This document shows positions 1 to 64,000 of a DNA stretch of 64,000 bases, in pieces. The DNA comes from Candidatus Multivoradales bacterium (lineage in GTDB: Bacteria; Acidobacteriota; Thermoanaerobaculia; Multivoradales; J023), in NCBI GenBank assembly GCA_965248925.1, contig CBDFLE010000006.1, forward strand, positions 3,200,001 through 3,264,000. Direction: 5' to 3'. Below the pieces are notes generated by a model. That model saw only the letters and a list, made by a program, of their open reading frames with translations. It was not told where the DNA came from and did no database searches. Both the position numbers and the translations under genes were made by a program. The first letter of the stretch is position 1. The number at the start of each line of letters is the position of its first letter.

Positions 1-61
1 GATCGATGGGGACTTTCCCCGCTGCGATCCCCTTTCACCTCGATAGCAAGGAGTCCAACCT

Positions 62-1105
62 GTGCCAGATCCTCGAGTCCCGCGAAGGCGGTGGACACCC
101 GTCGTCGTCGTTCTCGGCGCCTTGCTGGCCTCGGTGGCAGTCGGCCAAACACCGGCCCGACTCGCCAGCCGACTGAACTCGGATCTCGATCTGCTGTTGC
201 AGCTTCTCGAAGGAGAGTTCGACAATTACTGGCAAGCGCGAATCGACCGCGAGAGTGAGGTCGAATTCCCTCACCGCCGCGTTCACGCGCTCTTCTCCCG
301 CGTCGAGCTGGCGGCGCTGGGCCCGCATGTGTTCTACGTTCAGCAGACGGAGGATGGCGACTCGGCGAAGATCGTCGGCCAGTGGTTGTACAGCTTTCGC
401 ACCGATCTCGAGCAGCAGGAGATCGAGATGTCAGTGCATACCTTTGCTGATCCCGCGGCGATGGTGGATGCCCATCGTCAGCCGGCCAAATGGAAGCAGG
501 TGAGACTCGCTGATCTGAGCAGCCATCCCGGCTGTGAGATCTACTGGCAACGGCGTGAAATCCTCTTTGTTGGACAAACCCTGGAGGGGGCGTGTCGGAT
601 TGGCTCAGAACATTCCACCGACCCCTTGGTGGTGACCGAAGATTTCCGCTTGACTGCCGACGGGCTCTGGCTTGAGCAGCGTGCCGAGACGGTCGAGGGT
701 GAGTATGCCTTCGGCCCTCGTGGGGGAGTGGCACAGCAACTTCGCAGAGTGCGCTATTTTGATTGCTGGAGCGCTGTTAAACCGCAGCAAGAGGATCGGG
801 AATGGGATGTGTGGCGTGATCTCGTGCTCCACGATCAGGGAGGGGTGGTGGAGTTGAAGCCGGCGGATGGCAGAGTGGCCCGGTTCAGCTTTGAACTCTT
901 TCAGGCGGTCTTTGAGGGCGAAGACCGAGTGCATGTGTTGCAGCTGGCGGTGCACCAAGTGGGTACAAAAGAATCGATCGCCTACAGTTGGTCGAGTCCC
1001 GCTAGTTCCCAGTTAGGTGTCAACCTGCGTTTTCTCCAGATCGGCTGCACCCGTCGTCCAGCAGAAGCTCAGGCCTTGGGCATCAGCAGCCAGAGCAGTA
1101 GGTAG
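62..1105 (+). CDS. Secreted CpcT/CpeT (chromophore lyase T-type)-like beta-barrel protein with an extra C-terminal domain
   Basis: 347-aa ORF; hydrophobic signal peptide (VVVVLGALLASVAVG); LLEGEFDNYWQA...HRRVH...FYVQQ...GCEIYW pattern of the CpcT/CpeT family. Confidence 0.65.
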   Translation: MPDPRVPRRRWTPVVVVLGALLASVAVGQTPARLASRLNSDLDLLLQLLEGEFDNYWQARIDRESEVEFPHRRVHALFSRVELAALGPHVFYVQQTEDGDSAKIVGQWLYSFRTDLEQQEIEMSVHTFADPAAMVDAHRQPAKWKQVRLADLSSHPGCEIYWQRREILFVGQTLEGACRIGSEHSTDPLVVTEDFRLTADGLWLEQRAETVEGEYAFGPRGGVAQQLRRVRYFDCWSAVKPQQEDREWDVWRDLVLHDQGGVVELKPADGRVARFSFELFQAVFEGEDRVHVLQLAVHQVGTKESIAYSWSSPASSQLGVNLRFLQIGCTRRPAEAQALGISSQSSR

Positions 1106-1251
1106 ACCACGGTGCCGGGGAAACCCACTGAAGCGATCGAAATCACTACGAACAAGACTCGCACCAGGGTTGGATCCCACCCCAGCCATTTGGCGATGCC
1201 GCCACAAACGCCACCGAGCATCCGGTTGCTTCTCGATCGATAAAGGGGCAT
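1069..1251 (-). CDS. pspC: PspC domain-containing membrane protein
   Basis: LYRSRSNRMLGGVCGGIAKWLGWDPTLVRV is the PspC signature; GGAGG RBS upstream. Confidence 0.9.
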   Translation of the reverse strand: MPLYRSRSNRMLGGVCGGIAKWLGWDPTLVRVLFVVISIASVGFPGTVVYLLLWLLMPKA

Positions 1252-1387
1252 GAGAGATCCTCCACAGGTCGTTTATCAGCGCCGCTGAACCAGCGACTGG
1301 GTCTGTCATCAAAGGCTACGACGCAGTGCGGCATGTTATTCACCCGATCCACTCGACCGGTTTGGCACCAGGGGTTGGCGAGAGCTG

Positions 1388-2815
1388 TCAGTTGCCTGCT
1401 CGGTCGCTGGCTGGGGGAATCAGCTCGAGGGCCAGCAAGCGGTCTTTGCCGCGCAGGTAGAGCAAGCCTTGGGCGAGCACGGGTTCGTTCCACACCGGAT
1501 ACGGCAGCAGCGGCCCTGTCTTGCCGGCGCCGGCTCTGGCGACCTCGCGGTAACCTTCGCCGCTGGCTTCGACCAGCAGTAGTTGGCCGCGTTCGGTAGA
1601 AACCAGCAAGTGGTTGTCGACCCAGATCATCGTCGCACGGCCAAGCTCTCCTTGGCGCCACAGCACCCGGCCGGTGGCGGCCTCGATGGCGCGCAGTTCA
1701 GCCCCGCCGCTGCTCTCACCGCTAGAACCCCAGACGATGCCCTGGCGGTGGATCGGAGTGCTCCAATGGCAAGCCAGGCTCTTGCCTCGGGGCGGGTCGA
1801 CCCACACCGGTTTGGCGCCGCTCGGACCCACCTCCAACAGGGCTGCTCCCGGACCATAGGCTTCGGTAATCAGCACCCGCTGGCCGATCACCACCGGGTT
1901 GGCGGCGTTGACCGAGAGCAGTTTCATAGCCCGCCACGGAAAGTGAAAACCGACCTCGCCGCGGACCGGATCGAGGCCCACCAGACCGCCGCGGGCAAGG
2001 ACAAAGGCCCAGCGCCGGCCGCCGAGGGTCGCCAGCACAGGGCTCGAATAGCTGGCCAGCTCGTTGCTCACCTGGTACCGCACCTCACCGCTGAACTTGT
2101 TGAAGGCGACGACGCCGCTGCCATTGCCGGCCACCGGTCCGCGGTGAATCGACGGGCTGTCCGGCGGGCTGCCGCCGATCATGACGAGTAGCAGGTCGCC
2201 CTCGATCGTCGGGGTCGAGCCGACACCGAAGAAGTTCTGCACCACGCCGAAGCGTCGCTGGGTGTCGACTTCCCAGAGCAGCTTGCCATCACCCACCCGG
2301 TGGCAGCGCAGCCGACCTTCGACACCGAAAGTGTAGACCCGGTCGCCATCGATCACCGGTGACGAGCGGGGCCCGGCGCTGAATTTGTACAGGTCTTGGT
2401 AGTCGGTGGGGTGCTCGTTGTGCCACAGCTCGCGGCCAGTTTCGCTGTGGAAGCAGGTCAGGCGAGCCTGGTCGCCGTGTCGGTCGTAGAACAGCAACCT
2501 GCCGCGAGCCACCGCAGGACCGGCGTAGCCATCGCCGACTGGCCGCTGCCAAACCTGCCGCAGACCTTCTGCTGGCCAGGCGAGCAGCAGGCCGGTTTCG
2601 GTTGAGGTCCCATCGCCGTTGGGGCCGCGAAAAGTCGGCCAGTCGCTGCCATCCCTCCGGCTGCGCAAGTCCTTGGGCAGAGGTTCTTTGGCTGCTGATT
2701 CAGCGGCAAGGGGCCAGGCGGTTCCGCCAGCTGTGGCGAGTGCCAGCCAGCAAACCAGCAGGTAGGTCGAACAGCCATTGCGGTCGGCAGATAAGCTCAT
2801 GCTGGAGGCCAGCAT
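1388..2815 (-). CDS. Secreted PQQ-like beta-propeller repeat protein (BamB-like)
   Basis: DWPTFRGPNGDG start motif and repeated G..LW blades; signal peptide; exact start uncertain (2815 or 2800). Confidence 0.85.
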   Translation of the reverse strand: MLASSMSLSADRNGCSTYLLVCWLALATAGGTAWPLAAESAAKEPLPKDLRSRRDGSDWPTFRGPNGDGTSTETGLLLAWPAEGLRQVWQRPVGDGYAGPAVARGRLLFYDRHGDQARLTCFHSETGRELWHNEHPTDYQDLYKFSAGPRSSPVIDGDRVYTFGVEGRLRCHRVGDGKLLWEVDTQRRFGVVQNFFGVGSTPTIEGDLLLVMIGGSPPDSPSIHRGPVAGNGSGVVAFNKFSGEVRYQVSNELASYSSPVLATLGGRRWAFVLARGGLVGLDPVRGEVGFHFPWRAMKLLSVNAANPVVIGQRVLITEAYGPGAALLEVGPSGAKPVWVDPPRGKSLACHWSTPIHRQGIVWGSSGESSGGAELRAIEAATGRVLWRQGELGRATMIWVDNHLLVSTERGQLLLVEASGEGYREVARAGAGKTGPLLPYPVWNEPVLAQGLLYLRGKDRLLALELIPPASDRAGN

Positions 2816-2910
2816 ATCGCCCTTGTCGGTTGTGCGCTCCTGGACCCTTGGTGCATGCTAGGCGCTGGCTTCCTAGAAGTTTCTCAGCCGTCCCGAAGCA
2901 GGAGGTAATG

Positions 2911-3324
2911 ATGGTCAAACGTATCGACAAGAACGATCAGGAATGGCGCCAGCACCTCACCGACGAGCAGTACCGAGTTTGTCGTAAGGAAGGCACGGAG
3001 CGTGCCTTCTCCGGTGAGTATCACGACTGCAAGGATGACGGCACCTATCGCTGCGTCGGTTGTGGTGCGCCGCTATTTGCCGCCGCGACCAAATTCGATT
3101 CTGGTACCGGTTGGCCGAGCTTCTGGCAGACTGTGGATGGCGAGCAAGTGGCGGAGCGTGAGGATCGCAGCTTCCTCAGCCGCCGCACTGAGGTCCACTG
3201 CGCGGCTTGCGAGTCCCATCTGGGTCACGTTTTCACCGACGGGCCGCAGCCCACGGGTTTGCGTTACTGCATCAATTCGGTAGCGCTGAAGCTCGATCGC
3301 CAGGCTGGCGAAGACCAAGAGTGA
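2911..3324 (+). CDS. msrB: Peptide-methionine (R)-S-oxide reductase
   Basis: GTERAFSG, KFDSGTGWPSF, HLGHVF, RYCINS and two CxxC zinc pairs; GGAGGT RBS at 2901-2906. Confidence 0.97.
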   Translation: MVKRIDKNDQEWRQHLTDEQYRVCRKEGTERAFSGEYHDCKDDGTYRCVGCGAPLFAAATKFDSGTGWPSFWQTVDGEQVAEREDRSFLSRRTEVHCAACESHLGHVFTDGPQPTGLRYCINSVALKLDRQAGEDQE

Positions 3325-3368
3325 GCGGTGTGGCCGCGCACTTCTGCCCGCACCGTGGCGACTTCGGC

Positions 3369-4217
<849 letters not shown>

Positions 4218-4429
4218 CGGTTCTGCTCTCCTCTCGAAGCGAGCCCTCAGCACATCATTCGCCTCGACCTAGAGCCACCTTTGAGCGTCATGTGTCGGTC
4301 ATCTTTGTGTAACGGATTTGCGCCTCTAGATCACGCCGGGTTGGCTTGGCAGAGACGATGTTCAGGGACTGCCCTCGAAGCCAGCGAGAGGACCGTCCAC
4401 TGGCTGAGAGATCTGACTCAGCGCTCCAG

Positions 4430-5137
4430 CTAGGGCACGAAGCGATAGCCGGCGCCGCGCACTGAAACGATGTGCTGCGGATCGGCGGGCTTGTCTTCGA
4501 GTGCTTGGCGCAGTTTGCGGATGAAGTTGTCAACGGTGCGGCTCTCGATGTCGCCGGAGAGTCCCCACACTTCTTCCAAGAACACCCGCCGCGAGATCAC
4601 CTCGCCAGGACGCGCCGCGAAGAGCTTGAGCATGGCGATCTCGCGCGGCGAAAGGTGGATTTCCTTGCCGCGGCGGCGGCTTGCTTGGAAGGTCTGGAAG
4701 TCCACCGTCCACGGGCCATAAGCGAGGGTGCGCACCTCGCTATCGGCCTCTGGCGGGTTGCTGGTTCGGCCCCAGACCTGGCGCCGTAGCGCGCCGCGGA
4801 TCCGCGCCAGCACCTCGTCGAGGTCGTAGGGTTTGAGGATGTAGTCGTCGGCGCCGGCGTCGAGACCGCGGATGGCGTCGTCGCTGTGGTTGCGGGCGGT
4901 GACCATCAGAATCGGCTGCATGTGGCCGACTTGTCGCAGTCGGCGGGCGACCTCAAAACCATCGATTCCGGGCAACATGATGTCCAGCAGCAGCAGATCG
5001 AAGGCCTCCAGCTCGGCGGCCTCCAACATGCTCTCTCCAGTGTCGAAAATCTCGACGTCGTAGCCCGAATTGCGTAGGTTGAAGGCCAGCCCCTCGGCCA
5101 GATGGCGCTCGTCCTCAACCAGCAGAATGCGGCTCAT
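4430..5137 (-). CDS. OmpR/PhoB-family response regulator
   Basis: Receiver domain (LLVEDE, LLDIMLPG, KPY) plus winged-helix (SRTVDNFIRKLR, VRGAGYRF). Confidence 0.95.
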   Translation of the reverse strand: MSRILLVEDERHLAEGLAFNLRNSGYDVEIFDTGESMLEAAELEAFDLLLLDIMLPGIDGFEVARRLRQVGHMQPILMVTARNHSDDAIRGLDAGADDYILKPYDLDEVLARIRGALRRQVWGRTSNPPEADSEVRTLAYGPWTVDFQTFQASRRRGKEIHLSPREIAMLKLFAARPGEVISRRVFLEEVWGLSGDIESRTVDNFIRKLRQALEDKPADPQHIVSVRGAGYRFVP

Positions 5138-6150
5138 GCAGCGATGGCTCCGTTGCTCTTGGACAAAGGTAGGCGGATGTTGACGGTGAGGCCATGGCCG
5201 CTGCCGACACTGGTGGCGCTGACCTTGCCGCCGTGTGCCTGGACGATCGAGCGGACGATGAAAAGGCCGATGCCGGTGCCCTTGCGCGCCCGGCTCGGAA
5301 AGGCTCTCTGGACGCGGTAGAAGCGGTTGAAGAGATCGGGTAGGGCGGCAGCCGGTACTCCCAGACCGCGATCGCTGAAACGTAGCTCGACCTCTTCTTC
5401 GCGGCGCTCTACGTTGAGGGTGATGCGAGGTGGTTCGGTGCCCGCGTAGCGCACTGCGTTGTCGACCAGATTGTCCAGCACCTGGCGGAACATCATGTTG
5501 TCCAGCTCCACCCAGGTCTCGTCAGAGTGATGCAGTTCGAACTCCAGCTCGTGCTCTTCGTGCAATTGGCGGGCATCCTCGGAGTAGTCGGCCAGGTAGG
5601 CGCCGAGTTCGAGTTCTTGCGGTGTTACCTGAAGTTCGTCGCCGCGTCGGTCGATTTCGGCAGCGCGCAAGATGTTTGAGATCAGCCGCGATAGGCGTTC
5701 GACGTCGAAGAGGATCTTCTCGACAAAGTTGCGCCGGTCGCCAGGGCTGAGTTCGGCGCTGCGCAGGGTTTGGGCGAAGAGCTTGATCGACGACAGGGGC
5801 GAGTTGAGTTCATGCGACACCGAAGCGATGAAATCGGATTGCCGCTGCCGCCAGCGGATATGGCCGAAGAGCTGAGCGCCGAGGATCGACGACAGGATGA
5901 TGATGGTCAGGAACAAAGCGGTGCCAAGGGCGATGAGAGTGCTACGAAAAAAGGCTCCTTGCTGTGCGGCGAGCTGCTTGAGCTGTTGATAGTCCTGTAC
6001 TAGAGCAACGTTCCACAGCACCGTCAAAGTGATGGTCAACACCAGCACGACCACGAAGAGGATGATCGGGCCGCGGATCGAGAGGTGGCGGTAGCTGGAT
6101 TCGCTCAAGAGTTTCGGTTTCCGGAGTTCGGAGTTGAGGTCAAGCGGCAT
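5134..6150 (-). CDS. Membrane sensor histidine kinase (cognate of the adjacent regulator)
   Basis: Two TMs; H-box SVSHELNSPL; N-box NLVDNAVRY; G boxes DRGLG and GTGIGL; 4-bp overlap with the regulator. Confidence 0.95.
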   Translation of the reverse strand: MPLDLNSELRKPKLLSESSYRHLSIRGPIILFVVVLVLTITLTVLWNVALVQDYQQLKQLAAQQGAFFRSTLIALGTALFLTIIILSSILGAQLFGHIRWRQRQSDFIASVSHELNSPLSSIKLFAQTLRSAELSPGDRRNFVEKILFDVERLSRLISNILRAAEIDRRGDELQVTPQELELGAYLADYSEDARQLHEEHELEFELHHSDETWVELDNMMFRQVLDNLVDNAVRYAGTEPPRITLNVERREEEVELRFSDRGLGVPAAALPDLFNRFYRVQRAFPSRARKGTGIGLFIVRSIVQAHGGKVSATSVGSGHGLTVNIRLPLSKSNGAIAA

Positions 6151-6192
6151 TCTAGCGCGATGGTAGATTCGGCAGTCTTTGGAGGTTCCGAT

Positions 6193-7893
6193 ATGCCGCA
6201 GATCCGTACGCGACCGCTGCCCCTCGCCGTTCTAGCCGTATCTTGTCTTCTCATCGCCGTTAACCCGATGTTGGCTGAGCCGCCGATGCCGATCGAGGAC
6301 GCGCCGCCGCGGGCCGAAGGCGAAGGACCCTGGAGTCAGCTAATTCTGCGCGGCGGCATCTTGGTAGATGGCACTGGCGCACCGCCGCGTGGGCCGGTCG
6401 ATATCGTCATCGAAGGCCATCGCATTGTCCGCATCGAGAGTGTTGGTTACCCAGGGGTGCCGATCGAGGCCGACAAGCGGCCGGAGCTGGGTGAGGGTGG
6501 CCATGAACTCGAAGTTTCGGGGATGTATGTTCTACCCGGTTTTGTCGACATGCACGGTCATATCGGTGGCCACGATCAGGGCACGCCGGCGGAGTACGTT
6601 TTCAAGCTGTGGCTCGGGCACGGCATCACCACCATTCGCGATCCGGCCTGCGGTAGCGGGCTCGATTGGTGTTTGGCGCACAAGCAGAAGAGTGCGGACA
6701 ATGAGATCACCGCGCCCCGGATCGAAGTCTACGTGGTCTTCGGCCAGGGGCTCGACGACCCATTCACCGAGCCCGAGCAGGCGCGCCGCTGGGTACGGCA
6801 GGTCGCCGAACAAGGGGCCGATGGGCTGAAGTTCTTTGGCTATCGGCCCGACATCATGCAAGCGGCGATCGAGGAGGCCACCGCCCGCGGCCTAAGAACC
6901 GCCTGTCACCATGCCCAGTTGGCGGTCACCCGGGTCAATGTGCTCGACACCGCCCGCTGGGGCTTGACCTCGATGGAGCATTGGTATGGCCTGCCCGAGG
7001 CTTTGTTCGACGATCGGGTGATCCAGGACTACCCGGTCGACTACAACTACAACAACGAGCAGCATCGTTTTGGCGCGGCCGGCCGGCTGTGGGCCCAGGC
7101 GGCAGCGCCCGGCAGCGCCCGCTGGGAAGCGGTGATGGACGAGTTGCTAGAACTCGACTTCACCCTCGACCCGACCCTGACCATCTACGAAGCCAGCCGC
7201 GACCTGATGCGCGCCCGCCGCGCCGAATGGCACGAGGAGTACACCCTGCCGTCCTTGTGGGATTTCTACCGCCCGAGCCGTAAAGCGCACGGTTCCTACT
7301 GGTTCGACTGGTCGACCGAAGACGAGGTCGCCTGGCGCGGCAACTTCCGGCGTTGGATGGTGTTTCTCAATGAGTACAAGAACCGTGGCGGCCGAGTCAC
7401 CGCCGGCTCCGACAGCGGTTTTATCTACAAGCTTTACGGCTTCGGCTACATCCGCGAACTCGAACTGCTGCGCGAAGCCGGTTTCCACCCCCTTGAGGTG
7501 CTGCGCTCGGCGACTTACCTCGGCGCCGAGGCGCTTGGCCGGGTCGCCGAGATCGGCTCGGTCGAGCCCGGCAAGCTGGCTGACCTGATCGTCGTGCCCG
7601 AAAATCCGCTGGCCAACTTGAAAGTGCTTTACGGCACCGGCGCGATCCGGGTCGACGAGGACAACCAGCCGGTGCGGGTCGGCGGCGTGCGCTGGACGAT
7701 CAAAGACGGCATCGTCTACGACGCGCCACGGCTGCTCGCCGACGTGCGGAGAATCGTCGCCGAGGCCAAAGAGCGAGAGGGGCGAGAGCTGGTGCAGCCC
7801 GGCATGCCGGGGGATCAGCCGCCGGCCGAGGGGGGCGAGGACCAGCCGCAGGGGGATTCGGCTGCAGCCGCTGAGGGGCTGCCGATCAGCTGA
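6193..7893 (+). CDS. Secreted metal-dependent amidohydrolase
   Basis: PGFVDMHGH metal motif, AGSDSG, GSVEPGKLADL; signal peptide; GGAGG RBS at 6181. Confidence 0.9.
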   Translation: MPQIRTRPLPLAVLAVSCLLIAVNPMLAEPPMPIEDAPPRAEGEGPWSQLILRGGILVDGTGAPPRGPVDIVIEGHRIVRIESVGYPGVPIEADKRPELGEGGHELEVSGMYVLPGFVDMHGHIGGHDQGTPAEYVFKLWLGHGITTIRDPACGSGLDWCLAHKQKSADNEITAPRIEVYVVFGQGLDDPFTEPEQARRWVRQVAEQGADGLKFFGYRPDIMQAAIEEATARGLRTACHHAQLAVTRVNVLDTARWGLTSMEHWYGLPEALFDDRVIQDYPVDYNYNNEQHRFGAAGRLWAQAAAPGSARWEAVMDELLELDFTLDPTLTIYEASRDLMRARRAEWHEEYTLPSLWDFYRPSRKAHGSYWFDWSTEDEVAWRGNFRRWMVFLNEYKNRGGRVTAGSDSGFIYKLYGFGYIRELELLREAGFHPLEVLRSATYLGAEALGRVAEIGSVEPGKLADLIVVPENPLANLKVLYGTGAIRVDEDNQPVRVGGVRWTIKDGIVYDAPRLLADVRRIVAEAKEREGRELVQPGMPGDQPPAEGGEDQPQGDSAAAAEGLPIS

Positions 7894-10024
7894 GGAATAG
7901 GTAGGCGAGGAAGAGCAGGATCACCAGGACCACGGTCGGAGTTCCGAAAGACAGAGCACTTCGCTGCCAGGGCTCTAGCTGCTGCCAACGTTGGCCGAGA
8001 GTTAGCTGAGTCTGCCGGCGATCGCGCCCTATTTCCTGTTGCAGCTGATCCGCCGGGACCTGACTGACGTTGCGTCGCGCTTCAGACTGTGATCCTTCGA
8101 TCATCCTGCGGTGACGCTGGCGGATCTTGCTCACTTGCGGCGGGCTACTAGAGGTCCCGCCGCTGCTTTGGAGTTTTTGTGGCGTGTAGTCGACCCTCAA
8201 AGTTCTCGGCGAGGTAACCTGTTCCAGGGGCTGATCCACCTTCGGAATGAGGTAGGAGAAATGGGCGCCGCTGTGCAGGATGTAGATCTGAAGTCCACCG
8301 CTGCCCAGCTGCAGTGAGCCGATCAAGATGACCTGATCGGTGTTGGGTGGTGCCTGAACGATGTGGACCGTGCAGTTAGTGAAGCCCTGCCTTGCCAGAA
8401 TCGCCAGCGCCCGCTGACCGGAGGGGTGGCTGATATCGATCTGCTCACCGGCGGCAATGCCGATGTCCGCCTGGACGATGGCTTGGCGAAGCTGGCCGAT
8501 GGTCTCGGAGTCTTCCCGGCCGTAAGCCCGTGCCATGCAGCGCAGAAAGCAGTTCATTTGATCGCCGGACACCCGCTCGATGACGAAAGCCTGGCCCACC
8601 TGCTGTACTCCGGGCTGCTCGAGCAGCTTTTCAAAAGCGACCTGCTCGACGAAGTCGGGTTGCTCCCAATCCGGAGACCGCACGAACGGCTGCGGGCCCA
8701 AACTGGGCATCTCGATCTCCATCCACGGGCTCATCAACAGCACCTGTCGATTGCGGTCGACCGGTAGCTCTTTGAGCCGCTCATTGAGCCTGCCCTGGGC
8801 TTGCCCCAGCTCCTGGGTGCCGCTAGGCCAGAAGTCGTAGCCTCCGCCGTCGGCGATCAGCGCCCAGAACTGATAGTGGGTGAGCGTCAGATAGATGCGG
8901 CCCTGGGTGTAGTCGAGCACCACCTTGGTGTTGTGCTCCCAATCTGAACCGGTGCCGGTGTACTCGGCGAAGCCCTCTGGCCCCTGCCGACCCTTGACGA
9001 TTGCCGAACCGGCGCCGGTTTGCGAATGGGTCGCGTAGTGACCGTGCAGCGCCGGTTGCGGGGCGTCTTTGTCGAACTGGTTCTGCGGCAGCCTGCCGGA
9101 AGAGTCTTGGTGCCAGCTGCGCAGCGTGCCGGGCGCGTCGGGGCTCTTCTCTTTCCGCTTCTTCTCGTCTTCGGTTCTCTCGTCGACGACCGCTCCGCTG
9201 TCCAGCTGGAAGCGCACGTCGAACATCAGATTGATCAGCGGGCGAGGCAGAATCTGCTTGGCGACTTCCCACGGCAGGCGGGTGATCGGTAGACTCTCTT
9301 TGTGGTACGCCGGGTCTTCTTGGCCGAGGGCTCCGGCTAGCAGTACCGGGCCGATCGCCTGACCAAGAGACTCGTACATGCTCTCGTCGCTGCCCCACAT
9401 CACGCCTTCTGGCTGGCCGCGATGGGTCAGCGAAGTGTGCTGATACTCGTCACCTTCGAAGACGCTCTTCGGCATGGTGGCGTACCGGGTATCGCGGTTG
9501 GGCTGGGCAGGACCGCCTGGATTCTGATCGGGCTTGAACTTCTTGTATCCTGCTCTGATGCAATGGTTGATGTTGCCAGGCAATTCCGCGAGAAGCCCGA
9601 GCTTCTCCTCTCGAGATTTCTCAGGGAATGAGTTCGCCCTACGGAAATACTTGGCGGCTTTACTGTTGTCGAGTCCTGCGGCGATCTGGATCGCATAGGC
9701 GAGGTCGTCACGGATCGCCAGGTCGAAGTATTCGTCGAGCTGAGCATCATCGAGCTGGTCGAGGGTCAGGCCCAAACCTTGGGCATAGGCTTGCGGGGTG
9801 ATTACGATCAGGCGCTGGACAGTGTTGGCCGGTGCGCGTCGAGGTTCTCCGATCACTCGGTGGCCGAGCAGCTGGGCTCGTTGGATCCTCGCTTCGAGCT
9901 GATCTGGGGAGGGGGTCTCCCGCGAGCCCATCCGCTGATCGATCGTGGACTCGGGTGAGCGAGGTCGCGACCGGAAGTCGGCGTGGACTGGCGGAGGCGA
10001 GAAGGGCTTGTCAACTCGATGCAT
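7886..10024 (-). CDS. Orphan multidomain protein: barnase-like RNase motifs, OTU-like cysteine protease motifs and C-terminal TM anchor
   Basis: 712-aa ORF; HQDSSGRLP...AEYT...IYLTLTHYQF; VSGDQMNCFLRC...ILHSGAHFSYL; terminal hydrophobic helix VVLVILLFLAYLFLS. Confidence 0.6.
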   Translation of the reverse strand: MHRVDKPFSPPPVHADFRSRPRSPESTIDQRMGSRETPSPDQLEARIQRAQLLGHRVIGEPRRAPANTVQRLIVITPQAYAQGLGLTLDQLDDAQLDEYFDLAIRDDLAYAIQIAAGLDNSKAAKYFRRANSFPEKSREEKLGLLAELPGNINHCIRAGYKKFKPDQNPGGPAQPNRDTRYATMPKSVFEGDEYQHTSLTHRGQPEGVMWGSDESMYESLGQAIGPVLLAGALGQEDPAYHKESLPITRLPWEVAKQILPRPLINLMFDVRFQLDSGAVVDERTEDEKKRKEKSPDAPGTLRSWHQDSSGRLPQNQFDKDAPQPALHGHYATHSQTGAGSAIVKGRQGPEGFAEYTGTGSDWEHNTKVVLDYTQGRIYLTLTHYQFWALIADGGGYDFWPSGTQELGQAQGRLNERLKELPVDRNRQVLLMSPWMEIEMPSLGPQPFVRSPDWEQPDFVEQVAFEKLLEQPGVQQVGQAFVIERVSGDQMNCFLRCMARAYGREDSETIGQLRQAIVQADIGIAAGEQIDISHPSGQRALAILARQGFTNCTVHIVQAPPNTDQVILIGSLQLGSGGLQIYILHSGAHFSYLIPKVDQPLEQVTSPRTLRVDYTPQKLQSSGGTSSSPPQVSKIRQRHRRMIEGSQSEARRNVSQVPADQLQQEIGRDRRQTQLTLGQRWQQLEPWQRSALSFGTPTVVLVILLFLAYLFLS

Positions 10025-10176
10025 GTGGGTGACTCGGTGGTCTGTTCCCTTGAGGTCTTGCCGCCCAACAATATCTGGGTCAGCTCATCCCGGCAGAGGA
10101 CCATCGATTCTACGATGATCTAGCGAACCTCTGCCGAGGCGAGACCCTGGGGCACTGCTCGATGGCTTTCCTAGCC

Positions 10177-10215
10177 TTGACCTGAGTAGGAATCTTCATA
10201 TAACCTTTTGGTTAT
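10177..10215 (+). promoter_or_regulatory. Sigma70-like promoter overlapped by a palindromic ArsR operator
   Basis: TTGACC (10177) - 16 nt - TATAAC (10199); palindrome ATAACC-N4-GGTTAT at 10200-10215. Confidence 0.7.
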
Positions 10216-10582
10216 GCATAAGAGCCAGCTCGACCTCGTGTTCTCAGCCCTCGCGGATCCGACGCGCCGCGGGATGCTCGAGCAACTCGCCGGCGGGCAG
10301 GCCAATGTCGGTGCCTTGGCGAAACCCCATGCCATGTCACAGCCCGCCGTATCGAAGCACTTGCGGGTTCTGGAACGGGCAGGGTTGATCCAGCGCACGC
10401 GGTGTGGACGGGAGCACCACATCCGGGTCGATTCGCGACCCATCAAGGCAGCCAGCACCTGGATAGGACGCTACACGCGGTTCTGGGGCCAGCAGCTCGA
10501 CGACGTCGAGGCCTATCTCAAAGCACCAGAGAGAGACTGGCCGGGACAAAGCCACAGGAGAGATACCAGCGATGAGCAATGA
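10214..10582 (+). CDS. ArsR/SmtB-family transcriptional regulator
   Basis: VFSALADPTRR and SQPAVSKHLRVLERAGLI motifs. Confidence 0.93.
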   Translation: MHKSQLDLVFSALADPTRRGMLEQLAGGQANVGALAKPHAMSQPAVSKHLRVLERAGLIQRTRCGREHHIRVDSRPIKAASTWIGRYTRFWGQQLDDVEAYLKAPERDWPGQSHRRDTSDEQ

Positions 10583-11048
10583 AGTGAAATTCGAAGAAGG
10601 CAAGCTGATCATCACCCGGCGTTACGACGCGCCGCGGGAGGAGGTGTTCGAGGCCTGGATCGAAACCAGCAAAGTGCAGCAGTGGTGGGGCTGTGCCGAG
10701 TGTACGTCGGTGCGCTCGGAGGTCGAGCCCAAGGTCGGCGGTCGCTACAACCACCACATGACGATCAAAGGAGCCGGCGAAGTGCCCGGCTTTGCCACCC
10801 TCACGGAATACGATCCACCGGCGCGGCTGGCCTACGTCTCCGCCGACCCGGAGGGCGCCGAGGACAACATGAAGGTCACGGTCGAATTCATCGAGGCCGC
10901 GGGTGGCACCTTGGTGCGGCTCGTCCACGCCGGTATTCCGGAGATGAAAGTTGAGGGTGATATCGAGCTGCGTCAGATCATCCGCGGCGGTTGGACCGCG
11001 GCGCTGGGCAAACTCGCGACTCTTCTCGCTGCGGCCCAAGAGCGCTGA
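10572..11048 (+). CDS. SRPBCC/AHSA1-like (START fold) protein
   Basis: ITRRYDAPREEVFEAW ... GWTAALGKL; classic ArsR-SRPBCC pair. Confidence 0.9.
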   Translation: MSNEVKFEEGKLIITRRYDAPREEVFEAWIETSKVQQWWGCAECTSVRSEVEPKVGGRYNHHMTIKGAGEVPGFATLTEYDPPARLAYVSADPEGAEDNMKVTVEFIEAAGGTLVRLVHAGIPEMKVEGDIELRQIIRGGWTAALGKLATLLAAAQER

Positions 11049-11102
11049 CAGCTGCTGAATCCTAGACCAGTATCCAAAACCAGCGAATCGAAGGGAGACT
11101 CG

Positions 11103-11432
11103 ATGGCCCCAGACAAGAAAGACCCGACCGATCCGATGTGCCGCAGAGCGAGCGGCTATCCCAAGGTAAACCAGGGAACCTCCTGCACCCAAAACTCTTT
11201 CAAGGTCGGTAAGAAGGCCTTCCTGTACGTCGGCCCGCAGGGCGGACGGTACAAAGCGATGTTCAAGCTCGAGGACTCCAGGTCCGAAGCCGTCGAGTTG
11301 GCCAAAGTCGATCCCGACTGCTATCAGGTGGGATCGACCGCCTGGGTCACGGCCCGCTTCACCGCCGATCGACCGATGCCGAAAGAACTTTGGCAGCGCT
11401 GGCTGGAGGAGAGCTACCAGCTGAGCCTGTAG
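11103..11432 (+). CDS. MmcQ/YjbR-family protein
   Basis: FKVGKKAFLY ... WV ... WLEESYQL pattern. Confidence 0.75.
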   Translation: MAPDKKDPTDPMCRRASGYPKVNQGTSCTQNSFKVGKKAFLYVGPQGGRYKAMFKLEDSRSEAVELAKVDPDCYQVGSTAWVTARFTADRPMPKELWQRWLEESYQLSL

Positions 11433-11571
11433 CGGCATTCGCGCTCCTAGGCTGCCAGCTAGACTGCCCCCAACAAACCAGCACCCAAGGGCCAGGAGGT
11501 GCTCGCGGAGTCATCGAGATGGCAACGAAGTGCGGATGAACGCCGCAACTCTGTAAAGGGAGAGACCTTCG

Positions 11572-11934
11572 ATGGTGGACTACCAGATCGACGCGCGACG
11601 ATTCCGGACGCCCAAGAACAACGAACTCAAGGTGGGACACCAAGGTGAGGCCTCGACCCTTCACCGCCAAGGCTGGTTCATCCAGAATCTGGTGGGCACC
11701 GTCGGCCGGGATGCCTACCAGATGAAAGCTCCCCGCGCCCTGGTCTTGCAGCACCGGCACGGGCTGCGCTATGTGCTCGCCGAAGGTGGCGACGAGGTCG
11801 GCAGTTGCGCTCAGCGGGATTTCGACGATCAGGACGATTGGACCGCCGAGTTCCAGGCGCCGCGGGATTGGTCGCTGGCGCTCACCGCTTTCGTGGCCTG
11901 GTTGGTGGGTGAGGCGCGCAGCATGGTCGACTGA
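11572..11934 (+). CDS. Hypothetical protein (beta-rich)
   Basis: 120-aa ORF with GGGAG RBS; no family recognised. Confidence 0.55.
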   Translation: MVDYQIDARRFRTPKNNELKVGHQGEASTLHRQGWFIQNLVGTVGRDAYQMKAPRALVLQHRHGLRYVLAEGGDEVGSCAQRDFDDQDDWTAEFQAPRDWSLALTAFVAWLVGEARSMVD

Positions 11935-11946
11935 CCGCCGTCGGGC

Positions 11947-12903
11947 TCATCTTCCCTCGGGTAAGGCGCCCCGTCCCAGCCGGGTGGCGATGAGGCCGAG
12001 GACGCTGGTCAGCAGCAGCAGCATCGCTAGGCCGATAGCGCCGCCCAGCGAGGGCTGGCGCATGAGGGTGAACCTGGTCGGCAGGCGCGGATCGAACCAG
12101 CAGGTTGTTTCGATGCCGAGCTGCAACAGCCGGAACTCCTGCACCGATCGGGTCCCGATGCCGGTCGAGAAGCCGGCGGCTACTAGGATCTGGTCCCCGA
12201 GGTTGATCTCGACCGCAGCGACGGGGTGCGCCCGTAGCATGAGTGCCGACTTCTTTCCCATGCGAGCAGACGCCGAGATGTCGCCCTCGACCTTCGAGAA
12301 CACGATACGCCGGTCGACGACGCGGCGGGGTGCCCGGTCGAAGCGCGGGTACGGCTCGTGTTGTCGGCGATCTTCATCAGCACAGTGCGCCCTTCGGTGT
12401 CCTGCGCGTCGGGATCGAGCCCCGCTTGTAGCAGCGTCTCGAGTATCTCGGGGTCCTTCACCAAGTGAAGCAGGGGAATGCCAAAGGAGTCGCGAGCCGC
12501 CCCATCCCCCAAGCCGCGCCGAGCGATCGTCCCGGCCTGTTGGTCGTCGCCGTTCTCGATCACCTTCTTGAGGTGCCGCGCTCGGGCCTCGAGCATCTTC
12601 CAGCCGAACGCGGTTTCCGTCAACAGCTCCCCGGGGGGCGGCCGGAGCGAGGGTCACCGCCGCGGCCGCGAGCAGCAGCAGACCGAGCAACCAGGGGCCG
12701 GCTTACCACAGGCTGTCGAAGACATGGCGGGCGCCAGCCAAGCTGAGGTAGAGGCCGCTGTAAAGCAGGGTAGCGCCGACTACACCCAACGAGATCGCGA
12801 TGGGGATCGTGACGAAATCGTGGAGAAGGAACAGCCAGACCACGATCGCGGCCAGAAAGGGGAGACAGCCACCTCGCTGAGCCGGGTAGGCGGTGGCTTC
12901 CAA
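11947..12903 (-). pseudogene. Disrupted membrane protein with an ankyrin-type repeat
   Basis: In-frame TAA at 12703-12705; frame switch at the C4G6 run (12629-12638); second switch near 12360; ankyrin-like LLQAGLDPDAQDTEGRTVLM. Confidence 0.65.
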
Positions 12904-12950
12904 TCTGTGCCCAAGCCGAAGGCGATACTCCTAGCTGCTCCGCAGCAGCA

Positions 12951-12997
12951 TTGACAAGTTCCAGATGCCCTTGATATCTTCTTGGTTGATCGACCAA
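12951..12997 (+). promoter_or_regulatory. Sigma70 promoter and probable TetR operator
   Basis: TTGACA (12951), extended -10 TGaTATCTT (12972-12980), near-palindrome TTGGTTGATCGACCAA (12982-12997). Confidence 0.65.
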
Positions 12998-13020
12998 CTA
13001 AGGAATCTTGCCTGATATCC

Positions 13021-13683
13021 ATGCCTGCCTTTCCCTCACCGATGCCCGAACTGACCACCCGCGACCGTCTCCTACACACGGCGCGCGCCCTGTTCCAAGC
13101 TCAGGGCTACGGGGCCACTGGGCTAGCGCAGATCCTGCGCGAGTCGGGAGTCAACAGCGGCAGTCTTTACCACTACTTCAAAAGCAAGGAAGATCTCCTG
13201 ATCGGCGTGCTGGAACTCTATCGCGACAACATCTGGCCGATGCTGCTGCAGCCTGTTTTCGACCGGCATTCAGATCCCTTGGACCGGGTTTTTGCCTTGC
13301 TCGACGCTTACCGCGAACGTCTCCTCCTCTCCGAATTCCAGAGTAGCTGCCCGATCGGTAATCTGGCACTTGAACTCAACGAGTTCCAACCGCGGGCCTA
13401 CGAGTTGGTGGCAGCGAATTTCGAGCAGTGGCGGACCATTGTCCGCGACTGCCTGGTCGCAGCCGCCGAACGACTTGCCGCCGACACCGATCTCGATCAA
13501 CTCGCTACTTTTGTGCTGGTGACGATGGAGGGGGGAGTGATGTTGAGCCGGTCCTACCGCGACGTCGCCCCGTTTGATGCCGCGGTAGGTGCTCTCAAGG
13601 ACTACATCCACCGACTCGAAATCGACCGTGATCGCGACACTCTGAGCGCGCCCGCATCCACGAAAGGTACGAAGAGACCATGA
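13021..13683 (+). CDS. TetR/AcrR-family regulator (LmrA/NemR-like)
   Basis: GYGATGLAQILRESGVNSGSLYHYFKSKEDL HTH; SCPIGNLALE; start 13021 or 13042. Confidence 0.93.
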   Translation: MPAFPSPMPELTTRDRLLHTARALFQAQGYGATGLAQILRESGVNSGSLYHYFKSKEDLLIGVLELYRDNIWPMLLQPVFDRHSDPLDRVFALLDAYRERLLLSEFQSSCPIGNLALELNEFQPRAYELVAANFEQWRTIVRDCLVAAAERLAADTDLDQLATFVLVTMEGGVMLSRSYRDVAPFDAAVGALKDYIHRLEIDRDRDTLSAPASTKGTKRP

Positions 13684-14237
13684 TCCAACGTTGTGTTGTT
13701 CTACAGACCGTCGTCGCCCTTGCCGTCCTAAGTGTGCCCTTCTTAAGCTCTGCTGCGACCGCCCCTCCTGTGGCGTCAGCGAGCCCGAGCGCAAGTCCGA
13801 TGGCCGGTTTCGACCGCCTGATCGGCGGCGAGTGGCAAATCTCGATCCTCCGCCATCGCTTCGCCTGGGGCATCGGCCAGCACACTGTGTTTTCCAGGAG
13901 TTACGACCATGAGGGCAAGTTCGTCGCCGAGGCGCGCTGGTTCTGGCATCCTGGCGAGAAGGTCATCAAGGGCTATTCGATCGATGCCACCGGCAAGTCG
14001 TTTGCAGAGATGACGACTCATTTCGAGGGTGACACGATGAGTAATTTTCTCGAGATAGTCAACCCTGACGGGACTATGTCCTCCTACACTGGCAAATGGG
14101 TCTTCACGGACGATAATCACTACGATTGGACACTCTTCAGCCATGGTGCTGATGGCGAGAAGACCCAGGCTATGCAGGCGACAGCCAGCCGAGAAGCGCC
14201 GCCCGAGGTGGCCGCTGCAAGCCGTGAGGATGACTGA
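13680..14237 (+). CDS. Secreted hypothetical protein (beta-barrel-like)
   Basis: Signal peptide; ATGA overlap with the TetR gene. Confidence 0.7.
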   Translation: MIQRCVVLQTVVALAVLSVPFLSSAATAPPVASASPSASPMAGFDRLIGGEWQISILRHRFAWGIGQHTVFSRSYDHEGKFVAEARWFWHPGEKVIKGYSIDATGKSFAEMTTHFEGDTMSNFLEIVNPDGTMSSYTGKWVFTDDNHYDWTLFSHGADGEKTQAMQATASREAPPEVAAASREDD

Positions 14238-14333
14238 GGCGGGGCGCCACGGCGCTGGCCCTCGGTGTCCGCAGATGACTCTTGGCGAGTTGCAGAGTCT
14301 TGAGCCGCCTGGCTTTCAGCCAATTCAGCTCTT

Positions 14334-15548
14334 CTAGAGAAAACGTTGCAGATGCTTCAGCACCTGCCGGGCCAGGGGGGACTTGCGATAAACGTAGACC
14401 TCGCCCGGTATCTGATCTAGGTCTTCCTCGCCGCCGGCGAGCTGCTTGGAAATGGCCAGCAGGAGATTCTTTGGGCCATGGCGGCGGAGCAGCTCGAGGC
14501 GGCTTTCGACCGCGCCACGACGCCAATAGCCGAGCACTTCCATCACCACTCGGGTGCCGCTCTCTGCGTGATCGAAGATGAAGTCGGGTACCAGCACCCC
14601 CTCGCCGCCGAGATCGACCAGCTCGCCTTCGGTGGAGACTTGCCAGGGAGTGTCGAGTTCAGCGAAGCGCCGCGGTAGCCAGCTGACCTCTTCCGGCTGC
14701 CATTGGCCGGTGAGCTTGCTGGGTGAACGTAAACCTTTTTTGGCAGACAGTTTGAAAGTGCGTTGCAGTCGCTTCTTACCCCAACGCAGCTCGGCTTCGA
14801 GCTGCCAGTGGTCGAGGTGCAAGAGCGCCGGTAGAAAGCTCGCCATTTGCAAGCCGTAGCGTTGGCTTGACTGGAAAAGTGACAGGGGGCCGTCGAGCAC
14901 CACCACCCAACTACCATTCTGGCCACGTTCGAGACGGTGCATCAGCTGAAAGAATTTGATCTTCTGAAACAACGCTCGATGGCGGCGTGGGTTCTTGCCC
15001 GCTAGCTCGAGTCGCAGGTTGACGGCGCGCAGCAGCACCACCTGGGCGAGGGCGACGTTGTAGCGATCGAGTAGCCATTGCGGGTCACAGCGCTTGAAGC
15101 TGATCAACCGCTGCTGGTCCTTGAGGTCGGCGTAGAGGTGGTCGTCGAGCTCGCCGGCTGGCAGCTCCAAGCTGGCCGCCGCCTGCTCGATGACGGCCTC
15201 GCGGTCGAAGGCGAAAGGCCCATCCTGCACCGGCTCTCGGTAGGCGTTGGCGGCGGCGGTGAAGACCGCGTGGCGCAGCTCGTCGGGCGGCTGCGGGGCG
15301 GTGGTCTCGAAGACACAGCGGTCACGGAGCAGCTTGGCCAGGCCGCGGTGCAGCAGAAAGGCAGTGCCGGTGCCGAGCAGCTCGTCGAGCTCGGCGTCGA
15401 GCTCGGCTTGGGGATGGCCGCAGAAGGCTGCGAACGTCGCGACCAGGGTGTCGGCCAGGGCTAGCAGATCAGCATCGGTTCGCTCGACATAGCGTGGTTT
15501 GACCTCGCCACGGTAGGTCCGCGCCAGCAGTAGGTCGGAGGTCAGCAT
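14334..15548 (-). CDS. DUF790/Bax1-like endonuclease
   Basis: MLTSDLL start; LYADL; RYNVALAQ; DGPLSLF..SQRYG; PDF...EVLGYW nuclease motif. Confidence 0.88.
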   Translation of the reverse strand: MLTSDLLLARTYRGEVKPRYVERTDADLLALADTLVATFAAFCGHPQAELDAELDELLGTGTAFLLHRGLAKLLRDRCVFETTAPQPPDELRHAVFTAAANAYREPVQDGPFAFDREAVIEQAAASLELPAGELDDHLYADLKDQQRLISFKRCDPQWLLDRYNVALAQVVLLRAVNLRLELAGKNPRRHRALFQKIKFFQLMHRLERGQNGSWVVVLDGPLSLFQSSQRYGLQMASFLPALLHLDHWQLEAELRWGKKRLQRTFKLSAKKGLRSPSKLTGQWQPEEVSWLPRRFAELDTPWQVSTEGELVDLGGEGVLVPDFIFDHAESGTRVVMEVLGYWRRGAVESRLELLRRHGPKNLLLAISKQLAGGEEDLDQIPGEVYVYRKSPLARQVLKHLQRFL

Positions 15549-15549
15549 C

Positions 15550-16932
15550 TCAGCTTGTGCTCCGTTGATAGGCATCGTGTTGGCGGCGGCGCTCGCTGGT
15601 GAATTCTTCGGCGGTGTCCTCGGCCACTACCTCGTAGAGCAGTGCTCGCTTGTCCTTGGCGCGGCGCAAAATGCGGCCCAGGCGTTGCACATGCTCACGC
15701 ACCGTGCCGCTGCCCGAGAGCACCACGCCGATGTTGGCGGCTGGTATGTCGACCCCCTCGTTGAGCACTCTTGAGGTGACCAGGAAGGGCAGCTCGCCGG
15801 CATTGAAGGCCGCCAAGGTGGCGTGGCGTTCTTTGATCTTGGTCTGGTGAGTGATCGCCGGGATCAAGAAGCGGCGGGAGATCTTGTAGACCGTGGCGTT
15901 GTCGTTGGTGAAGATCAGCATGCGGTCCTGGCGGTGGCGGCTGATCAGCTTCTCCAGCAGTCGCAACTTGGCGCCCGAGGCCTGGGCGATGGCCCGTTGG
16001 CGGCGGTAGGCGAGGAAGGCACGGCGGCCTTCTTCGCTGCGGGAGGTCGCTTGTAGAAACCGCGCCCAGCCTGACGGTCCGCCGAAACGAATCTGATGCT
16101 GTTCGACGAATCCGCGATAGATCTGCCGTTCCTCGCTGTAGGCCTCGCGCTCTTCGTCCGACAGACGGACCCGCACTCTCTCGGTGTCGTACTCCGCCAG
16201 GTAGCTGCCGGCCAGTTCGCCGATTTCGCGACGGTAGACGATCGGCCCTACCAAGTTGTCGAGCAGCCTTTCGCCGCCGTCTTCGCGCTCCGGAGTGGCG
16301 GTCAGACCGAGGCGGAAGGGGGCGATCGACAGCTCGGCGGCGGTGGCGTAGGTCGGTCCCGGCAGGTGGTGGCATTCGTCGAACACCAACAAGGCGAAGC
16401 GGTCGCCGAGTTTGTCCATGTGCAGGTAGGCCGAGTCGTAGGTGGTGACGGTCAGCGGCCGGGGTTCGAAATAGCCGCCACCGATCAGTCCGACTTCGAC
16501 CTCGAAACCGGTCGACAGCACGCCATACCACTGTTGCATCAGGTCGAGGGTGGGAGTGACCACTAGAGCGCAGCAGCCCAAGCGCTCGATGATCAGCTGG
16601 GCGACGTAGGTCTTGCCGGCGCCGGTGGGCAACACCACCACGCCGCAGCGGCCTTCTTGCCACCAGGCCTCCACCGCCTCTTTCTGGTGTGGGAAAGGGG
16701 TGCGTTCGAGACGCGATGCGAGGGCTTGGTCGCTGTAGGCGCGAGCTGCGTTGTCGTACTCCAAGCCCGAGCGATGGAGCGTTCGCACCACCTCGCGGTA
16801 GCGAAAGGCTGGCGCTCGCCACAATCCCACTCGGGAATCCCAAACGCAGCCCGGCGGTCGCAGCTCCGCGGGCGCTTCACCCGCGGTGGGGCGTAGCACG
16901 AGGGTGCCGCGGTCGAACTCCAAGCGAATCAT
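15550..16932 (-). CDS. XPB/Rad25(SSL2)-like superfamily 2 DNA helicase
   Basis: LPTGAGKT, DECHH, GLTAT, EGVDIP and QRLGRILR motifs. Confidence 0.93.
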   Translation of the reverse strand: MIRLEFDRGTLVLRPTAGEAPAELRPPGCVWDSRVGLWRAPAFRYREVVRTLHRSGLEYDNAARAYSDQALASRLERTPFPHQKEAVEAWWQEGRCGVVVLPTGAGKTYVAQLIIERLGCCALVVTPTLDLMQQWYGVLSTGFEVEVGLIGGGYFEPRPLTVTTYDSAYLHMDKLGDRFALLVFDECHHLPGPTYATAAELSIAPFRLGLTATPEREDGGERLLDNLVGPIVYRREIGELAGSYLAEYDTERVRVRLSDEEREAYSEERQIYRGFVEQHQIRFGGPSGWARFLQATSRSEEGRRAFLAYRRQRAIAQASGAKLRLLEKLISRHRQDRMLIFTNDNATVYKISRRFLIPAITHQTKIKERHATLAAFNAGELPFLVTSRVLNEGVDIPAANIGVVLSGSGTVREHVQRLGRILRRAKDKRALLYEVVAEDTAEEFTSERRRQHDAYQRSTS

Positions 16933-17036
16933 GGGCGGATCTTACCGCTGCTGCGCTGCGTATAATCCTCGCAGCGACAGAGATCGCTGTTCAGGGGTCG
17001 ACGCTTCGCCAGATTTGCCAACCGCAGGAGGATCCC

Positions 17037-17960
17037 GTGTTGATCGACAAGCTTCTCACCACCAGGGCGTGGACTCGCCGAGGCCGGCTTGGCACCCTGA
17101 CCGTGCTCTGTGCTGCCGCCTTGGCTGGCCAGCTGTTGACCGCGACGCCGGCCGCGGCCGGCCGTCTGGAGGATGCCTTGCGCAGCCGCTGGCAAGGAGC
17201 CTGGGTGGTGATCCGTGCCGATGTCCGCTCCGCTTGCGGCGAGGCCTACAGCAACAATAGGGTGTCCGGCCGCCTGGTCAGCGGCAAGGGCGAGCAGCGC
17301 CTGGCCCTCGGCGAGCTCGGGCAGATTCACAAGATTGACGTCAAGCGGCAGCGCATCGATGTCTTGATCGACCTCGTTGAGCCCCTGCGGGTGGCCTATG
17401 TCGAGGGGCCCTTCGAGCTCTACCGCCAGGCCGCTTGCAAGATCGAACTCCAGCTCGACGTTTCCCGGCAGGTAGTCAAGGCGGCGCAGGAAGAGCAAGT
17501 CGGGGAGTTCTTGCTAGCCGTGTTGGAGCGCTACGACAGCCGCGCTGAAGCCGAGGAATCTGAGCTCTGGAATCTGCGCCGGGTCGAGCCTTTTCCCGAG
17601 GGCTATGATCGTCTGCTGGCTGACTACGACGCCTGGCGAGCAGAGCAGATCTTCGTCGCGGTGCGCGAGAAGCTGGCTCGGGTGCTCGACGAAGCGGTGC
17701 GAATCGCTGACCGGGCACGCTCAGACGACGCCTACGGCGCTGGTTTTACCACCGGCTTACGCTCCACTTCGGCGCATTACCACACTGCTGCGGACTGCGG
17801 GCTGCTGGTCGACAAGGTCTACTACCCCGGCTCGGTGCCGAGTCCGCCAAGCTACGATTCAAACTCGGCCAGGGATGCTTGGCGGGACGGCTATGGCGAC
17901 GGTCAGGCGTTGAGCTTCCACCTCGATCTGGCGCGTCAACTCGAACGTTGTTTGCCCTGA
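17037..17960 (+). CDS. Secreted hypothetical protein
   Basis: GGAGG RBS before GTG 17037; signal peptide ending TPAAA; several Cys. Confidence 0.7.
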   Translation: MLIDKLLTTRAWTRRGRLGTLTVLCAAALAGQLLTATPAAAGRLEDALRSRWQGAWVVIRADVRSACGEAYSNNRVSGRLVSGKGEQRLALGELGQIHKIDVKRQRIDVLIDLVEPLRVAYVEGPFELYRQAACKIELQLDVSRQVVKAAQEEQVGEFLLAVLERYDSRAEAEESELWNLRRVEPFPEGYDRLLADYDAWRAEQIFVAVREKLARVLDEAVRIADRARSDDAYGAGFTTGLRSTSAHYHTAADCGLLVDKVYYPGSVPSPPSYDSNSARDAWRDGYGDGQALSFHLDLARQLERCLP

Positions 17961-17982
17961 GTTGTTATAGCGGACCGCGCGC

Positions 17983-19338
17983 TCAGAGCCGCAGATCGTA
18001 TTTCTTGATCTTGCGATAGATCGTGGCGCGGCTCATTCCAAGCTCGTCAGCGGCATTCTCAGGATTGCCTCGGGCGTGTTCGAGAGCCTCGGCCACCTGC
18101 CTTTTCTCGCGCCGTTCTGGAGCCGACAAGGCCAGTTCCAGGGGTGAGTCGGAGGGCTCGGAGGCGGTGGCCAATTCTTCGGCGAGCATGCTGGGTTCGA
18201 GTGTTTCGCCGCGATGCAGGACGACGACTTCCTCCATCACATGTTGCAGTTCGCGGACGTTGCCGGGCCAAGGATAGGCTTCGAGCGCCTCGACTACGGC
18301 TAGGGTCAGACGGGGCGCTTCGAGATCGTGATGGCGAGCGGCTCGTTGCAAGAAGTGACGCGCCAACAGTTCGATGTCGCCGGCTCGCTGGCGCAACGGT
18401 GGCAGCCGCAGGCTTACCACCCGCAGCCGGTAGTAAAGATCCTGACGCAATTTTCCGCTCGCTAGAGGGTCGGCGTTGGTGGCCGCAAGCACCCGCAGAT
18501 CGACGGTGTGCGACTCGGCGGAGCCCAGCCGCTGGACGACGTGGTCCTGCAAGAAACGCAGCAGCTTGGCCTGCACGCTGTAAGACATCTCGGCGATTTG
18601 GTCGAGAAAGAGGGTGCCGCCCGCGGCCTGCTCGCAGTAGCCGACATGGTGGTCGCGGGCGCCGGTGAAAGCCCCCTGGCGATGGCCGAAGAGGGCACTC
18701 TCGATCAACTCATGGGGAATGGCGGCGGCATTCACCGCCACGAAAGGACCCTGGCTGCGCGCGCTGGCTTGGTGAATTGCCCGCGCTACCAGTTCCTTTC
18801 CGGTACCGGTCTCGCCGAGGATTAGCGCCGAAGCATCGGTTGGCGCTAGATTGTCGATCTTGCGAAAGATCTGCCGCATCGGCTCACTGCGCCCGATCAA
18901 GCCGTGGAATCCATCGTCTGTGCTCGGCTCAGGGGCACGCTCGATCGCCGCGCGGCGCGCCACCCGGCCAAATTCTAGAGCGTCATTCACCGCTCGCTGG
19001 AGGCGGTCGAAGTCCAGCGGCTTGGTGATGTAGTCGCTGGCGCCGCGACGCATCGAACGGACGGCGTCGTCGACCGAAGTGCTGCGGGTGATCATGATCA
19101 CCGGCAATCTGGGCTGTTGCTGCTTGACCTCAGCCACCAGTTCGGTACCGTCGTCAGCGCCCAACATGACATCGAGCAACAGCAGGTCGGGAACTTGGCG
19201 TTCGAGTTCCAGCCATAGTTCGGCGGCGCTGCCGGCTTCGCGGCAGGCAAGTCCGTGGCGGCGTAGCTTGAGGCTGACGATAGCCCGCAGATCCGGATCG
19301 TCATCGACGATCAGCACGGTGGTGGGTCGCGGGCTCAT
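17983..19338 (-). CDS. NtrC-family sigma54-dependent response regulator with a Walker B E-to-Q change
   Basis: Receiver domain, GETGTGKE, GAFTGA, LFLDQI (canonical LDEI), WPGNVRELQ, Fis-type HTH. Confidence 0.9.
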   Translation of the reverse strand: MSPRPTTVLIVDDDPDLRAIVSLKLRRHGLACREAGSAAELWLELERQVPDLLLLDVMLGADDGTELVAEVKQQQPRLPVIMITRSTSVDDAVRSMRRGASDYITKPLDFDRLQRAVNDALEFGRVARRAAIERAPEPSTDDGFHGLIGRSEPMRQIFRKIDNLAPTDASALILGETGTGKELVARAIHQASARSQGPFVAVNAAAIPHELIESALFGHRQGAFTGARDHHVGYCEQAAGGTLFLDQIAEMSYSVQAKLLRFLQDHVVQRLGSAESHTVDLRVLAATNADPLASGKLRQDLYYRLRVVSLRLPPLRQRAGDIELLARHFLQRAARHHDLEAPRLTLAVVEALEAYPWPGNVRELQHVMEEVVVLHRGETLEPSMLAEELATASEPSDSPLELALSAPERREKRQVAEALEHARGNPENAADELGMSRATIYRKIKKYDLRL

Positions 19339-21512
19339 GCTCTCGACTCCTGAGTCTTGCCGCGGGCGAGCCTGACCGCCGCGGACAGTCGCTCAAGGCC
19401 ATCGCCCGCCGCCGAGCCGTTGTGGCCGCGGGCTGCTGCTTCGATCTGCTCAGCAGCTGCGGCGACGCAACTCACGAGCTGCTTCCAGGCCGTCCAGGTG
19501 GGGCATCTGCCAATCCATCAGAATCGCCTCGAATGGCGAGGTGGTTGCCAAGCGAACCGCCTCGCGGCCATCGCTGGCGATCTAGCAACGCAAGCCCCAG
19601 CGTTCGAGCATGCGCTGGCAGAGTTCGGCCAATGGTGCCGAATCCTCTGCGATCAGCACCCGTCCGGTGAGCGGGGGCAGAGTGGGGAGAGTGGTGTTGC
19701 TGAGCTCCAGTTCGGCGCTTACCTCACGCTCCCCCCAGTCGCCACAACCCACCACCGGTACCCGGACCTCGAAGCGTGAGCCCTCACCGGGGTGGCTTTC
19801 GACGCTGATCGAGCCGTCCATCAGTTCCAGCAGCTGCTGAGTGATCGACAGCCCGAGTCCAAAACCTCGGCGCGCTCCAGCAACGGATGGCTCGAGTTGG
19901 GTGAAGCGCTGGAATAGTCGTGCCTGGTCTGCCGGGCTGATCCCAACGCCGGTGTCGATGACTTGAAAGACCAAGGTCGCGGTGGCTGGCTTTTCGTTGG
20001 CCGCGGTGGTGCCGCCAAGGCGCAGAGTGACGCTTCCCTCCTCGGTGTAGCAGATCGCATTGTAGAGCAGATTCGACAGCACCTGGCGTAAGCGCAGGGA
20101 GTCGGCGGCGAAGCTCCATGGCAGCCATGAGCCGGTGTCGATGGCTAGCTTTAGACCATGTTCGACGGCGCGGGGAGCGAAGACCGATCGCAAATGTGCT
20201 ACCAGGCGGGCCAGCTCGGTGCGTCGCACTTCCAGCTGCAAACGGCCGGCCTCGATGCGGCTGATGTCCAGCAGATCGCTGAGCAAGCGGTTGAGATGCT
20301 GGCCATTGTGGCGAATCACGTCGAGGAACTGCGAGATTTCCTGCGGCTCGTGCCGCGAGTCGCTGAGCAGGTCGACGTAGCCCAACATAGCCGCCAGCGG
20401 GGTACGGATCTCGTGGCTGATGTTGGCCAGAAAGCGGCTCTTGGCCTGATTGGCGGCGTCGGCCGACTCCTTGGCCTCGAGCAGCTCGGTGGTGCGCTCG
20501 TCGACCCGTGCTTCGAGTTCGCCTCCGGCGATTGAACGCGAGGCCTGCTCGAAGCGCAACACCGGGTCAGCGATCCAGCGGGCGGTGACCAACCCGAGCA
20601 GAGTAGTCAGCATCATGGCGGCGAGCGACAACCAGAGGGTGGTGCGGCGCAGCTCGACCAACGGTGCACCAACGGTGCCAGGAAGTCAGATTCGGGCACC
20701 ATGCCCTTGGCGGGTCGCACCAACGAGGCGTCGTCCGCTGAGGAAGCGATCAGCTCTCCCGAGCGTTCGAGGATGTAGGTCTGGCCGCTGCGGCCGATCT
20801 TCAGGCCACGGAGGAACTGGTTGACTCGGGCCAGGGTCAGGTCGACGCCGAGAACGCCGAGCAGTTGGCCGGTCTGGTTGTAGAGCGGTTGGCTGGCGGC
20901 GATGGCCAAGCTGTCTTCGGCAAAGAAGGTGTAGACCGCGCTCCAGGTGGGTCCGCCAGCTGCCACCGCGGCGCGGAACCAGGGGCGTTGTCGGGCATCA
21001 AAGCCCGGGGTCGATTTGAGCAGTTCGCCGGGGCGGCCCGTGGCGTCGGCTCGGTACTCTGTGCGGGTGCCGGCGATCAAGCCAAGCTGGGAGTCGAGGT
21101 CGGTGCTGTCGACGACGATGGTGCCATCGGCGATACGGCCGGCACCGGCGGCGCCGCCGGCCGCCGAGGCCCAGAAAGCAAACGACGGTTCGGGTTGGAT
21201 CGCTAGCTGGCGGTGGAAATGCTGGCCCAGGGCGGTCGGGTGGTGGGAACCAAGCTCGCCGAGTTCGATAGCGGCGGCGGTCTGTTGGTTGATCTGCCAA
21301 GCGGATTCTAGGTGGGCGGCGACGTACTGCTCTATCCGGGCCGTAATCTCGCTACGCAAGTGCCAAGTCACCTGCTCGACCGCTTCACGGCCATTGCGCA
21401 GCGACAACCAGCCGACCAACGCCACGGCGATGAACAGCTGAAGCAGAAAAGGGACCAGCAAGACCGCTCTGAGCGGTAGCTGGAGAGTGCCGGATCGCTG
21501 CGCGCGCATCAT
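19335..21512 (-). pseudogene. Disrupted hybrid histidine kinase (Cache-HAMP-HisKA-HATPase-REC-Hpt)
   Basis: 11-bp tandem duplication at 20657-20678 shifts the frame; TAG at 19582-19584 inside the receiver; collapsed HAMP and REC-Hpt regions; SHEIRTPL H-box. Confidence 0.85.
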
Positions 21513-21609
21513 CGATTCCTCGTCGCCAAATTAACGCAACCGGAAATAGGCCCCTTGGGTTGCACGATTCCTAAGCGCATAAAGTGAGGGCCGCGGCCGT
21601 ATTCAAGAC

Positions 21610-22119
21610 ATGAGCCCTAAGCACTTATCACCTGCCGTCAGCCGGCGTCAGATCTCTCTCGATCCCCGCGGGATCAAGATCCTCGGTGTGGTGACTTGGG
21701 TGGTAATTCTGCTGGGGTTCGTCTGCACCGTGCCGCTGGGAACGAACAAATACTCGTCGGGGGAGATCTTCTTCATCCTAGCCTTCACCGTCGCCGGTTT
21801 GCTCCTCACGGTGGTCAGCTTGAAGAGATTCCGCAAGGTCAGCTTGGCGGGCGACAGTCTCTACCTGGCGGATGCTCGAGGCGATATCCTGGTGCCTTTG
21901 GCGCAGATTGACAGCGTCGACGAGATCGGCGACCGGTCCGGTGGTCACCGCACCTTGCGGATCCGCTTGCGCGAGCCGATCGGACTCGGCAAGGAGTTCT
22001 ACTTCACCGTCACCAACACCGAGCAGCGGCCTTATGAAATCTTCTCTTACCGCGAGCCACATCCGTTGGTCGCGGAGTTGCGCGAGCAGGTCGAGGCTGC
22101 TGTCGCCGCGGGTTCTTAG
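21610..22119 (+). CDS. Hypothetical two-TM membrane protein
   Basis: Two hydrophobic helices followed by a soluble beta-rich domain. Confidence 0.65.
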   Translation: MSPKHLSPAVSRRQISLDPRGIKILGVVTWVVILLGFVCTVPLGTNKYSSGEIFFILAFTVAGLLLTVVSLKRFRKVSLAGDSLYLADARGDILVPLAQIDSVDEIGDRSGGHRTLRIRLREPIGLGKEFYFTVTNTEQRPYEIFSYREPHPLVAELREQVEAAVAAGS

Positions 22120-23174
22120 AGCCCCAACAACTGCTGGCGCTCGGCGCGACTCGCCGCGATCGCTCGGTGGAGAGTCCACTGGCCGCGGGCTCGGGCCAGG
22201 TGGTGTTCGCCGGCGCTGCGGTAGCGCCCTGGATTCCAGCCAAAGTAACGCTCGGCCAAGGCGTCGGCGGCGAAGCGGCTGGCTAGTTCCAGGCTGATCC
22301 ACTCTGGGCCGAGCAGCAGGGCTTGCCGTTCGGCGGCAGCGAGCAAGCGACCCAAGCCTTGGCAGTAGCCGTCCAGGGAGGCGGCGAAGAGTTCGAGGTC
22401 GAAGCCAGGATCAGGGTCGTCTTCAGGACCGCCAGCGCACCAGGAGCGCCAGGCGTCGCCGAGTTCATGGGCGAGGTGCATCGGCGCCACGGTGTCGAGG
22501 TCGATCAAGCAGATCGCCTGTGCTTGCTCGGCTGCCGCGTCAGCTTCGAAGAGCAGGTTGTCGAGTTTCAAGTCACCGTGACAGATCCGATCGGCGAGCT
22601 GGCCCAGGGGTTCTAGTGTCGCCGCTGTTTGTTGGATCTCCGCCGCCAGGGGAGCGATCTGGTCGAGCAAGCGGTGTCGAGGATGCTGCCGCAGCGCTCG
22701 GTGCAGGGTGTCGAGATGGAAGGGGGTGTCGTGCACGCTGCGGCGCAGGCCGACGAAGTGATGTTGGGCTCCATCTAAAGCACCGTGGAAACGACCCACC
22801 AGGTGGCCCGCTTGCCAGGCTTGGTGGGGGCCGCTGGTCACCGCCCACACGCGTCCATCGACATAGCTCATCAGGCGCCAGACTGAGCCATCGTCCAATT
22901 CTGTCCACAGGTTGTTGTCAGCGGTTCGCTCGAGCCGCGGAGTGGTCAGGCCGGCGGCGGCCAGTTTTTCGGTGACGAAGTTGATGTTGCGGTGCACCTG
23001 AGGTGAGAACACTGGGTTGAGGCGCTGCAAGATAAATCGCCGCCGGTCGCACTCGACCCGGAAAGTATCGTTGATCAAGCCGCCGCCAAAGGGCTTGGCG
23101 GAACCTCCGCGAGCGTTGGGGAAGGCGGCCAGAGCAAGCTCGATGGACTCGGTGTTGGGGGCGACTTTGGGCAT
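22116..23174 (-). CDS. APH/choline-kinase-like phosphotransferase (N-acetylhexosamine kinase-like subgroup)
   Basis: GGGLINDTF, ILQRLN, HGDLKLDNLLF, LIDLDT motifs. Confidence 0.85.
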   Translation of the reverse strand: MPKVAPNTESIELALAAFPNARGGSAKPFGGGLINDTFRVECDRRRFILQRLNPVFSPQVHRNINFVTEKLAAAGLTTPRLERTADNNLWTELDDGSVWRLMSYVDGRVWAVTSGPHQAWQAGHLVGRFHGALDGAQHHFVGLRRSVHDTPFHLDTLHRALRQHPRHRLLDQIAPLAAEIQQTAATLEPLGQLADRICHGDLKLDNLLFEADAAAEQAQAICLIDLDTVAPMHLAHELGDAWRSWCAGGPEDDPDPGFDLELFAASLDGYCQGLGRLLAAAERQALLLGPEWISLELASRFAADALAERYFGWNPGRYRSAGEHHLARARGQWTLHRAIAASRAERQQLLGL

Positions 23175-23269
23175 TGTCAAGTTTGTTTCGTTAACTCCAA
23201 GAATAGCATGGCGCCGCAATGCGGCAGGAAGATGGCAATCGCTCGGCGCAACCGGGGCATAATGCCCTC

Positions 23270-24304
23270 ATGCAGAAGGTTGAAACGAGCAGCAAGCCAA
23301 ACATTGCCGGAGTCGAGCGCTATGAGACTTGTGCCGGTCGGCAGATTTATCGGTTGAGGGTGGAGGTCTTCCCTGGCTTTTCTGGCAATGCCTATCTGGT
23401 GGACGACGGCGACCAGCCGATCTTGGTGGATTGCGGCTCGGGCCAGCCGCAGGCCAATCTCGACCTCGACCGGCGGCTGGCCGAGGTTGGCGAGCTGGGT
23501 CGGTCGATCGGCTGGAGCGATTTGCGGGCGGTGGTGCTGACCCACGGTCACATCGATCATTTTGGTGGCCTGTCCCATCTGCGCCACCACACGGACGCGC
23601 CGGTGCTGATCCACGCTCTCGATCGGCGGCTGCTGACCGGTTATCAAGACCAGTTGTTGGCGGCGTCGCGCAGGATCGACTCGTTCTTTGCCGATGCTGG
23701 AATCGATGCCCAGCGGCGACGGCGCTACATGGAACTCTACAAGAGCATGAAGGGGTTGTTCACTTCGGTCGAGGTCGATGAGCTAGTTGCCGAGGGACCG
23801 ATTCTCGGTGGCGCTCTCGAAGCGATTGCTACTCCGGGGCACTGCCCGGGCCATGTTTGCTTGCGGGTTGACGACGTTCTGCTGACCGGTGATCTCGTGC
23901 TGGCGGCGATCTCGCCCAATATCTGGCCCGAGACAATTACCCCGAGCACCGGTCTGCTGCACTACCTGGAGTCCCTCGACCGGGTGACGGCGCTGCCAGA
24001 TATCCGGCTGGGGTTGGGTGGTCATGGCGGACCCATCGACGACATCGCGGCCCGCGCCCAGGCTATCCGCGCCGAACACAGCGCGCGGCTGGAGAGCATT
24101 CTCGAACTCTGTGCCGAGCCGCGAACGGTGGCCGAGCTGAGCAAGATGATCTTTGGCGAGGTACGCAGCTACCACATCCTGCTGGCTATCCTCGAAACCG
24201 GGGCCCTGGTGGAGTACCTCGAGCTGCATGGTGAGTTGCTGCTGACCAACGTTGCCGAGCTGGAGTTGCCCGGTTCTCCGGCTCTGCGCTACCAAAAAGC
24301 CTGA
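23270..24304 (+). CDS. MBL-fold metallo-hydrolase
   Basis: THGHIDHFGG, TPGHCPGH, LTGDL, GHG motifs. Confidence 0.9.
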   Translation: MQKVETSSKPNIAGVERYETCAGRQIYRLRVEVFPGFSGNAYLVDDGDQPILVDCGSGQPQANLDLDRRLAEVGELGRSIGWSDLRAVVLTHGHIDHFGGLSHLRHHTDAPVLIHALDRRLLTGYQDQLLAASRRIDSFFADAGIDAQRRRRYMELYKSMKGLFTSVEVDELVAEGPILGGALEAIATPGHCPGHVCLRVDDVLLTGDLVLAAISPNIWPETITPSTGLLHYLESLDRVTALPDIRLGLGGHGGPIDDIAARAQAIRAEHSARLESILELCAEPRTVAELSKMIFGEVRSYHILLAILETGALVEYLELHGELLLTNVAELELPGSPALRYQKA

Positions 24305-24327
24305 ATCGGCAGTCTTTGATGTCGCAA

Positions 24328-26001
24328 CTAGGGTGATTTCGACCACAAGTCTTGAGCAAGGCGAATTAGCCGTGCCAGCTCAGCGGCTTGAGGGTCGCCG
24401 GTTTGGCGAGCTAGCGAGGTGGCGACGGTGGCGAGCCTATCGGCGTCTGGTGGGCTTGCCGCGGGCGATTCACCGAGCAGCAGGCCGTACTCTGCCACCA
24501 GGCTGCATAGCCTCATGGCTGGGCTCGCCGCGGTCCAGTTCAAGGCGAAGTCTTCGCTGCCGATGGGTTGCTCAAGGGTCCTCGCCTCGCCGCCTCCTAC
24601 CGCGGTCCAGCGTAGCTTGGCGGTGGCGATGAGGTCGTTGGGTTGGAGCGGCCGGTGTAGTTCGACTTGCCACATCGCGGTTAGCTGCTGGCCGTTGCCG
24701 ACTGCACCTCCAGTCGCCGAGTAGGCGCTGAGTCGCGGCTCGACGGAATTGGCTCGGCTAGCAGGGTTGGCAGTGCCAGGGTCCCGATAGCCCAACAAGC
24801 GATAGCTCGATACCGACCGTGGATCGAATTCAATCCATGCCTGGGCGGCGGTGGCAATCTTCCGGCGGTCCGGAGAGGGCCCCTGGTCGACGATCCCGGC
24901 CCGGCGACTGGTGATCGTCACCCGGAGCAGGTATTTGGGTGCGCCGCCAGCGAAGATCGAGGGGGCGCCTTCGACCCGCAGCGCAAAGTCGGCTGTCGTC
25001 GGCGCGGTGTCGCCGTAATCGAAGTGGTTCAACAACTGCTCGATCCGCACTGTTTCACGGGGTGGCATTTGGCCTGCTTCGAGGGAGGACCGCAAGACCG
25101 CGAAGGAGGTGTTGCCGACCTCCAGCCCAAAGTTGGAAAGAGGGGAGTCGTCAGGGTCGAAGAGCGGTTGAGAACCGCTGCTCGGTGACGGGGCTAGCCG
25201 CACTTGAGCGAGCTGCTCTTCGAGTTGCCGGGAGTGATGAATCGTGGCGGTCGATCGCCTGCGGGCCGCCTGCACCTCGATATCTTGCAACTCATTGAGC
25301 GGCGCCGCGGTGGTGGCGACGCGGTGGGTCGCCTGGTCAATGCTGGGAGGTGGCGTCTTGGCTAGTGGTGACGAGCGTGCTAGGTCGGTGGCGATCTCGG
25401 CCGCGGCTCGTTGCGGCTCTTGCAGCCGTGGCTTCGCGGTGGAAACCGATGGGGCTTGCTTGCTCAACCTTCTCTGGGCGAGCGCCGCCTCGTTGAGCTC
25501 TGCGGGTGCTATGGCTGCTGGTGCCGAGAGGGCCGCGGTTGCGGCCGCCTGGGTCGCAGGTACTGCTGGCGGCGCGGAATCTGCGCGGCGAACATGAGTC
25601 TGCTCGGCCGCCACGGTGGGCGGGTCGGTGGGCGGAAGTTCCTTCGGTGTAGTCTTGCTGGGCGAGGTTGTTGGCGCTGGCGGCGCCATGGTCTGGGCCG
25701 CTCCAAGATCAGCCGCGCGCTCGAATCCTCCGTCGCGGGTCATCGGCTGGCCTACTTGCAGGTAGAGCCAGCCGGCGCCGATCACGCCGATCAGGCTGGC
25801 GGCGAGCAGACGGAGTCGTGGCCAGCGACGTTGGCCCGGTGGCGGTTTGCTGAAGGGGTCGGCTGGTGGTAGCTCCAGCTGTTCCGGAATCTCAGCTTGA
25901 ATGCGTTCGAGGAGGTCCGGGGGAACTGCAATGTCGGTCGACGGTGGCGCCGGGTAATGGCGCAACAGCTGGCGTAGGTTGGCATCGGTCAGTCTGCTCA
26001 T
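24328..26001 (-). CDS. Putative anti-sigma factor: one TM, Pro/Ala linker, YfbK-like domains without the central vWA domain
   Basis: TGATG coupling to the ECF sigma; PLSNFGLEVGNTSF..VRIEQLLNHFDY and IEFDPRSVSSYRLLGY segments resemble the YfbK flanking domains. Confidence 0.7.
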   Translation of the reverse strand: MSRLTDANLRQLLRHYPAPPSTDIAVPPDLLERIQAEIPEQLELPPADPFSKPPPGQRRWPRLRLLAASLIGVIGAGWLYLQVGQPMTRDGGFERAADLGAAQTMAPPAPTTSPSKTTPKELPPTDPPTVAAEQTHVRRADSAPPAVPATQAAATAALSAPAAIAPAELNEAALAQRRLSKQAPSVSTAKPRLQEPQRAAAEIATDLARSSPLAKTPPPSIDQATHRVATTAAPLNELQDIEVQAARRRSTATIHHSRQLEEQLAQVRLAPSPSSGSQPLFDPDDSPLSNFGLEVGNTSFAVLRSSLEAGQMPPRETVRIEQLLNHFDYGDTAPTTADFALRVEGAPSIFAGGAPKYLLRVTITSRRAGIVDQGPSPDRRKIATAAQAWIEFDPRSVSSYRLLGYRDPGTANPASRANSVEPRLSAYSATGGAVGNGQQLTAMWQVELHRPLQPNDLIATAKLRWTAVGGGEARTLEQPIGSEDFALNWTAASPAMRLCSLVAEYGLLLGESPAASPPDADRLATVATSLARQTGDPQAAELARLIRLAQDLWSKSP

Positions 26002-26600
26002 CACGGGTTTTCCTCCAGGGTTACCCGTAGCCAACCCATGGCCCTTTTCAGGCGTTTGCGGATGGCGGCGCCGGTCACCTTCTCGGAACGGGCGATCTCG
26101 GCCACCGAACAGTCGCCCCAGAACCGTGCGCAAACGGTGAAGCGGAGTTCCTCGGGCAGGCCGACGACCGCTCGGCGCAAGCGGTCGGCAACCTCGCCGC
26201 GGTCGAGGCTTTGGTCTTGGCCGGGGGCTGGATCGCGCAGGACGGCCGCTTGCTCTTCGGCTAATGGCTCGACCGGTTGAGGCCGCCGGATGTGGTTGAG
26301 GAAAGTGGTGTAGGCGATGCGGTAAAGCCAGGTGGCGAGGCGGGAGCCGCCGCGAAACCCCGGCAGCGCCTTCCATGCCTTGCGGTAGGTCTCTTGGGTC
26401 AGATCAGCAGCCAGCTCGCGATCACCACCGGTGAGGCGGAAAAGGGCGGTGAAAGTGGTGCGGTAGGTGCTGGCGGCGAGCTGCTCCGCGGCTTGCCGGT
26501 CGCCGCGGCCGAAGGCGGCCAGAAGGCGGTTTTCTTGCTGTGCTTCGAGCATGGTTGATGCCACGGCCAGGGGGTCGGGGAGTGCGCTCAATCTTGCCAT
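26001..26600 (-). CDS. ECF RNA polymerase sigma factor
   Basis: ADLTQETY, LATWLYRIA and region-4 HTH; AAGGAG RBS before ATG 26600. Confidence 0.92.
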   Translation of the reverse strand: MARLSALPDPLAVASTMLEAQQENRLLAAFGRGDRQAAEQLAASTYRTTFTALFRLTGGDRELAADLTQETYRKAWKALPGFRGGSRLATWLYRIAYTTFLNHIRRPQPVEPLAEEQAAVLRDPAPGQDQSLDRGEVADRLRRAVVGLPEELRFTVCARFWGDCSVAEIARSEKVTGAAIRKRLKRAMGWLRVTLEENP

Positions 26601-26705
26601 CGCACTCCTTTGGACACCGGCGCCGCCGAAAATGCAACTAGCGCGGGCCGGTGCCATGACTGAAGGCTCCTCCCGCTGCCCTGTCGTGGCTCGGTCGCGC
26701 CGATC

Positions 26706-27056
26706 TCAGCGCTTGCGGCGGAAGGCCCGGCGGAGGCGGTCGGTGAAGGTCGTCGCGCTCTTCAGTGACGGCTGCTCGCCATGGAGATAGGTGTCGAGCT
26801 TGCCACGGGCAATCGCCGCTTCGATGGTATGCAAGATCTTCTCAATCTTCATCCGCACCGCCTGCTCCTGGTCCTGTTCTTCCAGCGCCTGCTCGATGAT
26901 TTCGCTGTAGGAGATCCGCTTTAGCCACAACACGGTGCCATGGTCGTAGATCTTCACTTCAAAGGAGGCCGCCGCTACCCCCAGGTCTTCGGCCTGGATG
27001 TGGTAGGTCAGGTCCTGATGTTGGAAGTATCGATTGAGACAGGGGATCAGTGCCAT
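26706..27056 (-). CDS. Conserved hypothetical protein
   Basis: LNRYFQHQDLTYHIQAEDLG resembles the GxNxN...YHVQTEDxG domain that I recall from myxobacterial/acidobacterial proteins. Confidence 0.6.
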   Translation of the reverse strand: MALIPCLNRYFQHQDLTYHIQAEDLGVAAASFEVKIYDHGTVLWLKRISYSEIIEQALEEQDQEQAVRMKIEKILHTIEAAIARGKLDTYLHGEQPSLKSATTFTDRLRRAFRRKR

Positions 27057-27227
27057 GGCATTGCAATCCTGGGGGGGTTGAGGAAGGTCAAGAATAGAGC
27101 ATATCAGGCCCAAGAAAGGGCAGAGTGATCTGAAATATATGCGCGTCAGCGGCGTTTCTAGAAACAAGGCCAGCTTTCAGGCCGGTCCACGAGATGATCT
27201 CGTGGCCGACGAACGGAGGATTTAGAT

Positions 27228-27776
27228 GTGTTAGCCGCCATCCCAGCACAGTCGCTGCCGACCCCCTCGGCCAACCTGGAGGGTATCTTCCAGCAACACC
27301 ATGGGCGGATCTTCGGTGCTGCGTACCGGATAACCGGTACCGCTCAAGACGCCGAAGATGTGCTGCAGACGGTGTTTCTACGCTTGTTGCGTCGCCAGGA
27401 CGAAGTGGATTTGTCGCCCAGCCCGGCGAGCTATCTGCATCGGGCAGCGGTGAATGCTTCTTTGGACTTGTTGCGTTCCCGCTCTCGGTCGCGCTCCTTG
27501 CCCCTTGATGAGCTGCACGGCGAGCTGTCAGCGAGTGATCATCTAGCGCCAGACCGTCGCCAGCACGATCGTGAGCTGCGGCGCTGCCTGCGCCAAGCGA
27601 TGTTGGAGCTGTCGGAGAAAACCGCCGAGATCTTCACTCTGCGCTACCTGGAAGGCCTACAGAATCGTGACATCGCCGAGCTGATGGGAATCTCCCAGGG
27701 GCGGGTGGCGGTGACTCTGCACCGGGCTCGCGGCCGGGTTAGAAAAGAGATGCGTTCATTCCGAGGAGGACAGTGA
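27228..27776 (+). CDS. ECF RNA polymerase sigma factor
   Basis: AEDVLQTVFL, YLHRAAVN, DIAELMG..VAVTLHRAR; GGAGGA RBS. Confidence 0.93.
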   Translation: MLAAIPAQSLPTPSANLEGIFQQHHGRIFGAAYRITGTAQDAEDVLQTVFLRLLRRQDEVDLSPSPASYLHRAAVNASLDLLRSRSRSRSLPLDELHGELSASDHLAPDRRQHDRELRRCLRQAMLELSEKTAEIFTLRYLEGLQNRDIAELMGISQGRVAVTLHRARGRVRKEMRSFRGGQ

Positions 27777-27777
27777 G

Positions 27778-30423
27778 ATGAATACCAATAAGCACAATCC
27801 GGTGGACTTGATCGACCAAGCTGCCGAGCAGATCCGTCAGGCCAAGCCGTTGGCCGAGCAAACCGCACAGGCCGCGGATCGCGTGTGGCAGCGTCTGTCC
27901 GGCGATGGCGCCGCCGCCGCTGCTGACGCCGCTGAAGTCGAGCGCCTGGATGGCCATGAAGACTACGAGGCGTTGATCCCGGCTTACTTGGCGGGCTCGC
28001 TGAGCGACGCCCGCAAGATGTTGTTCGATGACTACCTGCGGGAGTCGATGCCGTTGCGGCGCGCGCTCAAGCAGGCTCGCGCCGGCTTGCCGCCCCAGCA
28101 GCAGCCAACCGTGCGCCCATCGGCGGCCGGATTCTCCAGTCGCTGGGCGATGGCTGCCCTGCTGGTGGTGGGGGTCGGCATGGCGGCTGTGCTCGGTTGG
28201 CAGCTGTTGCCGTTTGGCTCTGCCGTTCAGGCGGTCGTAGTAAGCGCCGATGGCGACCTCTTCCGGGTCGGCGATACGTCTCACTTGCCTCTTGAGCGAG
28301 GGGACTCCATTCGTCGCGGCGATGCGGTTCGGGCCGGTCGCGCGGGTGGCGCGGTAGTCAAGTTGAATGATGGCTCCTTGGTCGAACTTCGTGCTCGCAC
28401 CGAGATGTCGATTCGCAGCAATCGCCGAGGCACCACCCTCGACCTTGAGCGAGGCAGCGTCATTGTGCAGGCCGCCAAGCAGCGGGACAAACACCTCTAC
28501 GTTGCCACTGAAGACTGCCTGGTGTCGGTGACCGGAACGATTTTCTCGGTCAATCATGGCACCAAGGGATCGCGGGTCTCGGTGATTGAGGGTGAGGTGC
28601 GGGTCGACTACTCTGGTCAGGAATCGGTGTTGCTGGCGGGTGACCAAGTGGCCACCCACACCAGTTTGCTGGCCCTGCCGGTGAACCAAGAAATTGCCTG
28701 GAGTAAGGACGTCGATCACTATCTGAGCGTGCTCGGTGAGCTGTCCAGCCTGCGCCGCGAACTGCGCCAGGGTTTGGCTCCGAGTAGCCTGCGGTACTCC
28801 AGCCGGTTGCTCGATCTGGTACCGCCCGAGACCGCCTTCTACGCCGCCGTGCCGAATCTCGGCGAGGCCCTGGGCGAGGCGCGCCAGATCATCGACCAGC
28901 GCATCAGTGAGAGCGAGATCCTCTCGCAGTGGTGGCGGCAGACGAGTCAGAGCAATGGCGAGTTCCAGCAGCTGGCCGGCGATATCCTCGACCGCCTGCA
29001 GCGCCTCGGCGACTATTTGGGCGATGAGCTGGTGGTCAGTGGCCAGCTGCTCGGTAGCGACGACTTCAGAGGTCCGTTGGTATTGGCTGAGATCAGCGAC
29101 GCTGAGGGCCTGCGCGGCTTCCTCGAGCAGCAGCTCGACGACTGGAGTGCCGAATGGCAGGAAACCGGCGAGCAGGTTCTGTTTGTCGAAGATCCTTTCG
29201 CCACCGCTGGCGAAGGTCTACGGCTGTGGTTTGAAGGTGATCTCCTGGTGGCAACCCCGAATGCCAGTCTGCTGGCCGAGGTTGCTGGTTTCGTGTTGCA
29301 CGGCCGCAGTAACGGCTTTGTCGACAGCAGCTTCTACAACAGCATTGCCGAACTCTACGACGAAGGCGCCGACTTGCTGCTGGCGGTCGATGTGGAGCGG
29401 GTGATCCACCAGACCACCGACGAGGCCGATGCCAGCGGCCTGGCGATTGCCGAGAACCTTGGCATCGGCCAGCTGAAGCATCTGCTGGTCGAACAAAAGC
29501 GGGACGCGGAGCGGGTCCAGCACCTGGCTTCGCTGACCTTCGACGGCACCCGCCAAGGCCTGGCGGCATGGATCGCCGCGCCTGCGCCGATGGGGGCCTT
29601 GGAGTTCATCTCTCCCGATGCCAAGCTGTTCACCGCGGTGGTTTTCGAAGACCCCTCGGCGCTGGTCGACGATCTGCAGGAGCTACTGCCCGAGAACGGC
29701 TTGAACGAGCTGTTCAGCGAACTCAGTGGCCGCTTCGGCATCGACTTGCGAGAGGACTTCATCGCGACCCTTGGGGGCGAGGTGGCCTTCGCGATCGATG
29801 GGCCTTTGCTGCCCTTGCCGGCTTGGAAAGTGGTGCTCGAGATCTACGACCCGGCCCGCTTCCAATTTGCCATCGAGGCGGCCCTGACGGAAGCCAACAC
29901 GCAGCTCACCGCCGCTGGCGAACCGCCGCTGGTGATGGAGCACAGCCAACTCGGTGGGCGGACGGTGCACACCATTCCCTTCCGTGGCTATGAAGTGAGC
30001 TACGCTTTTGTTGAGGGCTACTTGGTGGTGACCCCAGGAGTGGCGTTGCTCGATCGCGCCATCCGCTACCAGCAATCGGGCTACGTGATTACCGACTCGC
30101 CACGGTTCGCCGCCTTGCTACCGGCTGATGGCCAGGACAATTTCTCGGCGCTGATCTACCACGACATCGTCAGCCTGGTGGAGCCTTTCGCCGAGACCTT
30201 GGCCAGCGGCCAATTGAGCGACGAGCAGCGGGCGCTCATCGATCGCTTGAAGGCTGAGAATCGTCCTTCCCTAGCCTACGTCTACGCCCGCTCGGATCGC
30301 CTCACCTTCGCCGCTGGCAGTGATGGCGATTGGGTCGGCATGGGAATTCTCGCGGTGCTAGGATTCGACAACCCGCTCGGTCTTGGCAAGTTGCTCGAAC
30401 AGGCGACCGGAGGCGCTATCTGA
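27778..30423 (+). CDS. FecR-domain anti-sigma factor with a large periplasmic C-terminal domain
   Basis: N-terminal anti-sigma domain, TM, FecR motifs (LNDGSLVEL, VTGTIFSV, VSVIEGEVRV) and a DUF3352-like tail. Confidence 0.85.
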   Translation: MNTNKHNPVDLIDQAAEQIRQAKPLAEQTAQAADRVWQRLSGDGAAAAADAAEVERLDGHEDYEALIPAYLAGSLSDARKMLFDDYLRESMPLRRALKQARAGLPPQQQPTVRPSAAGFSSRWAMAALLVVGVGMAAVLGWQLLPFGSAVQAVVVSADGDLFRVGDTSHLPLERGDSIRRGDAVRAGRAGGAVVKLNDGSLVELRARTEMSIRSNRRGTTLDLERGSVIVQAAKQRDKHLYVATEDCLVSVTGTIFSVNHGTKGSRVSVIEGEVRVDYSGQESVLLAGDQVATHTSLLALPVNQEIAWSKDVDHYLSVLGELSSLRRELRQGLAPSSLRYSSRLLDLVPPETAFYAAVPNLGEALGEARQIIDQRISESEILSQWWRQTSQSNGEFQQLAGDILDRLQRLGDYLGDELVVSGQLLGSDDFRGPLVLAEISDAEGLRGFLEQQLDDWSAEWQETGEQVLFVEDPFATAGEGLRLWFEGDLLVATPNASLLAEVAGFVLHGRSNGFVDSSFYNSIAELYDEGADLLLAVDVERVIHQTTDEADASGLAIAENLGIGQLKHLLVEQKRDAERVQHLASLTFDGTRQGLAAWIAAPAPMGALEFISPDAKLFTAVVFEDPSALVDDLQELLPENGLNELFSELSGRFGIDLREDFIATLGGEVAFAIDGPLLPLPAWKVVLEIYDPARFQFAIEAALTEANTQLTAAGEPPLVMEHSQLGGRTVHTIPFRGYEVSYAFVEGYLVVTPGVALLDRAIRYQQSGYVITDSPRFAALLPADGQDNFSALIYHDIVSLVEPFAETLASGQLSDEQRALIDRLKAENRPSLAYVYARSDRLTFAAGSDGDWVGMGILAVLGFDNPLGLGKLLEQATGGAI

Positions 30424-30463
30424 CTACTGGTCAGAGCTTTCGGACGCAGCTGAGAGTATCCAG

Positions 30464-30497
30464 AAGAGCCGGTGGGAAGGGTCCCGCCGGCTCTTTT
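30464..30497 (+). terminator. Rho-independent terminator
   Basis: Stem AAGAGCCGGTGGGA / TCCCGCCGGCTCTT, 4-nt loop, T run; 40 bp after the FecR gene stop. Confidence 0.8.
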
Positions 30498-30549
30498 GTG
30501 GGTGTCTGGGTGATGTTTTGAAGAGTCTGAAATCCAGCTGAACGAAAGC

Positions 30550-30577
30550 GAAACTTTCGCCGGCCGGATCGCGTTAT
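30550..30577 (+). promoter_or_regulatory. Putative ECF-sigma promoter for the ABC operon
   Basis: GAAAC - 17 nt - CGTTAT matches the AAC...CGT ECF consensus. Confidence 0.55.
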
Positions 30578-30624
30578 CCTGGGTAGGAACGGTTCAACTA
30601 GCCTCGTATTCAAAAGGAAAATCG

Positions 30625-31554
30625 ATGGTTCCAGTGATGCAGCTCGAAGGGCTGTCCGTCCATTTCGGAAAGTTGGCGGCGTTGCAGAATCTCCAAGGGG
30701 ATTTCTCCGCCCGATCGATCGGATTGCTGGGCCCCAATGGCGCCGGCAAGACGACCCTGATTCATACCCTGTTGGGTTTCTATCGACCTAGCTCCGGCAC
30801 AGCGCGAGTGTTTGGTAATGATATTCAAACCCAAGACAGGGCGGCACGGGCGCTGATCGGCTACATGCCAGAGCGGGATAGCTTTATCGCCGGCATGAGC
30901 GCGGTGCGCTTTGTGCGGATGATGGCCGAGCTGTCTGGCCTGCCGCCGCGGCAAGCGCTCGAACGAACCCATGAGGCACTCTATTACGTCGGCTTGGGCG
31001 AGGCTCGCTACCGTCCCCTCGACAGCTACTCCCAAGGTATGAAGCAGTTGGCGAAGTTGGCACAAGCGCTAGTTCACGGGCCCCGCCTCCTGTTCCTCGA
31101 CGAGCCCACTAATGGCCTTGACCCGCCGGCCCGGCAACGCATGATCAAGCTGATTCGCGAGATCCGTGATGCTGGCGAAGTGCATGTGGTGCTGTCTTCC
31201 CATCTGCTCCGCGATGTCGAAGAGTGTTGCGAGGACGTGCTGATCCTCAAGGACGGCAAGATTGCTTATACTTGCAATTTGGAGCAGGAACGCAGCGCCA
31301 ACCGCAAGTTCATAGAACTCGAGTTGATGGGTCCGATCGACCGGTTTGTCGAAGGCGTGCGGCGACTCGGTTGCGAGTGCGCGCGCCATGGCAAGCGGCG
31401 TATCAAGATGGTGCTGCCGCCAGAAATGGAAATTCGTGCTTTGTACGAACTTGCCGCTGAGCACGACGTTCAGATGCGTCATTTGGACTACAAGAGAGAT
31501 TCGTTGCAGGATATCTTCCTGAAGGCGATGGAGGATAATCGTGGCGGTCTATGA
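30625..31554 (+). CDS. ABC-2 type transporter ATP-binding protein
   Basis: [19 protein letters not shown]-loop. Confidence 0.95.
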
Positions 31555-32401
31555 ACGAACTTACCAGCGTTACGAAGGGCGGATAACACCTGCCTGGTCG
31601 CGCTTCTTGGTGTTGCCTCGCTTTGCTTTTGCAGATTTGATGCAGAAGAAATTCTTCCTGATTTTCCTGGTTTTCTGCTTCTTCTGGCCGTTGATTTCGG
31701 CGGTAACGATCTATGTGTCGCACAACACCAAGTTGCTCGAGAACTTTGGCATACCCATTGCTGGATTGTTGAAAATTGATGCTCGCTTCTTCAAGATTTT
31801 CTTGATTGTCCAGGGGTATCTGGCTTTCTTTATAACGGTCTTGGTGGGGCCAGGGTCGATGTCGCGTGACTTGGCCAACAACGGCATGCCGCTCTACTTG
31901 TCGCGACCCTTCTCGCGGGCGGAGTATATTCTCGGTCGCCTGTCGGTTCTGACTATCCTGATCTCTGCTATTACTTGGCTGCCGGGCTTGCTGTTGTTCG
32001 TCATCCAAAGCAGTTTGGCGGGTAGCAGTTGGATGTTCGCGAACTTGCGCATTGCTTTCGCGGTGTTGGTCGGCTCGTGGTTGTGGATTGTTGTCTTGTC
32101 CCTGCTGGCCCTATCCTTGTCGGCATGGGTGCGTTGGCGATCGGTGGCGGCGTTCATGTTGCTGGTGGTCTACTTCGGTGGCAGTTTCGTCGCCGTTATG
32201 GTCAATCTATTTTTCCGCACTGATTGGGGCGTGCTGGCGGATCTGGCTCGCTCGGCGCGAAGGATCTGGTCCGGCTTGCTGGGTATCGATCCTGGTGCCG
32301 GGCCGCCGTTGTGGGCTGGTTGGTTGTCGATGGCGCTGTTGGCTGGATTCTGCCTGTTCCTGCTGAGCCGCAAAGTGCGGGCCTATGAGGTGGTTCGATG
32401 A
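31541..32401 (+). CDS. ABC-2 type transporter permease
   Basis: About six TMs; [16 protein letters not shown]. Confidence 0.9.
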
Positions 32402-33366
32402 GCACGGCCAACGGAGATGCCCCGGTCCAGGACGCGGTGGTGTTTCGCAATGTCTCCAAGTTCTACGGTGAGGTTCTGGGGGTCAACCGGGTCAGCTTGA
32501 CTCTGCCCAGCGGCATCACCGGCCTGGTGGGACCGAATGGTTCTGGCAAGACCACCTTGATGAACCTGATGACCGGCTTGTTGCAGCCGACTCAGGGGCG
32601 GGTGGAGGTCTTGGGAGTCAGCGCCGAGCAACCTGAGCTGCTGTTCAGCAAGTTAGGCTATTGCTCGCAGTGGGACTCTTTCCCCGCCGGCATGAGCGGC
32701 TACCGGTTTATCAACTCCTACTTGCGGGTGCATGGCTATCCGGCGGCCGATGCCGAGGCTCTGACCTGGGCGGTGCTCGAGAAGGTAAAGCTGACCGATG
32801 CCGCCAAGCGGCGGGTGGCGGGTTACAGCAAGGGCATGCGGCAGCGGGCCAAGCTGGCTCAAGCCATCAGCCATCAGCCGCGGGTGTTGGTGCTCGATGA
32901 ACCGCTCAATGGCCTCGATCCGATGGCTCGGGCCGAGGTCATCGAGATTTTTCAGCAGTTGGCTAGTGAGGGCTGTCACGTGATCATCTCTAGCCATATC
33001 CTGCACGAGGTCGACATGATCTCCGACCAGGTGGTCTTGCTTTCCAGCGGCTACGTGGTGGCAGAGGGAGAGATTCGAGGTGTCCGCACTGAGATGGAGG
33101 ATCATCCGGTGCAGGTCTTGATGCGTTGCGACAAGCCGGCGCTGCTGGCTTCAAAGCTGTTCGAGACCGATCACGTGGCAGAGATCTCGTTACACGACGA
33201 CCGCGGCGGTTTGGTGATTCGTACTCGCGAGGCTGACCGCTTTTATCTGCTACTCAACCAGTTGGTACTCGAGCATCAGATCCGGGTCGAGACCGTCACC
33301 GTTGCCGATGCCGATGTGCAGGCGGTCTATCAGTACCTGATAGGTAACGAAGGAGAAGCACGATGA
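32398..33366 (+). CDS. ABC-2 type transporter ATP-binding protein
   Basis: [18 protein letters not shown]. Confidence 0.95.
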
Positions 33367-34235
33367 GTACCGCCCAGGGGCAATCGGCTGCCGCCGAATC
33401 TATGCCCGCACTACGAGCGGAGGGACTGCGGGGTCGTCAGGTGCTTGGCATCTTGCGGCTTGAGATAAAGAAGAACTTGCTCAGTAAGCGAGTTCTTGGG
33501 GTCTATCTGTTGGCTTTCGGGCCTCTGAGTTTGGCGCTATTGCATCTTGCTCTGATGACATTCGGTCTTATCCAAGACCCGGTCACTCCCTCTCAAGCAG
33601 CCTTCGCTTTTGCCCAGCTTTTCGAGTTTTATTTGCGGGTGTCGGTTTTCTTCAGCGCTGCCTTCCTATTCCTCAACCTTTTTCGTTCAGAGGTTCAGGA
33701 ACGTAGCCTGCACTACTATTTGTTGACACCGGTACGGCGCGAGGTACTGGTGGCGGGTAAGTACGTCTCTGCCCTGCTCGCCGGGAGCATGATTTTCGCT
33801 ATCGGCACGGTGTTGACCTATTTGGCGATGCTGATTCCGGGCGGTATCAGCGAGACCCTGCGATATCTATTCCAGGGCCCTGGTTTCGGCCAGCTGCTGA
33901 CCTACATTGGTATTACTACCTTGGCCTGCGCCGGCTACGGAGCGGTTTTTCTGCTGCTCAGCGTGGTGGCGCGGGCACCTCTCTTCATGTCGGTGTTGTT
34001 TTGGGTCTGGGAGGCGCTCAGCTTTGTCCTTCCGCCGTTGCTGAAGAAGCTGACTATTTCGCACTATTTGCAGTCGCTATACCCGATTCCCTTGGATGCG
34101 CGGCTGGTGGCGGTGATGGCCGAGCCCACCCCGGCCTGGTTGTCGGTGCCGATCTTAGTATTCGTGACTGCGACGGCCCTGTTTGTCGCCGGCCTCAAGT
34201 CGCGGCGGATGGAGATCAACTACGGCGGCGACTGA
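33363..34235 (+). CDS. ABC-2 type transporter permease
   Basis: About six TMs; [16 protein letters not shown]. Confidence 0.9.
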
Positions 34236-34252
34236 ACCCCGGCAGCGGGTTC

Positions 34253-35002
34253 TCAGCCCGCGTTGGTAGAGCAGAGGTCGAAGTTGGCGAGGAAGCGCTC
34301 GATCGCCGCCGGGTCGGCGGTGGTGCCGCTGAGGTCGGCCTGTTCAGGGCCGGCTTCCAGGACACTGGCTGCTAATTTCTCGAACCAGAGGGTGATGTAG
34401 ACCCGCTGTTGGTCGCATTCGATCGAACTCATGCTGAAGATGCCGTCGCTGCCGTCGTCGTCGTGGTCTAATTCGCCGCGAAAGGCAGCGTAGTTCAGAG
34501 GACGTCCGTCGAGCTCGAAAGTGCCGCGGCGCAAGACTTCACCACCGCGAATACCGAACTCGATTTTCTCCAGCACTTCGGCGTTGTGCAGCTCCCCGGC
34601 GAGGTACTCTGTTAGCTCCCGCCGATCCTTGGCCGAAGCTCGGAGGCTGACGAAGATGAAGGCCCGCTCGCCGAGCCTGAGAGATTCGAGATCGAGGTTG
34701 TTGGCGGGGTCGCCCGCGGCCACCTCGGTAGCTTGCTCGCCGCTCGACAGGATGGTCATGTCCATCAGCCAAGGAACGCTGAGGGTGAAGTGGGCTCGGT
34801 AACCCGGCGGCAGCTCTTCGGTGCCGAGCAGTTGGCGCGCTTTCTCGGCTTGCTTGGCCGGGTCTTCGAGGTCTTCGACCCAGTCTTTCGCGGAATGTAC
34901 AGCAGCAATCCCGCTGAGGATAATGGCTCCTACTACCAGCAGCACCAAGCAGCCGCAGCCGCAGCCGAGATACAGCCACGGGGATTTTTTTACTTCGCTC
35001 AC
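34253..35002 (-). CDS. Membrane-anchored hypothetical protein with a GCGCGC motif
   Basis: KKSPWLYLGCGCGCLVLLVV N-terminal anchor, then a soluble acidic domain. Confidence 0.75.
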   Translation of the reverse strand: MSEVKKSPWLYLGCGCGCLVLLVVGAIILSGIAAVHSAKDWVEDLEDPAKQAEKARQLLGTEELPPGYRAHFTLSVPWLMDMTILSSGEQATEVAAGDPANNLDLESLRLGERAFIFVSLRASAKDRRELTEYLAGELHNAEVLEKIEFGIRGGEVLRRGTFELDGRPLNYAAFRGELDHDDDGSDGIFSMSSIECDQQRVYITLWFEKLAASVLEAGPEQADLSGTTADPAAIERFLANFDLCSTNAG

Positions 35003-35103
35003 CTTGTTGGGATCTTACGGCATCGTGAGGAGCTAGGTTTGCCCTCGGTGTTGCTCACCATCGCTCGTCGGTTTATCCGGCACTAGCGGCATGATGAGGG
35101 TGG

Positions 35104-37041
35104 CTACATCTTCTCTGGCACCGGCACGCCGAGCAACTCAGTGAGCTCTCCCAGGGCGTTGCGGAAGATCTGGTTGGTGGCTTGACGCACGGCTCGCAGC
35201 TCGGCGTCTTCTGCCTTGAGTATCGGGTGGCGATTGTAGTTGCCGTGGAATTTGCTCGCCAAATCGAGGGCGTGGCGGGCGATCAGTGACAGCTCCAGAC
35301 TGTCGGTGGCGCGTTCGACCACTTCTGGAACCTGAGTCGCTGACAGCACCAGGTCCCACAGATCGTCGCTCCACAGCTCAGCTCGGAGGGCGGCAACCTG
35401 ATCGCTTTCGACTTCCGTTGGCAGACCTGCTGCCGTCACTTTACGGCGAATGTTGCGCTCGCGCACCAGCGAGTACTGCAGGTAAGGGCCGGTTTCGCCT
35501 TCGAAGGCTAGCGCTTGATCAAGGTCGAAGGCAATCACTCGGGTGGTGGTGGCTTTGGCCATGAAGAAGCGCAGCGCGGCGGTGGCGATCTGCTGGCCGA
35601 GCAGGTCGAGTTCCGCTGCATCGAGGTCAGCGTAGCGCTCGGCGACCGCTGCACGGGCCTTGGCTTCGAGCTGGTCGAGCAGGTCGTCGGCCTTGACGCC
35701 GATCCCCTTGCGGCCGGACATTTCGAGCGAGGTCTTGCTATCCTCCTCGGTGTCGTCCAGGTAGCCCAGCAAGCGAGCGGTGGACTTGGACAGCGAGACC
35801 ATCTCGTAGGCGAAGTGGACCGAGCGTTCCGCCTCCTGGTTGTGGCCCAGTGATTCGAGACCGGCGCGGACGATACGCTGCAGGTAGCTCTGCCGCGCGT
35901 CGATCACGTTGATCACCTTTGAGCCGCCACCAAAACTCGGTGGTTCGGCCTCGGGGTTGGCTTCGGAAGTGGTCTGCCACAGTTCTTCGTCGGTCCAGTA
36001 GCGGTAGTGGAAATCGAGCCCCAGGAGGCCAAACTTCCACATCTGGTAAGCGATGTCTTTGCCCACGTAGGTGACCGTGTCGTCGGAGCGGACGATCACC
36101 TTGTCGGGGTCTTCGAGACCCTGGAATTCGGCACTCTCCGCCAGTGGCATCACCCAGCAGCCTTCATTCTTGCCCTCAGCCTCGAGGCGAATGGTGCCTG
36201 AGTGGCGCAGCTTGTCGAAGGCGACGCGGAAGAAGTCGAGCTTGAGAATGTCGCTCTCATGGGTCAGCAGGTCGTAGCCGACACCGAGGCGCGCCATGGT
36301 CGCCAGATGACAATGCACTACTCGCCGGGCCACCAACTGGCCCAATTCGGCCCGCGGACCGGTGCCACTCTCCAGCTGGTGTAGGGTCTGGCGGCGTTTG
36401 TGGCGGCGCTCAGGCTCGGCTTCATACCAGCGACCCACTTCGCTGTAGAGATCCCAGCAGACATAGTCGAAGGGATCTTCGATGGCTGCTACTTGCTGCG
36501 CATCGAGGCGCCGCAGATCGAGGAAGCCGACCACCACGTCGGCCAGTTGGACGCCGGTATCATCAATGTAATTCTGGACTTCAACCGGGTAGCCCTGGCG
36601 GCGCAGGGCGCGGGTAAGGATGTCGCCGAGTACCGCGTTGCGCAGGTGGCCAATATGAGCCGCCTTGTTGGGATTGATATTGGTGTGTTCGACAATCAAC
36701 TTTGGGCATGCGGCCATGTCGCCGGTGGTGGCAAAGAGTTCGCCTTGCAACAAGGCCGCCGCCACCGCGCTGCGGTCCAGAAATAGGTTGAGATAACCGG
36801 CACCTTCGACCCGAATCTCGCGCCCATAAGGTGGCAGCTCGAGGTCCTCGAGGAGTTCGCCAGCGATGTCGCGCGGCTTGCGCTTGAGCAGCCGAGCGAG
36901 GTGTAGCGGGGCGGCCGAGGCGAGGTCGCCGAGCGAGCGCCGGGGCGGCATCTGCACCACCGCCTGATGGTCGATCTGGTACAGCTGATGGATGCGCGCG
37001 GAGAGCGCCTCGGCAAATGCAGTCTTGAACTCTTTCAGCAT
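35104..37041 (-). CDS. argS: Arginine--tRNA ligase
   Basis: EHTNINPNKAAHIGHLRN (HIGH), MSGRKG, GETGPYLQY, C-terminal PEKM; start 37041 or 37062. Confidence 0.97.
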   Translation of the reverse strand: MLKEFKTAFAEALSARIHQLYQIDHQAVVQMPPRRSLGDLASAAPLHLARLLKRKPRDIAGELLEDLELPPYGREIRVEGAGYLNLFLDRSAVAAALLQGELFATTGDMAACPKLIVEHTNINPNKAAHIGHLRNAVLGDILTRALRRQGYPVEVQNYIDDTGVQLADVVVGFLDLRRLDAQQVAAIEDPFDYVCWDLYSEVGRWYEAEPERRHKRRQTLHQLESGTGPRAELGQLVARRVVHCHLATMARLGVGYDLLTHESDILKLDFFRVAFDKLRHSGTIRLEAEGKNEGCWVMPLAESAEFQGLEDPDKVIVRSDDTVTYVGKDIAYQMWKFGLLGLDFHYRYWTDEELWQTTSEANPEAEPPSFGGGSKVINVIDARQSYLQRIVRAGLESLGHNQEAERSVHFAYEMVSLSKSTARLLGYLDDTEEDSKTSLEMSGRKGIGVKADDLLDQLEAKARAAVAERYADLDAAELDLLGQQIATAALRFFMAKATTTRVIAFDLDQALAFEGETGPYLQYSLVRERNIRRKVTAAGLPTEVESDQVAALRAELWSDDLWDLVLSATQVPEVVERATDSLELSLIARHALDLASKFHGNYNRHPILKAEDAELRAVRQATNQIFRNALGELTELLGVPVPEKM

Positions 37042-37194
37042 GGCCGAGGGAGTGTACACCATCGTTTGGCAGCGGTTTTCAGTGATTTGTGGCAGCTGAT
37101 TTCTCCCCTCTGCCCATAGCCTGATAAGATTGTCCCCACGCCAACCAGTACATAAACGCGGGGTAGCGCTGTCCGTCAGGAGACTGAGGAGAGA

Positions 37195-37737
37195 ATGGAA
37201 CGGAGAAAACTGTCTATTCAACTGGAAGGGACTCAACTTGAGCTCCTGGAAGGGGATATCACCGAGCTCGACACGGAGGCCATTGTCAATGCGGCCAACG
37301 AGGATTTAGAGCTTGGATCTGGAGTCGCTGGGGCAATTCGCGAAAAAGGCGGCCCGGCGATTCAAGAGGAGTGCAACCGCATCGGCAGCACCGCCGTGGG
37401 TACTGCGGTTATCACCGGCGCTGGCGAACTCAAGGCCAAGCATGTGATCCATGCCGTGGGTCCGCGCATGGGCGAGGGCGACGAGGATCGCAAGCTGGCT
37501 TCTGCCATCCGCTCCTCGTTGGCGGTCGCCGATCGGCACGGCCTGAAATCGATTGCGCTACCGGCCATCTCGACCGGCGTCTACGGCTTTCCGATCGATC
37601 GCTGCGCGCGTATTTTGCTGACCGAGGTCTACCGCTACCTGCAGGGCGGAACCAAGATCGAGCGAGTGGTGGTTTCACTGCTCGACGACGCCACTTTCGA
37701 GATCTTCAAGGGTGAATTGCGCCGCGGTTTCCGCTAG
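37195..37737 (+). CDS. Macro domain protein (O-acetyl-ADP-ribose deacetylase, YmdB/MacroD-like)
   Basis: GDIT, AIVNAAN, GSGVAGAI, VIHAVGP, PAISTGVYGFP. Confidence 0.93.
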   Translation: MERRKLSIQLEGTQLELLEGDITELDTEAIVNAANEDLELGSGVAGAIREKGGPAIQEECNRIGSTAVGTAVITGAGELKAKHVIHAVGPRMGEGDEDRKLASAIRSSLAVADRHGLKSIALPAISTGVYGFPIDRCARILLTEVYRYLQGGTKIERVVVSLLDDATFEIFKGELRRGFR

Positions 37738-37748
37738 TCGGCCGCGGC

Positions 37749-38189
37749 TCAGGCCATCCGCTCAGCGACTTTCTTCAGACCCCGCAGGCTGGCGTGCAGG
37801 CTGAAGCGGGCAGTGTCGTTCTGCCCAATCCAGCCCATGGTCAGGATGGCCAAGCCGGTGAAGACGCCGCGCAGGGTGACCCGGGTGCCCGCGGGTTGGG
37901 CTTGTAAGCGCCACGACCAGGTGCATTGAACCAATGCTGAGCGGTGGGTGAGGCTCAACTCCTTGCCTGTGGTGAGCAGATCGACCTCGGGGTGAAAGGT
38001 CATCTTTCGCTGCCGCGGTTGCACCACCAACTCGAGTTTCGAGCCCTCTTGCAGCTGCCGTTGATCGCCGCTCGAGGCGGTGACGCAATCTGCCCACCAG
38101 GTTTGCCAGATCGAGGGGTTGACCAACAGGCCCCAGATGACCTGCGGCTCGGTGGCGATGGTTGTCGAATGCTGAGCGATGATCGCCAC
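37749..38189 (-). CDS. SRPBCC (polyketide cyclase/dehydrase-like) protein
   Basis: IATEPQVIWGLL..WQTWW ... LKKVAE START-fold pattern. Confidence 0.75.
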   Translation of the reverse strand: MAIIAQHSTTIATEPQVIWGLLVNPSIWQTWWADCVTASSGDQRQLQEGSKLELVVQPRQRKMTFHPEVDLLTTGKELSLTHRSALVQCTWSWRLQAQPAGTRVTLRGVFTGLAILTMGWIGQNDTARFSLHASLRGLKKVAERMA

Positions 38190-38231
38190 TGCTGAACTCC
38201 TTGGCAGGACTTTCTGCGGATTTGCCGAGTC

Positions 38232-38651
38232 TCAGGCCACCAAGTAGGCGCTGACTCGGATCTGCAAGCGGGTGCGTTGAGCGAAGCCGCTGCCGAAGAG
38301 GGAGTAGGCGCTCACCGCTCCCAGAACCGGCAGCACGATCCAACCATCAAAGCACTCACCCGCGCCGTAGGGTGGCACCACCGGCTCGACTTCTGCCAGC
38401 TTTACCCAATGTTCTTCGCTGGGGTCGAACGACCCGCGTAGCTCGACGTAGGCACGATCAAGATCGATGGTGTGTTGGGTAGATGGCAGCCAAATCGACA
38501 TCACGAAGCGGGCTTCGTCATAGGAAGCTGTTTTCAACCGTGCTTCCCCCTGCTGGACTAGCGGATAGTGAAAACTACCCGAGCTGTCGCTGGCGAAGAT
38601 TTCGGGGGTCGCGTCGAAGTGGATCTGGAGCGGCGGCGTTTCGCGGCTCAT
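38232..38651 (-). CDS. Hypothetical protein
   Basis: 139-aa ORF with AGGAG RBS; no family recognised. Confidence 0.6.
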   Translation of the reverse strand: MSRETPPLQIHFDATPEIFASDSSGSFHYPLVQQGEARLKTASYDEARFVMSIWLPSTQHTIDLDRAYVELRGSFDPSEEHWVKLAEVEPVVPPYGAGECFDGWIVLPVLGAVSAYSLFGSGFAQRTRLQIRVSAYLVA

Positions 38652-38742
38652 CGGTCAGTATCTCCTGGGTTCTGCCATCGGCTGCAGAGCCAGCTTGCTC
38701 CAAGCCCTGGGACAGATTGGCGGGCAGCCTATCATCCGCCCC

Positions 38743-39465
38743 TCAGCCTTTCCGCGGCTCCGGTTTCTGGTTCTCAGGCTTAGGGTTGCTAGGTCTGGGG
38801 TTCCACAGTGCGACCTGGTCGAGGGGCTTGCGGTTCAGGTCAGGAACGGTGGCATCGGCGGCCGGGTAGCCTACGGGGAAGAGAATATAGGGTCGTTCGT
38901 TCTTGGGCCGACCAAGGATTACGCGCAAGAAAGCCATCGGGCTCGGGGTGTGGGTCAGGGTGGCGAGGCCCATCTGGTGAATCGCGGCGATGAACAGGCC
39001 GCAAGCCAGGCCGGTGCTCTGGGGCACGTAGTAGTTCTTGCGCTTATCACCCTGCTCATCGAAGCCGTAGAGCTCCTCGAAAGCTACCACGATCCAGGGT
39101 ACGGTCTCGAGGAAGGGTTTGCGCCAGTCGACCCCCAGAGGTCGCAGGGCCTCCAGCCACTCGGCCGGCATGCGTTCGCCGTAGCTCTTTTTTTCCTCGG
39201 CCTCAGCGGCGACGCGGATCTGCCGCTTGATCTGGGGATCGCTCACGGCGACGAATCGCCAAGGTTGACGGTGGGCTCCTGAGGGGGCGGTCGAAGCGGA
39301 TTGGATGGCCAGTTCGATCAACCGCCGAGGCACCGGCTGGTCGCTGAAAAAACGCAAGCTACGCCGCCGATCCATGTCGGCGTAGAAACGCTCGGCACGG
39401 CGCTGCATCTCGGACTCGGCCAGACGCTCTGGCTGGTAGGGGATGTGGGGATACCGAAAGGTCAA
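38743..39465 (-). CDS. Iodotyrosine deiodinase-like flavoprotein (nitroreductase superfamily)
   Basis: RRSLRFFS, APSGAHRQPW, EEKKSYGERM..EW..L.PLG..W.KPFLE lid, NYY, TLTHTP; TTG start with GGAG RBS. Confidence 0.88.
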   Translation of the reverse strand: MTFRYPHIPYQPERLAESEMQRRAERFYADMDRRRSLRFFSDQPVPRRLIELAIQSASTAPSGAHRQPWRFVAVSDPQIKRQIRVAAEAEEKKSYGERMPAEWLEALRPLGVDWRKPFLETVPWIVVAFEELYGFDEQGDKRKNYYVPQSTGLACGLFIAAIHQMGLATLTHTPSPMAFLRVILGRPKNERPYILFPVGYPAADATVPDLNRKPLDQVALWNPRPSNPKPENQKPEPRKG

Positions 39466-39526
39466 AGCGAAGACTCTCCAGCCGGTCGGCGGGGGGTAGC
39501 CAGGGTGTTCGCGAGTCGCGGCCGTA

Positions 39527-39646
39527 TGGGAAACTTCACAAGCTATTGAAAACAAGAGATTCTTGTAGGGGCGCACGGCGTGCGCCCAGTGGCTCGGTTA
39601 TCGAAACCGGGCGCATGTCATGTGCCCCTACACAATCCCTTGAGGC
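39527..39646. repeat. REP/REPIN-like element, copy 1
   Basis: GTAGGGGCGCACGGCGTGCGCCC at 39565 and an inverted partner ending CCCCTAC at 39631; flanks shared with 42391-42509. Confidence 0.8.
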
Positions 39647-39678
39647 TACTATCTTGCGAGCGAGGCGAGCTATGTTCT

Positions 39679-40746
39679 TCAGCCTTCTTGCTTGAGTTCG
39701 TCGTCGATGATCTCGGCGAAGCTCTCGAAGGAGGCGGCGCCGTTGATGAACCGGCCGTTGATGAAGAACGCCGGCGTGCCGCTGACCCCGGCTTCGGAAC
39801 CGGCGCTGAGATCCTCGTTGACGGTCTCGGCATAGGCTCCGCCGTCGAGGCAGGCATCGAACGCGGCGCTATCGACGCCCTCCAGGGCGGCAGCCATCTC
39901 TTTCAGGCTGTCGACGCTCAGGTTGCGCTGGTCAGCGAACATGGCGTCGTGCATCTCCCAGAACTTACCCTGATCGTTGGCGCACAGCGAAGCCTCGCCA
40001 GCCTTGCGGGCGTTGGCGTGCATGGCCAAGGGAAACTGACGGAAGACGATCTGTACTTTGTCGCCGTATTCTTCCTGAACCTTCTTCAAGGTCGGGTTGA
40101 CACGGCCACAGAAGGGGCATTCGAAGTCGGAAAACTCGACAATGGTGATCGGCGCGCCGTCGGGGCCCTTGCTGGGGCCGGTGGAGGCGATCTCGACCCG
40201 GAAGGGCTCCATCAGGTATTCGACCTTGTGGCTCTCTTCCAGCCGCTCGATCCATGACTGCATCGCTTCTGCCGGGCCCTGGTTCTGCAAGTAGGAGCGG
40301 ATTTGGCCTTCCACCTGCTCTTTGGGGCGGCCGATTTGAGCTTTGCGCTCTTCGTAGAAAGCGTCGATGTCGGCGTCGGTGATCGCGGCTACTTTGGAGG
40401 TGACCTCGGTTTCGATCAACTCGTCGCGGCTGATCCCGCGCTTTTTGGCCTCGGCTTCGATCAGCTTGTCCTGCACCTGGCTCTTGACTACGGAGGAGAG
40501 GATTTCATGGCGATCGCGCATAACCTTCATCAGCTGCGCGGCGGCGGCCTCTTCGACCTCCGCTTCAGTGATCGCGATGCCATCGACGGTGGCCAGCGCT
40601 TTGCTCATCGCGCCACCGGCGGCTTCTTGGGCGCTGACGCCCTCTGTGTCGCCGAGCATGTACCAGCCGAGAGCGGCGATGCCGAGGGCAGCAGCTAGCA
40701 GAACCAAGCGTTGCAGGGTGATTTGTCCACTGGATGGGTGACTCAT
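39679..40746 (-). CDS. DsbA-family (Com1/BdbD-like) thioredoxin with an N-terminal SurA-like region
   Basis: EFSDFECPFC, FRQFPL, GVSGTPAFFING; N-terminal TM. Confidence 0.9.
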   Translation of the reverse strand: MSHPSSGQITLQRLVLLAAALGIAALGWYMLGDTEGVSAQEAAGGAMSKALATVDGIAITEAEVEEAAAAQLMKVMRDRHEILSSVVKSQVQDKLIEAEAKKRGISRDELIETEVTSKVAAITDADIDAFYEERKAQIGRPKEQVEGQIRSYLQNQGPAEAMQSWIERLEESHKVEYLMEPFRVEIASTGPSKGPDGAPITIVEFSDFECPFCGRVNPTLKKVQEEYGDKVQIVFRQFPLAMHANARKAGEASLCANDQGKFWEMHDAMFADQRNLSVDSLKEMAAALEGVDSAAFDACLDGGAYAETVNEDLSAGSEAGVSGTPAFFINGRFINGAASFESFAEIIDDELKQEG

Positions 40747-40909
40747 CGCTTCTATTCTCCGAAAAGGTCGAAACTTCAGGACTCCAGCAGGACGAAAGGC
40801 TGCGAGCCGGAGTTGGGAATTCGAGCAGGCACACAAACGAAGGACAAACTCTATCACAATGACTCTGCCATTCCGCCCTTGCCACACCGCCTCCTGGCGG
40901 TCGGCAATG

Positions 40910-41749
40910 CTATTGGTTGCCAGCCAGGTGGCGACTGACCAGACCGTCGAGAATGCGGCTGTGGCCGATTCCTCGCAGGCGTAGGCGCGGAGCGTTGAGC
41001 AGTTCTTCGGCCAGGGCTAAGAGGCGAGCTCGGCGGTCGCCTTGATGATCTAGATGGCGCGCGCAGCGCACTACCGCGGCGGCGGCGGTTGCCCAAGGAC
41101 GTCGGGCGCGTGGATCTTCCCAGCCAGTGGCCCCGGCCAGCGCCTCGGCGGCGCTCAGCAGATGGATTGCGGCAGAGCCCTCGCGGTGAGCGGCGAGAGC
41201 GGCGGCGAAGTTGTTGGCAATGCTCTCTACGTGTTGCGGGTCCAGCTTCTCGCTGGCGCCGAGAAAAAGATTCAATGAGCGGCTGCGCAAGGTGGGCAGC
41301 AGGTCGAGCTGGGTGGCGGCGAGCAGCAAGAAGTGGCGCGGGGTGCGTTCGGGGGGTTCCTCGAGGAGCTTGAGTAGGGAGTCGGCGGCCTCACCGCTCA
41401 AGGTGCTGGCTTCGGCGACCACAAAGACCTGGCCGCGAGCTTCGAAGGGGGCATTGTAAGCCCGTTTTAGGAAGCGCTTGGTTGCGTCTGCCGAGGTGGT
41501 GGCTCTCAGGTCGCGCAACAGTACATTGAGGTCGGGGTGGAAAGGGCTGTTGGCCTTCTCGGGCCAGGCGACGCGGCGGCAGTGTTGGCATTCGCCGCAG
41601 GGGCGTGCCGGCGGTTCGGCGGCGCACAGCAGGGTCTGGGCCAGCTCGATCGCCTGGCTTTGCCGTTCGCTGGCGGTGCCGCCGTGCAAGATCACCCCAG
41701 GGTAGAGGCGCCCCAGCCGCGCCATCTCGATGGCAGCTGAGCTGCGCAT
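40910..41749 (-). CDS. holB: DNA polymerase III delta-prime subunit-like protein
   Basis: C..PCGECQHC zinc module, HPDL, ADSLLKLLEEPP, LPTLRSR; TGATG-coupled to tmk. Confidence 0.8.
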   Translation of the reverse strand: MRSSAAIEMARLGRLYPGVILHGGTASERQSQAIELAQTLLCAAEPPARPCGECQHCRRVAWPEKANSPFHPDLNVLLRDLRATTSADATKRFLKRAYNAPFEARGQVFVVAEASTLSGEAADSLLKLLEEPPERTPRHFLLLAATQLDLLPTLRSRSLNLFLGASEKLDPQHVESIANNFAAALAAHREGSAAIHLLSAAEALAGATGWEDPRARRPWATAAAAVVRCARHLDHQGDRRARLLALAEELLNAPRLRLRGIGHSRILDGLVSRHLAGNQ

Positions 41750-42402
41750 CAGCCAACCCCCAGGAGTTTGCCCAGGATCCCTTCGACCTGGCGCCAAGTT
41801 GCCCGCAAGCTACCGCTCGAATCTACTCGTAAGATGCGCTCTGGCTCGTCGTTGGCCAGTTCCAGGTAGCGATCCCGTACCCGTTCGTAGAAGTCCAGAA
41901 CCTCGGCATCGAGGCGGTCTACCCCGCCTTGGCGGTCGGGCGCGCTGCTGCGCTCCCGAGCCACCGTCAGGGGCAGGTCGAAAAACAGAGTGAAGTCCGG
42001 CTGCCGGCAATCGGTGGCCAGTCGATCGAGTTCTTCGATCCACCGTCGGTCGAGCCCGCGGCCTTGGCCCTGGTAGGCGTGGGTCGAATCGGTAAAGCGA
42101 TCGCAGAGCACATGCTGGCCGGCATCCAGGGCCGGTTCGATGACTTGCAGCAGGTGCTGGCGACGGCTGGCGAACACCATCAGGGCTTCGACCCGGCCGT
42201 CCAGCTCACCCCAACGGTGGTCGAGAAAAAGGGTGCGGATTTCCTTGCCGAGAGGGGTGCCACCGGGTTCGCGGGTGGTGCGAAAGCCCAAATCGTGGGC
42301 TTTCATCCACTCCCCGGCGCGCTGCAGGTGGGTACTCTTACCGCTGCCATCAAGACCTTCAAAGGTAATGAAGCGGCCGGTGTTAGGTCTCGGGAAATTC
42401 AC
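41749..42402 (-). CDS. tmk: Thymidylate kinase
   Basis: FITFEGLDGSGKST, TREPGGT, CDRFTDST.AYQG. Confidence 0.97.
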   Translation of the reverse strand: MNFPRPNTGRFITFEGLDGSGKSTHLQRAGEWMKAHDLGFRTTREPGGTPLGKEIRTLFLDHRWGELDGRVEALMVFASRRQHLLQVIEPALDAGQHVLCDRFTDSTHAYQGQGRGLDRRWIEELDRLATDCRQPDFTLFFDLPLTVARERSSAPDRQGGVDRLDAEVLDFYERVRDRYLELANDEPERILRVDSSGSLRATWRQVEGILGKLLGVG

Positions 42403-42598
42403 AAGCTATTGAAAACAAGAGACATTCGCAGGGGCGCACGGCGTGCGCCCAGTGGTCCGGTCATCGAAACCGGGCGCATGCCATGCGCCCCTACGCAACC
42501 TCTTGAGGGTACCTGAAAACCAAAATTTTTGTAGGGCGCACGGCGTGCGGCCAGTGGTCCGGTCATCGAAACCGGGCGCATGCCATGCGCCCAGTGGC
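42391..42598. repeat. REP/REPIN-like element, copies 2 and 3 in tandem
   Basis: Two units of GGGCGCACGGCGTGCG.CCAGTGGTCCGGTCATCGAAACCGGGCGCATGCCATGCGCCC at about 42428-42494 and 42531-42592. Confidence 0.8.
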
Positions 42599-43525
42599 TC
42601 AGTGATCGAGGCTGGCTAGCTGAACTGGCACTAGGCGCTCGGCTTGGTAGAGCACTGCATCGATGCCCCGTTCGGCGATCAGCTGCTCGATCTTGCGCAC
42701 CAAGCGAGTGCGTCGCTCTAGCAGGGTGCTGATTTGCAGCGGGCTGAGATAAGGCGACAGCCGAATGCGGACTTGGGCCGGCTCTAAGGCGCGCAAAGCG
42801 TTCCAGAACTGCTCGTCACAGATCTGGATGTTGGCGGCCCAGGGCAGTGCAGGAAGGGTCTTGAAGGTGCGAGTGTGGTCGACGTACCACAGCTTGCCCG
42901 AGGCATCGAAGAGCATGTTGCCGGTGTTGCGGTCGAAATTGTAGATCAGACTGTCGAATAGCGCCAATGCCTGCTTCTGTCGGTGCCAGGAGGCAGGTTT
43001 TTTCGGTTGTTGCTGGTTGGCGATACGGCGGCTTTCGGAGGTAGCGTTTTCGACCCACAGCTGGACCGAACCCCGCTTGCCGCCCAGGGTGCGCAAAGTT
43101 GCTGGCGGCACATTGTCGATGCCTAGCATTTGGCTGAGCTCGAAAGCGGCGACTTCGAAGATATAGCTGTCGCGTAGCTCGCGACGCTGCCGTGGCAAGT
43201 TGCGTTGATTGACTTTGTGATCGACAGTGCGAAAAATTGCGTGGGCGGTGATGCCATCGCGCTGCAAAGTCAGCTTGAGTGGTTTGTTGCTGCCGTCGTT
43301 CAGCTGCTTCTGGGTGATGATTTCGGCGTTGGCGAGAAACTCCACCGCCGCAGCGTTGGAGGTGAAGGGCAGCGGCTGGCCGTCGGCGTCGAGCCAGTTG
43401 GGCTGGGCGGCAGCGGTCGCGGCGCTCAGGGTCAAGATCAGGGTCAAGATCAGGCTATTCAGCAGCCAGCGGGCGGCGCTGGTGGTCCGGGTTTTTATCG
43501 TGGTCGAGAAGGCGAGAGAATGCAT
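42599..43525 (-). CDS. Secreted atypical kinase-fold protein (PI3/4-kinase / Fam20C / HipA-like)
   Basis: Signal peptide ending ATAAA; EVAAFELSQML, VPP, GSVQLW, DSLIYNFDRNTGN, YVDHTRTF. Confidence 0.75.
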   Translation of the reverse strand: MHSLAFSTTIKTRTTSAARWLLNSLILTLILTLSAATAAAQPNWLDADGQPLPFTSNAAAVEFLANAEIITQKQLNDGSNKPLKLTLQRDGITAHAIFRTVDHKVNQRNLPRQRRELRDSYIFEVAAFELSQMLGIDNVPPATLRTLGGKRGSVQLWVENATSESRRIANQQQPKKPASWHRQKQALALFDSLIYNFDRNTGNMLFDASGKLWYVDHTRTFKTLPALPWAANIQICDEQFWNALRALEPAQVRIRLSPYLSPLQISTLLERRTRLVRKIEQLIAERGIDAVLYQAERLVPVQLASLDH

Positions 43526-43710
43526 GATTCAAATCCCCGTCCAAGGTGTGCAGAAGGTGATTCGGCCGCAGCGGGAGTTGCCTCAGGTGAATCTTGCAGG
43601 GCCGAAAGGTCGCCATCAGCGACGTTCAATAGCTAATACGCTCGGTGCGGCAGGTTGTTCGCAAATCCGGGCAAAAAAAGCTCAAGAAGGTGTTGGCCGG
43701 GATAGCCGGT

Positions 43711-44931
43711 TCACCGACTGGGTTGGCCGGTTTGGACCGCTGTTGGAGGTTCGAGCAGCCTTTGTTCGAGGCCGACGTAGATCGCCGTGAAAGTACCGTG
43801 CTCGATCTCCAGAGCCGCTGGCCGGCCACCGGTGTAGACCGACGACAGCATGCCGGTATCGATCAGGAACACCCCGCCGTCGAAGCGGCTACGGATCGAA
43901 CGAGGGCGTTGCGGCGTGTGCCCCACCACCAGATGGCGGATGCCGAGCGCGTCGAGGATACCCGGCAACTCGCTCAGGCCGTGTTGGTCGCTCCAGCGAG
44001 CGTAGCCGCGAAACCACAGTGGCCCATCAGAGCGCACCGTCAACCATTGGTCGATGTCTAGCAAGTGCTGCCAGCCGCTGGCAGAGTCGGCCATCGGCTG
44101 GCCGCTTTTTAGCGCTGCCCGGGCCGCCGCCACCACCTCGCGCGCTGAGGAGGTGGGCAGTACCCGTTGCTGGTCGAGCAACCAAGCGCGGGCGCGGTCC
44201 CAGAGTTCGATCTCTTCGCGCACCTGGCGGTTGATCCGGTCGATGCCGAGGGCGGCCATCGCCGGATTGAGGCCGCCATGCAAGTAGACCACGTCCCCAA
44301 TTTGCACCGCCGCTGGGTGGCCGCGGATCCAGCGACCTAATCTACCCTCGGGGCCGAGCGCCTCGACGTAGTTGAGCAACCCTGGAGGGTGTTCCTCGAG
44401 ACAGCGGGCTCGGGCCTGCTTTTTCGACGGCACTGCCAAGCCCCGCCGTCGGGCGCTCTGCCGGGCGAGTTCGGGGTATGTTCGGCACACCACGGTGCGG
44501 CGCGCCTCAGAGCGTTCGTCGGCAAGTTCGTCGACGATCTCGGGGGTCACATCCCGCAGTTCGCCGATCAGGTTCAAGACCTCGTGATTGCCCAGTAACA
44601 CGATCACTTCGCCGCCGCTGGCCGGTGCTTGGCGTTGCAGGTCCATCAACAACTGGGCGGCGCGCAGGGCGCGGGCTCCGCGGTCGAGGTAGTCGCCGGT
44701 CTGCACCAGGATGGACTCGCCGCCGACCCATCTTTGGCGTCCATCGATCAAGCCGCTCTGGCGCAAGATGGTGACCAAGCCTTCATAGGCCCCGTGGATG
44801 TCGCCGATCGCCACCACCCGCCGCTCGCTAGGCTGAGACTGGGGCCGGATCGAGGTGCCGGTGGCGGCTCCGCTGTGTGGCAGAAGCAACCCGGCGAAGG
44901 CGGTGACTAGCAGGATCCTAGACCACTGCAC
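43711..44931 (-). CDS. Secreted PPP-family metallophosphoesterase (Shewanella-like phosphatase type)
   Basis: GDIHG, GDYLDRG, GNHE, HGG, GHT and IDTG motifs; signal peptide. Confidence 0.9.
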   Translation of the reverse strand: MQWSRILLVTAFAGLLLPHSGAATGTSIRPQSQPSERRVVAIGDIHGAYEGLVTILRQSGLIDGRQRWVGGESILVQTGDYLDRGARALRAAQLLMDLQRQAPASGGEVIVLLGNHEVLNLIGELRDVTPEIVDELADERSEARRTVVCRTYPELARQSARRRGLAVPSKKQARARCLEEHPPGLLNYVEALGPEGRLGRWIRGHPAAVQIGDVVYLHGGLNPAMAALGIDRINRQVREEIELWDRARAWLLDQQRVLPTSSAREVVAAARAALKSGQPMADSASGWQHLLDIDQWLTVRSDGPLWFRGYARWSDQHGLSELPGILDALGIRHLVVGHTPQRPRSIRSRFDGGVFLIDTGMLSSVYTGGRPAALEIEHGTFTAIYVGLEQRLLEPPTAVQTGQPSR

Positions 44932-45364
44932 GGCGCGTTTCTCCGGCCGCCGAAGCCTGGTCTAGTGAGTCTCCCAACAAGCGTCTGAAGAGAGCCTTGA
45001 CGATCTCGATGTTGTTCGACAGCAGGTCGAAAAAGTCGTCGGCGGAGATCTCCAACAGCACCGCGCCGCGGCTGCTGGCGTGCTCTCGGCGCAGCCTGCC
45101 GCTGAGAATCTCGCGCACGCCGAAGCAGTCGTACGTGGAGGCTTGCCGCTCGGCGCCGGTCTCAGCGCTCAGCGTGACCGCCCCTTCGACGATGCAGTAG
45201 AGGGCCTCTGGAGGATCATTGAGGCGATAGATCGAGGCGCCGGGCGGCAGCCGGCGCTGGTGGGCGATGCCGGCCAAACGCATCACCTGCTCGGCGCTGC
45301 AGAAGGCCAGCAAATCCGCTGACTGCAGATGGATGGCCATCTGAATGTGGGTAAGCTGCGACAT
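44918..45364 (-). CDS. Stand-alone cyclic nucleotide-binding domain protein
   Basis: IYRLNDPPEALYCIVEGAV..CFGVREIL..R cNMP barrel; overlaps the phosphatase start by 14 bp. Confidence 0.85.
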   Translation of the reverse strand: MSQLTHIQMAIHLQSADLLAFCSAEQVMRLAGIAHQRRLPPGASIYRLNDPPEALYCIVEGAVTLSAETGAERQASTYDCFGVREILSGRLRREHASSRGAVLLEISADDFFDLLSNNIEIVKALFRRLLGDSLDQASAAGETRRAVV

Positions 45365-45444
45365 TCGAAGTCGCTAGTTTATCAGCCTATCGAAGAGGGC
45401 GAGGGGTGGGGAGATTGGCGGCCGCAGCAGCCCAGCGGCGGCGG

Positions 45445-46110
45445 TTAGCGCCGGGCGGCAGTTGGCAAATAACTCGGCAAGGGTACCTCCGGGTCGAGGT
45501 CGGGAGCTGGCTGGGGTGTGCCGAAAACCAGGTCCAGCGGCAAGACCCCGCTCCAGTAGCCCAGCTGCAGATCCGACGCCTTGTCTTTTGGCGGTCCGCT
45601 GCGGACTTTGGCCGAAGCCTCCTCGATCGGTAATTCCAGCACCGTTGTGGCGGCGATTTCTTGCTCGCTAGCGGGTCGGGAATCGGCGCTCCGTCCGGCC
45701 AGCACGTGCTCTACGAAACCTGTCAGCGCACGGCTTTTCTCCGCCGGGTCGAGCAGCGGCCGGGCGCGTCCGAAGAGCATCACCGAGCGGTAGTTCATCG
45801 AGTGGTGGAATTGCGATCGCGCCAACACCAGGCCGTCGAGCAGGGTGACGGTGATACAGATTTCGATGCCCTCGCCAAGCTCGCGCATCATCCGGCTGGC
45901 GATCGAGCCGTGCAAGATCAGGCGATCCCCAGAGCGACCGTAGGCGGTGGGAATGACGAAAGGCTTGCCGTTGACGACGAAGCCGGCGTGGCACACCAAG
46001 CCCTGATCGAGAATGTCGTAGATCTGCTGGCGCCGATGGCTGCCGCGTCCTGGCTGGCTCCGTGGAGTGGTTCGTTGGGTAATTGGCAGCGAGGCGTTTG
46101 GGGTGCTCAT
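45445..46110 (-). CDS. Pyridoxamine 5'-phosphate oxidase-like flavin-binding protein
   Basis: CHAGF, PFVIPT, HGS.ASRMM, HHSMNYRSV, SAKVRSGPP. Confidence 0.9.
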   Translation of the reverse strand: MSTPNASLPITQRTTPRSQPGRGSHRRQQIYDILDQGLVCHAGFVVNGKPFVIPTAYGRSGDRLILHGSIASRMMRELGEGIEICITVTLLDGLVLARSQFHHSMNYRSVMLFGRARPLLDPAEKSRALTGFVEHVLAGRSADSRPASEQEIAATTVLELPIEEASAKVRSGPPKDKASDLQLGYWSGVLPLDLVFGTPQPAPDLDPEVPLPSYLPTAARR

Positions 46111-46131
46111 GGGGGTATCTTCTTCGCTCAA

Positions 46132-46176
46132 TTGGTTCTAGTGAAGATCCAATTCAGCATAAAATGACAGAACCAA
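46132..46176. promoter_or_regulatory. Inverted repeat, probable MocR/PdxR operator in the divergent intergenic region
   Basis: TTGGTTCT (46132-46139) and AGAACCAA (46169-46176). Confidence 0.55.
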
Positions 46177-46194
46177 AAAGGAGCCATCGCCACC

Positions 46195-47646
46195 ATGTCT
46201 TGGATCTCTAGCCTCAGTACCGAGCCCCTGCATCGCCAGCTCTACTATTCCCTGCGCCAGGCTATCTTGGCGGGTGGATTCGAACGCGGTTGCCGCCTGC
46301 CGGCGAGTCGGGCGCTGGCCGAAGAGCAGGGAGTGTCGCGCAACGTGGTGCTAGCGGCCTACGATCAATTGCAAGCGGAGGGCTACTTGCAGGCCCGTCA
46401 AGGGGCCGGGACCTTCGTCGCTCCGGTGCTGCCCGAGGAACTCTTGCGGGCGGCCGTCGGCGATTTTGGGCCACCGCCTGGTCGGCCACCGACGCCGCGG
46501 CTGTCGAGCTACGCTCGGCGCGCCTTGGCCGAGGGTATCGTCGAGCCTGAAGGAGCTTCCGCTCCGCCGTGTGATTTTCGCTATGGCGTGCCGGCGGTCG
46601 ATGCTCAGACCTTGGAGGTGTGGCGGCGCTGTGTCGCCCGCCAATCGCGCCGCCCGGATCTAGGCTATGCACCGCCGGCCGGCCATCCGGGTCTCAGGCG
46701 GTCCTTGGCGGCTTATTTGCGTCGCTGCCGCGGTGTTGACTGCCAGCCATCGCAAGTGCTGATCACCAACGGTTCCCAACAGGCTCTCGATTTGGTGGTG
46801 CGGGCGTTGGTCGATCCTGGCGACGTGGTGGCGATCGAAGATCCTTGCTACCTCGGCATTCGCCGGGTGCTCGCTGCTCAGGGCTGTGTTCTACGGCCGG
46901 CGCGGGTGGATGGAAGAGGACTCGATCCCGAGTCCATCGACCCGCGGGCGCGGTTGGTCTACGTCACCCCGTCCCACCAGTTTCCCAGTGGCGCGGTGAT
47001 GCCCGTCGACCGTCGTTTGGCGTTGCTAGATTGGGCGGCGCGAAGCGGCGGCTGGGTTCTAGAGGACGACTACGACAGCGAGTTCCGCTACCGCGGCCGG
47101 CCGCTGGCGGCTTTGCAGGGACTCGATCGGCAGGCGCGAACTCTCTATGTTGGCACCTTTTCGAAAGTACTTTACCCGGCATTGCGGCTCGGCTTCCTGG
47201 TGGTGCCGCCACAGTTGCTGGCGGTTTTCGAGGCGCTCAAGTGGCTGGCCGATCGGCACACCCCGATGCTGCTGCAGGCGGCCCTTGCCGACCTGTTGGA
47301 CCAGGGCCACTACGAGCGCCACTTACGCCGGGCGCGGGCGACTAGCGCGGCGCGGTTGAAGGTGTTGTTGGCGGCCCTTGACCAGCAATTTGGTGAGCGC
47401 ATTGAGATCGAGGGTGCCGATGCCGGGGTACACCTGGTCTTGTGGCTGCGTGATCTGGCGCCGGAGCAGCTGCCCGAGCGCATCGCCAGAGCGCGGCAAG
47501 CCGGACTGGGGATCTACCCGATCGCGCCTTACTACTGGCGGCCCCCCGATCGCGCCGGACTGTTGATCGGCTGGGCTTCCCTCGATGAGCCGACCTTGCG
47601 GGAGGGCGTGGCTCGCCTGGCCGAGGTGCTATCGTCGAGCGGATGA
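46195..47646 (+). CDS. MocR/GabR-family PLP-dependent GntR regulator
   Basis: RLPASRALA..GVSRNVV HTH; TPSHQFP, EDDYDSEF, GTFSK..PALRLG. Confidence 0.95.
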   Translation: MSWISSLSTEPLHRQLYYSLRQAILAGGFERGCRLPASRALAEEQGVSRNVVLAAYDQLQAEGYLQARQGAGTFVAPVLPEELLRAAVGDFGPPPGRPPTPRLSSYARRALAEGIVEPEGASAPPCDFRYGVPAVDAQTLEVWRRCVARQSRRPDLGYAPPAGHPGLRRSLAAYLRRCRGVDCQPSQVLITNGSQQALDLVVRALVDPGDVVAIEDPCYLGIRRVLAAQGCVLRPARVDGRGLDPESIDPRARLVYVTPSHQFPSGAVMPVDRRLALLDWAARSGGWVLEDDYDSEFRYRGRPLAALQGLDRQARTLYVGTFSKVLYPALRLGFLVVPPQLLAVFEALKWLADRHTPMLLQAALADLLDQGHYERHLRRARATSAARLKVLLAALDQQFGERIEIEGADAGVHLVLWLRDLAPEQLPERIARARQAGLGIYPIAPYYWRPPDRAGLLIGWASLDEPTLREGVARLAEVLSSSG

Positions 47647-48107
47647 GCGAAATCAAGAACATCCGTTTCATGCTCCGTTTGGCTTACCAGAGTGACGAAG
47701 CCTGGCATGGCCCGTCCTTGCGCGCAGTGCTCAACGGGGTTGACGCTGGCCAAGCCCAAGCGCGCCCCATCGCTGGGGCTCACTCCATCTTCGAGCTGGT
47801 GCATCACATCACCTTTGAGCGCCAGCGGGTTGCCGCTGCCATTGCCGCCGAGACCTTCGCTGACTGTGTTGTAGACGAAGCAGCATTCCCCGCCGACCCG
47901 ACGGTCGACGAAGATGCTTGGCAAGCAGCTTTGTCCGACCTCGAGGCTAGCCAGAAGCGGCTGATCAAAGAGCTGCGCCGCTTTCCCGACGAGCGTTTGC
48001 AGGAGAAAGTGCCGGGTCGGGACTACAGCTTCTACTTCGTGCTGCACGGCATCCTCCACCACGATATTTACCACACCGGCCAGATCGCGTTGCTGAAGAA
48101 GGGCTGA
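47643..48107 (+). CDS. DinB/YfiT-family protein
   Basis: WHGPSL, HSIFELVHHI, HDIYHTGQI. Confidence 0.9.
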   Translation: MSEIKNIRFMLRLAYQSDEAWHGPSLRAVLNGVDAGQAQARPIAGAHSIFELVHHITFERQRVAAAIAAETFADCVVDEAAFPADPTVDEDAWQAALSDLEASQKRLIKELRRFPDERLQEKVPGRDYSFYFVLHGILHHDIYHTGQIALLKKG

Positions 48108-48118
48108 GCAGCGAAACC

Positions 48119-49267
48119 GTGACCACCAGCAAACAGCACCAGCGTCGAGCCTTTCAGGAGCGGAGCCGCGCCTTTGCCCAAGCTGCCGGTGGCGGCGATC
48201 TGCCGCTGATGCGCGCCCTGATCGCTGAAGATCGCCGGGTCTTGATCCCGGACACCTCACTTTTGGAGGGGTGTTTGCGCGGCCAGGTCGAGGCGGTGCG
48301 ACTGATTCTCGACGAGGGCGTGTCGCCAGATCCGCCGCCGGGCAAAGATGGCAACCAGAGCCGTCGGGCGATCACCCGAGTGGTTCGCCGCACCAAGGCG
48401 GTGCGTTGGACGCCGCGTCACCGTGAGGTGCTCGAACTGCTGCTCGAACGAGGCGCCTCGATCCACGCTTTGCCGGGTTGGGACGGCGCTTCCGGGCTTT
48501 CGGCCGCAGCTTCGGCAGCCAATCGTCAGGCAATCGAGGTGCTGCGCCGCCACGATCCGCAGCCGTTGGATCTGTTCGATGCCGCAGCCCTGGCCGATCT
48601 CGGCCGGGTCGAAGAGTTGCTAGCGAAGAGCCCATCGGCGGCCACTGAAGTGTCGACCGGCGGAGCGACCGCGTTGCAATACTGCGCCCACTCGGCGCTC
48701 GGCACCGACAAGGTGACCGACGCGGCGAATTTGATCGCCATTGCCGAGCGCCTGCTCGACCTCGGAGCGCCCCTCGATCCAGTCGAGCTGGGTCCGCAGA
48801 CGACCTACCCGGCGGTCTACCTGGCCTGCTACTCCGGCAATGACGAGGTGGCCGGGGTTCTGCTGCGGCGTGGCGCCGAGCCGGGCTACGTGTTGCTGCG
48901 GGCCTTGGTGGCTGGGCGGTCGAGGGTTCTCGAACAGCTGGCGAAGCGCCGGCCAGAACTCGACCTCGACCTGCCGATGGAGGATCGGCGGCGCAGCCCG
49001 CTGGTGGTCGATATGGTGCGCAGCGGCCAGCTGCGATCGGCTAGATGGTTGGTTGAACAGGGTGCCGATCTGACGGCCAGCGATAGCGAGGGCAGCACCG
49101 CCTTGCATCTTGCGGCCCAGCGGGGCGCGGCAAGCGATTTTCTGACCCTGCTGATCGAGCATAGCGCGCCGCTCGGGGCAGTGGACGCCGCGGGCCGCTC
49201 TCCCCTCGATCTGGCGCTGCGGCGGCGCCAAGGGCCGGCGGTCGAATTGCTCCGGTCTCTGGCCTGA
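48119..49267 (+). CDS. Ankyrin repeat protein
   Basis: GATALQY, GSTALHLAA, GRSPLDLA and L..GA repeats. Confidence 0.88.
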   Translation: MTTSKQHQRRAFQERSRAFAQAAGGGDLPLMRALIAEDRRVLIPDTSLLEGCLRGQVEAVRLILDEGVSPDPPPGKDGNQSRRAITRVVRRTKAVRWTPRHREVLELLLERGASIHALPGWDGASGLSAAASAANRQAIEVLRRHDPQPLDLFDAAALADLGRVEELLAKSPSAATEVSTGGATALQYCAHSALGTDKVTDAANLIAIAERLLDLGAPLDPVELGPQTTYPAVYLACYSGNDEVAGVLLRRGAEPGYVLLRALVAGRSRVLEQLAKRRPELDLDLPMEDRRRSPLVVDMVRSGQLRSARWLVEQGADLTASDSEGSTALHLAAQRGAASDFLTLLIEHSAPLGAVDAAGRSPLDLALRRRQGPAVELLRSLA

Positions 49268-49273
49268 GATGAT

Positions 49274-52129
49274 CTAGCGGCTCGCGATCCGTTGGAGCAG
49301 CAGGTCGGTGGTCTCGCGCACCATTGGGTCGGGCTCGCCCTCGGCGGCTCGATGGATCAACTCAAACAGCGATTCGTGTTGGCGATCAACAATGAAGTGC
49401 AATGCGGCGGCACTCCACCAGGCGGCGTCGGCGTCGCCCACCGGGCGCTGCCACACCAGGCGTTCCAAGGTCTTGCGCAGCGATTCGGCGCGCAGACTGA
49501 ATTCTCGCTCCGCTCGGCGGTGACGTTCGTGCCGCGGCAGGTCGTCGATCACCGTCAGCACCTGCAGGCGGGCTGCGCCACGCAGCGTATTGTCGAGGTA
49601 CTCCAGGGCATGGCAGCGCAACCTGGGCTGAGCACAGACCAAGGCTTGGTGGGCGGCGCGAATGTCCTTGGGGTCGCCGAGCAGAGCGAGCAGGCCGAAA
49701 AGATTGTCGAAGTGGTCGTTCATGCGGTCGGCGAGGAGTCGTTCGAGCAGATGGGGGCCGGCACTATCAGAGGTTCGCGGCCAGGTCACCACCGGGCCGT
49801 TCAGCGGCAGCTCGCTACCGGAGATCGATTCGAGGTCAAGAAGGCGCCGCAGATAAGAGCGAGCTTCGATCTTGAGTTGCATCTCTAACAACTCGTCGGG
49901 TTGCCCCAGCTCGCCTTTGGGCAGCGCCCCCAGAGCTTCGATCAACTTGCGACGCAGAAATGGATCAGTGGCTGAAAAAGAGCGGCAGAGAGTGTCTGCC
50001 GCCGCCGCGCCGCCGATCTGTGCCACCGTCTTGGGTAGTGCCCGGCGTACCCAAATCTCCTCGTGGCTGTCGTTGAGGAAGTGCTCCAACGCCGGCAGGA
50101 TGGTCGGGCCGTAGGCTACCAGGGCGGCGCGCGAACTGTGTTTTAGCTGCCGCTGGTGCAGATGGGAGGTCAGGATCGGCACGTAGAGGGGATTGCGGGC
50201 GCCCCGCTCGACGCGCTTCGAAACGGCGTCGATAGCAGCCAGCACCACTGTCGGTTCGGCGTCATAGAGAAGTTGCACCAAGCCGGCTTGGACATGTGGA
50301 TCGTCGAGGCTACCCAGGGCGTCGGCTGCCGCCTGGCGGATTCCACTGTTGCCGTCGCCGAGCATCTCGCGGAGGGCTGAATCGGCCAGTTGGCGGCTCA
50401 GCGGATCGGGCTGGCTGGCCAGATAGGCGAGGGCCGCGGCGCGCACTCGTACGTCGCCATCGCGCAGCCGCTCCCGCATCAGGGCGCGAGCATCTTCGGC
50501 GGCCAGGTCGGCGAGGACTTGAGTGGCGGTGGCGCGCACCGTCGGGTCGCCGTCGCCCAGCAGACGTTCGATCAGTGGCAGAGCGTCGCGGCGCTCGGCA
50601 TCGCGTAGCACTAGTAGGGTTCGGCGGCGCACCGCGGGGTCTGGATGGTGCAGCATCAGTGGGGTGACCAACTGGCCGCGACCGTGCGCGGCGAGCAGTT
50701 CCAGGCTGTGCAGCACGCGGCGCGACTCGCTGCTGCCAAGGCCCTCGACCAGCACTTCAAGGGTTGCGGAGTCGGTCAGGTCAAGGTCGGCCGGCCGAGT
50801 TTTGGGAGCTGTTGGCAGGCCCTCGCGAAACAGTTGAACGTAGCGCCGCCGCAGGGGCCCTAGTAGCGCCAACCAAGCAGCGATCCACAGCAGGCTGAGC
50901 CAGGCGGTAGCTTCGATCGACAACCAACCGAAGGTGACAGCGAGCAGTGCGACGGCGGCCGCGCCCTTGGCGAATCGTTGCACAAAGACGTCGATGAACG
51001 CCTTGGCCCGAGCGCGGCCGGCCTCCGGGAGGGGCATGAAGAGCAGCTCTCGGGTTGCTTGATCGAGGGAGTAGCGCAGGCCGTTCTCGGAGATCTTCAG
51101 CCACCACACCGCGGGTAGGACCAGGGTAGGAGCCACCAGCGCGGCGCAGATCAAGAAGATAGTGCCAAGGCCGTTGGATAAAGGCAGAACATAGAGTGCC
51201 AGGCGAACTCCGTGCCGGCGATGCATCAGCCCGGTCAGCAGCAGTTGGCAGAGCAGGGCGGCAATTCCGGTCAGGCTGTAAAGGTTGCCGAAGGCCGCGG
51301 TGCGCTGGTCGAGGTTGCTGGTGCTGGTCTCGATCACCCAGGAGAGTTGTAGATCGATCACCTGTGCGACCATTGTCGCCAGCAGCACCAATCCGGCGAG
51401 TAGCCGCAGATAGGAGGAGTGGCGCAGCAAAGCAAGGCCGCTGCGGGCCTCGGCGAGGCTGTCGCTAGAGGGTTGCGCTGGCGGCGTGGTGGGGCGCTTC
51501 TCGGGCTGGCGAATAGACCAGGCGCACGCCGCCGCGGCCAACAACCAAGCGATGGCGACCCAGAGGGCCGAACGGGTGTCGAGCAGGGCACTGGTCCAGC
51601 GTGCCATTTGACCGCCGACGATGCCGCCCAGAATGCCCCCAGCACCAATTGCCCCGAACAGCCTCCGTGCCTGTCGCGGGTCGAGCAGCAGACCGGCCCA
51701 GCACCACAGCTGGCTGACCAGCAACAGGCCGACGATGGCGATCCACAGGTAGAAAAGCAAGCTAGGCCACTGGCTGTCGAGTCCCAGCGCCCACCAGAAG
51801 AAGACCAGACCGGCGGCCACTCCCAGGCTCGAACCGAGCAGCAGCCGGCGCGGGCCGAAGCTCTCTGGTGAACGTGTGTAGAGTCGTAACAGGGGATAGG
51901 AGCACAGCGCCGCCAAGAGATAGACCCAGGGCAACTGGGCCGCTCCCAGGGAGTCGACAAAAGTAGCTTGACGGACCGACTTGGCGACGTATTGGAAGCT
52001 CAACAAGCAGAAGTGGAGAGCGAAGAGGCGCCACAGCAGACGCCGCTCGTCAGTGCGAACGTCGAGCTTTAGCCAGCCGAGCCAGCCGCTTGATGGATGG
52101 CTGTGGGGCGATGGTTTGGGTGGAGGCAT
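49274..52129 (-). CDS. Npt1/Npt2 (TLC) nucleotide transporter-like MFS domain fused to HEAT repeats
   Basis: About 12 TMs with AKSVRQATF, PRQARRLFG, RYSLDQATRELLF, RAKAFIDVFVQR; then D..VR..A HEAT repeats. Confidence 0.85.
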   Translation of the reverse strand: MPPPKPSPHSHPSSGWLGWLKLDVRTDERRLLWRLFALHFCLLSFQYVAKSVRQATFVDSLGAAQLPWVYLLAALCSYPLLRLYTRSPESFGPRRLLLGSSLGVAAGLVFFWWALGLDSQWPSLLFYLWIAIVGLLLVSQLWCWAGLLLDPRQARRLFGAIGAGGILGGIVGGQMARWTSALLDTRSALWVAIAWLLAAAACAWSIRQPEKRPTTPPAQPSSDSLAEARSGLALLRHSSYLRLLAGLVLLATMVAQVIDLQLSWVIETSTSNLDQRTAAFGNLYSLTGIAALLCQLLLTGLMHRRHGVRLALYVLPLSNGLGTIFLICAALVAPTLVLPAVWWLKISENGLRYSLDQATRELLFMPLPEAGRARAKAFIDVFVQRFAKGAAAVALLAVTFGWLSIEATAWLSLLWIAAWLALLGPLRRRYVQLFREGLPTAPKTRPADLDLTDSATLEVLVEGLGSSESRRVLHSLELLAAHGRGQLVTPLMLHHPDPAVRRRTLLVLRDAERRDALPLIERLLGDGDPTVRATATQVLADLAAEDARALMRERLRDGDVRVRAAALAYLASQPDPLSRQLADSALREMLGDGNSGIRQAAADALGSLDDPHVQAGLVQLLYDAEPTVVLAAIDAVSKRVERGARNPLYVPILTSHLHQRQLKHSSRAALVAYGPTILPALEHFLNDSHEEIWVRRALPKTVAQIGGAAAADTLCRSFSATDPFLRRKLIEALGALPKGELGQPDELLEMQLKIEARSYLRRLLDLESISGSELPLNGPVVTWPRTSDSAGPHLLERLLADRMNDHFDNLFGLLALLGDPKDIRAAHQALVCAQPRLRCHALEYLDNTLRGAARLQVLTVIDDLPRHERHRRAEREFSLRAESLRKTLERLVWQRPVGDADAAWWSAAALHFIVDRQHESLFELIHRAAEGEPDPMVRETTDLLLQRIASR

Positions 52130-52346
52130 TTTCTGCTGCAGCTTATCGAGCCAGGCTGGTTCGGTCGCTGATGGAACTACGCGCCAAGTCGCTCGGCGTT
52201 GCGTCGCATAGGTGGTGGCGAGGTAAAAGGTGACTTTCCGATTCAGGTATCAGTCAACTAGGTTGTCAGGAATTCACCTTTTCGTCAGGTAGCATGGGAC
52301 TCCCTTCCCGGTTAGTCGAGTATGTCGTAGGCAAGGAGAATCGACG

Positions 52347-53279
52347 ATGAGTTTGTTGCTGGAGATTTTTGTTTGTCTACTGATCGCGGCGCTCCTGGGC
52401 GGCATCATCGGCTGGTTGCTGCGCAGTTTGAACGCCCGGCGCCAGGTTGAGGAGACCGAGGCCGAGTGGCAGGAGAGGCTGGGAGTGGTGGAAGAAGAGA
52501 GTCGCTCTTTGCGCACCGAACTCAGCGAGCAGATGGCGCGCAGCAAGTTGCTGGACAGCGATCTCTCCACCGCCGACGAGCGGCTCGCTTCGATCGACGG
52601 AGAGCTAGAGGCGGCGCGAGCCGAGACCGAGCAAGAGAAGCAGCGCTGTAGCGATCACCGAGCCAATCTATCCCAGCTCGAAAGCGAGTGGAAAAGCAAA
52701 CTCGGCAAGCTGACATCAACTCGCGAAGAAGCGGTCACCGAACTCGCCGAGCATGCCGCCCTGCTGGGCAAGTTGCGGGCAGATCTGGCGGATCGGGCGG
52801 GCCTGTTGGAGAGGTTGCGCCAAGAGTTGCGCTCGAAAGACGAAAAGCTCGGCCTGCAATCCGGTCAATTGGTCGAGCTGCGGGCTGATTTGGCGGGAGC
52901 CTCGAGCCAAGACCCCTCCGCGGATGGCGAAGTGGCTCGCTTAAGCTCGGCACTCCAGGCTCGGGAGACTCGCCTCGGTGAGCTTGAGATCGCCTTGGCC
53001 GAGTGCCGCAGACAACATGAGACCGCCGAGATCGAGGTGCCGTTGGCCAAATACGGCCTCACCGCGCCACCGGCCGATGGGATCGATGATCTGAAACGTA
53101 TTCGGGGTATCGGCAAGGTACTAGAGAAGATGCTGCTCGGACTGGGGATCTACAAGTTCCGCCAAATCGCAGCTTGGAATGAGCAGGATATCGAAGTGGT
53201 CTCGGATCGGCTCAACGCCTTCCACGGTCGCATCAGCCGCGATGGCTGGGTCGACCAGGCGCGGCAGTTGATCGACTGA
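52347..53279 (+). CDS. Membrane-anchored coiled-coil protein with a C-terminal helix-hairpin-helix domain
   Basis: N-terminal TM, long heptad region, DDLKRIRGIG...QIAAW...RDGWVDQA. Confidence 0.8.
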   Translation: MSLLLEIFVCLLIAALLGGIIGWLLRSLNARRQVEETEAEWQERLGVVEEESRSLRTELSEQMARSKLLDSDLSTADERLASIDGELEAARAETEQEKQRCSDHRANLSQLESEWKSKLGKLTSTREEAVTELAEHAALLGKLRADLADRAGLLERLRQELRSKDEKLGLQSGQLVELRADLAGASSQDPSADGEVARLSSALQARETRLGELEIALAECRRQHETAEIEVPLAKYGLTAPPADGIDDLKRIRGIGKVLEKMLLGLGIYKFRQIAAWNEQDIEVVSDRLNAFHGRISRDGWVDQARQLID

Positions 53280-53301
53280 GTCGCGTCTACCTCAGCGGCT
53301 G

Positions 53302-53905
53302 CTAGTGCTCGGCGGCGGGCGGTTCGGCGCGCAGGCGTTTGAGGTTCTCGCTGAGGAGAACCCTGTCGGGCTCCAGTTCGAGTCCCCTCTCTAGGGCTGA
53401 AATGGCCGCCTGCCGGTCGCCCATCAAGAAAGCTACGTTAGAGCGGTACTGCTGCACCAGGGCAAGTTCGGGCGCTTGCCGCTCTGCCTCATCGAGCAAT
53501 CTCTGTGCCTCTGGGGGTGGCCGAAGAGATGGGAGGTCGAATCGGTGCCTTCGATGTAGATCATGCCCAGGTCCGGCTGCTCCGTCCGCCACAGCTCGAG
53601 GCCGATGTCGCGATAGCTGCCGGCGGTGGCGTAGGCCCATTTGAAATGCCCCAGATCGTTCTCGAAATCAAACGGCTGCTCAAACTTTTCGCGGCTGACG
53701 TCGATGAAAGTAGAGAGTTCTTGCCAACTCAGATCGCCGACCGGCGGACCAGCGGGGCGATCCGTTCGATCAGTTCTGGCGGCCAGGTCTTGGCTTCTTG
53801 ATCCGAGCCGCCGGTGAAACCTTCGCCGAAGAGGAAGTGATAGGCGGTATGGTCGCTGACTATCGCGCCTTTGACTTCCTCCGGTGGCCAGGTCGCCCAC
53901 CAATT
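53302..53905 (-). pseudogene. Remnant of an alkaline-phosphatase-superfamily (phosphodiesterase) plus TPR gene
   Basis: Three frames carry WWATWPPEEVKGAIVSD, PDLGMIYIEGTDSTSHLF and a TPR-like tail; no intact 5' end. Confidence 0.7.
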
Positions 53906-53985
53906 TCGCTGCATGTCAGTCACGCTATGTCGAAGTGTGGGGCGGGTCAAGCCCACCCCGGTGGGTCGATGCGATCAATCAGTGG

Positions 53986-54013
53986 CCAACCGTTGGCCGG
54001 TACCGTCGTCTAA
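53986..54013 (+). promoter_or_regulatory. ECF-type promoter, probably autoregulatory and leaderless
   Basis: CCAAC - 16 nt - CGTCTAA; ATG 7 nt after CGTC, no RBS. Confidence 0.65.
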
Positions 54014-54017
54014 ACCC

Positions 54018-54587
54018 ATGATGCGAGACGAAGCCCAACTGATCGAACGTGCCCAGGCGGGCGACCCGAACGCATTTCGCCAGCTGGTGGAGGCACACAG
54101 CCGAGATACCTTTCGCTTGGCTTTTCGCCTCAGGGGTGATCATGCGTTGGCCGACGACATCGTCCAGGACAGTTTCCTCAAGGCCTACCGGGCGCTCGCC
54201 CGTTTCGATGCTCGCAGTCGTTTTGGCACCTGGCTGCACCGCATCACAGCCAACTGCGCCATGGATCAGTCGCGCCGCCGGCAGCGTGAGAAGGCCCGCT
54301 ACCAGCCGCTCGAAGACCCGTCGCAGCACCTCCCAGTTGAAGCCGAGCCCGGGCCCGAGAGGCGTGCTCGCAGCAACGAGATCCAACAGCGGGTGGAGGC
54401 GGCATTGGCCGGGCTCAGTCCGGCGGAGCGTACCGCCTTTGTGCTGCGCCACTACGAGAACCAGTCGATCGCTCAGATCAGCCACACCTTGGGTGCCGGT
54501 GTCAGCGCTACCAAACACGCTGTTTTCAGGGCGGTCAAGAAACTACGCCGTGAACTCGGACCGCTGCGGGAGCAAGGCTATGCATGA
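54018..54587 (+). CDS. ECF RNA polymerase sigma factor
   Basis: GDPNAFRQLV, ADDIVQDSF, FGTWLHRI, region 4 KHAVFRA. Confidence 0.93.
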   Translation: MMRDEAQLIERAQAGDPNAFRQLVEAHSRDTFRLAFRLRGDHALADDIVQDSFLKAYRALARFDARSRFGTWLHRITANCAMDQSRRRQREKARYQPLEDPSQHLPVEAEPGPERRARSNEIQQRVEAALAGLSPAERTAFVLRHYENQSIAQISHTLGAGVSATKHAVFRAVKKLRRELGPLREQGYA

Positions 54588-55380
54588 GATTTCCGAAGAA
54601 GATCTGATTCTGTACTACTTCGGCGAGGCTGAAGACATGGCAGGCATCGAGCATCGTTTGCGCCAGTCGGGGGCGGATCGGGCGCGTTTTGAGGAATTGC
54701 GTCAGTTGCTCGAAACGACTCGCGAAGTGGCCGTGCCTGAACCGCCGCCGGATTACGGCGAGCATCTGTGGCAGAGGATCCAACCGCGCCTGGCCGAGCT
54801 CGAGCCGCAGCCCTGGTGGCAGGGCCAGCGCCGCCCGCGGCGCACCATCCAGCCCGTAAGGCAGCGCTGGATGGGTCTGGTGGCAGCCGTGGTGGTGGTC
54901 GCCGTGGCAGCTTTCTGGCTCGGTCGCCAGCTGGGCCCGACGCCCCTCGGGACTGAGCCCAGCATGGAGAGCGGTGCCGCTCAGGCTATCTTGGTGGCCG
55001 CACTGGTGGAGCATCTGGAGAGTTCCAGCCGCCTGCTCGTCGAACTAAGTAATAGCGCCGCGGACTTTGGCGGGCGAGATCTTGGGGTCGCCATCGAGCG
55101 CGCCGACGATCTACTGGCCGAAAACCGGCTCTACCGGCTGGCTAGTAGCGATCAGGCCAGCGCCGGCCTAATAACTCTGCTCGATGCTCTCGAACGCCTT
55201 TTGCTCGACCTCCGCCACGCCTCGGCGGTGGATCCAGCGCGGACTCTAGAACACCTCCGCCAGCGTATCGACAGCGAAGACCTACTTTTCAAGCTGCGAG
55301 TGAGCAGCGCCCGATTGAGCCCCTCCACGGTTCGCTTTTCCCAAGGAAAAAAGTCGGCTACATCTAAAGCCGATGTCTAG
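54580..55380 (+). CDS. Putative anti-sigma factor (one TM)
   Basis: Overlaps the sigma stop; N-terminal anti-sigma helices, TM, NRLYR helical periplasmic part. Confidence 0.8.
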   Translation: MHEISEEDLILYYFGEAEDMAGIEHRLRQSGADRARFEELRQLLETTREVAVPEPPPDYGEHLWQRIQPRLAELEPQPWWQGQRRPRRTIQPVRQRWMGLVAAVVVVAVAAFWLGRQLGPTPLGTEPSMESGAAQAILVAALVEHLESSSRLLVELSNSAADFGGRDLGVAIERADDLLAENRLYRLASSDQASAGLITLLDALERLLLDLRHASAVDPARTLEHLRQRIDSEDLLFKLRVSSARLSPSTVRFSQGKKSATSKADV

Positions 55381-55396
55381 ATAGGAGATAGGAACG

Positions 55397-56635
55397 ATGA
55401 AAAGAAACTACTCTCAACGCTTTGGGTCGATGATGTCCATCGGCTTAGTCTTGAGCATCTTCGGGCTTGCCCTGCCTATTCTGGCATTGAGTGAAGAAGG
55501 TCTGGCTGCCGATACAGAAGCTCGTTCTGACGACCTCTACCGTGCCGGTCGCGACGCTCTCGAGGCCGGTGAGTGGCAGTCGGCAGTCGGCCTCTTCAGC
55601 AAGGTTGAAGAGAGCGGCAGCCATGCCGACGCGGCGCTTTACTGGATCGCCTATGCGCAACATCAAGGGGGTCGCGAGGAGCAAGCCCTGCGGACTCTCG
55701 ATCGCTTGCGCGAAAAGTCCCCCCAAAGCCGCTGGCTCGACGACGCCGAAGCGTTGGAAGTTGAATTGCGCGGCGTCGGCGAGGGGACAATCGATCCCGA
55801 TATCTTCGACGGCGACGAACTCAAGTTGTTGGCGCTCAACAGCCTGATGCATACCGATTCCGAGCGCGCCCTCGATCTACTCACCGGCATGCTCGAAGGT
55901 GATCATTCGCCGCAGCTCAAGGAACGCGCTCTTTTCGTGCTCAGTCAGAATTCATCGTCTCGGGCGACCAAGCTTTTGGCCCAGATCGCCACCGGCGGTG
56001 TCCATGGTGGGTTGAAAACCCAGGCGGTGCGAATGTTGGGGATCAGCGGCGGCGGTCGCGCGATCGAGCTGTTGCAGCAGATCTATCGCGACACGGCCGA
56101 CCCTGAAGTGCGGCGGGCAGTGCTCGAGAGCTACATGATCGCTGGTGCGGGGAAGGCGCTGGCTGTTGTAGCGCGTAGCGAGAAGAACCTCCAACTACGC
56201 CAACAAGCTATCCGTCTACTCGGTGCGAACGGCGATATGGGCTTGCTGGGTGAGCTCTGGTCCAATGACGCACCGGCGCCGATTCGGCAGTCGATTCTCG
56301 AAGGAATGATGATCGCTGGAGACCACGCTGGCTTGGTCAAGGTTGCTCTTCGCGAGTCCGATCCGGAGCTGCGTCGACACGCGATCGAGCTTCTCGGCGC
56401 GGTCGGAGGCAGTGAAGTCAGCGCTGCTCTGAGCCGCCTCTATCGGCAGAACACCGACCTCGAGACCCGCCGCGCGGTGATGCGGAGTTGGATGATCAGC
56501 GATGATGCCGAATCCCTGGTCAAGGTGGCCCGGAGCGAGCAGGATCCACAGCTGAAGCGCCAGGCGGTCGAGCTTCTGTCGGTGATGGATCAGCCGGAGG
56601 CTCGCGACTATATGTTGGAGCTGCTGGGGCAATGA
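55397..56635 (+). CDS. Secreted TPR plus HEAT repeat protein
   Basis: Signal peptide; ADAALYWIAYA TPR; repeated P.L...A...L HEAT units. Confidence 0.85.
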   Translation: MKRNYSQRFGSMMSIGLVLSIFGLALPILALSEEGLAADTEARSDDLYRAGRDALEAGEWQSAVGLFSKVEESGSHADAALYWIAYAQHQGGREEQALRTLDRLREKSPQSRWLDDAEALEVELRGVGEGTIDPDIFDGDELKLLALNSLMHTDSERALDLLTGMLEGDHSPQLKERALFVLSQNSSSRATKLLAQIATGGVHGGLKTQAVRMLGISGGGRAIELLQQIYRDTADPEVRRAVLESYMIAGAGKALAVVARSEKNLQLRQQAIRLLGANGDMGLLGELWSNDAPAPIRQSILEGMMIAGDHAGLVKVALRESDPELRRHAIELLGAVGGSEVSAALSRLYRQNTDLETRRAVMRSWMISDDAESLVKVARSEQDPQLKRQAVELLSVMDQPEARDYMLELLGQ

Positions 56636-56669
56636 GGGGGCACAGACGAAGGCGCGGCGCGTTGATCTA

Positions 56670-57311
56670 GTGCCGGTTGGCCTGATCTTGGTGTTGATCA
56701 TCCTGGCCGCGAGCGCTGCCGCGGAGCCGCCGCCGATAGAGGGCGCAGAGCTTGAGGTGCGGGCGGCGGGCGAGCTAGCGCCCACCTTGGACCGGGCATT
56801 GGCCGCGACTACTGAACCCTATTGGGTTGGCTGGTCGGTGCCGCGACTGGCAGGAACCGACACCATGTGTTGCTTCGACGGTCAACATTGGGGCTGCTCG
56901 CTCGATGGCAAACACCGCGGCCGTTCAACTCTCAGACGCCCCGATCCACCGTTGCACGGCCGGCTGGTGGTGTTGGCGCGGGCAACCGCGGTGGGTGGCA
57001 GTCGCTGGTGGGTGGTTTCCTCGGACTGTCCACTCGCGGGCGCGGGACAGCGAGTGGTGTGGCTCGAGGGCGCCGCGGTGGCCGACAGTGTCGCGACACT
57101 GGCCGCTTTGCTCGCCGATCGGCGGCACCAAGAAGCCTTGCCCGCGCTAGCCTGGCACCCTTCGTCTCGCGTCGATCCGCTACTCGAACAGTTCGCCGCC
57201 GAGGGAGTTACCGAGCGGTTGCGCCGCCAAGCCTTCTTCTGGCTCGGCGAATCCGGCGATCCGCGGGCGCTTGATTTCGTCGCCCAGGTCTTGGCGGTCG
57301 ATGGTCCTTGA
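56670..57311 (+). CDS. Secreted HEAT-repeat-associated protein (short form)
   Basis: Signal peptide; WVGWSVP, CC/C motifs, RRQAFFWLGESGDPRA C-terminus. Confidence 0.65.
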   Translation: MPVGLILVLIILAASAAAEPPPIEGAELEVRAAGELAPTLDRALAATTEPYWVGWSVPRLAGTDTMCCFDGQHWGCSLDGKHRGRSTLRRPDPPLHGRLVVLARATAVGGSRWWVVSSDCPLAGAGQRVVWLEGAAVADSVATLAALLADRRHQEALPALAWHPSSRVDPLLEQFAAEGVTERLRRQAFFWLGESGDPRALDFVAQVLAVDGP

Positions 57312-57320
57312 GGGTGAGTC

Positions 57321-58763
57321 TCAGGGACTTCCCACGGAGGCTGTTCTGCTGCTCTCGTGGCCGACCAGGAAGGTGTCGGCTCGGGACAGCTCCTTGGCCA
57401 GGTTCCAGCCTTTCTTGACCGCCGACAGATTGACTTGGCCGGTGGCCAGGGCGGCGCCGAGCTTGAGGTAGGTGCGAGCCTTGCCGCGCATCTGATAGCG
57501 CACCTCCAGGGAGTGGCGCCACAGCTTGGCGTACTCGTCGTAGAACTCCTCAAGGGGCAGCCGAGTGGGTAGTACCGAGTGGACGATGTCGAAGAGTTCC
57601 CAGTCGCGGGTGTTGACCTTGCTTTCGACCTCGCTCCACAGATCGGTGCCGGGCAGGGGGGTGAGCACCGAGAAGCCGCTGTTGTAGGTGCCGTGCAGGC
57701 TGATCCACTCCTTCAGCTTGGTGAAATCGTCGTAACCCCAGTCCGGATCGACGATGAAGTTGCAGGTGAAGCCGACCCCTAGATCTTTCAAGATCTCGAT
57801 CGCCCGGACGTTGTTCGAGGCGCTGTTCTTCTTGTTGACCGAAGCCAGCCCGGCGTCGTCAACTTTCTCGACCCCGAGGAAAATCGCCAGCTCGCCGCAG
57901 TCCTTCCACATCTCGACCAGCTCGGGGAACTTGCAGATGATGTCGGTGCGGGTCTGGACGGTGAAGAACTTGCGCATCCCGGAGGCCTTGATCTGCCGCG
58001 CCATCTCTCTGCCGCGGTTGACGTTCATCCAGAAGATATCGTCGGTGATGAAGACGTTAGGGGCCTCGATGGTGGCCAGCTCGCGCACCACCTGCTCGGG
58101 CGATTTCTCGCGAAAGGTCGACTCGTGGAATTTCCACACCGAGCAGAAATTGCATTTGAACGGGCAGCCGCGGGCGGTTTCCATTAGCGCCAACGGCTTG
58201 CGGAAGTTGATGTAGTAATGCGGCGCGTAGTCGCGAATCAGGTGACGGGCCGGCAACGGCAGCTCATCGAGCTCACGGCGGGCCGGCGCGTGTCCGGTGG
58301 CCACCGGGCCGTCGCTGGTGTTGAGCACCAGGCCGGGAACCTTCGACAGGTCGCGGTCGCCTTCCAGCGCGTCGACCATTGCCGGCATGATCTCCTCGCC
58401 GTCACCGATCGCCAGTGCGTCGACGGCCGCATCGAGGAACCAATGGGGATCTCGCGAGACGTCATGGCCGCCGAGCACCAGCACCGTCTCGGGCAGCCGC
58501 CGCTTGATCGCTCGAGCCAGCTCGCGGGTGCGAAAGCGCTCGGTGGTGAAATTGCACTGCAGCCCCACCAGCTCAGGCTCGAAGGCGACACACTTCTCGA
58601 TTCCGCCCTCCATGCCCTCGAGTCGAAAGTCGAGGATCTGGCAGCTATGTCCATCCGGTTCCAGGGCTCCGGCGACACACTCCAACCCCAGCGGCTCGAC
58701 AAAGGTGATCATCTCCAGGCCGAGAATGCCCGAACTCGGTGGCTTGAGCAGCGAAACGCGCAT
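57321..58763 (-). CDS. Cobalamin-dependent radical SAM methyltransferase (HpnR-like)
   Basis: N-terminal B12-binding domain (EPLGLE, LGGHD), RGCPFKCNFC, TPLPGT. Confidence 0.85.
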   Translation of the reverse strand: MRVSLLKPPSSGILGLEMITFVEPLGLECVAGALEPDGHSCQILDFRLEGMEGGIEKCVAFEPELVGLQCNFTTERFRTRELARAIKRRLPETVLVLGGHDVSRDPHWFLDAAVDALAIGDGEEIMPAMVDALEGDRDLSKVPGLVLNTSDGPVATGHAPARRELDELPLPARHLIRDYAPHYYINFRKPLALMETARGCPFKCNFCSVWKFHESTFREKSPEQVVRELATIEAPNVFITDDIFWMNVNRGREMARQIKASGMRKFFTVQTRTDIICKFPELVEMWKDCGELAIFLGVEKVDDAGLASVNKKNSASNNVRAIEILKDLGVGFTCNFIVDPDWGYDDFTKLKEWISLHGTYNSGFSVLTPLPGTDLWSEVESKVNTRDWELFDIVHSVLPTRLPLEEFYDEYAKLWRHSLEVRYQMRGKARTYLKLGAALATGQVNLSAVKKGWNLAKELSRADTFLVGHESSRTASVGSP

Positions 58764-58966
58764 GGGAACTCCTTTTGCGGCCTGCCGTAAGTCGTCCCGA
58801 GGCAGTGCTCGGTCCGGCGGCGCCTACCACGGCACAGCGGCAGAGTCTTGTTGAGTAACGCCAGCAATTAGAGCAAGGTGGGCCAGGGGGCGTCAAGTTG
58901 ATCGGGCGGCCAGATTCCACGGCAGCCGGCAGCTCGTTGCTCATCAAACCTCAGGCGTCGCTGCTC

Positions 58967-61402
58967 TCAGCCGGCCAGAGGCTCGGCAATACCGGTCTTG
59001 TCGACCGACCAAGGTACCCACACCAAGCCCAGGCGGACCACCGCGATGTCGCTTTTTCTGGGGCTCAGCGGCAGGTGCTCTAGCTGGTGCTCGGTGGGCT
59101 GGGTGGTTTGCTGTAGTTCGAAGCTCTTTTCTTGGAATTCGGCTTCCAGGGCTTGGAGCTTTTCCTGGTACTCGCGGACCTGCTCTTCGGCCCGCCTGAC
59201 GTCGTCTTTCTCTTTACCGATGCGGCCAAAGCTGCGCATGCTGGTCGACGCCCGGCCGACGTTGGAGCGGCTGCCCAGTTTGCGGCCGAACATGGCACCG
59301 AGCAGGGTGGAGCCGATCGAGATCATGGTCGACATCTTCTGCTGAGAGTGTTGGGAGCGCTGTACGTCGACTTTGTCCTCTGCTCGGGCTTTCTGGCTCT
59401 CGATCCGCTCTATCTTGGGAGCGTATTGCTTTTGCAACTTGGCCTTGTCCAGGTCGCGCTGCTCGCGGGCCACCTGGGTCAGGCGGATGCGGAAATCGCC
59501 CTCGCTCTCTCCCGGCTTCGACAGGGTCTTCAGTGCTTTGCATTTCCACAGGTTCATCGGCCGGCGGCGATAGAGGTAGCTGATCAGCTCTTTCTTCCAT
59601 GCCGTGTACTGCTTGGCCTTGCCGGCGGCGCTGGGCAGCTCGGCGAAGCTGGCGCTGTTTTCGGGCTCCGGGTCGGTGTCGAATTCCGCTGCATCGAGTG
59701 CGCTGGCGCCCTCCCACGGGTCGAGCACGCTGGTGCTCGACAGCGGTGCCAGGTAGGCGGCCGACTCCCATAGGTCGACCTGGTAGGACATTCGGACATA
59801 GTGCAGCCGGACGGTGCAGGCCAGGGCCGGCCGGTAGACCAAGCGCGAGCCTCCGGGTAGGTGCCTTTGTTGGCTGAGGAAGGCTTCTTCCGCTGCTGCC
59901 GGCACTAAAGGGCGTTTGGCGGGCTCGGGCTCGTTGAGCACGGCCGCGGGGCTGGCGGCTGGAGCTGACTCGGTTGAAGCCGCAGCGGCGATGGTGGCCT
60001 TGCGGTCCTTCATCAGACGTTGGATCTGGCCGCGGGTCAGAGGGCCGCGCAAGTAGGACATCGCCCAGCGAGTGTGCATCACCACCGGGGCGCCTTCATG
60101 GACGTTGTGCAGCATGAAGACCCGGCTGTCGAGTCCCGACAGGATGGCCTCGGTCGAGGAACGGTCGAACCCGCCCTGGGCGGCACCTTCGAGCCCGTCG
60201 AGCACCCGCGCCTTGTCGCGCTCGGTCTGTAGCCGGCCGAGGAACCAGGTGCCGGTGTTCGACAGCGCCTTGTAGTCCAAGTCGACCGGATTCTGGGTGG
60301 CCAGCATGACTCCCAGGCCATAGGCGCGAGCTTGCTTCAAGAGAGTCAGCAGAGGGATCTTCGAGGGTGGGTTGGCGGTCGGTGGCAGGTAGCCGAAGAC
60401 CTCGTCCATGTAGAGCAACGCCCGCAAGCTGGTGGTGCCCGACTGGCCTCGCATCCAAGACACGATCTCGCTGAGCAGCAGGGTGACGAAGAACATCCGC
60501 TCGGCGTCCGACAGGTGGGCGATCGACAGGATGGTCAACCGCGGCTTGCCCTCGGCGGTCCACAGCAAGCGCTGTATGTCCAGCGGCTCGCCTTCCATCC
60601 AGGCGGCGAACCCGGGGGAGGCGAGTAGGTTGTTGAGCAGCAAGGACAGCTTCATGCGGTCGCCGACCGGGTAGAAGGTGTCGAGTTCCAGGATACCGAC
60701 GCGGTTGAAAGGAGGCTGCTGAATCTCGCGGATCAGGTCGGCCAGTTCCAGATCGCGCCCTTCCTGCCAGGCGTGGTGGAGGATGTTGGAGATCAGGATG
60801 TGCTCGCGGCTCTGAATCGGATCGGCGTCGATTCCGAGCAGGGCTAGTAATCCTGAAACCGAACCGAGGATGCGTTCGCGCAGTGCGTCGCTGTCTTCGA
60901 GTACCGCCGCCGACGGCGCACTAAAACTGCTCAGCACCTTGAGCTGCAAGCCAGCGTTCGAGCCCGGGGTGTAGATCGCTACATCGACGGCGTCGCGATA
61001 GCGAGCGATGCGGGCGCCGTCTTGGCCCCACTGACCGAGGCCCTCGCGCCACAGTTCGGCGACGCTATTGGCGTATTGCTCGGGGCTCTGGCCTTTGCGC
61101 GAAGCCTCGCCGTCGTCCACCCAAGGGCGGAAGTCTTCCGGCCGCAGCTCGGGGAAGGCCAGCATGAGATTGCCGAGGTCGCCCTTGGGATCGATGCAGA
61201 TCGCCGGCACGCCGTCGAGGGCGGCCTCTTCCAACAGCGACAGGCAGAGGCCGGTCTTGCCGCTGCCGGTCATGCCGACGCAGACCGCGTGGGTGGTCAG
61301 ATCCTTGGCGTCGTATAACACCAGATCGTCTTCGACCTGACCGGCCCGCGGGTCGAAGGTCTTGCCAAGGTAGAATGCTCCCAGCTTCTCGTAGTTTTCC
61401 AT
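58967..61402 (-). CDS. HerA/FtsK-superfamily (DUF87/DUF853-like) ATPase with a C-terminal coiled coil
   Basis: GMTGSGKT, IDPKGD, YMDE, KQARAYG, ATQNPVDLDYK. Confidence 0.88.
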   Translation of the reverse strand: MENYEKLGAFYLGKTFDPRAGQVEDDLVLYDAKDLTTHAVCVGMTGSGKTGLCLSLLEEAALDGVPAICIDPKGDLGNLMLAFPELRPEDFRPWVDDGEASRKGQSPEQYANSVAELWREGLGQWGQDGARIARYRDAVDVAIYTPGSNAGLQLKVLSSFSAPSAAVLEDSDALRERILGSVSGLLALLGIDADPIQSREHILISNILHHAWQEGRDLELADLIREIQQPPFNRVGILELDTFYPVGDRMKLSLLLNNLLASPGFAAWMEGEPLDIQRLLWTAEGKPRLTILSIAHLSDAERMFFVTLLLSEIVSWMRGQSGTTSLRALLYMDEVFGYLPPTANPPSKIPLLTLLKQARAYGLGVMLATQNPVDLDYKALSNTGTWFLGRLQTERDKARVLDGLEGAAQGGFDRSSTEAILSGLDSRVFMLHNVHEGAPVVMHTRWAMSYLRGPLTRGQIQRLMKDRKATIAAAASTESAPAASPAAVLNEPEPAKRPLVPAAAEEAFLSQQRHLPGGSRLVYRPALACTVRLHYVRMSYQVDLWESAAYLAPLSSTSVLDPWEGASALDAAEFDTDPEPENSASFAELPSAAGKAKQYTAWKKELISYLYRRRPMNLWKCKALKTLSKPGESEGDFRIRLTQVAREQRDLDKAKLQKQYAPKIERIESQKARAEDKVDVQRSQHSQQKMSTMISIGSTLLGAMFGRKLGSRSNVGRASTSMRSFGRIGKEKDDVRRAEEQVREYQEKLQALEAEFQEKSFELQQTTQPTEHQLEHLPLSPRKSDIAVVRLGLVWVPWSVDKTGIAEPLAG

Positions 61403-61588
61403 CTCCCGCCCCTTGACCAAAATCGTGGCCCGGTGGTGTGTATACGGCGCTCTTGCTGCTTGCTGGCTGAGTTTACCGAGCCGGAAGAGAGGCTTCAAAC
61501 TTATTGCTGCGGGAAACTCTCAAAGCCAGCGTCGGCGAGCGGTTCCAGACAGCATTCGGCACCCCAAGATCGTAGTAGAGGAGAGCCG

Positions 61589-62443
61589 ATGACCCTCGAT
61601 CCAAAGATCCACCAGGCCAACCGGCGGTCCTGGAACGCCGCCACGGGTGCCCACAACAGCCACAAACGCGACCAGGCGGCATTTCTGCGCCAGGGCGGGT
61701 CGACTCTATTTGCCGAAGAACTCGACTTGCTCGGTGAACTCGATGGCAAGAGGCTGGCCCATCTACTGTGTAACTGCGGCCAAGACACCCTCAGCCTGGC
61801 GAGTCAGGGCGCCAAAGCGGTGGGGGTGGACATCAGCGACCAAGCGATCGATTTTGCTCGCAAATTGGCGCGCGACAGTGGGCTCGATGGGACCTTCGTG
61901 CGCTCCGATGTCTATGACTGGCTGGCTGAGACAGCGGCCAGCGGCCAGCGATTCGAGGTCGTTTTCTGCTCCTACGGCGCGCTGGTCTGGTTGTCTGACC
62001 TCGCTGCCTGGGCGCGAGGTGTCGCGGCGATTCTCGAGCCGGATGGGATTTTTGCGACCGTCGAGTTTCACCCCCTTTTACTGATGTTGGAGCAAGACTG
62101 GACGCCGCGCCACCCCTACTTCGGTAGCGCCCAGGCGTTAAGGACCGATGGTGTGCCCGACTACGTTGCCGAGGTTGGCAGCGCCTTGGCTCCCTCCGGT
62201 TGGCAGCCCGGGGTGGTGGATTTTGTTAATCCCCATCCCGACTACACCTTTTCCTGGAGTCTGAGCCAAGTGATCAGCGCCTTGCTGGCTGCGGGGCTCA
62301 CTTTAGAGCGCTTCGAGGAGTATCCCTACAGCAACGGTGGTTACACCCTGCAAGGTATGGCGGCCGACGCCGAGGGTCGTTTCTGGCCGCCGCCGGGACG
62401 GCCGCAATGGCCCTTGATGTACGGCCTGCGGCTGCGGCGTTAG
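61589..62443 (+). CDS. Class I SAM-dependent methyltransferase
   Basis: HLLCNCGQDTLSLA, GVDIS, SYGALVWL; GAGGAG RBS. Confidence 0.88.
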   Translation: MTLDPKIHQANRRSWNAATGAHNSHKRDQAAFLRQGGSTLFAEELDLLGELDGKRLAHLLCNCGQDTLSLASQGAKAVGVDISDQAIDFARKLARDSGLDGTFVRSDVYDWLAETAASGQRFEVVFCSYGALVWLSDLAAWARGVAAILEPDGIFATVEFHPLLLMLEQDWTPRHPYFGSAQALRTDGVPDYVAEVGSALAPSGWQPGVVDFVNPHPDYTFSWSLSQVISALLAAGLTLERFEEYPYSNGGYTLQGMAADAEGRFWPPPGRPQWPLMYGLRLRR

Positions 62444-63165
62444 GCGACCTCTGGTGGTTTGCCAAGTAGTGCTAGCAAGTGACTGCGCCACGGCTCCACG
62501 GCGGCCAAGGCCGGGTAGAGTTGATCGACCCACGCCGCCGGCAAGCGGCGTGCGATGTGCGGTAGAAAAGTGAGGCTGCGCACCGGGCCGGCGAGCCGCG
62601 GGAAGAGGGCTGTCAGCTGCTCGCGGGTCAGCGGTCGTACGTCCGGGTTGTGAGGGTTGGCGCGGCGGCTGTCGTAGATCAACACCGCACCGTCCGGGGC
62701 CAGCACCCGCATTGCTTCGGTGGCAACTCGTCGGCGCATGGCGGGGTCGAGGATTGAGCTGAAGACGGTCAGCAGGCTCACCAAATCGAATTTTTCATCG
62801 GGCCAAGGCAGGGCGCTGGCACAGCTCAGGGAGAGGGCGGTCCGTGGCAGGCGTCGGTGGGCGCTGACCAGGGGCTTGGCGCGGAGATCGACTCCTGCTA
62901 GAAGCTCGGGCCTGGCGCCCCACTGCATTAGCTCGAGCAGGAAATGACCGTCGCCGCAGCCGATGTCGAGCACTCGCCGACCGGCCAACGAGGTGCAACC
63001 CCGGCTGGCCAGCAGGCGCCGGCTGAGCCGATAGCGTTCCGCCAAGCGATGGGCATGGGCCTCGTCCTCGTGGCCGAACCAGCTCGCCTCGTCCTCGTCA
63101 CGTTTCTCATATGCCTCCCGGATCCGCTGCCGCTCATGCTGCATTTGCTGGTCGGTCCGGCGCAT
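62440..63165 (-). CDS. Class I SAM-dependent methyltransferase (glycan-locus associated)
   Basis: VLDIGCGDG, GVDL, FDLV, TVFSSI; coupled to the glycosyltransferase. Confidence 0.9.
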   Translation of the reverse strand: MRRTDQQMQHERQRIREAYEKRDEDEASWFGHEDEAHAHRLAERYRLSRRLLASRGCTSLAGRRVLDIGCGDGHFLLELMQWGARPELLAGVDLRAKPLVSAHRRLPRTALSLSCASALPWPDEKFDLVSLLTVFSSILDPAMRRRVATEAMRVLAPDGAVLIYDSRRANPHNPDVRPLTREQLTALFPRLAGPVRSLTFLPHIARRLPAAWVDQLYPALAAVEPWRSHLLALLGKPPEVA

Positions 63166-64000
63166 CAGGGCAACAGCTCGCGGTAGATCTCACTCAATTG
63201 GTGAGCGATCTTGCCGAGTTCGAAGCGTTCGAGAGCGAGCTGCCGGGCTCGCCTGCCGTAGCGCTTGGCGGCCGGCCGATCGCGGAGCAAGTCAACGACT
63301 GCTTGAGCGAGTTGCGACGGCTGCCGAGTGGGTACCAGCAGGCCACTGCGGCGGTTGGCCACGACTTCGCGGCAGCCAACGTGATCGGTGGTGACGATCG
63401 GCAAACCGGCAAAGGCGGCCTCGATCAGGGCGCGGGGAATGCCCTCGCGATAGTAGGACGGGAACACGAAGACGTCAGCCGCCGCCAACAGATCTTCGAT
63501 GTCGTCCCGCGGCCCGAGCCACTCGAGTTGCTGGCCGAGGATTGCGAGGTCCGCGCTATCGAGAGCGTCGAGGGCCTCCTTGTCCTGCCCTCCTGCCCAC
63601 CAGATCCGGCAGTCGGGATGGGCGTCGCGGATTGCTGTTGCCGCGCTCGCCAGATCGAGCGCTCCTTTGGAGCGGATCAAGCGGGCGACCGTCAGCACCA
63701 TCTGCTCACCCGCTGCCAGGCCCAGCTTGCGGCGGGCCTCAGCACGATACTCAGGCCGTTCGGCGAGCCTGGCGAAACGGCTTGCCAAGACCCCGGAGCC
63801 AGCGATCACTCGACATTGTCGCGGCGAGACAATTTTGCGCTCAACGAAGATCTGGCGATCCTCCGCGTTGTAGAACAGGGTCAGTCCGGAGCGGTGGCAG
63901 GCCAGGGTGTGCAGCCGGCGAAAGACCTCCCGACGTTGGCGGATAGACGGGGTGTCGTAGGTGTAGAGGGCGCCCAGGCCGGGCAGCGTACCGATCACTG
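63165..64000 (-). CDS. GT4-family glycosyltransferase (5' part outside the window)
   Basis: VARLIRSKG, FVFPSYYREGIPRALIEA, TTDHVGCRE. Confidence 0.93.
   Translation of the reverse strand, partial: VIGTLPGLGALYTYDTPSIRQRREVFRRLHTLACHRSGLTLFYNAEDRQIFVERKIVSPRQCRVIAGSGVLASRFARLAERPEYRAEARRKLGLAAGEQMVLTVARLIRSKGALDLASAATAIRDAHPDCRIWWAGGQDKEALDALDSADLAILGQQLEWLGPRDDIEDLLAAADVFVFPSYYREGIPRALIEAAFAGLPIVTTDHVGCREVVANRRSGLLVPTRQPSQLAQAVVDLLRDRPAAKRYGRRARQLALERFELGKIAHQLSEIYRELLP

Follow-up and report, generated by a model that had tools for sequence, protein, structure and literature searches.

The open reading frame at 7886..10024 on the reverse strand of the window (the whole 64,000-nucleotide stretch analysed) raises the question of what kind of protein joins a barnase-like domain, an OTU-like domain and a membrane helix in one chain, and by which route such a protein could reach a target. 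The frame encodes protein P0001, 712 aa followed by a stop. Because relatives are found at E values of 1e-98 to 1e-55 and the fold is predicted with high confidence, the frame stands beyond chance, and the observation made in the earlier note on this DNA holds. In P0001 a short leader precedes a barnase-like RNase module that is very divergent; an OTU-type cysteine protease comes next, and a membrane anchor is the fourth and last part:

7886..10024, reverse strand: whole ORF, P0001 (712 aa and stop)
9857..10024, reverse strand: N-terminal leader, residues 1-56, putative contractile injection system (CIS) loading sequence (composition and hydropathy; role by analogy)
9854..9886, reverse strand: leader motif IQRAQLLGHRV, residues 47-57 (regex against a reversed-genome null)
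9293..9856, reverse strand: helical subdomain of the conserved module, residues 57-244 (AF2 pLDDT mostly >90; conserved in the closest relatives)
8702..9292, reverse strand: RNase Sa/barnase-fold core, residues 245-441 (structure matches, conservation, hhalign)
8240..8647, reverse strand: OTU-fold cysteine peptidase domain, residues 460-595 (AF2, Foldseek, OTUD1 match)
7961..8239, reverse strand: Gln/Arg/Ser-rich linker, residues 596-688 (composition)
7889..7960, reverse strand: C-terminal transmembrane helix (tail anchor), residues 689-712 (Kyte-Doolittle)

The gene is single-copy in its genome and lies between a convergent amidohydrolase gene and a divergent ArsR/AHSA1/YjbR set, i.e., among ordinary chromosomal genes. 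No barstar gene was found among these neighbours, in agreement with the earlier note, or anywhere in the genome (97% complete). A search of 40 related genomes with P0001 as the query found no counterpart. Rarity is limited to the last 270 residues of P0001.

Folds and conserved residues of P0001

Fold prediction for each domain, proposed in the earlier note, gave a barnase-like fold (model of residues 57-445) and an OTU-like fold (model of residues 460-595). The AF2 model of residues 57-445 is confident, with a pLDDT of 91.5. RNase Sa2, Sa, Sa3 and barnase match the C-terminal half of this model (about 245-441) with Z up to 8.0, values of 7-8 being "middling" on the search tool's own scale. 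The best match among 48,161 chains was RNase Sa (1ay7_A, Z 7.3), and RNase Sa2 (3d4a_B) was superimposed with Z 8.0 and rmsd 2.9 over its whole chain, 95/95 residues. The first 22 matches are all RNase Sa, Sa2, Sa3 or barnase, while the next unrelated fold follows at Z 4.0. The helical subdomain, which carries the motifs QRxIVITPxAYAxGLG, RYAT and WGxDxxM, produced generic helical-bundle matches only (Z about 5).

The motif order of the RNase Sa family (PF00545; Tox-Barnase) is kept in P0001: xxLP, (A/H)EYT with the Glu, a basic residue before a hydrophobic strand and (T/D)HY with the His. The segments on which the earlier note relied lie where it had placed them (HQDSSGRLP, residues 305-313, nt 9086-9112; FAEYT, residues 352-356; IYLTLTHYQF, residues 377-386, nt 8867-8896). 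Among 84 diverse relatives, Glu354 is invariant and His383 nearly so, as are Tyr384, Arg302, Ser303, His305 and Asp281/Arg283; for His383, Tyr384, Arg302 and His305 the conservation is at least 90%. An hhalign comparison with nine RNase Sa-family domains scored E 0.077 and a probability of 0.73%, and it paired AEYT with HEYT and THYQ with DHY. Structure matches, conservation and hhalign thus bear out the barnase-type fold with retained Glu and His positions that the earlier note had proposed.

The divergence from RNase Sa and barnase is nevertheless considerable. In P0001 the LP motif and the Glu are about 40 residues further apart, and a 190-residue helical subdomain is packed in front. P0001 lacks the N-R-E loop with which RNase Sa binds guanine and has Q-D-S-S-G there instead; Lys367 takes the place of the second Arg, and hhalign sets Glu363 against the first catalytic Arg. 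No PDB RNase matched the protein or its family profile by sequence, there is no PF00545 match, and no Pfam family covers the module. The module is called a putative RNase on its fold and motifs.

The AF2 model of residues 460-595 is less secure, with a pLDDT of 77.6 and just five sequences behind it. It yielded 19 Foldseek matches at E <= 1e-3 (best 1e-4), all of them OTU domains among the matches listed. It matched OTUD1 with Z 9.1, and 143 chains reached Z >= 5; each row of this second structure search is an OTU-family chain. The predicted fold is that of the OTU peptidases (PF02338; OTUD1, OTUD5/DUBA, nairovirus vOTU, Wolbachia OTU; Tox-PLOTU). The segments VSGDQMNCFLRC (residues 485-496, nt 8537-8572) and IYILHSGAHFSYL (residues 580-592, nt 8249-8287), compared with OTU motifs in the earlier note, fall within the ranges given there. 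Cys492 (in SGDQMNCF) and His588 (in LHSGAHF) are invariant in 5/5 sequences, so the suggestion of an OTU fold with retained Cys and His holds. As in OTU peptidases, the Cys lies where a helix begins, preceded by a small-residue/Asn motif (MNC; the corresponding motif of OTU peptidases is GNC), and the His lies on a C-terminal strand with an aromatic residue after it. As the third residue, usually acidic and Asp or Asn in many OTUs, P0001 has Ser590. The domain also differs from OTU peptidases in that it is not free-standing but comes after a toxin domain, and P0001 has no PF02338 match. The subfamily, marked by the motifs MNC and GAHF, is small, with four other clusters found.

Homologue searches with the linker (596-688) found no relative, and the low pLDDT at positions 167-175 of the OTU-region model falls in this linker. 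The strongest hydrophobic window of P0001 is formed by its last 19-20 residues (Kyte-Doolittle 19-residue mean of 2.39 at 693-711), which agrees with the single C-terminal hydrophobic helix described earlier. A weak match of the anchor to the Pfam DotU C-terminal family (E 0.31) is below the threshold. None of the relatives of the OTU subfamily has a tail anchor.

The CIS-linked family and the CIS locus of the genome

The earlier note had called the protein an orphan of unrecognised architecture, and neither description is supported. Searched against 1.84 billion library representatives, residues 57-441 gave 114 non-self matches (E <= 1e-3), and the relatives of the RNase module form more than 100 clusters. 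An N-terminal eCIS_core domain (DUF4157, PF13699), which marks contractile-injection cargo, is present in 21/34 of the closest relatives and exceeds the Pfam cut-off in 13 of the 26 further relatives scanned; such proteins carry the module at their C-terminus and stop directly after MSPWMEI. Hence, the N-terminal two thirds of P0001 are a widespread CIS cargo module that is usually fused to eCIS_core/DUF4157. The pairing of the module with an OTU domain recurs in P0005, P0010 (eCIS_core, module and a weak OTU match), P0027 and P0089, the last of which shares both domains with P0001 (E 6e-7 and E 1e-23).

The Pfam scan of relative loci covered 8/35, and three of these eight adjoin CIS genes or eCIS_core arrays. 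In Actinoplanes the gene adjoins sheath, gp19 tube and AAA genes; in Flavobacterium and likewise in Rheinheimera it stands in a series of genes for eCIS_core proteins, with an AAA ATPase gene upstream. The same arrangement is described in published work, and a table in Zhang 2012 (PMC3482391) already records barnase-type toxins that have PVC delivery and the PVC-metallopeptidase (DUF4157).

The earlier note proposed searching the genome for injection machinery. A full Afp/PVC-like CIS locus, which encodes a machine resembling a phage tail, is present on contig C5 at about 2.052-2.087 Mb. It comprises sheath, gp19 tube, T4_baseplate, Phage_base_V and gp25 genes together with those for Pvc16_N, AAA+WHD, DUF6519, a Kelch protein and an eCIS_core protein.

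The leader of P0001 contains 16% Arg, 14% Pro and 11% Ser and has no hydrophobic stretch within residues 1-56 (maximum Kyte-Doolittle 19-residue mean of -0.36), in line with the Pro/Ser-rich N-terminus lacking a Sec signal noted before. Its motif IQRAQLLGHRV occupies in the alignment the position of LQRxxGNxAV of the relatives; LQRxxGNxA is present in 22/142 collected proteins. Two regexes, both drawn up after the matches were already known, gave three matches (strict) and five matches (looser) in the six-frame genome compared with none in the reversed genome. Two of the three strict matches lie in the CIS locus, and each of the five looser matches is close to the N-terminal end of a long ORF. 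The motif is common to two CIS-locus proteins, including the eCIS_core protein, and to two other off-locus proteins. Statistically, the leader link between P0001 and the CIS locus is weak. With residues 1-70 as the query, a tblastn search of the whole genome returned 29 non-self matches (E limit 10), of which the best two have E values of 0.21 and 0.24; one of them lies in a 214-aa ORF within the CIS locus. The leader local-alignment score was 61 against 59, 58 and 57 for unrelated Arg/Pro-rich ORFs, and the match to the eCIS_core protein was equalled in 108/2000 shuffles.

Proposed origin and action of P0001

P0001 belongs with the known toxin kinds Tox-Barnase and Tox-PLOTU. Its best explanation, with a probability of roughly 0.6, is that of an off-locus cargo toxin of the Afp/PVC-like CIS on contig C5. 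The disordered Arg/Pro/Ser-rich leader ending in IQRAQLLGHRV would be recognised by the CIS loading machinery, including a Pvc15-like AAA+ protein, and P0001 would be loaded into the tube. Once injected, the module (385 residues, with the helical subdomain packed against the very divergent RNase Sa/barnase-fold core) would act as a ribonuclease with Glu354 and His383 as the presumed general base and acid. The Cys492/His588 peptidase may free the toxin from the anchor or attack ubiquitin-like or other target proteins, and the C-terminal helix would put P0001 on a membrane. The putative role of the leader is drawn from the way in which proven CIS cargo is built: the AlgoCIS preprint (10.64898/2026.05.27.728243) shows a disordered N-terminal domain to be the loading signal and DUF4157 to be dispensable.

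The eCIS-associated toxins (EATs; Geller 2021, PMC8213781), the AlgoCIS cargo Cgo1/Cgo2 of that preprint and P0001 share a disordered N-terminal leader and a variable C-terminal effector. A further likeness to EATs is that the relatives of P0001 carry DUF4157, are encoded at the 3′ end of CIS operons and have no immunity gene at the loci examined. P0001 itself differs in the absence of eCIS_core/DUF4157 (lost or never present), in its location on a contig other than that of the CIS locus, and in having two enzyme domains and a membrane anchor; the first two points count against the CIS link. A membrane helix is also unusual in a protein passing through a tube. A precedent is provided by Tme of Streptomyces davawensis, a CIS-associated DUF4157 effector with predicted transmembrane helices and a nuclease domain according to passages of PMC11126660. 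The same passages describe Tme as exceeding 2000 aa, related to tape-measure proteins and bearing a DNA endonuclease, unlike P0001, and no sequence relation between the two was seen.

It is a real possibility that P0001 is a dual-activity effector against a eukaryotic host, in which the RNase would hit host RNA, the OTU domain would strip ubiquitin or a ubiquitin-like modifier and the anchor would enter a host membrane. The OTU-domain Foldseek matches at E <= 1e-3 are all deubiquitinases or deISGylases among the matches listed, metagenomic relative P0110 (2231 aa) joins the module core to a USP-type domain (PF00443, E 7e-26), and P0005 has an added DnaJ domain. The lack of an immunity gene beside P0001 or the relatives examined, and of barstar in the genome, also favours such a target: Zhang 2012 (PMC3482391), in its discussion of PVC toxins, sees those without immunity genes as aimed at distant organisms, and it treats the OTU domains of endosymbionts as deubiquitinases. 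Against this, in other proteins the same OTU subfamily is preceded by an Ntox15 nuclease domain (P0130, P0137) or a weak deaminase match (P0108), in keeping with a general role in processing; the peptidoglycan-binding domain and HExxH motif of another protein that has the leader motif point to bacterial targets for the leader class; and many relatives come from Streptomyces. This reading departs from that of CIS cargo only in the target and the OTU role, and delivery by the CIS is compatible with it.

More tentatively, P0001 may be a self-processing pro-toxin whose OTU domain cleaves P0001 itself, within either the Pro-rich stretch 442-459 or the linker (596-688). The RNase module would be freed from the anchored tail, in the producer ahead of loading or else in the target. 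Parts of Zhang 2012 (PMC3482391) interpret OTU domains of polymorphic toxins as self-processing peptidases too, and list Tox-PLOTU mostly as a releasing peptidase. The subfamily always stands after a toxin-type domain, be it barnase-like (P0001, P0089), Ntox15 or deaminase. Most relatives stop exactly at the C-terminus of the module, and the module therefore works without the downstream part. However, the releasing peptidase of classical polymorphic toxins is N-terminal to the toxin and that of P0001 is C-terminal, a cleavage site is not predictable from sequence, and the anchor is absent from all relatives of the subfamily.

It is unlikely that P0001 is never injected and serves the producer as an anchored cytoplasmic protein, a regulated-cell-death or stress RNase that would stay inactive on the inner membrane until the OTU domain sets it free. 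A tail anchor without a signal peptide would leave the bulk of P0001 in the producer cytoplasm, and the missing immunity gene and the distance from the CIS locus accord with this. On the other hand, P0001 matched no PADLOC defence family, its family is linked to eCIS_core and CIS loci and not to defence islands, and the leader motif is common to P0001 and CIS-locus proteins. A decayed fusion, with the folds persisting and one or both enzymes dead, could account for the altered guanine-recognition loop, the loss of the first Arg and the Ser at the third OTU position, but is very improbable given the intact 712-codon frame and the conservation of Glu354, His383, Tyr384, Arg302 and His305 in the module and of Cys492 and His588 in the OTU domain.

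Architecture of P0001 and distribution of its module

The 712-aa protein P0001 is encoded by a 712-codon ORF in which all the strings quoted in the earlier note are present where that note placed them. The N-terminal 56 residues, rich in Arg, Pro and Ser, contain no hydrophobic stretch (Kyte-Doolittle N-terminal maximum −0.36). Hydrophobicity is by far highest in the last 24 residues, with a 19-residue Kyte-Doolittle mean of 2.39 at 693–711; the second-highest window (1.56) lies inside a beta strand of the OTU domain. The hydropathy profile bears out a single C-terminal transmembrane helix and no N-terminal signal, and the place of the helix, in the last 25–30 residues, is that of a tail anchor; the segment is very likely to be a membrane helix. 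Neither a sigma-70-like promoter nor a notable terminator was seen around the gene. The only Pfam match was a sub-threshold one to DotU over the C-terminal helix (E 0.31), and searches of NCBIfam, PDB sequences and PADLOC returned zero matches.

Features of P0001 (window 7886..10024, minus strand)
Residues 1–56: leader, with the motif IQRAQLLGHRV at 47–57
Residues 57–244: helical subdomain of the module
Residues 245–441: core of the module, predicted RNase Sa/barnase fold
Residues 305–313: HQDSSGRLP
Residues 352–356: FAEYT
Residues 377–386: IYLTLTHYQF
Residues 460–595: predicted OTU domain
Residues 485–496: VSGDQMNCFLRC
Residues 580–592: IYILHSGAHFSYL
Residues 596–688: linker
Residues 689–712: predicted anchor helix

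The protein had been described as an orphan, a label contradicted by a word-indexed search, which returned 34 relatives at E 1e-98 to 1e-55. They align only to residues 57–441, which is no more than 59% of the query. Searched exhaustively with HMMER, 1.84 billion representatives yielded 114 non-self matches at E ≤ 1e-3, 44 of them at E ≤ 1e-30. The relatives fall into two layers: the closest ones share the entire 385-residue module, and about 60 remoter clusters share only its C-terminal core, roughly residues 245–392. An N-terminal eCIS_core domain (DUF4157, PF13699), a marker of contractile injection system (CIS) cargo, occurs in 21 of the 34 close relatives and, above the Pfam cut-off, in 13 of 26 further relatives scanned. 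In the eCIS_core relatives the module forms the C-terminal domain, with the chain stopping just after a conserved MSPWMEI.

This layout, with an N-terminal eCIS_core and a C-terminal effector module, is that of published CIS cargo. CIS toxins are described as carrying DUF4157 N-terminally and the toxin domain C-terminally, often with no immunity gene (Geller 2021, PMC8213781), and the same layout is stated for “PVC” toxins (Zhang 2012, PMC3482391). According to Danov 2024 (PMC11297309), about half of predicted eCIS toxins bear DUF4157, and of 1130 predicted toxins with DUF4157, 983 lack any other annotated domain. The module is a blind spot among the DUF4157 toxins, comprising more than 100 clusters and no Pfam family. 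It was not found described in the CIS and polymorphic-toxin literature searched; the “Ntox5” domain of Zhang 2012 (Streptomyces, PVC-delivered, alpha+beta) could correspond to it.

With a 15-sequence alignment as the query and each species represented by one genome, a scan gave 35 loci of relatives. ORFs were called in 13 of them, and Pfam was run on eight of those.

Loci of module relatives
Streptomyces: 15
Actinoplanes: 5
Kitasatospora: 3
Other lineages (including Cyanobacteriota, Kofleriaceae, Nannocystis, Pyrinomonadales, Gemmatimonadaceae, Flavobacterium and Rheinheimera): 12

CIS genes or eCIS_core arrays stand beside the module gene in three of the eight Pfam-scanned loci. In Actinoplanes (L015), the module gene adjoins, in divergent orientation, a sheath gene and a gp19 tube gene, with an AAA ATPase gene near. 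In Flavobacterium (L036) and Rheinheimera (L035), it lies downstream of an AAA ATPase, within a run of eCIS_core proteins and among other toxin-type genes (GH25, GH-E, HNH). The DNA covered in the remaining five loci contained no CIS genes. A small conserved downstream gene, a possible immunity protein, was seen in none of the eight.

Predicted folds of the module and the OTU domain

An AlphaFold2 model of residues 57–445, built from the 84-sequence family alignment, reached a pLDDT of 91.5 and a pTM of 0.92. Foldseek with the full 389-residue module returned nothing at E ≤ 1e-3; in the same run repeated matches to RNase Sa2, barnase, RNase Sa and Sa3 came at E 0.6–2.5. The barnase assignment came from a structural aligner, VIA, beyond the Foldseek E-values. 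Run independently of Foldseek against 48,161 chains, it put RNase Sa at the top (Z 7.3, rmsd 3.0, 94 of 96 residues), matched to model residues 189–385, i.e., P0001 residues 245–441. In the re-alignment of Foldseek’s best 1000, RNase Sa2 came top (Z 8.0, rmsd 2.9, 95 of 95 residues), rows 1–22 were exclusively RNase Sa2, Sa3, Sa and barnase, and the following row had Z 4.0. Z values of 7–8 are graded “middling” by the aligner itself; the match is credible nevertheless, because the whole domain is covered and there is a clear gap to the remaining rows. The modelled core thus very probably has a barnase fold. The helical subdomain (57–244) gave generic helix-bundle matches only.

The residues singled out in the earlier note proved to be the conserved ones. 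Glu354, Gly351, Thr356 and Tyr372 are invariant in the 84 sequences, and His383, Tyr384, Arg302, Ser303, His305, Leu312, Pro313, Asp281 and Arg283 are at least 90% conserved. The family profile was compared by hhalign with nine genuine PF00545 domains taken from the genomes of five relatives. One local alignment was obtained (E 0.077, probability 0.73%), pairing AEYT with HEYT and THYQ with DHY, so that Glu354 and His383, the putative general base and general acid, stand opposite the invariant Glu and His of PF00545. Lys367, a basic residue before a hydrophobic strand, falls opposite the second Arg and Glu363 opposite the first, in a loop where the alignment is unreliable at such similarity.

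Differences from PF00545 are extensive. The N-x-E-x-x-LP motif is invariant in the nine domains, whereas the corresponding stretch reads QDSSGRLP in P0001 and WHxDxxGxLP in the family consensus; the base-recognition loop of RNase Sa (N-R-E before LP) is absent from both. Unlike RNase Sa, P0001 has about 40 residues inserted between the LP motif and the Glu. PF00545 did not match P0001 at E up to 10, and it is absent among the 25 matched families listed, of 43, when the 84 members were scanned at E up to 1. The 84-member profile found chance matches only among PDB sequences. Because the base-recognition loop is lost, the first Arg aligns with Glu363, about 40 residues are inserted and the profile match is weak, the core is a separate, very divergent family of the predicted barnase fold, outside PF00545. 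On balance, we expect the module to be an active RNase. Language-model look-alikes, all below 0.9 (PF00545 clusters 0.86–0.87, an OTU cluster 0.88), are leads and not evidence.

The C-terminal part of P0001 is far less widespread. The C-terminal 272 residues found no relatives as a stand-alone protein query, residues 445–620 searched within proteins of similar length found only P0001 itself, and an exhaustive search showed residues 459–601 to be common to only four other clusters. The model built from the resulting five-sequence alignment is moderate (pLDDT 77.6, pTM 0.72). Foldseek gave 19 matches at E ≤ 1e-3, all of them OTU domains among the matches listed; they include nairovirus vOTUs and a Wolbachia OTU, and OTUD5 comes next at E 1.4e-3. 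On structural re-alignment, OTUD1 scored Z 9.1 over 123 residues (rmsd 4.0), and 143 chains reached Z ≥ 5. PF02338 did not match P0001 and reached a sub-threshold match in the relative P0010 only (E 0.038). Judging from this model, residues 460–595 are highly likely to have the OTU fold.

All five sequences keep the putative catalytic Cys492, within MNC, and His588, within GAHF; the Cys motif can be aligned to GGGDCLFHS in another relative, P0005 (E 0.13). Two residues past His588 stands a Ser, or Thr in the relative P0137, and not an acid in any of the five; Asp530 and His584, invariant in the alignment, are the other candidates for the third triad residue. The predicted peptidase is probably active.

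The company of this OTU subfamily is telling, because it is always preceded by a toxin-type domain. That domain is another, shorter copy of the barnase-like core in P0089 (regions shared with P0001 at E 6e-7 and E 1e-23), Ntox15 in P0130 and P0137, and a weak deaminase match in P0108. The close module relatives P0005, P0010 and P0027 have more ordinary OTU-like motifs after the module, with eCIS_core as an additional domain in P0010 and DnaJ in P0005. A second kind of pairing between a deubiquitinase and an RNase-like domain was observed in P0110, a metagenomic protein of 2231 aa with a USP-type deubiquitinase (PF00443, E 7e-26, residues 787–1057) and a barnase-like core at 1349–1486.

The CIS locus and the leader motif

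The genome of the Multivoradales bacterium (8.0 Mb, six contigs, 96.9% complete) contains the eCIS machinery for which the earlier note proposed a search. A full CIS locus of Afp/PVC-like type, with sheath, tube, baseplate, spike, Pvc16_N, AAA+ and eCIS_core genes lies on contig C5 at about 2.052–2.087 Mb. Neither the canonical T6SS sheath TssC (PF05943) nor PF00545 was found in this genome.

Proteins of the C5 CIS locus
Sheath protein, 1012 aa, Phage_sheath_1C domain
gp19 tube protein, T4_baseplate protein, Pvc16_N
AAA+ protein with WHD domain
Phage_base_V, gp25, DUF6519
Kelch protein, eCIS_core protein

The eCIS_core gene is adjoined, at about 2,086,800–2,094,900 of C5 (minus strand; L044:6802–14884), by genes for an IcmF-related_N protein (1505 aa), DotU (240 aa) and a TIG-domain protein (771 aa). 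Parts of a T6SS-type membrane complex thus stand beside an eCIS-type machine in a genome without TssC, and given the adjoining IcmF-related_N and DotU genes this CIS may be membrane-anchored. RHS-repeat ORFs of 1678 aa (L047:931–5967) and 278 aa (L047:7013–7849) were observed on contig C6 (3636931–3645037; L047:931–9037), followed by a 384-aa ORF (L047:7883–9037) that has an end resembling an RHS core and, where the toxin would stand, a weak eCIS_core match (25.5 bits). The arrangement recalls the RHS plus PVC-metallopeptidase toxins described by Zhang 2012 (PMC3482391).

The P0001 gene is on C6 and the CIS locus on C5, and the gene is neither within nor beside the CIS operon; eCIS_core/DUF4157 is absent from P0001 and from its neighbours. 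The latter are ordinary (a two-component system, amidohydrolase, ArsR, AHSA1, YjbR and TetR) and, as noted earlier, include no barstar; PF01337 had no match in the whole 96.9%-complete genome. P0001 is single-copy, and the query used did not find it in 40 related genomes, of which 23 belong to the same family and 17 to the same order, an absence that fits a laterally moving toxin gene.

A possible connection to the CIS locus is the leader. A tblastn search of residues 1–70 against the genome gave weak matches, the two strongest non-self ones (E 0.21 and 0.24) being a 691-aa ORF at C6:4261799–4263874 (plus strand) and a 214-aa ORF within the CIS locus, at a distance of 2.5 kb from its eCIS_core gene. 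The motif match is ungapped in P0001 and these two ORFs, and the motif is also present in the eCIS_core protein.

Leader motif in the genome
P0001: IQRAQLLGHRV
691-aa ORF: IQRAELLGHRW
214-aa ORF, CIS locus: LQRVRLLGHRI
eCIS_core protein, CIS locus: LARAKVLGHRL

A strict regular expression found three sites in the six-frame genome vs. none in the reversed genome, and a looser one five vs. none, adding the RRATALGYRI of a 421-aa C5 ORF; both expressions were composed post hoc, with the matches already known. All five sites lie within the first 50–150 residues of long ORFs, after Arg/Pro/Ser-rich stretches. At the same place, relatives from other genomes carry LQRxxGNxAV (22 of 142 collected proteins). 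The leader alignment score of 61 is barely above those of unrelated Arg/Pro-rich ORFs (59, 58 and 57), and the match to the eCIS_core protein was equalled by 108 of 2000 shuffles. The link carries weight through position, since two of the sites lie within a locus of about 35 kb in an 8-Mb genome. A leader-like stretch in the pentapeptide-repeat protein beside the eCIS_core gene was dismissed as chance, its score being reached by 542 of 2000 shuffles.

The 691-aa protein (L057:6799–8874) has a Pro-rich N-terminus, the leader motif (RRIQRAELLGHRW), a PG_binding_1 domain at 270–322 and a C-terminal HEYTH metallopeptidase-like motif, and is possibly a second off-locus CIS cargo, aimed at bacterial cell walls. 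PG_binding_1 also occurs in a 212-aa protein encoded directly upstream of the module gene in a Pyrinomonadales MAG (L028:3976–4614, plus strand). The 421-aa ORF (L059; C5:1174933–1176195, minus strand), a candidate third member of the leader class, has an Arg/Ser/Pro-rich N-terminus with RRATALGYRI followed by ATIQR, and no Pfam family match. Residues 3–30 of the leader are 43% identical to one 28-residue stretch at 12 genome sites (E 0.3–1.0). The stretch recurs every 7.5–12 kb or so, which indicates that these regions hold a repeated gene or element.

Sites of the 28-residue stretch
C5: 924175, 932029, 941534, 953767, 961328, 968921, 976463
C6: 3501194, 3509062, 3516777, 3627269
C4: 73306

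Predicted role of P0001 and other genes of the window

The best-supported account of P0001 is that of an off-locus CIS cargo toxin, to which we assign a probability of about 0.55. Its parts would be arranged in the order of leader, barnase-fold RNase module, OTU peptidase, linker and tail anchor. Barnase-type and OTU-type domains are known kinds in PVC/eCIS-delivered toxins (Zhang 2012, PMC3482391), and Tme of S. davawensis is a reported precedent for the combination of predicted transmembrane helices with a nuclease domain in a CIS effector (PMC11126660). In the literature searched, no description was found of a CIS cargo that unites nuclease, OTU peptidase and membrane anchor. New here are the barnase-fold assignment of a widespread, DUF4157-linked module that had no annotation, with putative catalytic residues named; the module–OTU–anchor architecture; and a leader motif that may tie scattered genes to one CIS. 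The module now has a testable, model-based assignment as an RNase Sa/barnase-fold nuclease.

The target of such a cargo may be a eukaryote, as the USP and OTU fusions among the relatives hint, or a bacterium, as hinted by the peptidoglycan-binding domain and HExxH motif of the 691-aa protein with the same leader. Likewise, the OTU domain may be a second weapon or else a self-releasing peptidase; Zhang 2012 (PMC3482391) takes Tox-PLOTU domains to be releasing peptidases in most cases and toxins in some.

A preprint on AlgoCIS (10.64898/2026.05.27.728243) reports that a disordered N-terminal domain is required for loading, that DUF4157 is dispensable for it and that leaders are similar within one system and not between systems. 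The disorder of the P0001 leader was judged from composition only. A bolder and rather unlikely extension of the cargo account is that RAxLLG(H/Y)R is a system-specific CIS address label and P0001 a tail-anchored pro-toxin, in which the OTU domain would, after delivery, cut the divergent barnase-type RNase from its own membrane anchor. If true, the entire scattered cargo set would be readable from the genome alone, as P0001, the 691-aa PG-binding/HExxH protein, the 421-aa protein and the two locus-encoded proteins, and P0001 would be a new kind of cargo. The common leader motif may offer a cheap route to off-locus CIS cargo, and the leader is a candidate loading tag for engineered CIS particles.

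Two other genes or gene pairs of the window were recorded. At 14334–16932 (minus strand), a DUF790 protein adjoins an XPB/ERCC3-type helicase with an XPB damage-recognition domain, a pair presumably resembling the Bax1–XPB pair of archaea and some bacteria. At 49274–52129 (minus strand), a 951-aa protein has an MFS/TLC ATP-ADP-transporter-like membrane domain fused to HEAT repeats.

Follow-up and report, generated by a model that had tools for sequence, protein, structure and literature searches.

The Fam20 kinases of the animal Golgi, i.e. the casein kinase Fam20C, Fam20A and the xylosylkinase Fam20B (Pfam PF06702), act in a compartment that must obtain its luminal ATP through a transporter. 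Fam20B phosphorylates xylose, and the PI4KII kinases phosphorylate lipid. CotH is a known bacterial relative of the Fam20 proteins. The cold-active protein-tyrosine phosphatase of Shewanella (PDB 1v73, 2z72 and 2zbm) is a PPP-type enzyme of what is presumably the group named Shelph, which is taken here to have a C-terminal IDTG-type motif. ApaH is also found among the relatives of PPP enzymes, and Golgi nucleoside diphosphatases recycle ADP to AMP. The TIGR03843 SCO1664 family consists of actinobacterial PI3/4-kinase-like hypothetical proteins and is, to our knowledge, uncharacterised. One survey describes FAM20 as a cluster specific to eukaryotes or to Metazoa (PMC9758233).

The NTT-HEAT/NTT-HEAT-cNBD clade joins an NTT domain to HEAT repeats and has a cNBD gene adjoining or fused to the carrier gene; the paper on this clade leaves the function of NTT-HEAT open and proposes a cAMP-tuned ATP uptake (Major, Embley & Williams 2017, PMC5381601). 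As far as the main text of that paper goes, the word "kinase" is absent, "phosphatase" occurs only with regard to PP2A, and no linkage to exported enzymes is described. Literature searches found no paper on the module described here.

An NTT-HEAT carrier, a protein of cNMP-binding fold, a Shelph-like phosphatase and a Fam20-like kinase are encoded in the window, i.e. the whole stretch of 64,000 nucleotides analysed, from the acidobacterium Candidatus Multivoradales bacterium (GCA_965248925.1 CBDFLE010000006.1:3200001-3264000). The linkage of these genes across genomes suggests, as a reading still unproven, that ATP is sent out of the cytoplasm for envelope phosphorylation. The NTT-HEAT protein would sit in the inner membrane, and its regulatory part, on the cytoplasmic side, would consist of the HEAT tail together with the small protein of cNMP fold. 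As an antiporter of the ATP/ADP-translocase family, it would pass cytoplasmic ATP (or another NTP) out and ADP in. The exported ATP would be the phosphate donor for the kinase in a compartment otherwise without one, the kinase and the phosphatase being exported by N-terminal leaders. The phosphatase would take off the same phosphate, or clear the nucleotide product. The reading as a whole, i.e. carrier-fed ATP for an exported kinase-phosphatase pair with a cNMP/HEAT regulatory part, is given a probability of about 0.5. Among the points against it, ATP could leak from the periplasm via porins, and a fusion of a kinase with the very phosphatase that undoes its work would seem to make sense only under reciprocal regulation of the two. 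A broader proposal is tentative and rather doubtful. It holds that free-living diderm bacteria have a regulated, reversible, ATP-dependent periplasmic phosphorylation, in which a sensor-controlled ATP/ADP antiporter passes ATP out to an exported kinase-phosphatase pair and takes ADP back, and that the Fam20 kinases of the animal Golgi share ancestry with the bacterial family. If true, prokaryotes would have been the inventors of secretory-pathway phosphorylation that comes with an ATP supply of its own.

Table 1. Genes of the putative module and genes lying between them in the window.
Feature	Coordinates	Strand	Basis
NTT-HEAT carrier, 951 aa	49274..52129	-	Pfam TLC, MFS_1, HEAT_2
Stand-alone cNMP-binding-fold protein, 148 aa	44918..45364	-	Pfam PF00027
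Exported (predicted) PPP-family Shelph-like metallophosphatase, 406 aa, GTG start	43711..44931	-	Metallophos, motifs
Exported (predicted) Fam20-like kinase-fold protein, 308 aa	42599..43525	-	Profile and fold searches
PNPOx-like gene, outside module	45445-46131	-	Pfam
GntR-aminotransferase regulator gene, outside module	46195-47646	+	Pfam
DinB-family gene, outside module	47643-48107	+	Pfam
Ankyrin-repeat gene, outside module	48119-49267	+	Pfam

The four minus-strand open reading frames given in a first-pass annotation of this DNA, with their domains, are all present as in Table 1 by an ORF check and by Pfam, although the match of the kinase to PI3_PI4_kinase (19.7 bits) is under the cut-off of 27.1. 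Their GC content at the third position is 0.76–0.82, which resembles that of the other genes of the window. The overlap reported between the cNMP and phosphatase genes is also found; the stop of the former and the GTG start of the latter (at position 44931) overlap by 14 nt. The order and strand of the four genes are as annotated, but they do not form one row. Four unrelated genes (45445-49267, three of them on the plus strand) set the carrier off from the cNMP-phosphatase-kinase trio by 3.9 kb, so that in the window the carrier forms a transcription unit of its own. None of these four genes was found by tblastn in the 80 best related kinase loci (0/80 each). They split an ancestral carrier-cNMP-phosphatase-kinase row and are not members of the module. 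The four genes in the window are best explained as a copy, now dispersed, of an envelope module that is conserved across genomes.

The same 80 loci, i.e. the best kinase loci from other genomes, were searched for the partner genes by tblastn. The phosphatase is present in 37 of them and the cNMP gene in nine. The carrier is present in 32, of which L111 and L073 (the latter at the end of a contig) match only in part. Neither phosphatase nor carrier is found in 41, and many paralogues of the kinase thus have no partner nearby. Flanks of a full 10 kb are available for 35 loci; the phosphatase lies in 23 of these and the carrier in 20, and both occur together in 20. The module set is kept together in at least five gene orders, which are spread over several distinct clades in the tree of the kinases. 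Relatedness among the genomes makes these cases non-independent, however: 16 loci that share a gene order belong to a single clade of 21 rows. Three cNMP-phosphatase-kinase rows have no carrier within 10 kb, but an NTT-HEAT protein of 50–54% identity is encoded elsewhere in each of these genomes. No other gene family is present in more than six of the 80 loci.

Phosphatase and kinase are also found fused to each other. Of 17 co-directional pairs, 13 form one open reading frame with a single N-terminal leader (Pfam on three). The 150 best of 990 kinase-family representatives (E ≤ 1e-30) include 47 relatives of 500 aa or more, 39 of which display an N-terminal Metallophos domain. Kinase, phosphatase and NTT-HEAT thus stay linked in other genomes, as the neighbourhood check proposed in the first-pass annotation had asked. 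The other predictions of that annotation which could be tested by computation, on the fold of the kinase and on the leaders of both enzymes, were likewise borne out.

The association extends to whole genomes. Among 401 sampled genomes of the host's phylum the kinase occurs in 102 and TLC in 155, and 101 of the 102 kinase genomes have the TLC carrier; the exception (G369) is 92% complete and in 380 contigs. A phosphatase homologous to that of the window (P0002-like, E ≤ 1e-20) is present in 95 of the 401 genomes, 92 of which also have the kinase. Of the 299 genomes that lack the kinase, 54 have TLC, a count that takes in one unpublished genome (G049), and NTT-HEAT is, according to Major et al. 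(2017, PMC5381601), widespread in other bacteria. The carrier therefore has a role independent of the kinase. A neighbourhood due to chance or to shared regulation only, with no common function, would agree with the distant carrier of the window, in its own transcription unit beyond four unrelated genes, and with the 41 kinase loci that lack either partner. The phosphatase-kinase and cNMP-carrier fusions, the linkage retained despite rearrangement and the co-occurrence in 101 of 102 genomes all speak against it, and this explanation is close to refuted.

The Fam20 kinases are the closest solved relatives of the window's kinase, as judged by profile and by predicted structure. A profile of 30 kinase homologues matches FAM20A (E 5.1e-11), FAM20C (1.2e-7), a Fam20B-type xylosylkinase (3.1e-6) and PI4K2A (0.021) in the PDB. 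The AF2 model (pLDDT 87.1) finds only Fam20 among its top Foldseek matches (E 4.6e-10, query TM-score 0.62). VIA-align gives Fam20 entries Z scores of 18.9–21.5 (rmsd 3.1–3.7 A over 227–242 residues); the hydra Fam20 xylosylkinase is first (Z 21.5, rmsd 3.2 A over 234 residues) and human Fam20C scores 20.2. Other proteins which share the fold all lie below Fam20, i.e. PI4KII (Z 17–18), Helicobacter CtkA (15.4), actin-fragmin kinase (12.7), HipA/HipT (about 11) and MavQ (10.8). Of the kinases named for comparison in the first-pass annotation, Fam20 thus comes first in the profile and fold searches, ahead of PI4K2 and HipA. CotH is absent from the profile search at E ≤ 1 and from the matches listed in two fold searches, and a relationship could still exist. 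The best named sequence family is TIGR03843 SCO1664 (E 5.1e-18, residues 65–278), however the score of 65.3 bits is under the cut-off of 172.4 and the kinase is therefore not a member.

Similarity to Fam20 includes the putative active site. D198 and D216 align with D458 and D478 of Fam20C, the catalytic and the metal-binding Asp (PMC4421793), and E124 aligns with E311, the Glu of the K285-E311 ion pair. Across 262 kinase domains D119 is present in 262, D198 in 261, N203 in 259, D216 in 261 and E124 in 236. The kinase is also, by prediction, of the exported/luminal type. Its leader is positively charged, then hydrophobic, and ends ...AATAAAQ/P. An export-type leader (hydrophobic 12-mer, KD ≥ 1.8) is found in 29 of 30 homologues; export of both enzymes was judged by this hydropathy heuristic only. 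Unlike Fam20, the kinase is bacterial, is only 13–20% identical, is about 260 residues long, lacks the insertions seen in Fam20 and belongs to a family often fused to a phosphatase. It has no match to PF06702 at E ≤ 0.01, and among the 47 long relatives there are five weak matches, of which only P0124 passes the cut-off (29.4 vs 26.8 bits). At the Fam20-specific E306 the HMMER alignment has a gap of two residues, which follows immediately on D304, the residue that pairs with the invariant D119. Arg stands in place of K285, and ATP-dependent phosphotransfer by the kinase is therefore not assured. Of the 262 domains, 232 have R at this position, 22 have H and only five have K.

The kinase may, within the same module and compartment, modify an envelope glycan, a lipid or a small molecule, or carry out another nucleotide-dependent transfer, e.g. 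AMPylation, and not act on proteins. A xylosylkinase as the top structural match with the PI4KII lipid kinases close to it, and the lack of a conserved protein-substrate gene near the kinase loci, are in keeping with this. So is the presence of Arg or His at the position of the ion-pair Lys (254 of 262 domains), from which nucleotide binding appears to be atypical. However Fam20C and Fam20A are within about 1–2 Z units of the xylosylkinase and the fold therefore cannot tell the substrate classes apart, and the partner phosphatase is closest to a protein-tyrosine phosphatase. This alternative is considered unlikely, and phosphorylation with exported ATP, on whichever class of substrate, is the preferred reading.

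The phosphatase displays a Metallophos domain (E 4.5e-12), and its translated sequence has the PPP motifs GDIHG, GDYLDRG and GNHE, together with LHGG and VGHTP. It is similar to the Shewanella enzyme (1v73, 2z72 and 2zbm, E 1.2e-29 to 4.4e-29, with 1v73 at 1.2e-29). Unlike the Shelph proteins, it is encoded with a kinase, is elsewhere fused to a kinase domain and is linked to a carrier. The N-terminus has a positively charged and then hydrophobic leader, and a hydrophobic leader precedes GDxHG in 32 of 37 homologues. The export-type leaders noted at first pass in both enzymes are thus conserved in their families by hydropathy.

Weak NCBIfam matches of the phosphatase are to an ApaH-type tetraphosphatase (E 8e-5) and also to protein phosphatases. 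The former would suit a module in which nucleotides are handled but are not the fuel: the carrier would move a nucleotide or dinucleotide (ATP, Ap4A, NAD or a cyclic nucleotide), and the exported phosphatase and kinase would convert it for scavenging, signalling or ADP-to-AMP recycling. The phosphatase is linked to the carrier as tightly as is the kinase, and the carrier family has transporters for other nucleotides, according to Major et al. (2017, PMC5381601). However the catalytic Asp/Asn/Asp of the kinase are near invariant and its relatives phosphorylate macromolecules or lipids, which makes nucleotide conversion distinctly unlikely. A kinase outside the cytoplasm needs a donor, and nucleotide conversion therefore also implies nucleotide export.

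The carrier is present as a single copy in the genome. The N-terminal ~430 residues are a TLC/MFS membrane domain (match at residues 57–428; TLC PF03219, 36.3 bits vs cut-off 21; MFS_1 is also matched), and the C-terminal ~520 residues are a HEAT-repeat domain (HEAT_2 from about residue 490 on, E 1.1e-26). The match to NCBIfam TIGR00769 (E 1.8e-10) is under the cut-off of that model. Residues 117–431 are similar to the solved plastid ADP/ATP carrier (9j3j, E 7.3e-9; 9j3n, E 4.4e-6), with the common stretch RYSL...RELLFMPLPE...AKAFIDV. Relatives in the kinase loci have TLC scores of 74–79 bits. The TLC score of the window's carrier is low, and its substrate is not readable from the sequence. 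Carriers of the NTT/TLC family have about 12 membrane helices, and both of their ends face the cytoplasm. For the window's carrier a hydropathy script gives 10 clear membrane segments, and reading by eye adds two probable ones at loops 50–95 and 299–322. The N-terminus, the central loop and the segment after the membrane domain are rich in K/R, a pattern which, as read from hydropathy, fits N-in/C-in, and the HEAT domain is presumably cytoplasmic.

Export of ATP is also a presumed direction. Import, as in parasites, would leave no exit for ATP; the exported enzymes would then prepare or sense external substrates, and the kinase would be a binding protein or pseudokinase. The characterised NTTs import nucleotides, according to Major et al. 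(2017, PMC5381601), the window's kinase lacks the ion-pair Lys, and Fam20A is a precedent for an ATP-binding pseudokinase, as described by Cui et al. (2015). However D119, D198, N203 and D216 are kept (259–262 of 262) as expected from an active enzyme, free-living bacteria make their own ATP, and fusion with a phosphatase is unexpected for a binding protein. Import is thus considered very unlikely, and ATP exit remains the preferred direction.

The cNMP protein has a PF00027 domain (40.8 bits vs cut-off 27.5), with the MloK1 cNBD as its closest solved relative (E 2.5e-6). It has no leader and is therefore presumably cytoplasmic. The canonical phosphate-binding cassette has Gly-Glu and Arg-Ser/Thr-Ala. 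Eight orthologues occur in the kinase loci, and in the comparison of nine sequences the Glu position, aligned to MloK1, is V or A in all nine, Arg is present in seven with His in two, and Ser/Thr follows the Arg position in three. By this alignment the cassette is degenerate, and gating of the carrier by a cyclic nucleotide, as proposed at first pass, is hypothetical.

NTT-HEAT proteins had been expected often to carry or adjoin a cNMP domain. This is so in orthologous loci, as in the NTT-HEAT-cNBD clade: in two (L100, L109) all four genes of the module lie side by side on a single strand, and the domain is fused to the NTT-HEAT C-terminus in three (L050, L067, L082). The window differs from that clade in that the cNBD gene, 3.9 kb away, is neither fused nor directly downstream. 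The predicted complex of the HEAT tail (residues 440–951) with the cNMP protein scores 0.56, and the best of three controls 0.00. Of 80 solved complexes, 58 pass the mark for such predictions, as do two of 110 mismatched pairs; only seven of the same 80, and both of the passing mismatches, do so at 0.60 or less. At least 85% of contacts agree between runs and the partner pLDDT is at least 81, and the prediction gives weak support to an association of the HEAT tail with the cNMP protein.

The four open reading frames that the first-pass annotation read as a carrier, a cNMP-binding protein, a phosphatase and a kinase are all present on the minus strand where it had placed them. Their third-position GC is 0.76-0.82, which is typical of genes in the window, and the phosphatase gene, which begins with GTG, shares 14 nt with the end of the cNMP gene. 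The genes do not stand in a row as had been described, however: the carrier and the cNMP gene are separated by four genes, three of which are on the opposite strand. This 3.9 kb block thus splits the module. Within it a PNPOx-like gene is divergent from a GntR-aminotransferase (MocR-type) regulator, and a DinB-family gene and an ankyrin gene follow. The ankyrin-repeat protein is 382 aa long and its gene is convergent with the carrier, the two stops lying 6 nt apart. Pfam searches show tmk, holB and a DsbA-like gene downstream of the kinase, and neither an Omp85 barrel nor a second TLC gene among the 44 further open reading frames of the window. A promoter and terminator scan of positions 42300-52500 gave 2 and 9 predictions against shuffled expectations of 1.3 and 7.1, i.e. 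no excess. The listing of sequencing runs gave four entries, all from a single study, with RNA in none. The source genome (7.98 Mb, 6 contigs) has a single copy of the kinase, one TLC-family gene and one phosphatase match at E<=1e-20, and is therefore a simple case for genetics and biochemistry.

Features of the module and of other parts of the window
Feature	Coordinates	Strand	Description
NTT-HEAT carrier	49274-52129	-	951 aa; Pfam TLC 36.3 bits (cut-off 21), MFS_1, HEAT_2 (E 1.1e-26)
cNMP-fold protein	44918-45364	-	148 aa; Pfam cNMP_binding 40.8 bits
Phosphatase	43711-44931	-	406 aa; Pfam Metallophos (E 4.5e-12)
Kinase	42599-43525	-	308 aa; sole Pfam match PI3_PI4_kinase, sub-threshold, 19.7 bits
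Intervening block	45445-49267	mixed	PNPOx-like, GntR-aminotransferase regulator, DinB-family and ankyrin-repeat genes
Coiled-coil protein	52347-53279		310 aa; divergent from carrier
Anti-sigma-like and HEAT genes	54049-56635		443-aa protein with weak anti-sigma match, then TPR plus HEAT-repeat protein
Helicase and DUF790 genes	14334-16932		XPB/ERCC3-type helicase with damage-recognition domain; DUF790 protein (E 3.1e-96) directly downstream
CpeT/CpcT-family gene	62-1105		Bilin lyase-like protein

The kinase is Fam20-like, though not a member of the Pfam Fam20C family. Its database homologues are unnamed or "hypothetical" proteins of Acidobacteriota, Thermoanaerobaculia and Holophagales, and a search of the ESM Atlas gave only "hypothetical protein" clusters of Acidobacteriota. 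Among named sequence families TIGR03843 (SCO1664 family) matches best (E 5.1e-18), with a score far below the cut-off of that family. Invariant in an alignment of 30 kinase homologues are the blocks NFDRNxGN and IDHTRxF, a helix with FEVAAxE and a strand with AxFR. In the full set of PDB sequences, the profile of this alignment matches FAM20A (E 5.1e-11), FAM20C (E 1.2e-7), a Fam20B-type xylosylkinase (E 3.1e-6), C. elegans Fam20 (E 2.1e-3) and PI4KII-alpha (E 0.021). Fam20 entries also rank first (E 4.6e-10) in a Foldseek search with the AlphaFold2 model of the kinase (pLDDT 87.1, pTM 0.81). VIA-align places hydra Fam20 highest (Z 21.5, rmsd 3.2 A over 234 residues), with human Fam20C at Z 20.2, Fam20A at 19.4, PI4KII at 17-18, Helicobacter CtkA at 15.4, actin-fragmin kinase at 12.7 and HipA/HipT at about 11. 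Identification as a PI3/PI4 kinase or as HipA is rejected, since Fam20 entries outscore both in the sequence-profile and the structure searches. CotH, a comparison proposed in the first-pass annotation, is absent among the matches listed in the profile and fold searches, which does not contradict a relationship. A 2025 review names CotH as a bacterial relative of Fam20C (PMC12189002), and a Legionella kinome survey describes the FAM20 cluster as eukaryote- or Metazoa-specific (PMC9758233).

Residues with assigned roles in Fam20C are the ion pair K285-E311, E306, the catalytic D458 and the metal-binding D478 (Cui et al. 2015, PMC4421793). In a HMMER alignment these pair with the window kinase as D198-D458, D216-D478, E124-E311 and R99-K285. 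Over 262 domains from 260 proteins, D119 is Asp in all 262, D198 and D216 are Asp in 261 each, N203 is Asn in 259 and E124 is Glu in 236. The position of R99 is Arg in 232, His in 22 and Lys in 5. The active site thus looks alive, while the ion pair for nucleotide binding is atypical. Among the 47 long relatives scanned (see below), one database protein of 671 aa with two kinase domains in tandem (P0124) is the sole one above the Pfam Fam20C cut-off (29.4 bits).

The phosphatase translation carries the PPP motifs GDIHG, GDYLDRG and GNHE and is similar to Shewanella cold-active protein-tyrosine phosphatase structures (E 1.2e-29 to 4.4e-29). By a heuristic, a leader that is first positively charged and then hydrophobic lies ahead of the conserved core in 29 of the 30 kinases and in 32 of the 37 phosphatases. 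The cNMP-fold protein has no leader.

The membrane domain of the carrier matches the solved plastid ADP/ATP carrier 9j3j (E 7.3e-9). Its hydropathy profile displays 10 clear membrane segments, plus two that were read by eye. Stretches rich in K/R are found at the N-terminus, in the central loop and after the last membrane segment; this fits a cytoplasmic location of both ends of the chain, and hence of the HEAT tail as well. A second HEAT protein, the TPR plus HEAT-repeat protein, is encoded 3 kb from the carrier.

When the cNMP-fold protein and eight orthologues are aligned to MloK1, the canonical Glu of the phosphate-binding cassette is missing in all nine sequences and the Arg is kept in seven. 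The cassette is thus degenerate, and binding of cAMP or cGMP is therefore uncertain. Complex prediction of the HEAT tail with the cNMP-fold protein gave a score of 0.56 (best of three controls 0.00). The mark is reached by 58 of 80 solved complexes and 2 of 110 mismatched pairs; in the range of 0.60 or under, where this score lies, only 7 of the solved complexes reach it, as do both mismatched pairs that pass. Contacts agree by at least 85% between runs and partner pLDDT is at least 81. The prediction lends weak support to a contact between the two. Such a contact is nonetheless likely because of natural fusions: at three loci from other genomes (L050, L067, L082) NTT-HEAT continues at its C-terminus into a cNMP domain.

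Linkage of kinase, phosphatase and NTT-HEAT, on which the first-pass annotation had staked its own test, is conserved in other genomes. A scan of species-representative genomes gave 398 stretches encoding a kinase relative. Of these, the 80 best were analysed with flanks of up to 10 kb on each side (71 assemblies by record-prefix count); nearly all are from Acidobacteriota, with one record labelled Latescibacterota and one Gemmatimonadota. With the window proteins as tblastn queries, the phosphatase was found in 37 of the 80 loci, the carrier in 32 (two partial matches), the cNMP gene in 9, and tmk and holB in 2 each; none of the four intervening genes was found in any. At the 35 loci with full flanks the carrier is present in 20, the phosphatase in 23 and both in 20. 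In a clustering of 970 neighbour open reading frames, every other family recurs in at most 6 of the 80 loci, although the greedy caller sometimes chose antisense frames and weak recurrences may be missed.

The order carrier > cNMP > phosphatase > kinase on one strand is found at L100 and L109. At L050, L067 and L082 the row phosphatase < cNMP < carrier diverges from the kinase; six loci have phosphatase > kinase > carrier, and many have a kinase convergent on carrier < phosphatase. At L032, L033 and L070 the order is cNMP > phosphatase > kinase with the carrier not nearby. The genomes of these last three have a 50-54% identical NTT-HEAT on another contig, and tmk and holB are common to L033 and the window. 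The row of L100/L109 is therefore present in the window in half-dispersed form, interrupted by 3.9 kb of unrelated genes. One clade of 21 rows in a quick kinase tree contains 16 loci with a common gene order, and linked arrangements are found in several separate clades. The interruption in the window could be taken to mean that the four genes are neighbours by chance, yet given the recurrence of the linkage this is unlikely.

Two further arrangements were seen. At L059 (10148-12245) the order kinase-tmk-holB is as in the window, the 10 kb upstream contain neither a phosphatase nor a cNMP gene, and the kinase groups with that of the window in the quick tree. L047, L052, L055 and L064 have two kinase copies each, which fall in different clades: one lies upstream of the carrier in fusion with the phosphatase, and the other is free and converges on the carrier.

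Phosphatase and kinase are also found as one chain. No stop codon separates them in 13 of 17 co-directional pairs (Pfam on three), and the fusion is a protein of ~700 aa with a single N-terminal leader. When 1.84 billion cluster representatives were searched exhaustively with a profile, 990 members of the kinase family were found at E<=1e-30 and 3045 at E<=1e-10. In the best 150 of the 990, 47 are at least 500 aa long and 39 of these have an N-terminal Metallophos domain.

At the genome level, one even sample of 401 genomes of the phylum, in which related genomes are not independent and the search scores only 3-5 candidates per genome, has the kinase family in 102, a TLC-family gene in 155 (0 of 14 control genomes) and a close phosphatase relative (E<=1e-20) in 95. 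A TLC gene is present in 101 of the 102 kinase genomes, the exception (G369) being 92% complete and in 380 contigs. It is also present in 54 of the 299 genomes that lack the kinase, a count that includes one genome flagged unpublished (G049). The kinase is found in 92 of the 95 phosphatase genomes, and 10 kinase genomes have no phosphatase at this threshold. Thus the kinase almost never occurs without the carrier, but the carrier often occurs without the kinase, which is what dependence of the enzyme on the carrier predicts.

An exported kinase would need a phosphate donor outside the cytoplasm. The enzyme has an intact kinase-type catalytic centre and is tied to a gene for a member of the ATP/ADP antiporters; most simply, then, the donor would come via the carrier. 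The carrier would release ATP (or another NTP) in exchange for ADP, with its cytoplasmic HEAT tail and the cNMP-fold protein as regulators, while envelope targets would be phosphorylated by the exported kinase and dephosphorylated by the exported phosphatase. The probability of this reading is put at about one half. Most of the rest goes to readings that keep the module and change its chemistry: the target may be a glycan, a lipid or a small molecule, the reaction may be some other nucleotide-dependent transfer, or an ApaH-like phosphatase may process nucleotides. Antiport is reversible and gradient-driven, and the ATP gradient points outward in a free-living cell. A carrier that only imports nucleotides is unlikely. 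For NTT-HEAT and NTT-HEAT-cNBD proteins, described as monophyletic, widespread and uncharacterised, cAMP-tuned ATP uptake has been proposed (Major et al. 2017, PMC5381601); the word "kinase" is absent from the text of that paper. The first-pass proposal of ATP export gated by a cyclic nucleotide to power a periplasmic kinase-phosphatase pair, in parallel to Fam20C-type phosphorylation, is partly supported: its genomic predictions hold.

The periplasm is usually regarded as free of ATP, and we know of no periplasmic ATP-dependent protein kinase system with its own nucleotide supply. Literature searches found none, and no description of the module was found in the literature on bacterial Fam20 relatives, transporter-fed periplasmic kinases and NTT-HEAT function. 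If the donor does come via the carrier, this conserved set of an exported Fam20-like kinase, an exported phosphatase and an ATP/ADP-type carrier would mean that envelope regulation has an additional, new level in a major soil phylum. The NTT-HEAT carriers, which are widespread in bacteria and uncharacterised, would be placed in a functional context for the first time, and the metazoan Fam20 kinases would have relatives in bacteria. The window contributes an instance of the module that is minimal, mostly single-copy and partly dispersed, together with the phylum counts, the Lys-to-Arg/His finding in the kinase and the degenerate cNMP cassette.

Elsewhere in the window, the coiled-coil protein gene is found in none of the 80 related loci; the last ~70-100 residues of the protein match C-terminal tails of the NuoE, L21, S2 and phasin PhaH models. 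The host of the CpeT/CpcT-family gene is non-cyanobacterial. The DUF790 protein and the XPB/ERCC3-type helicase suggest a helicase-nuclease pair.
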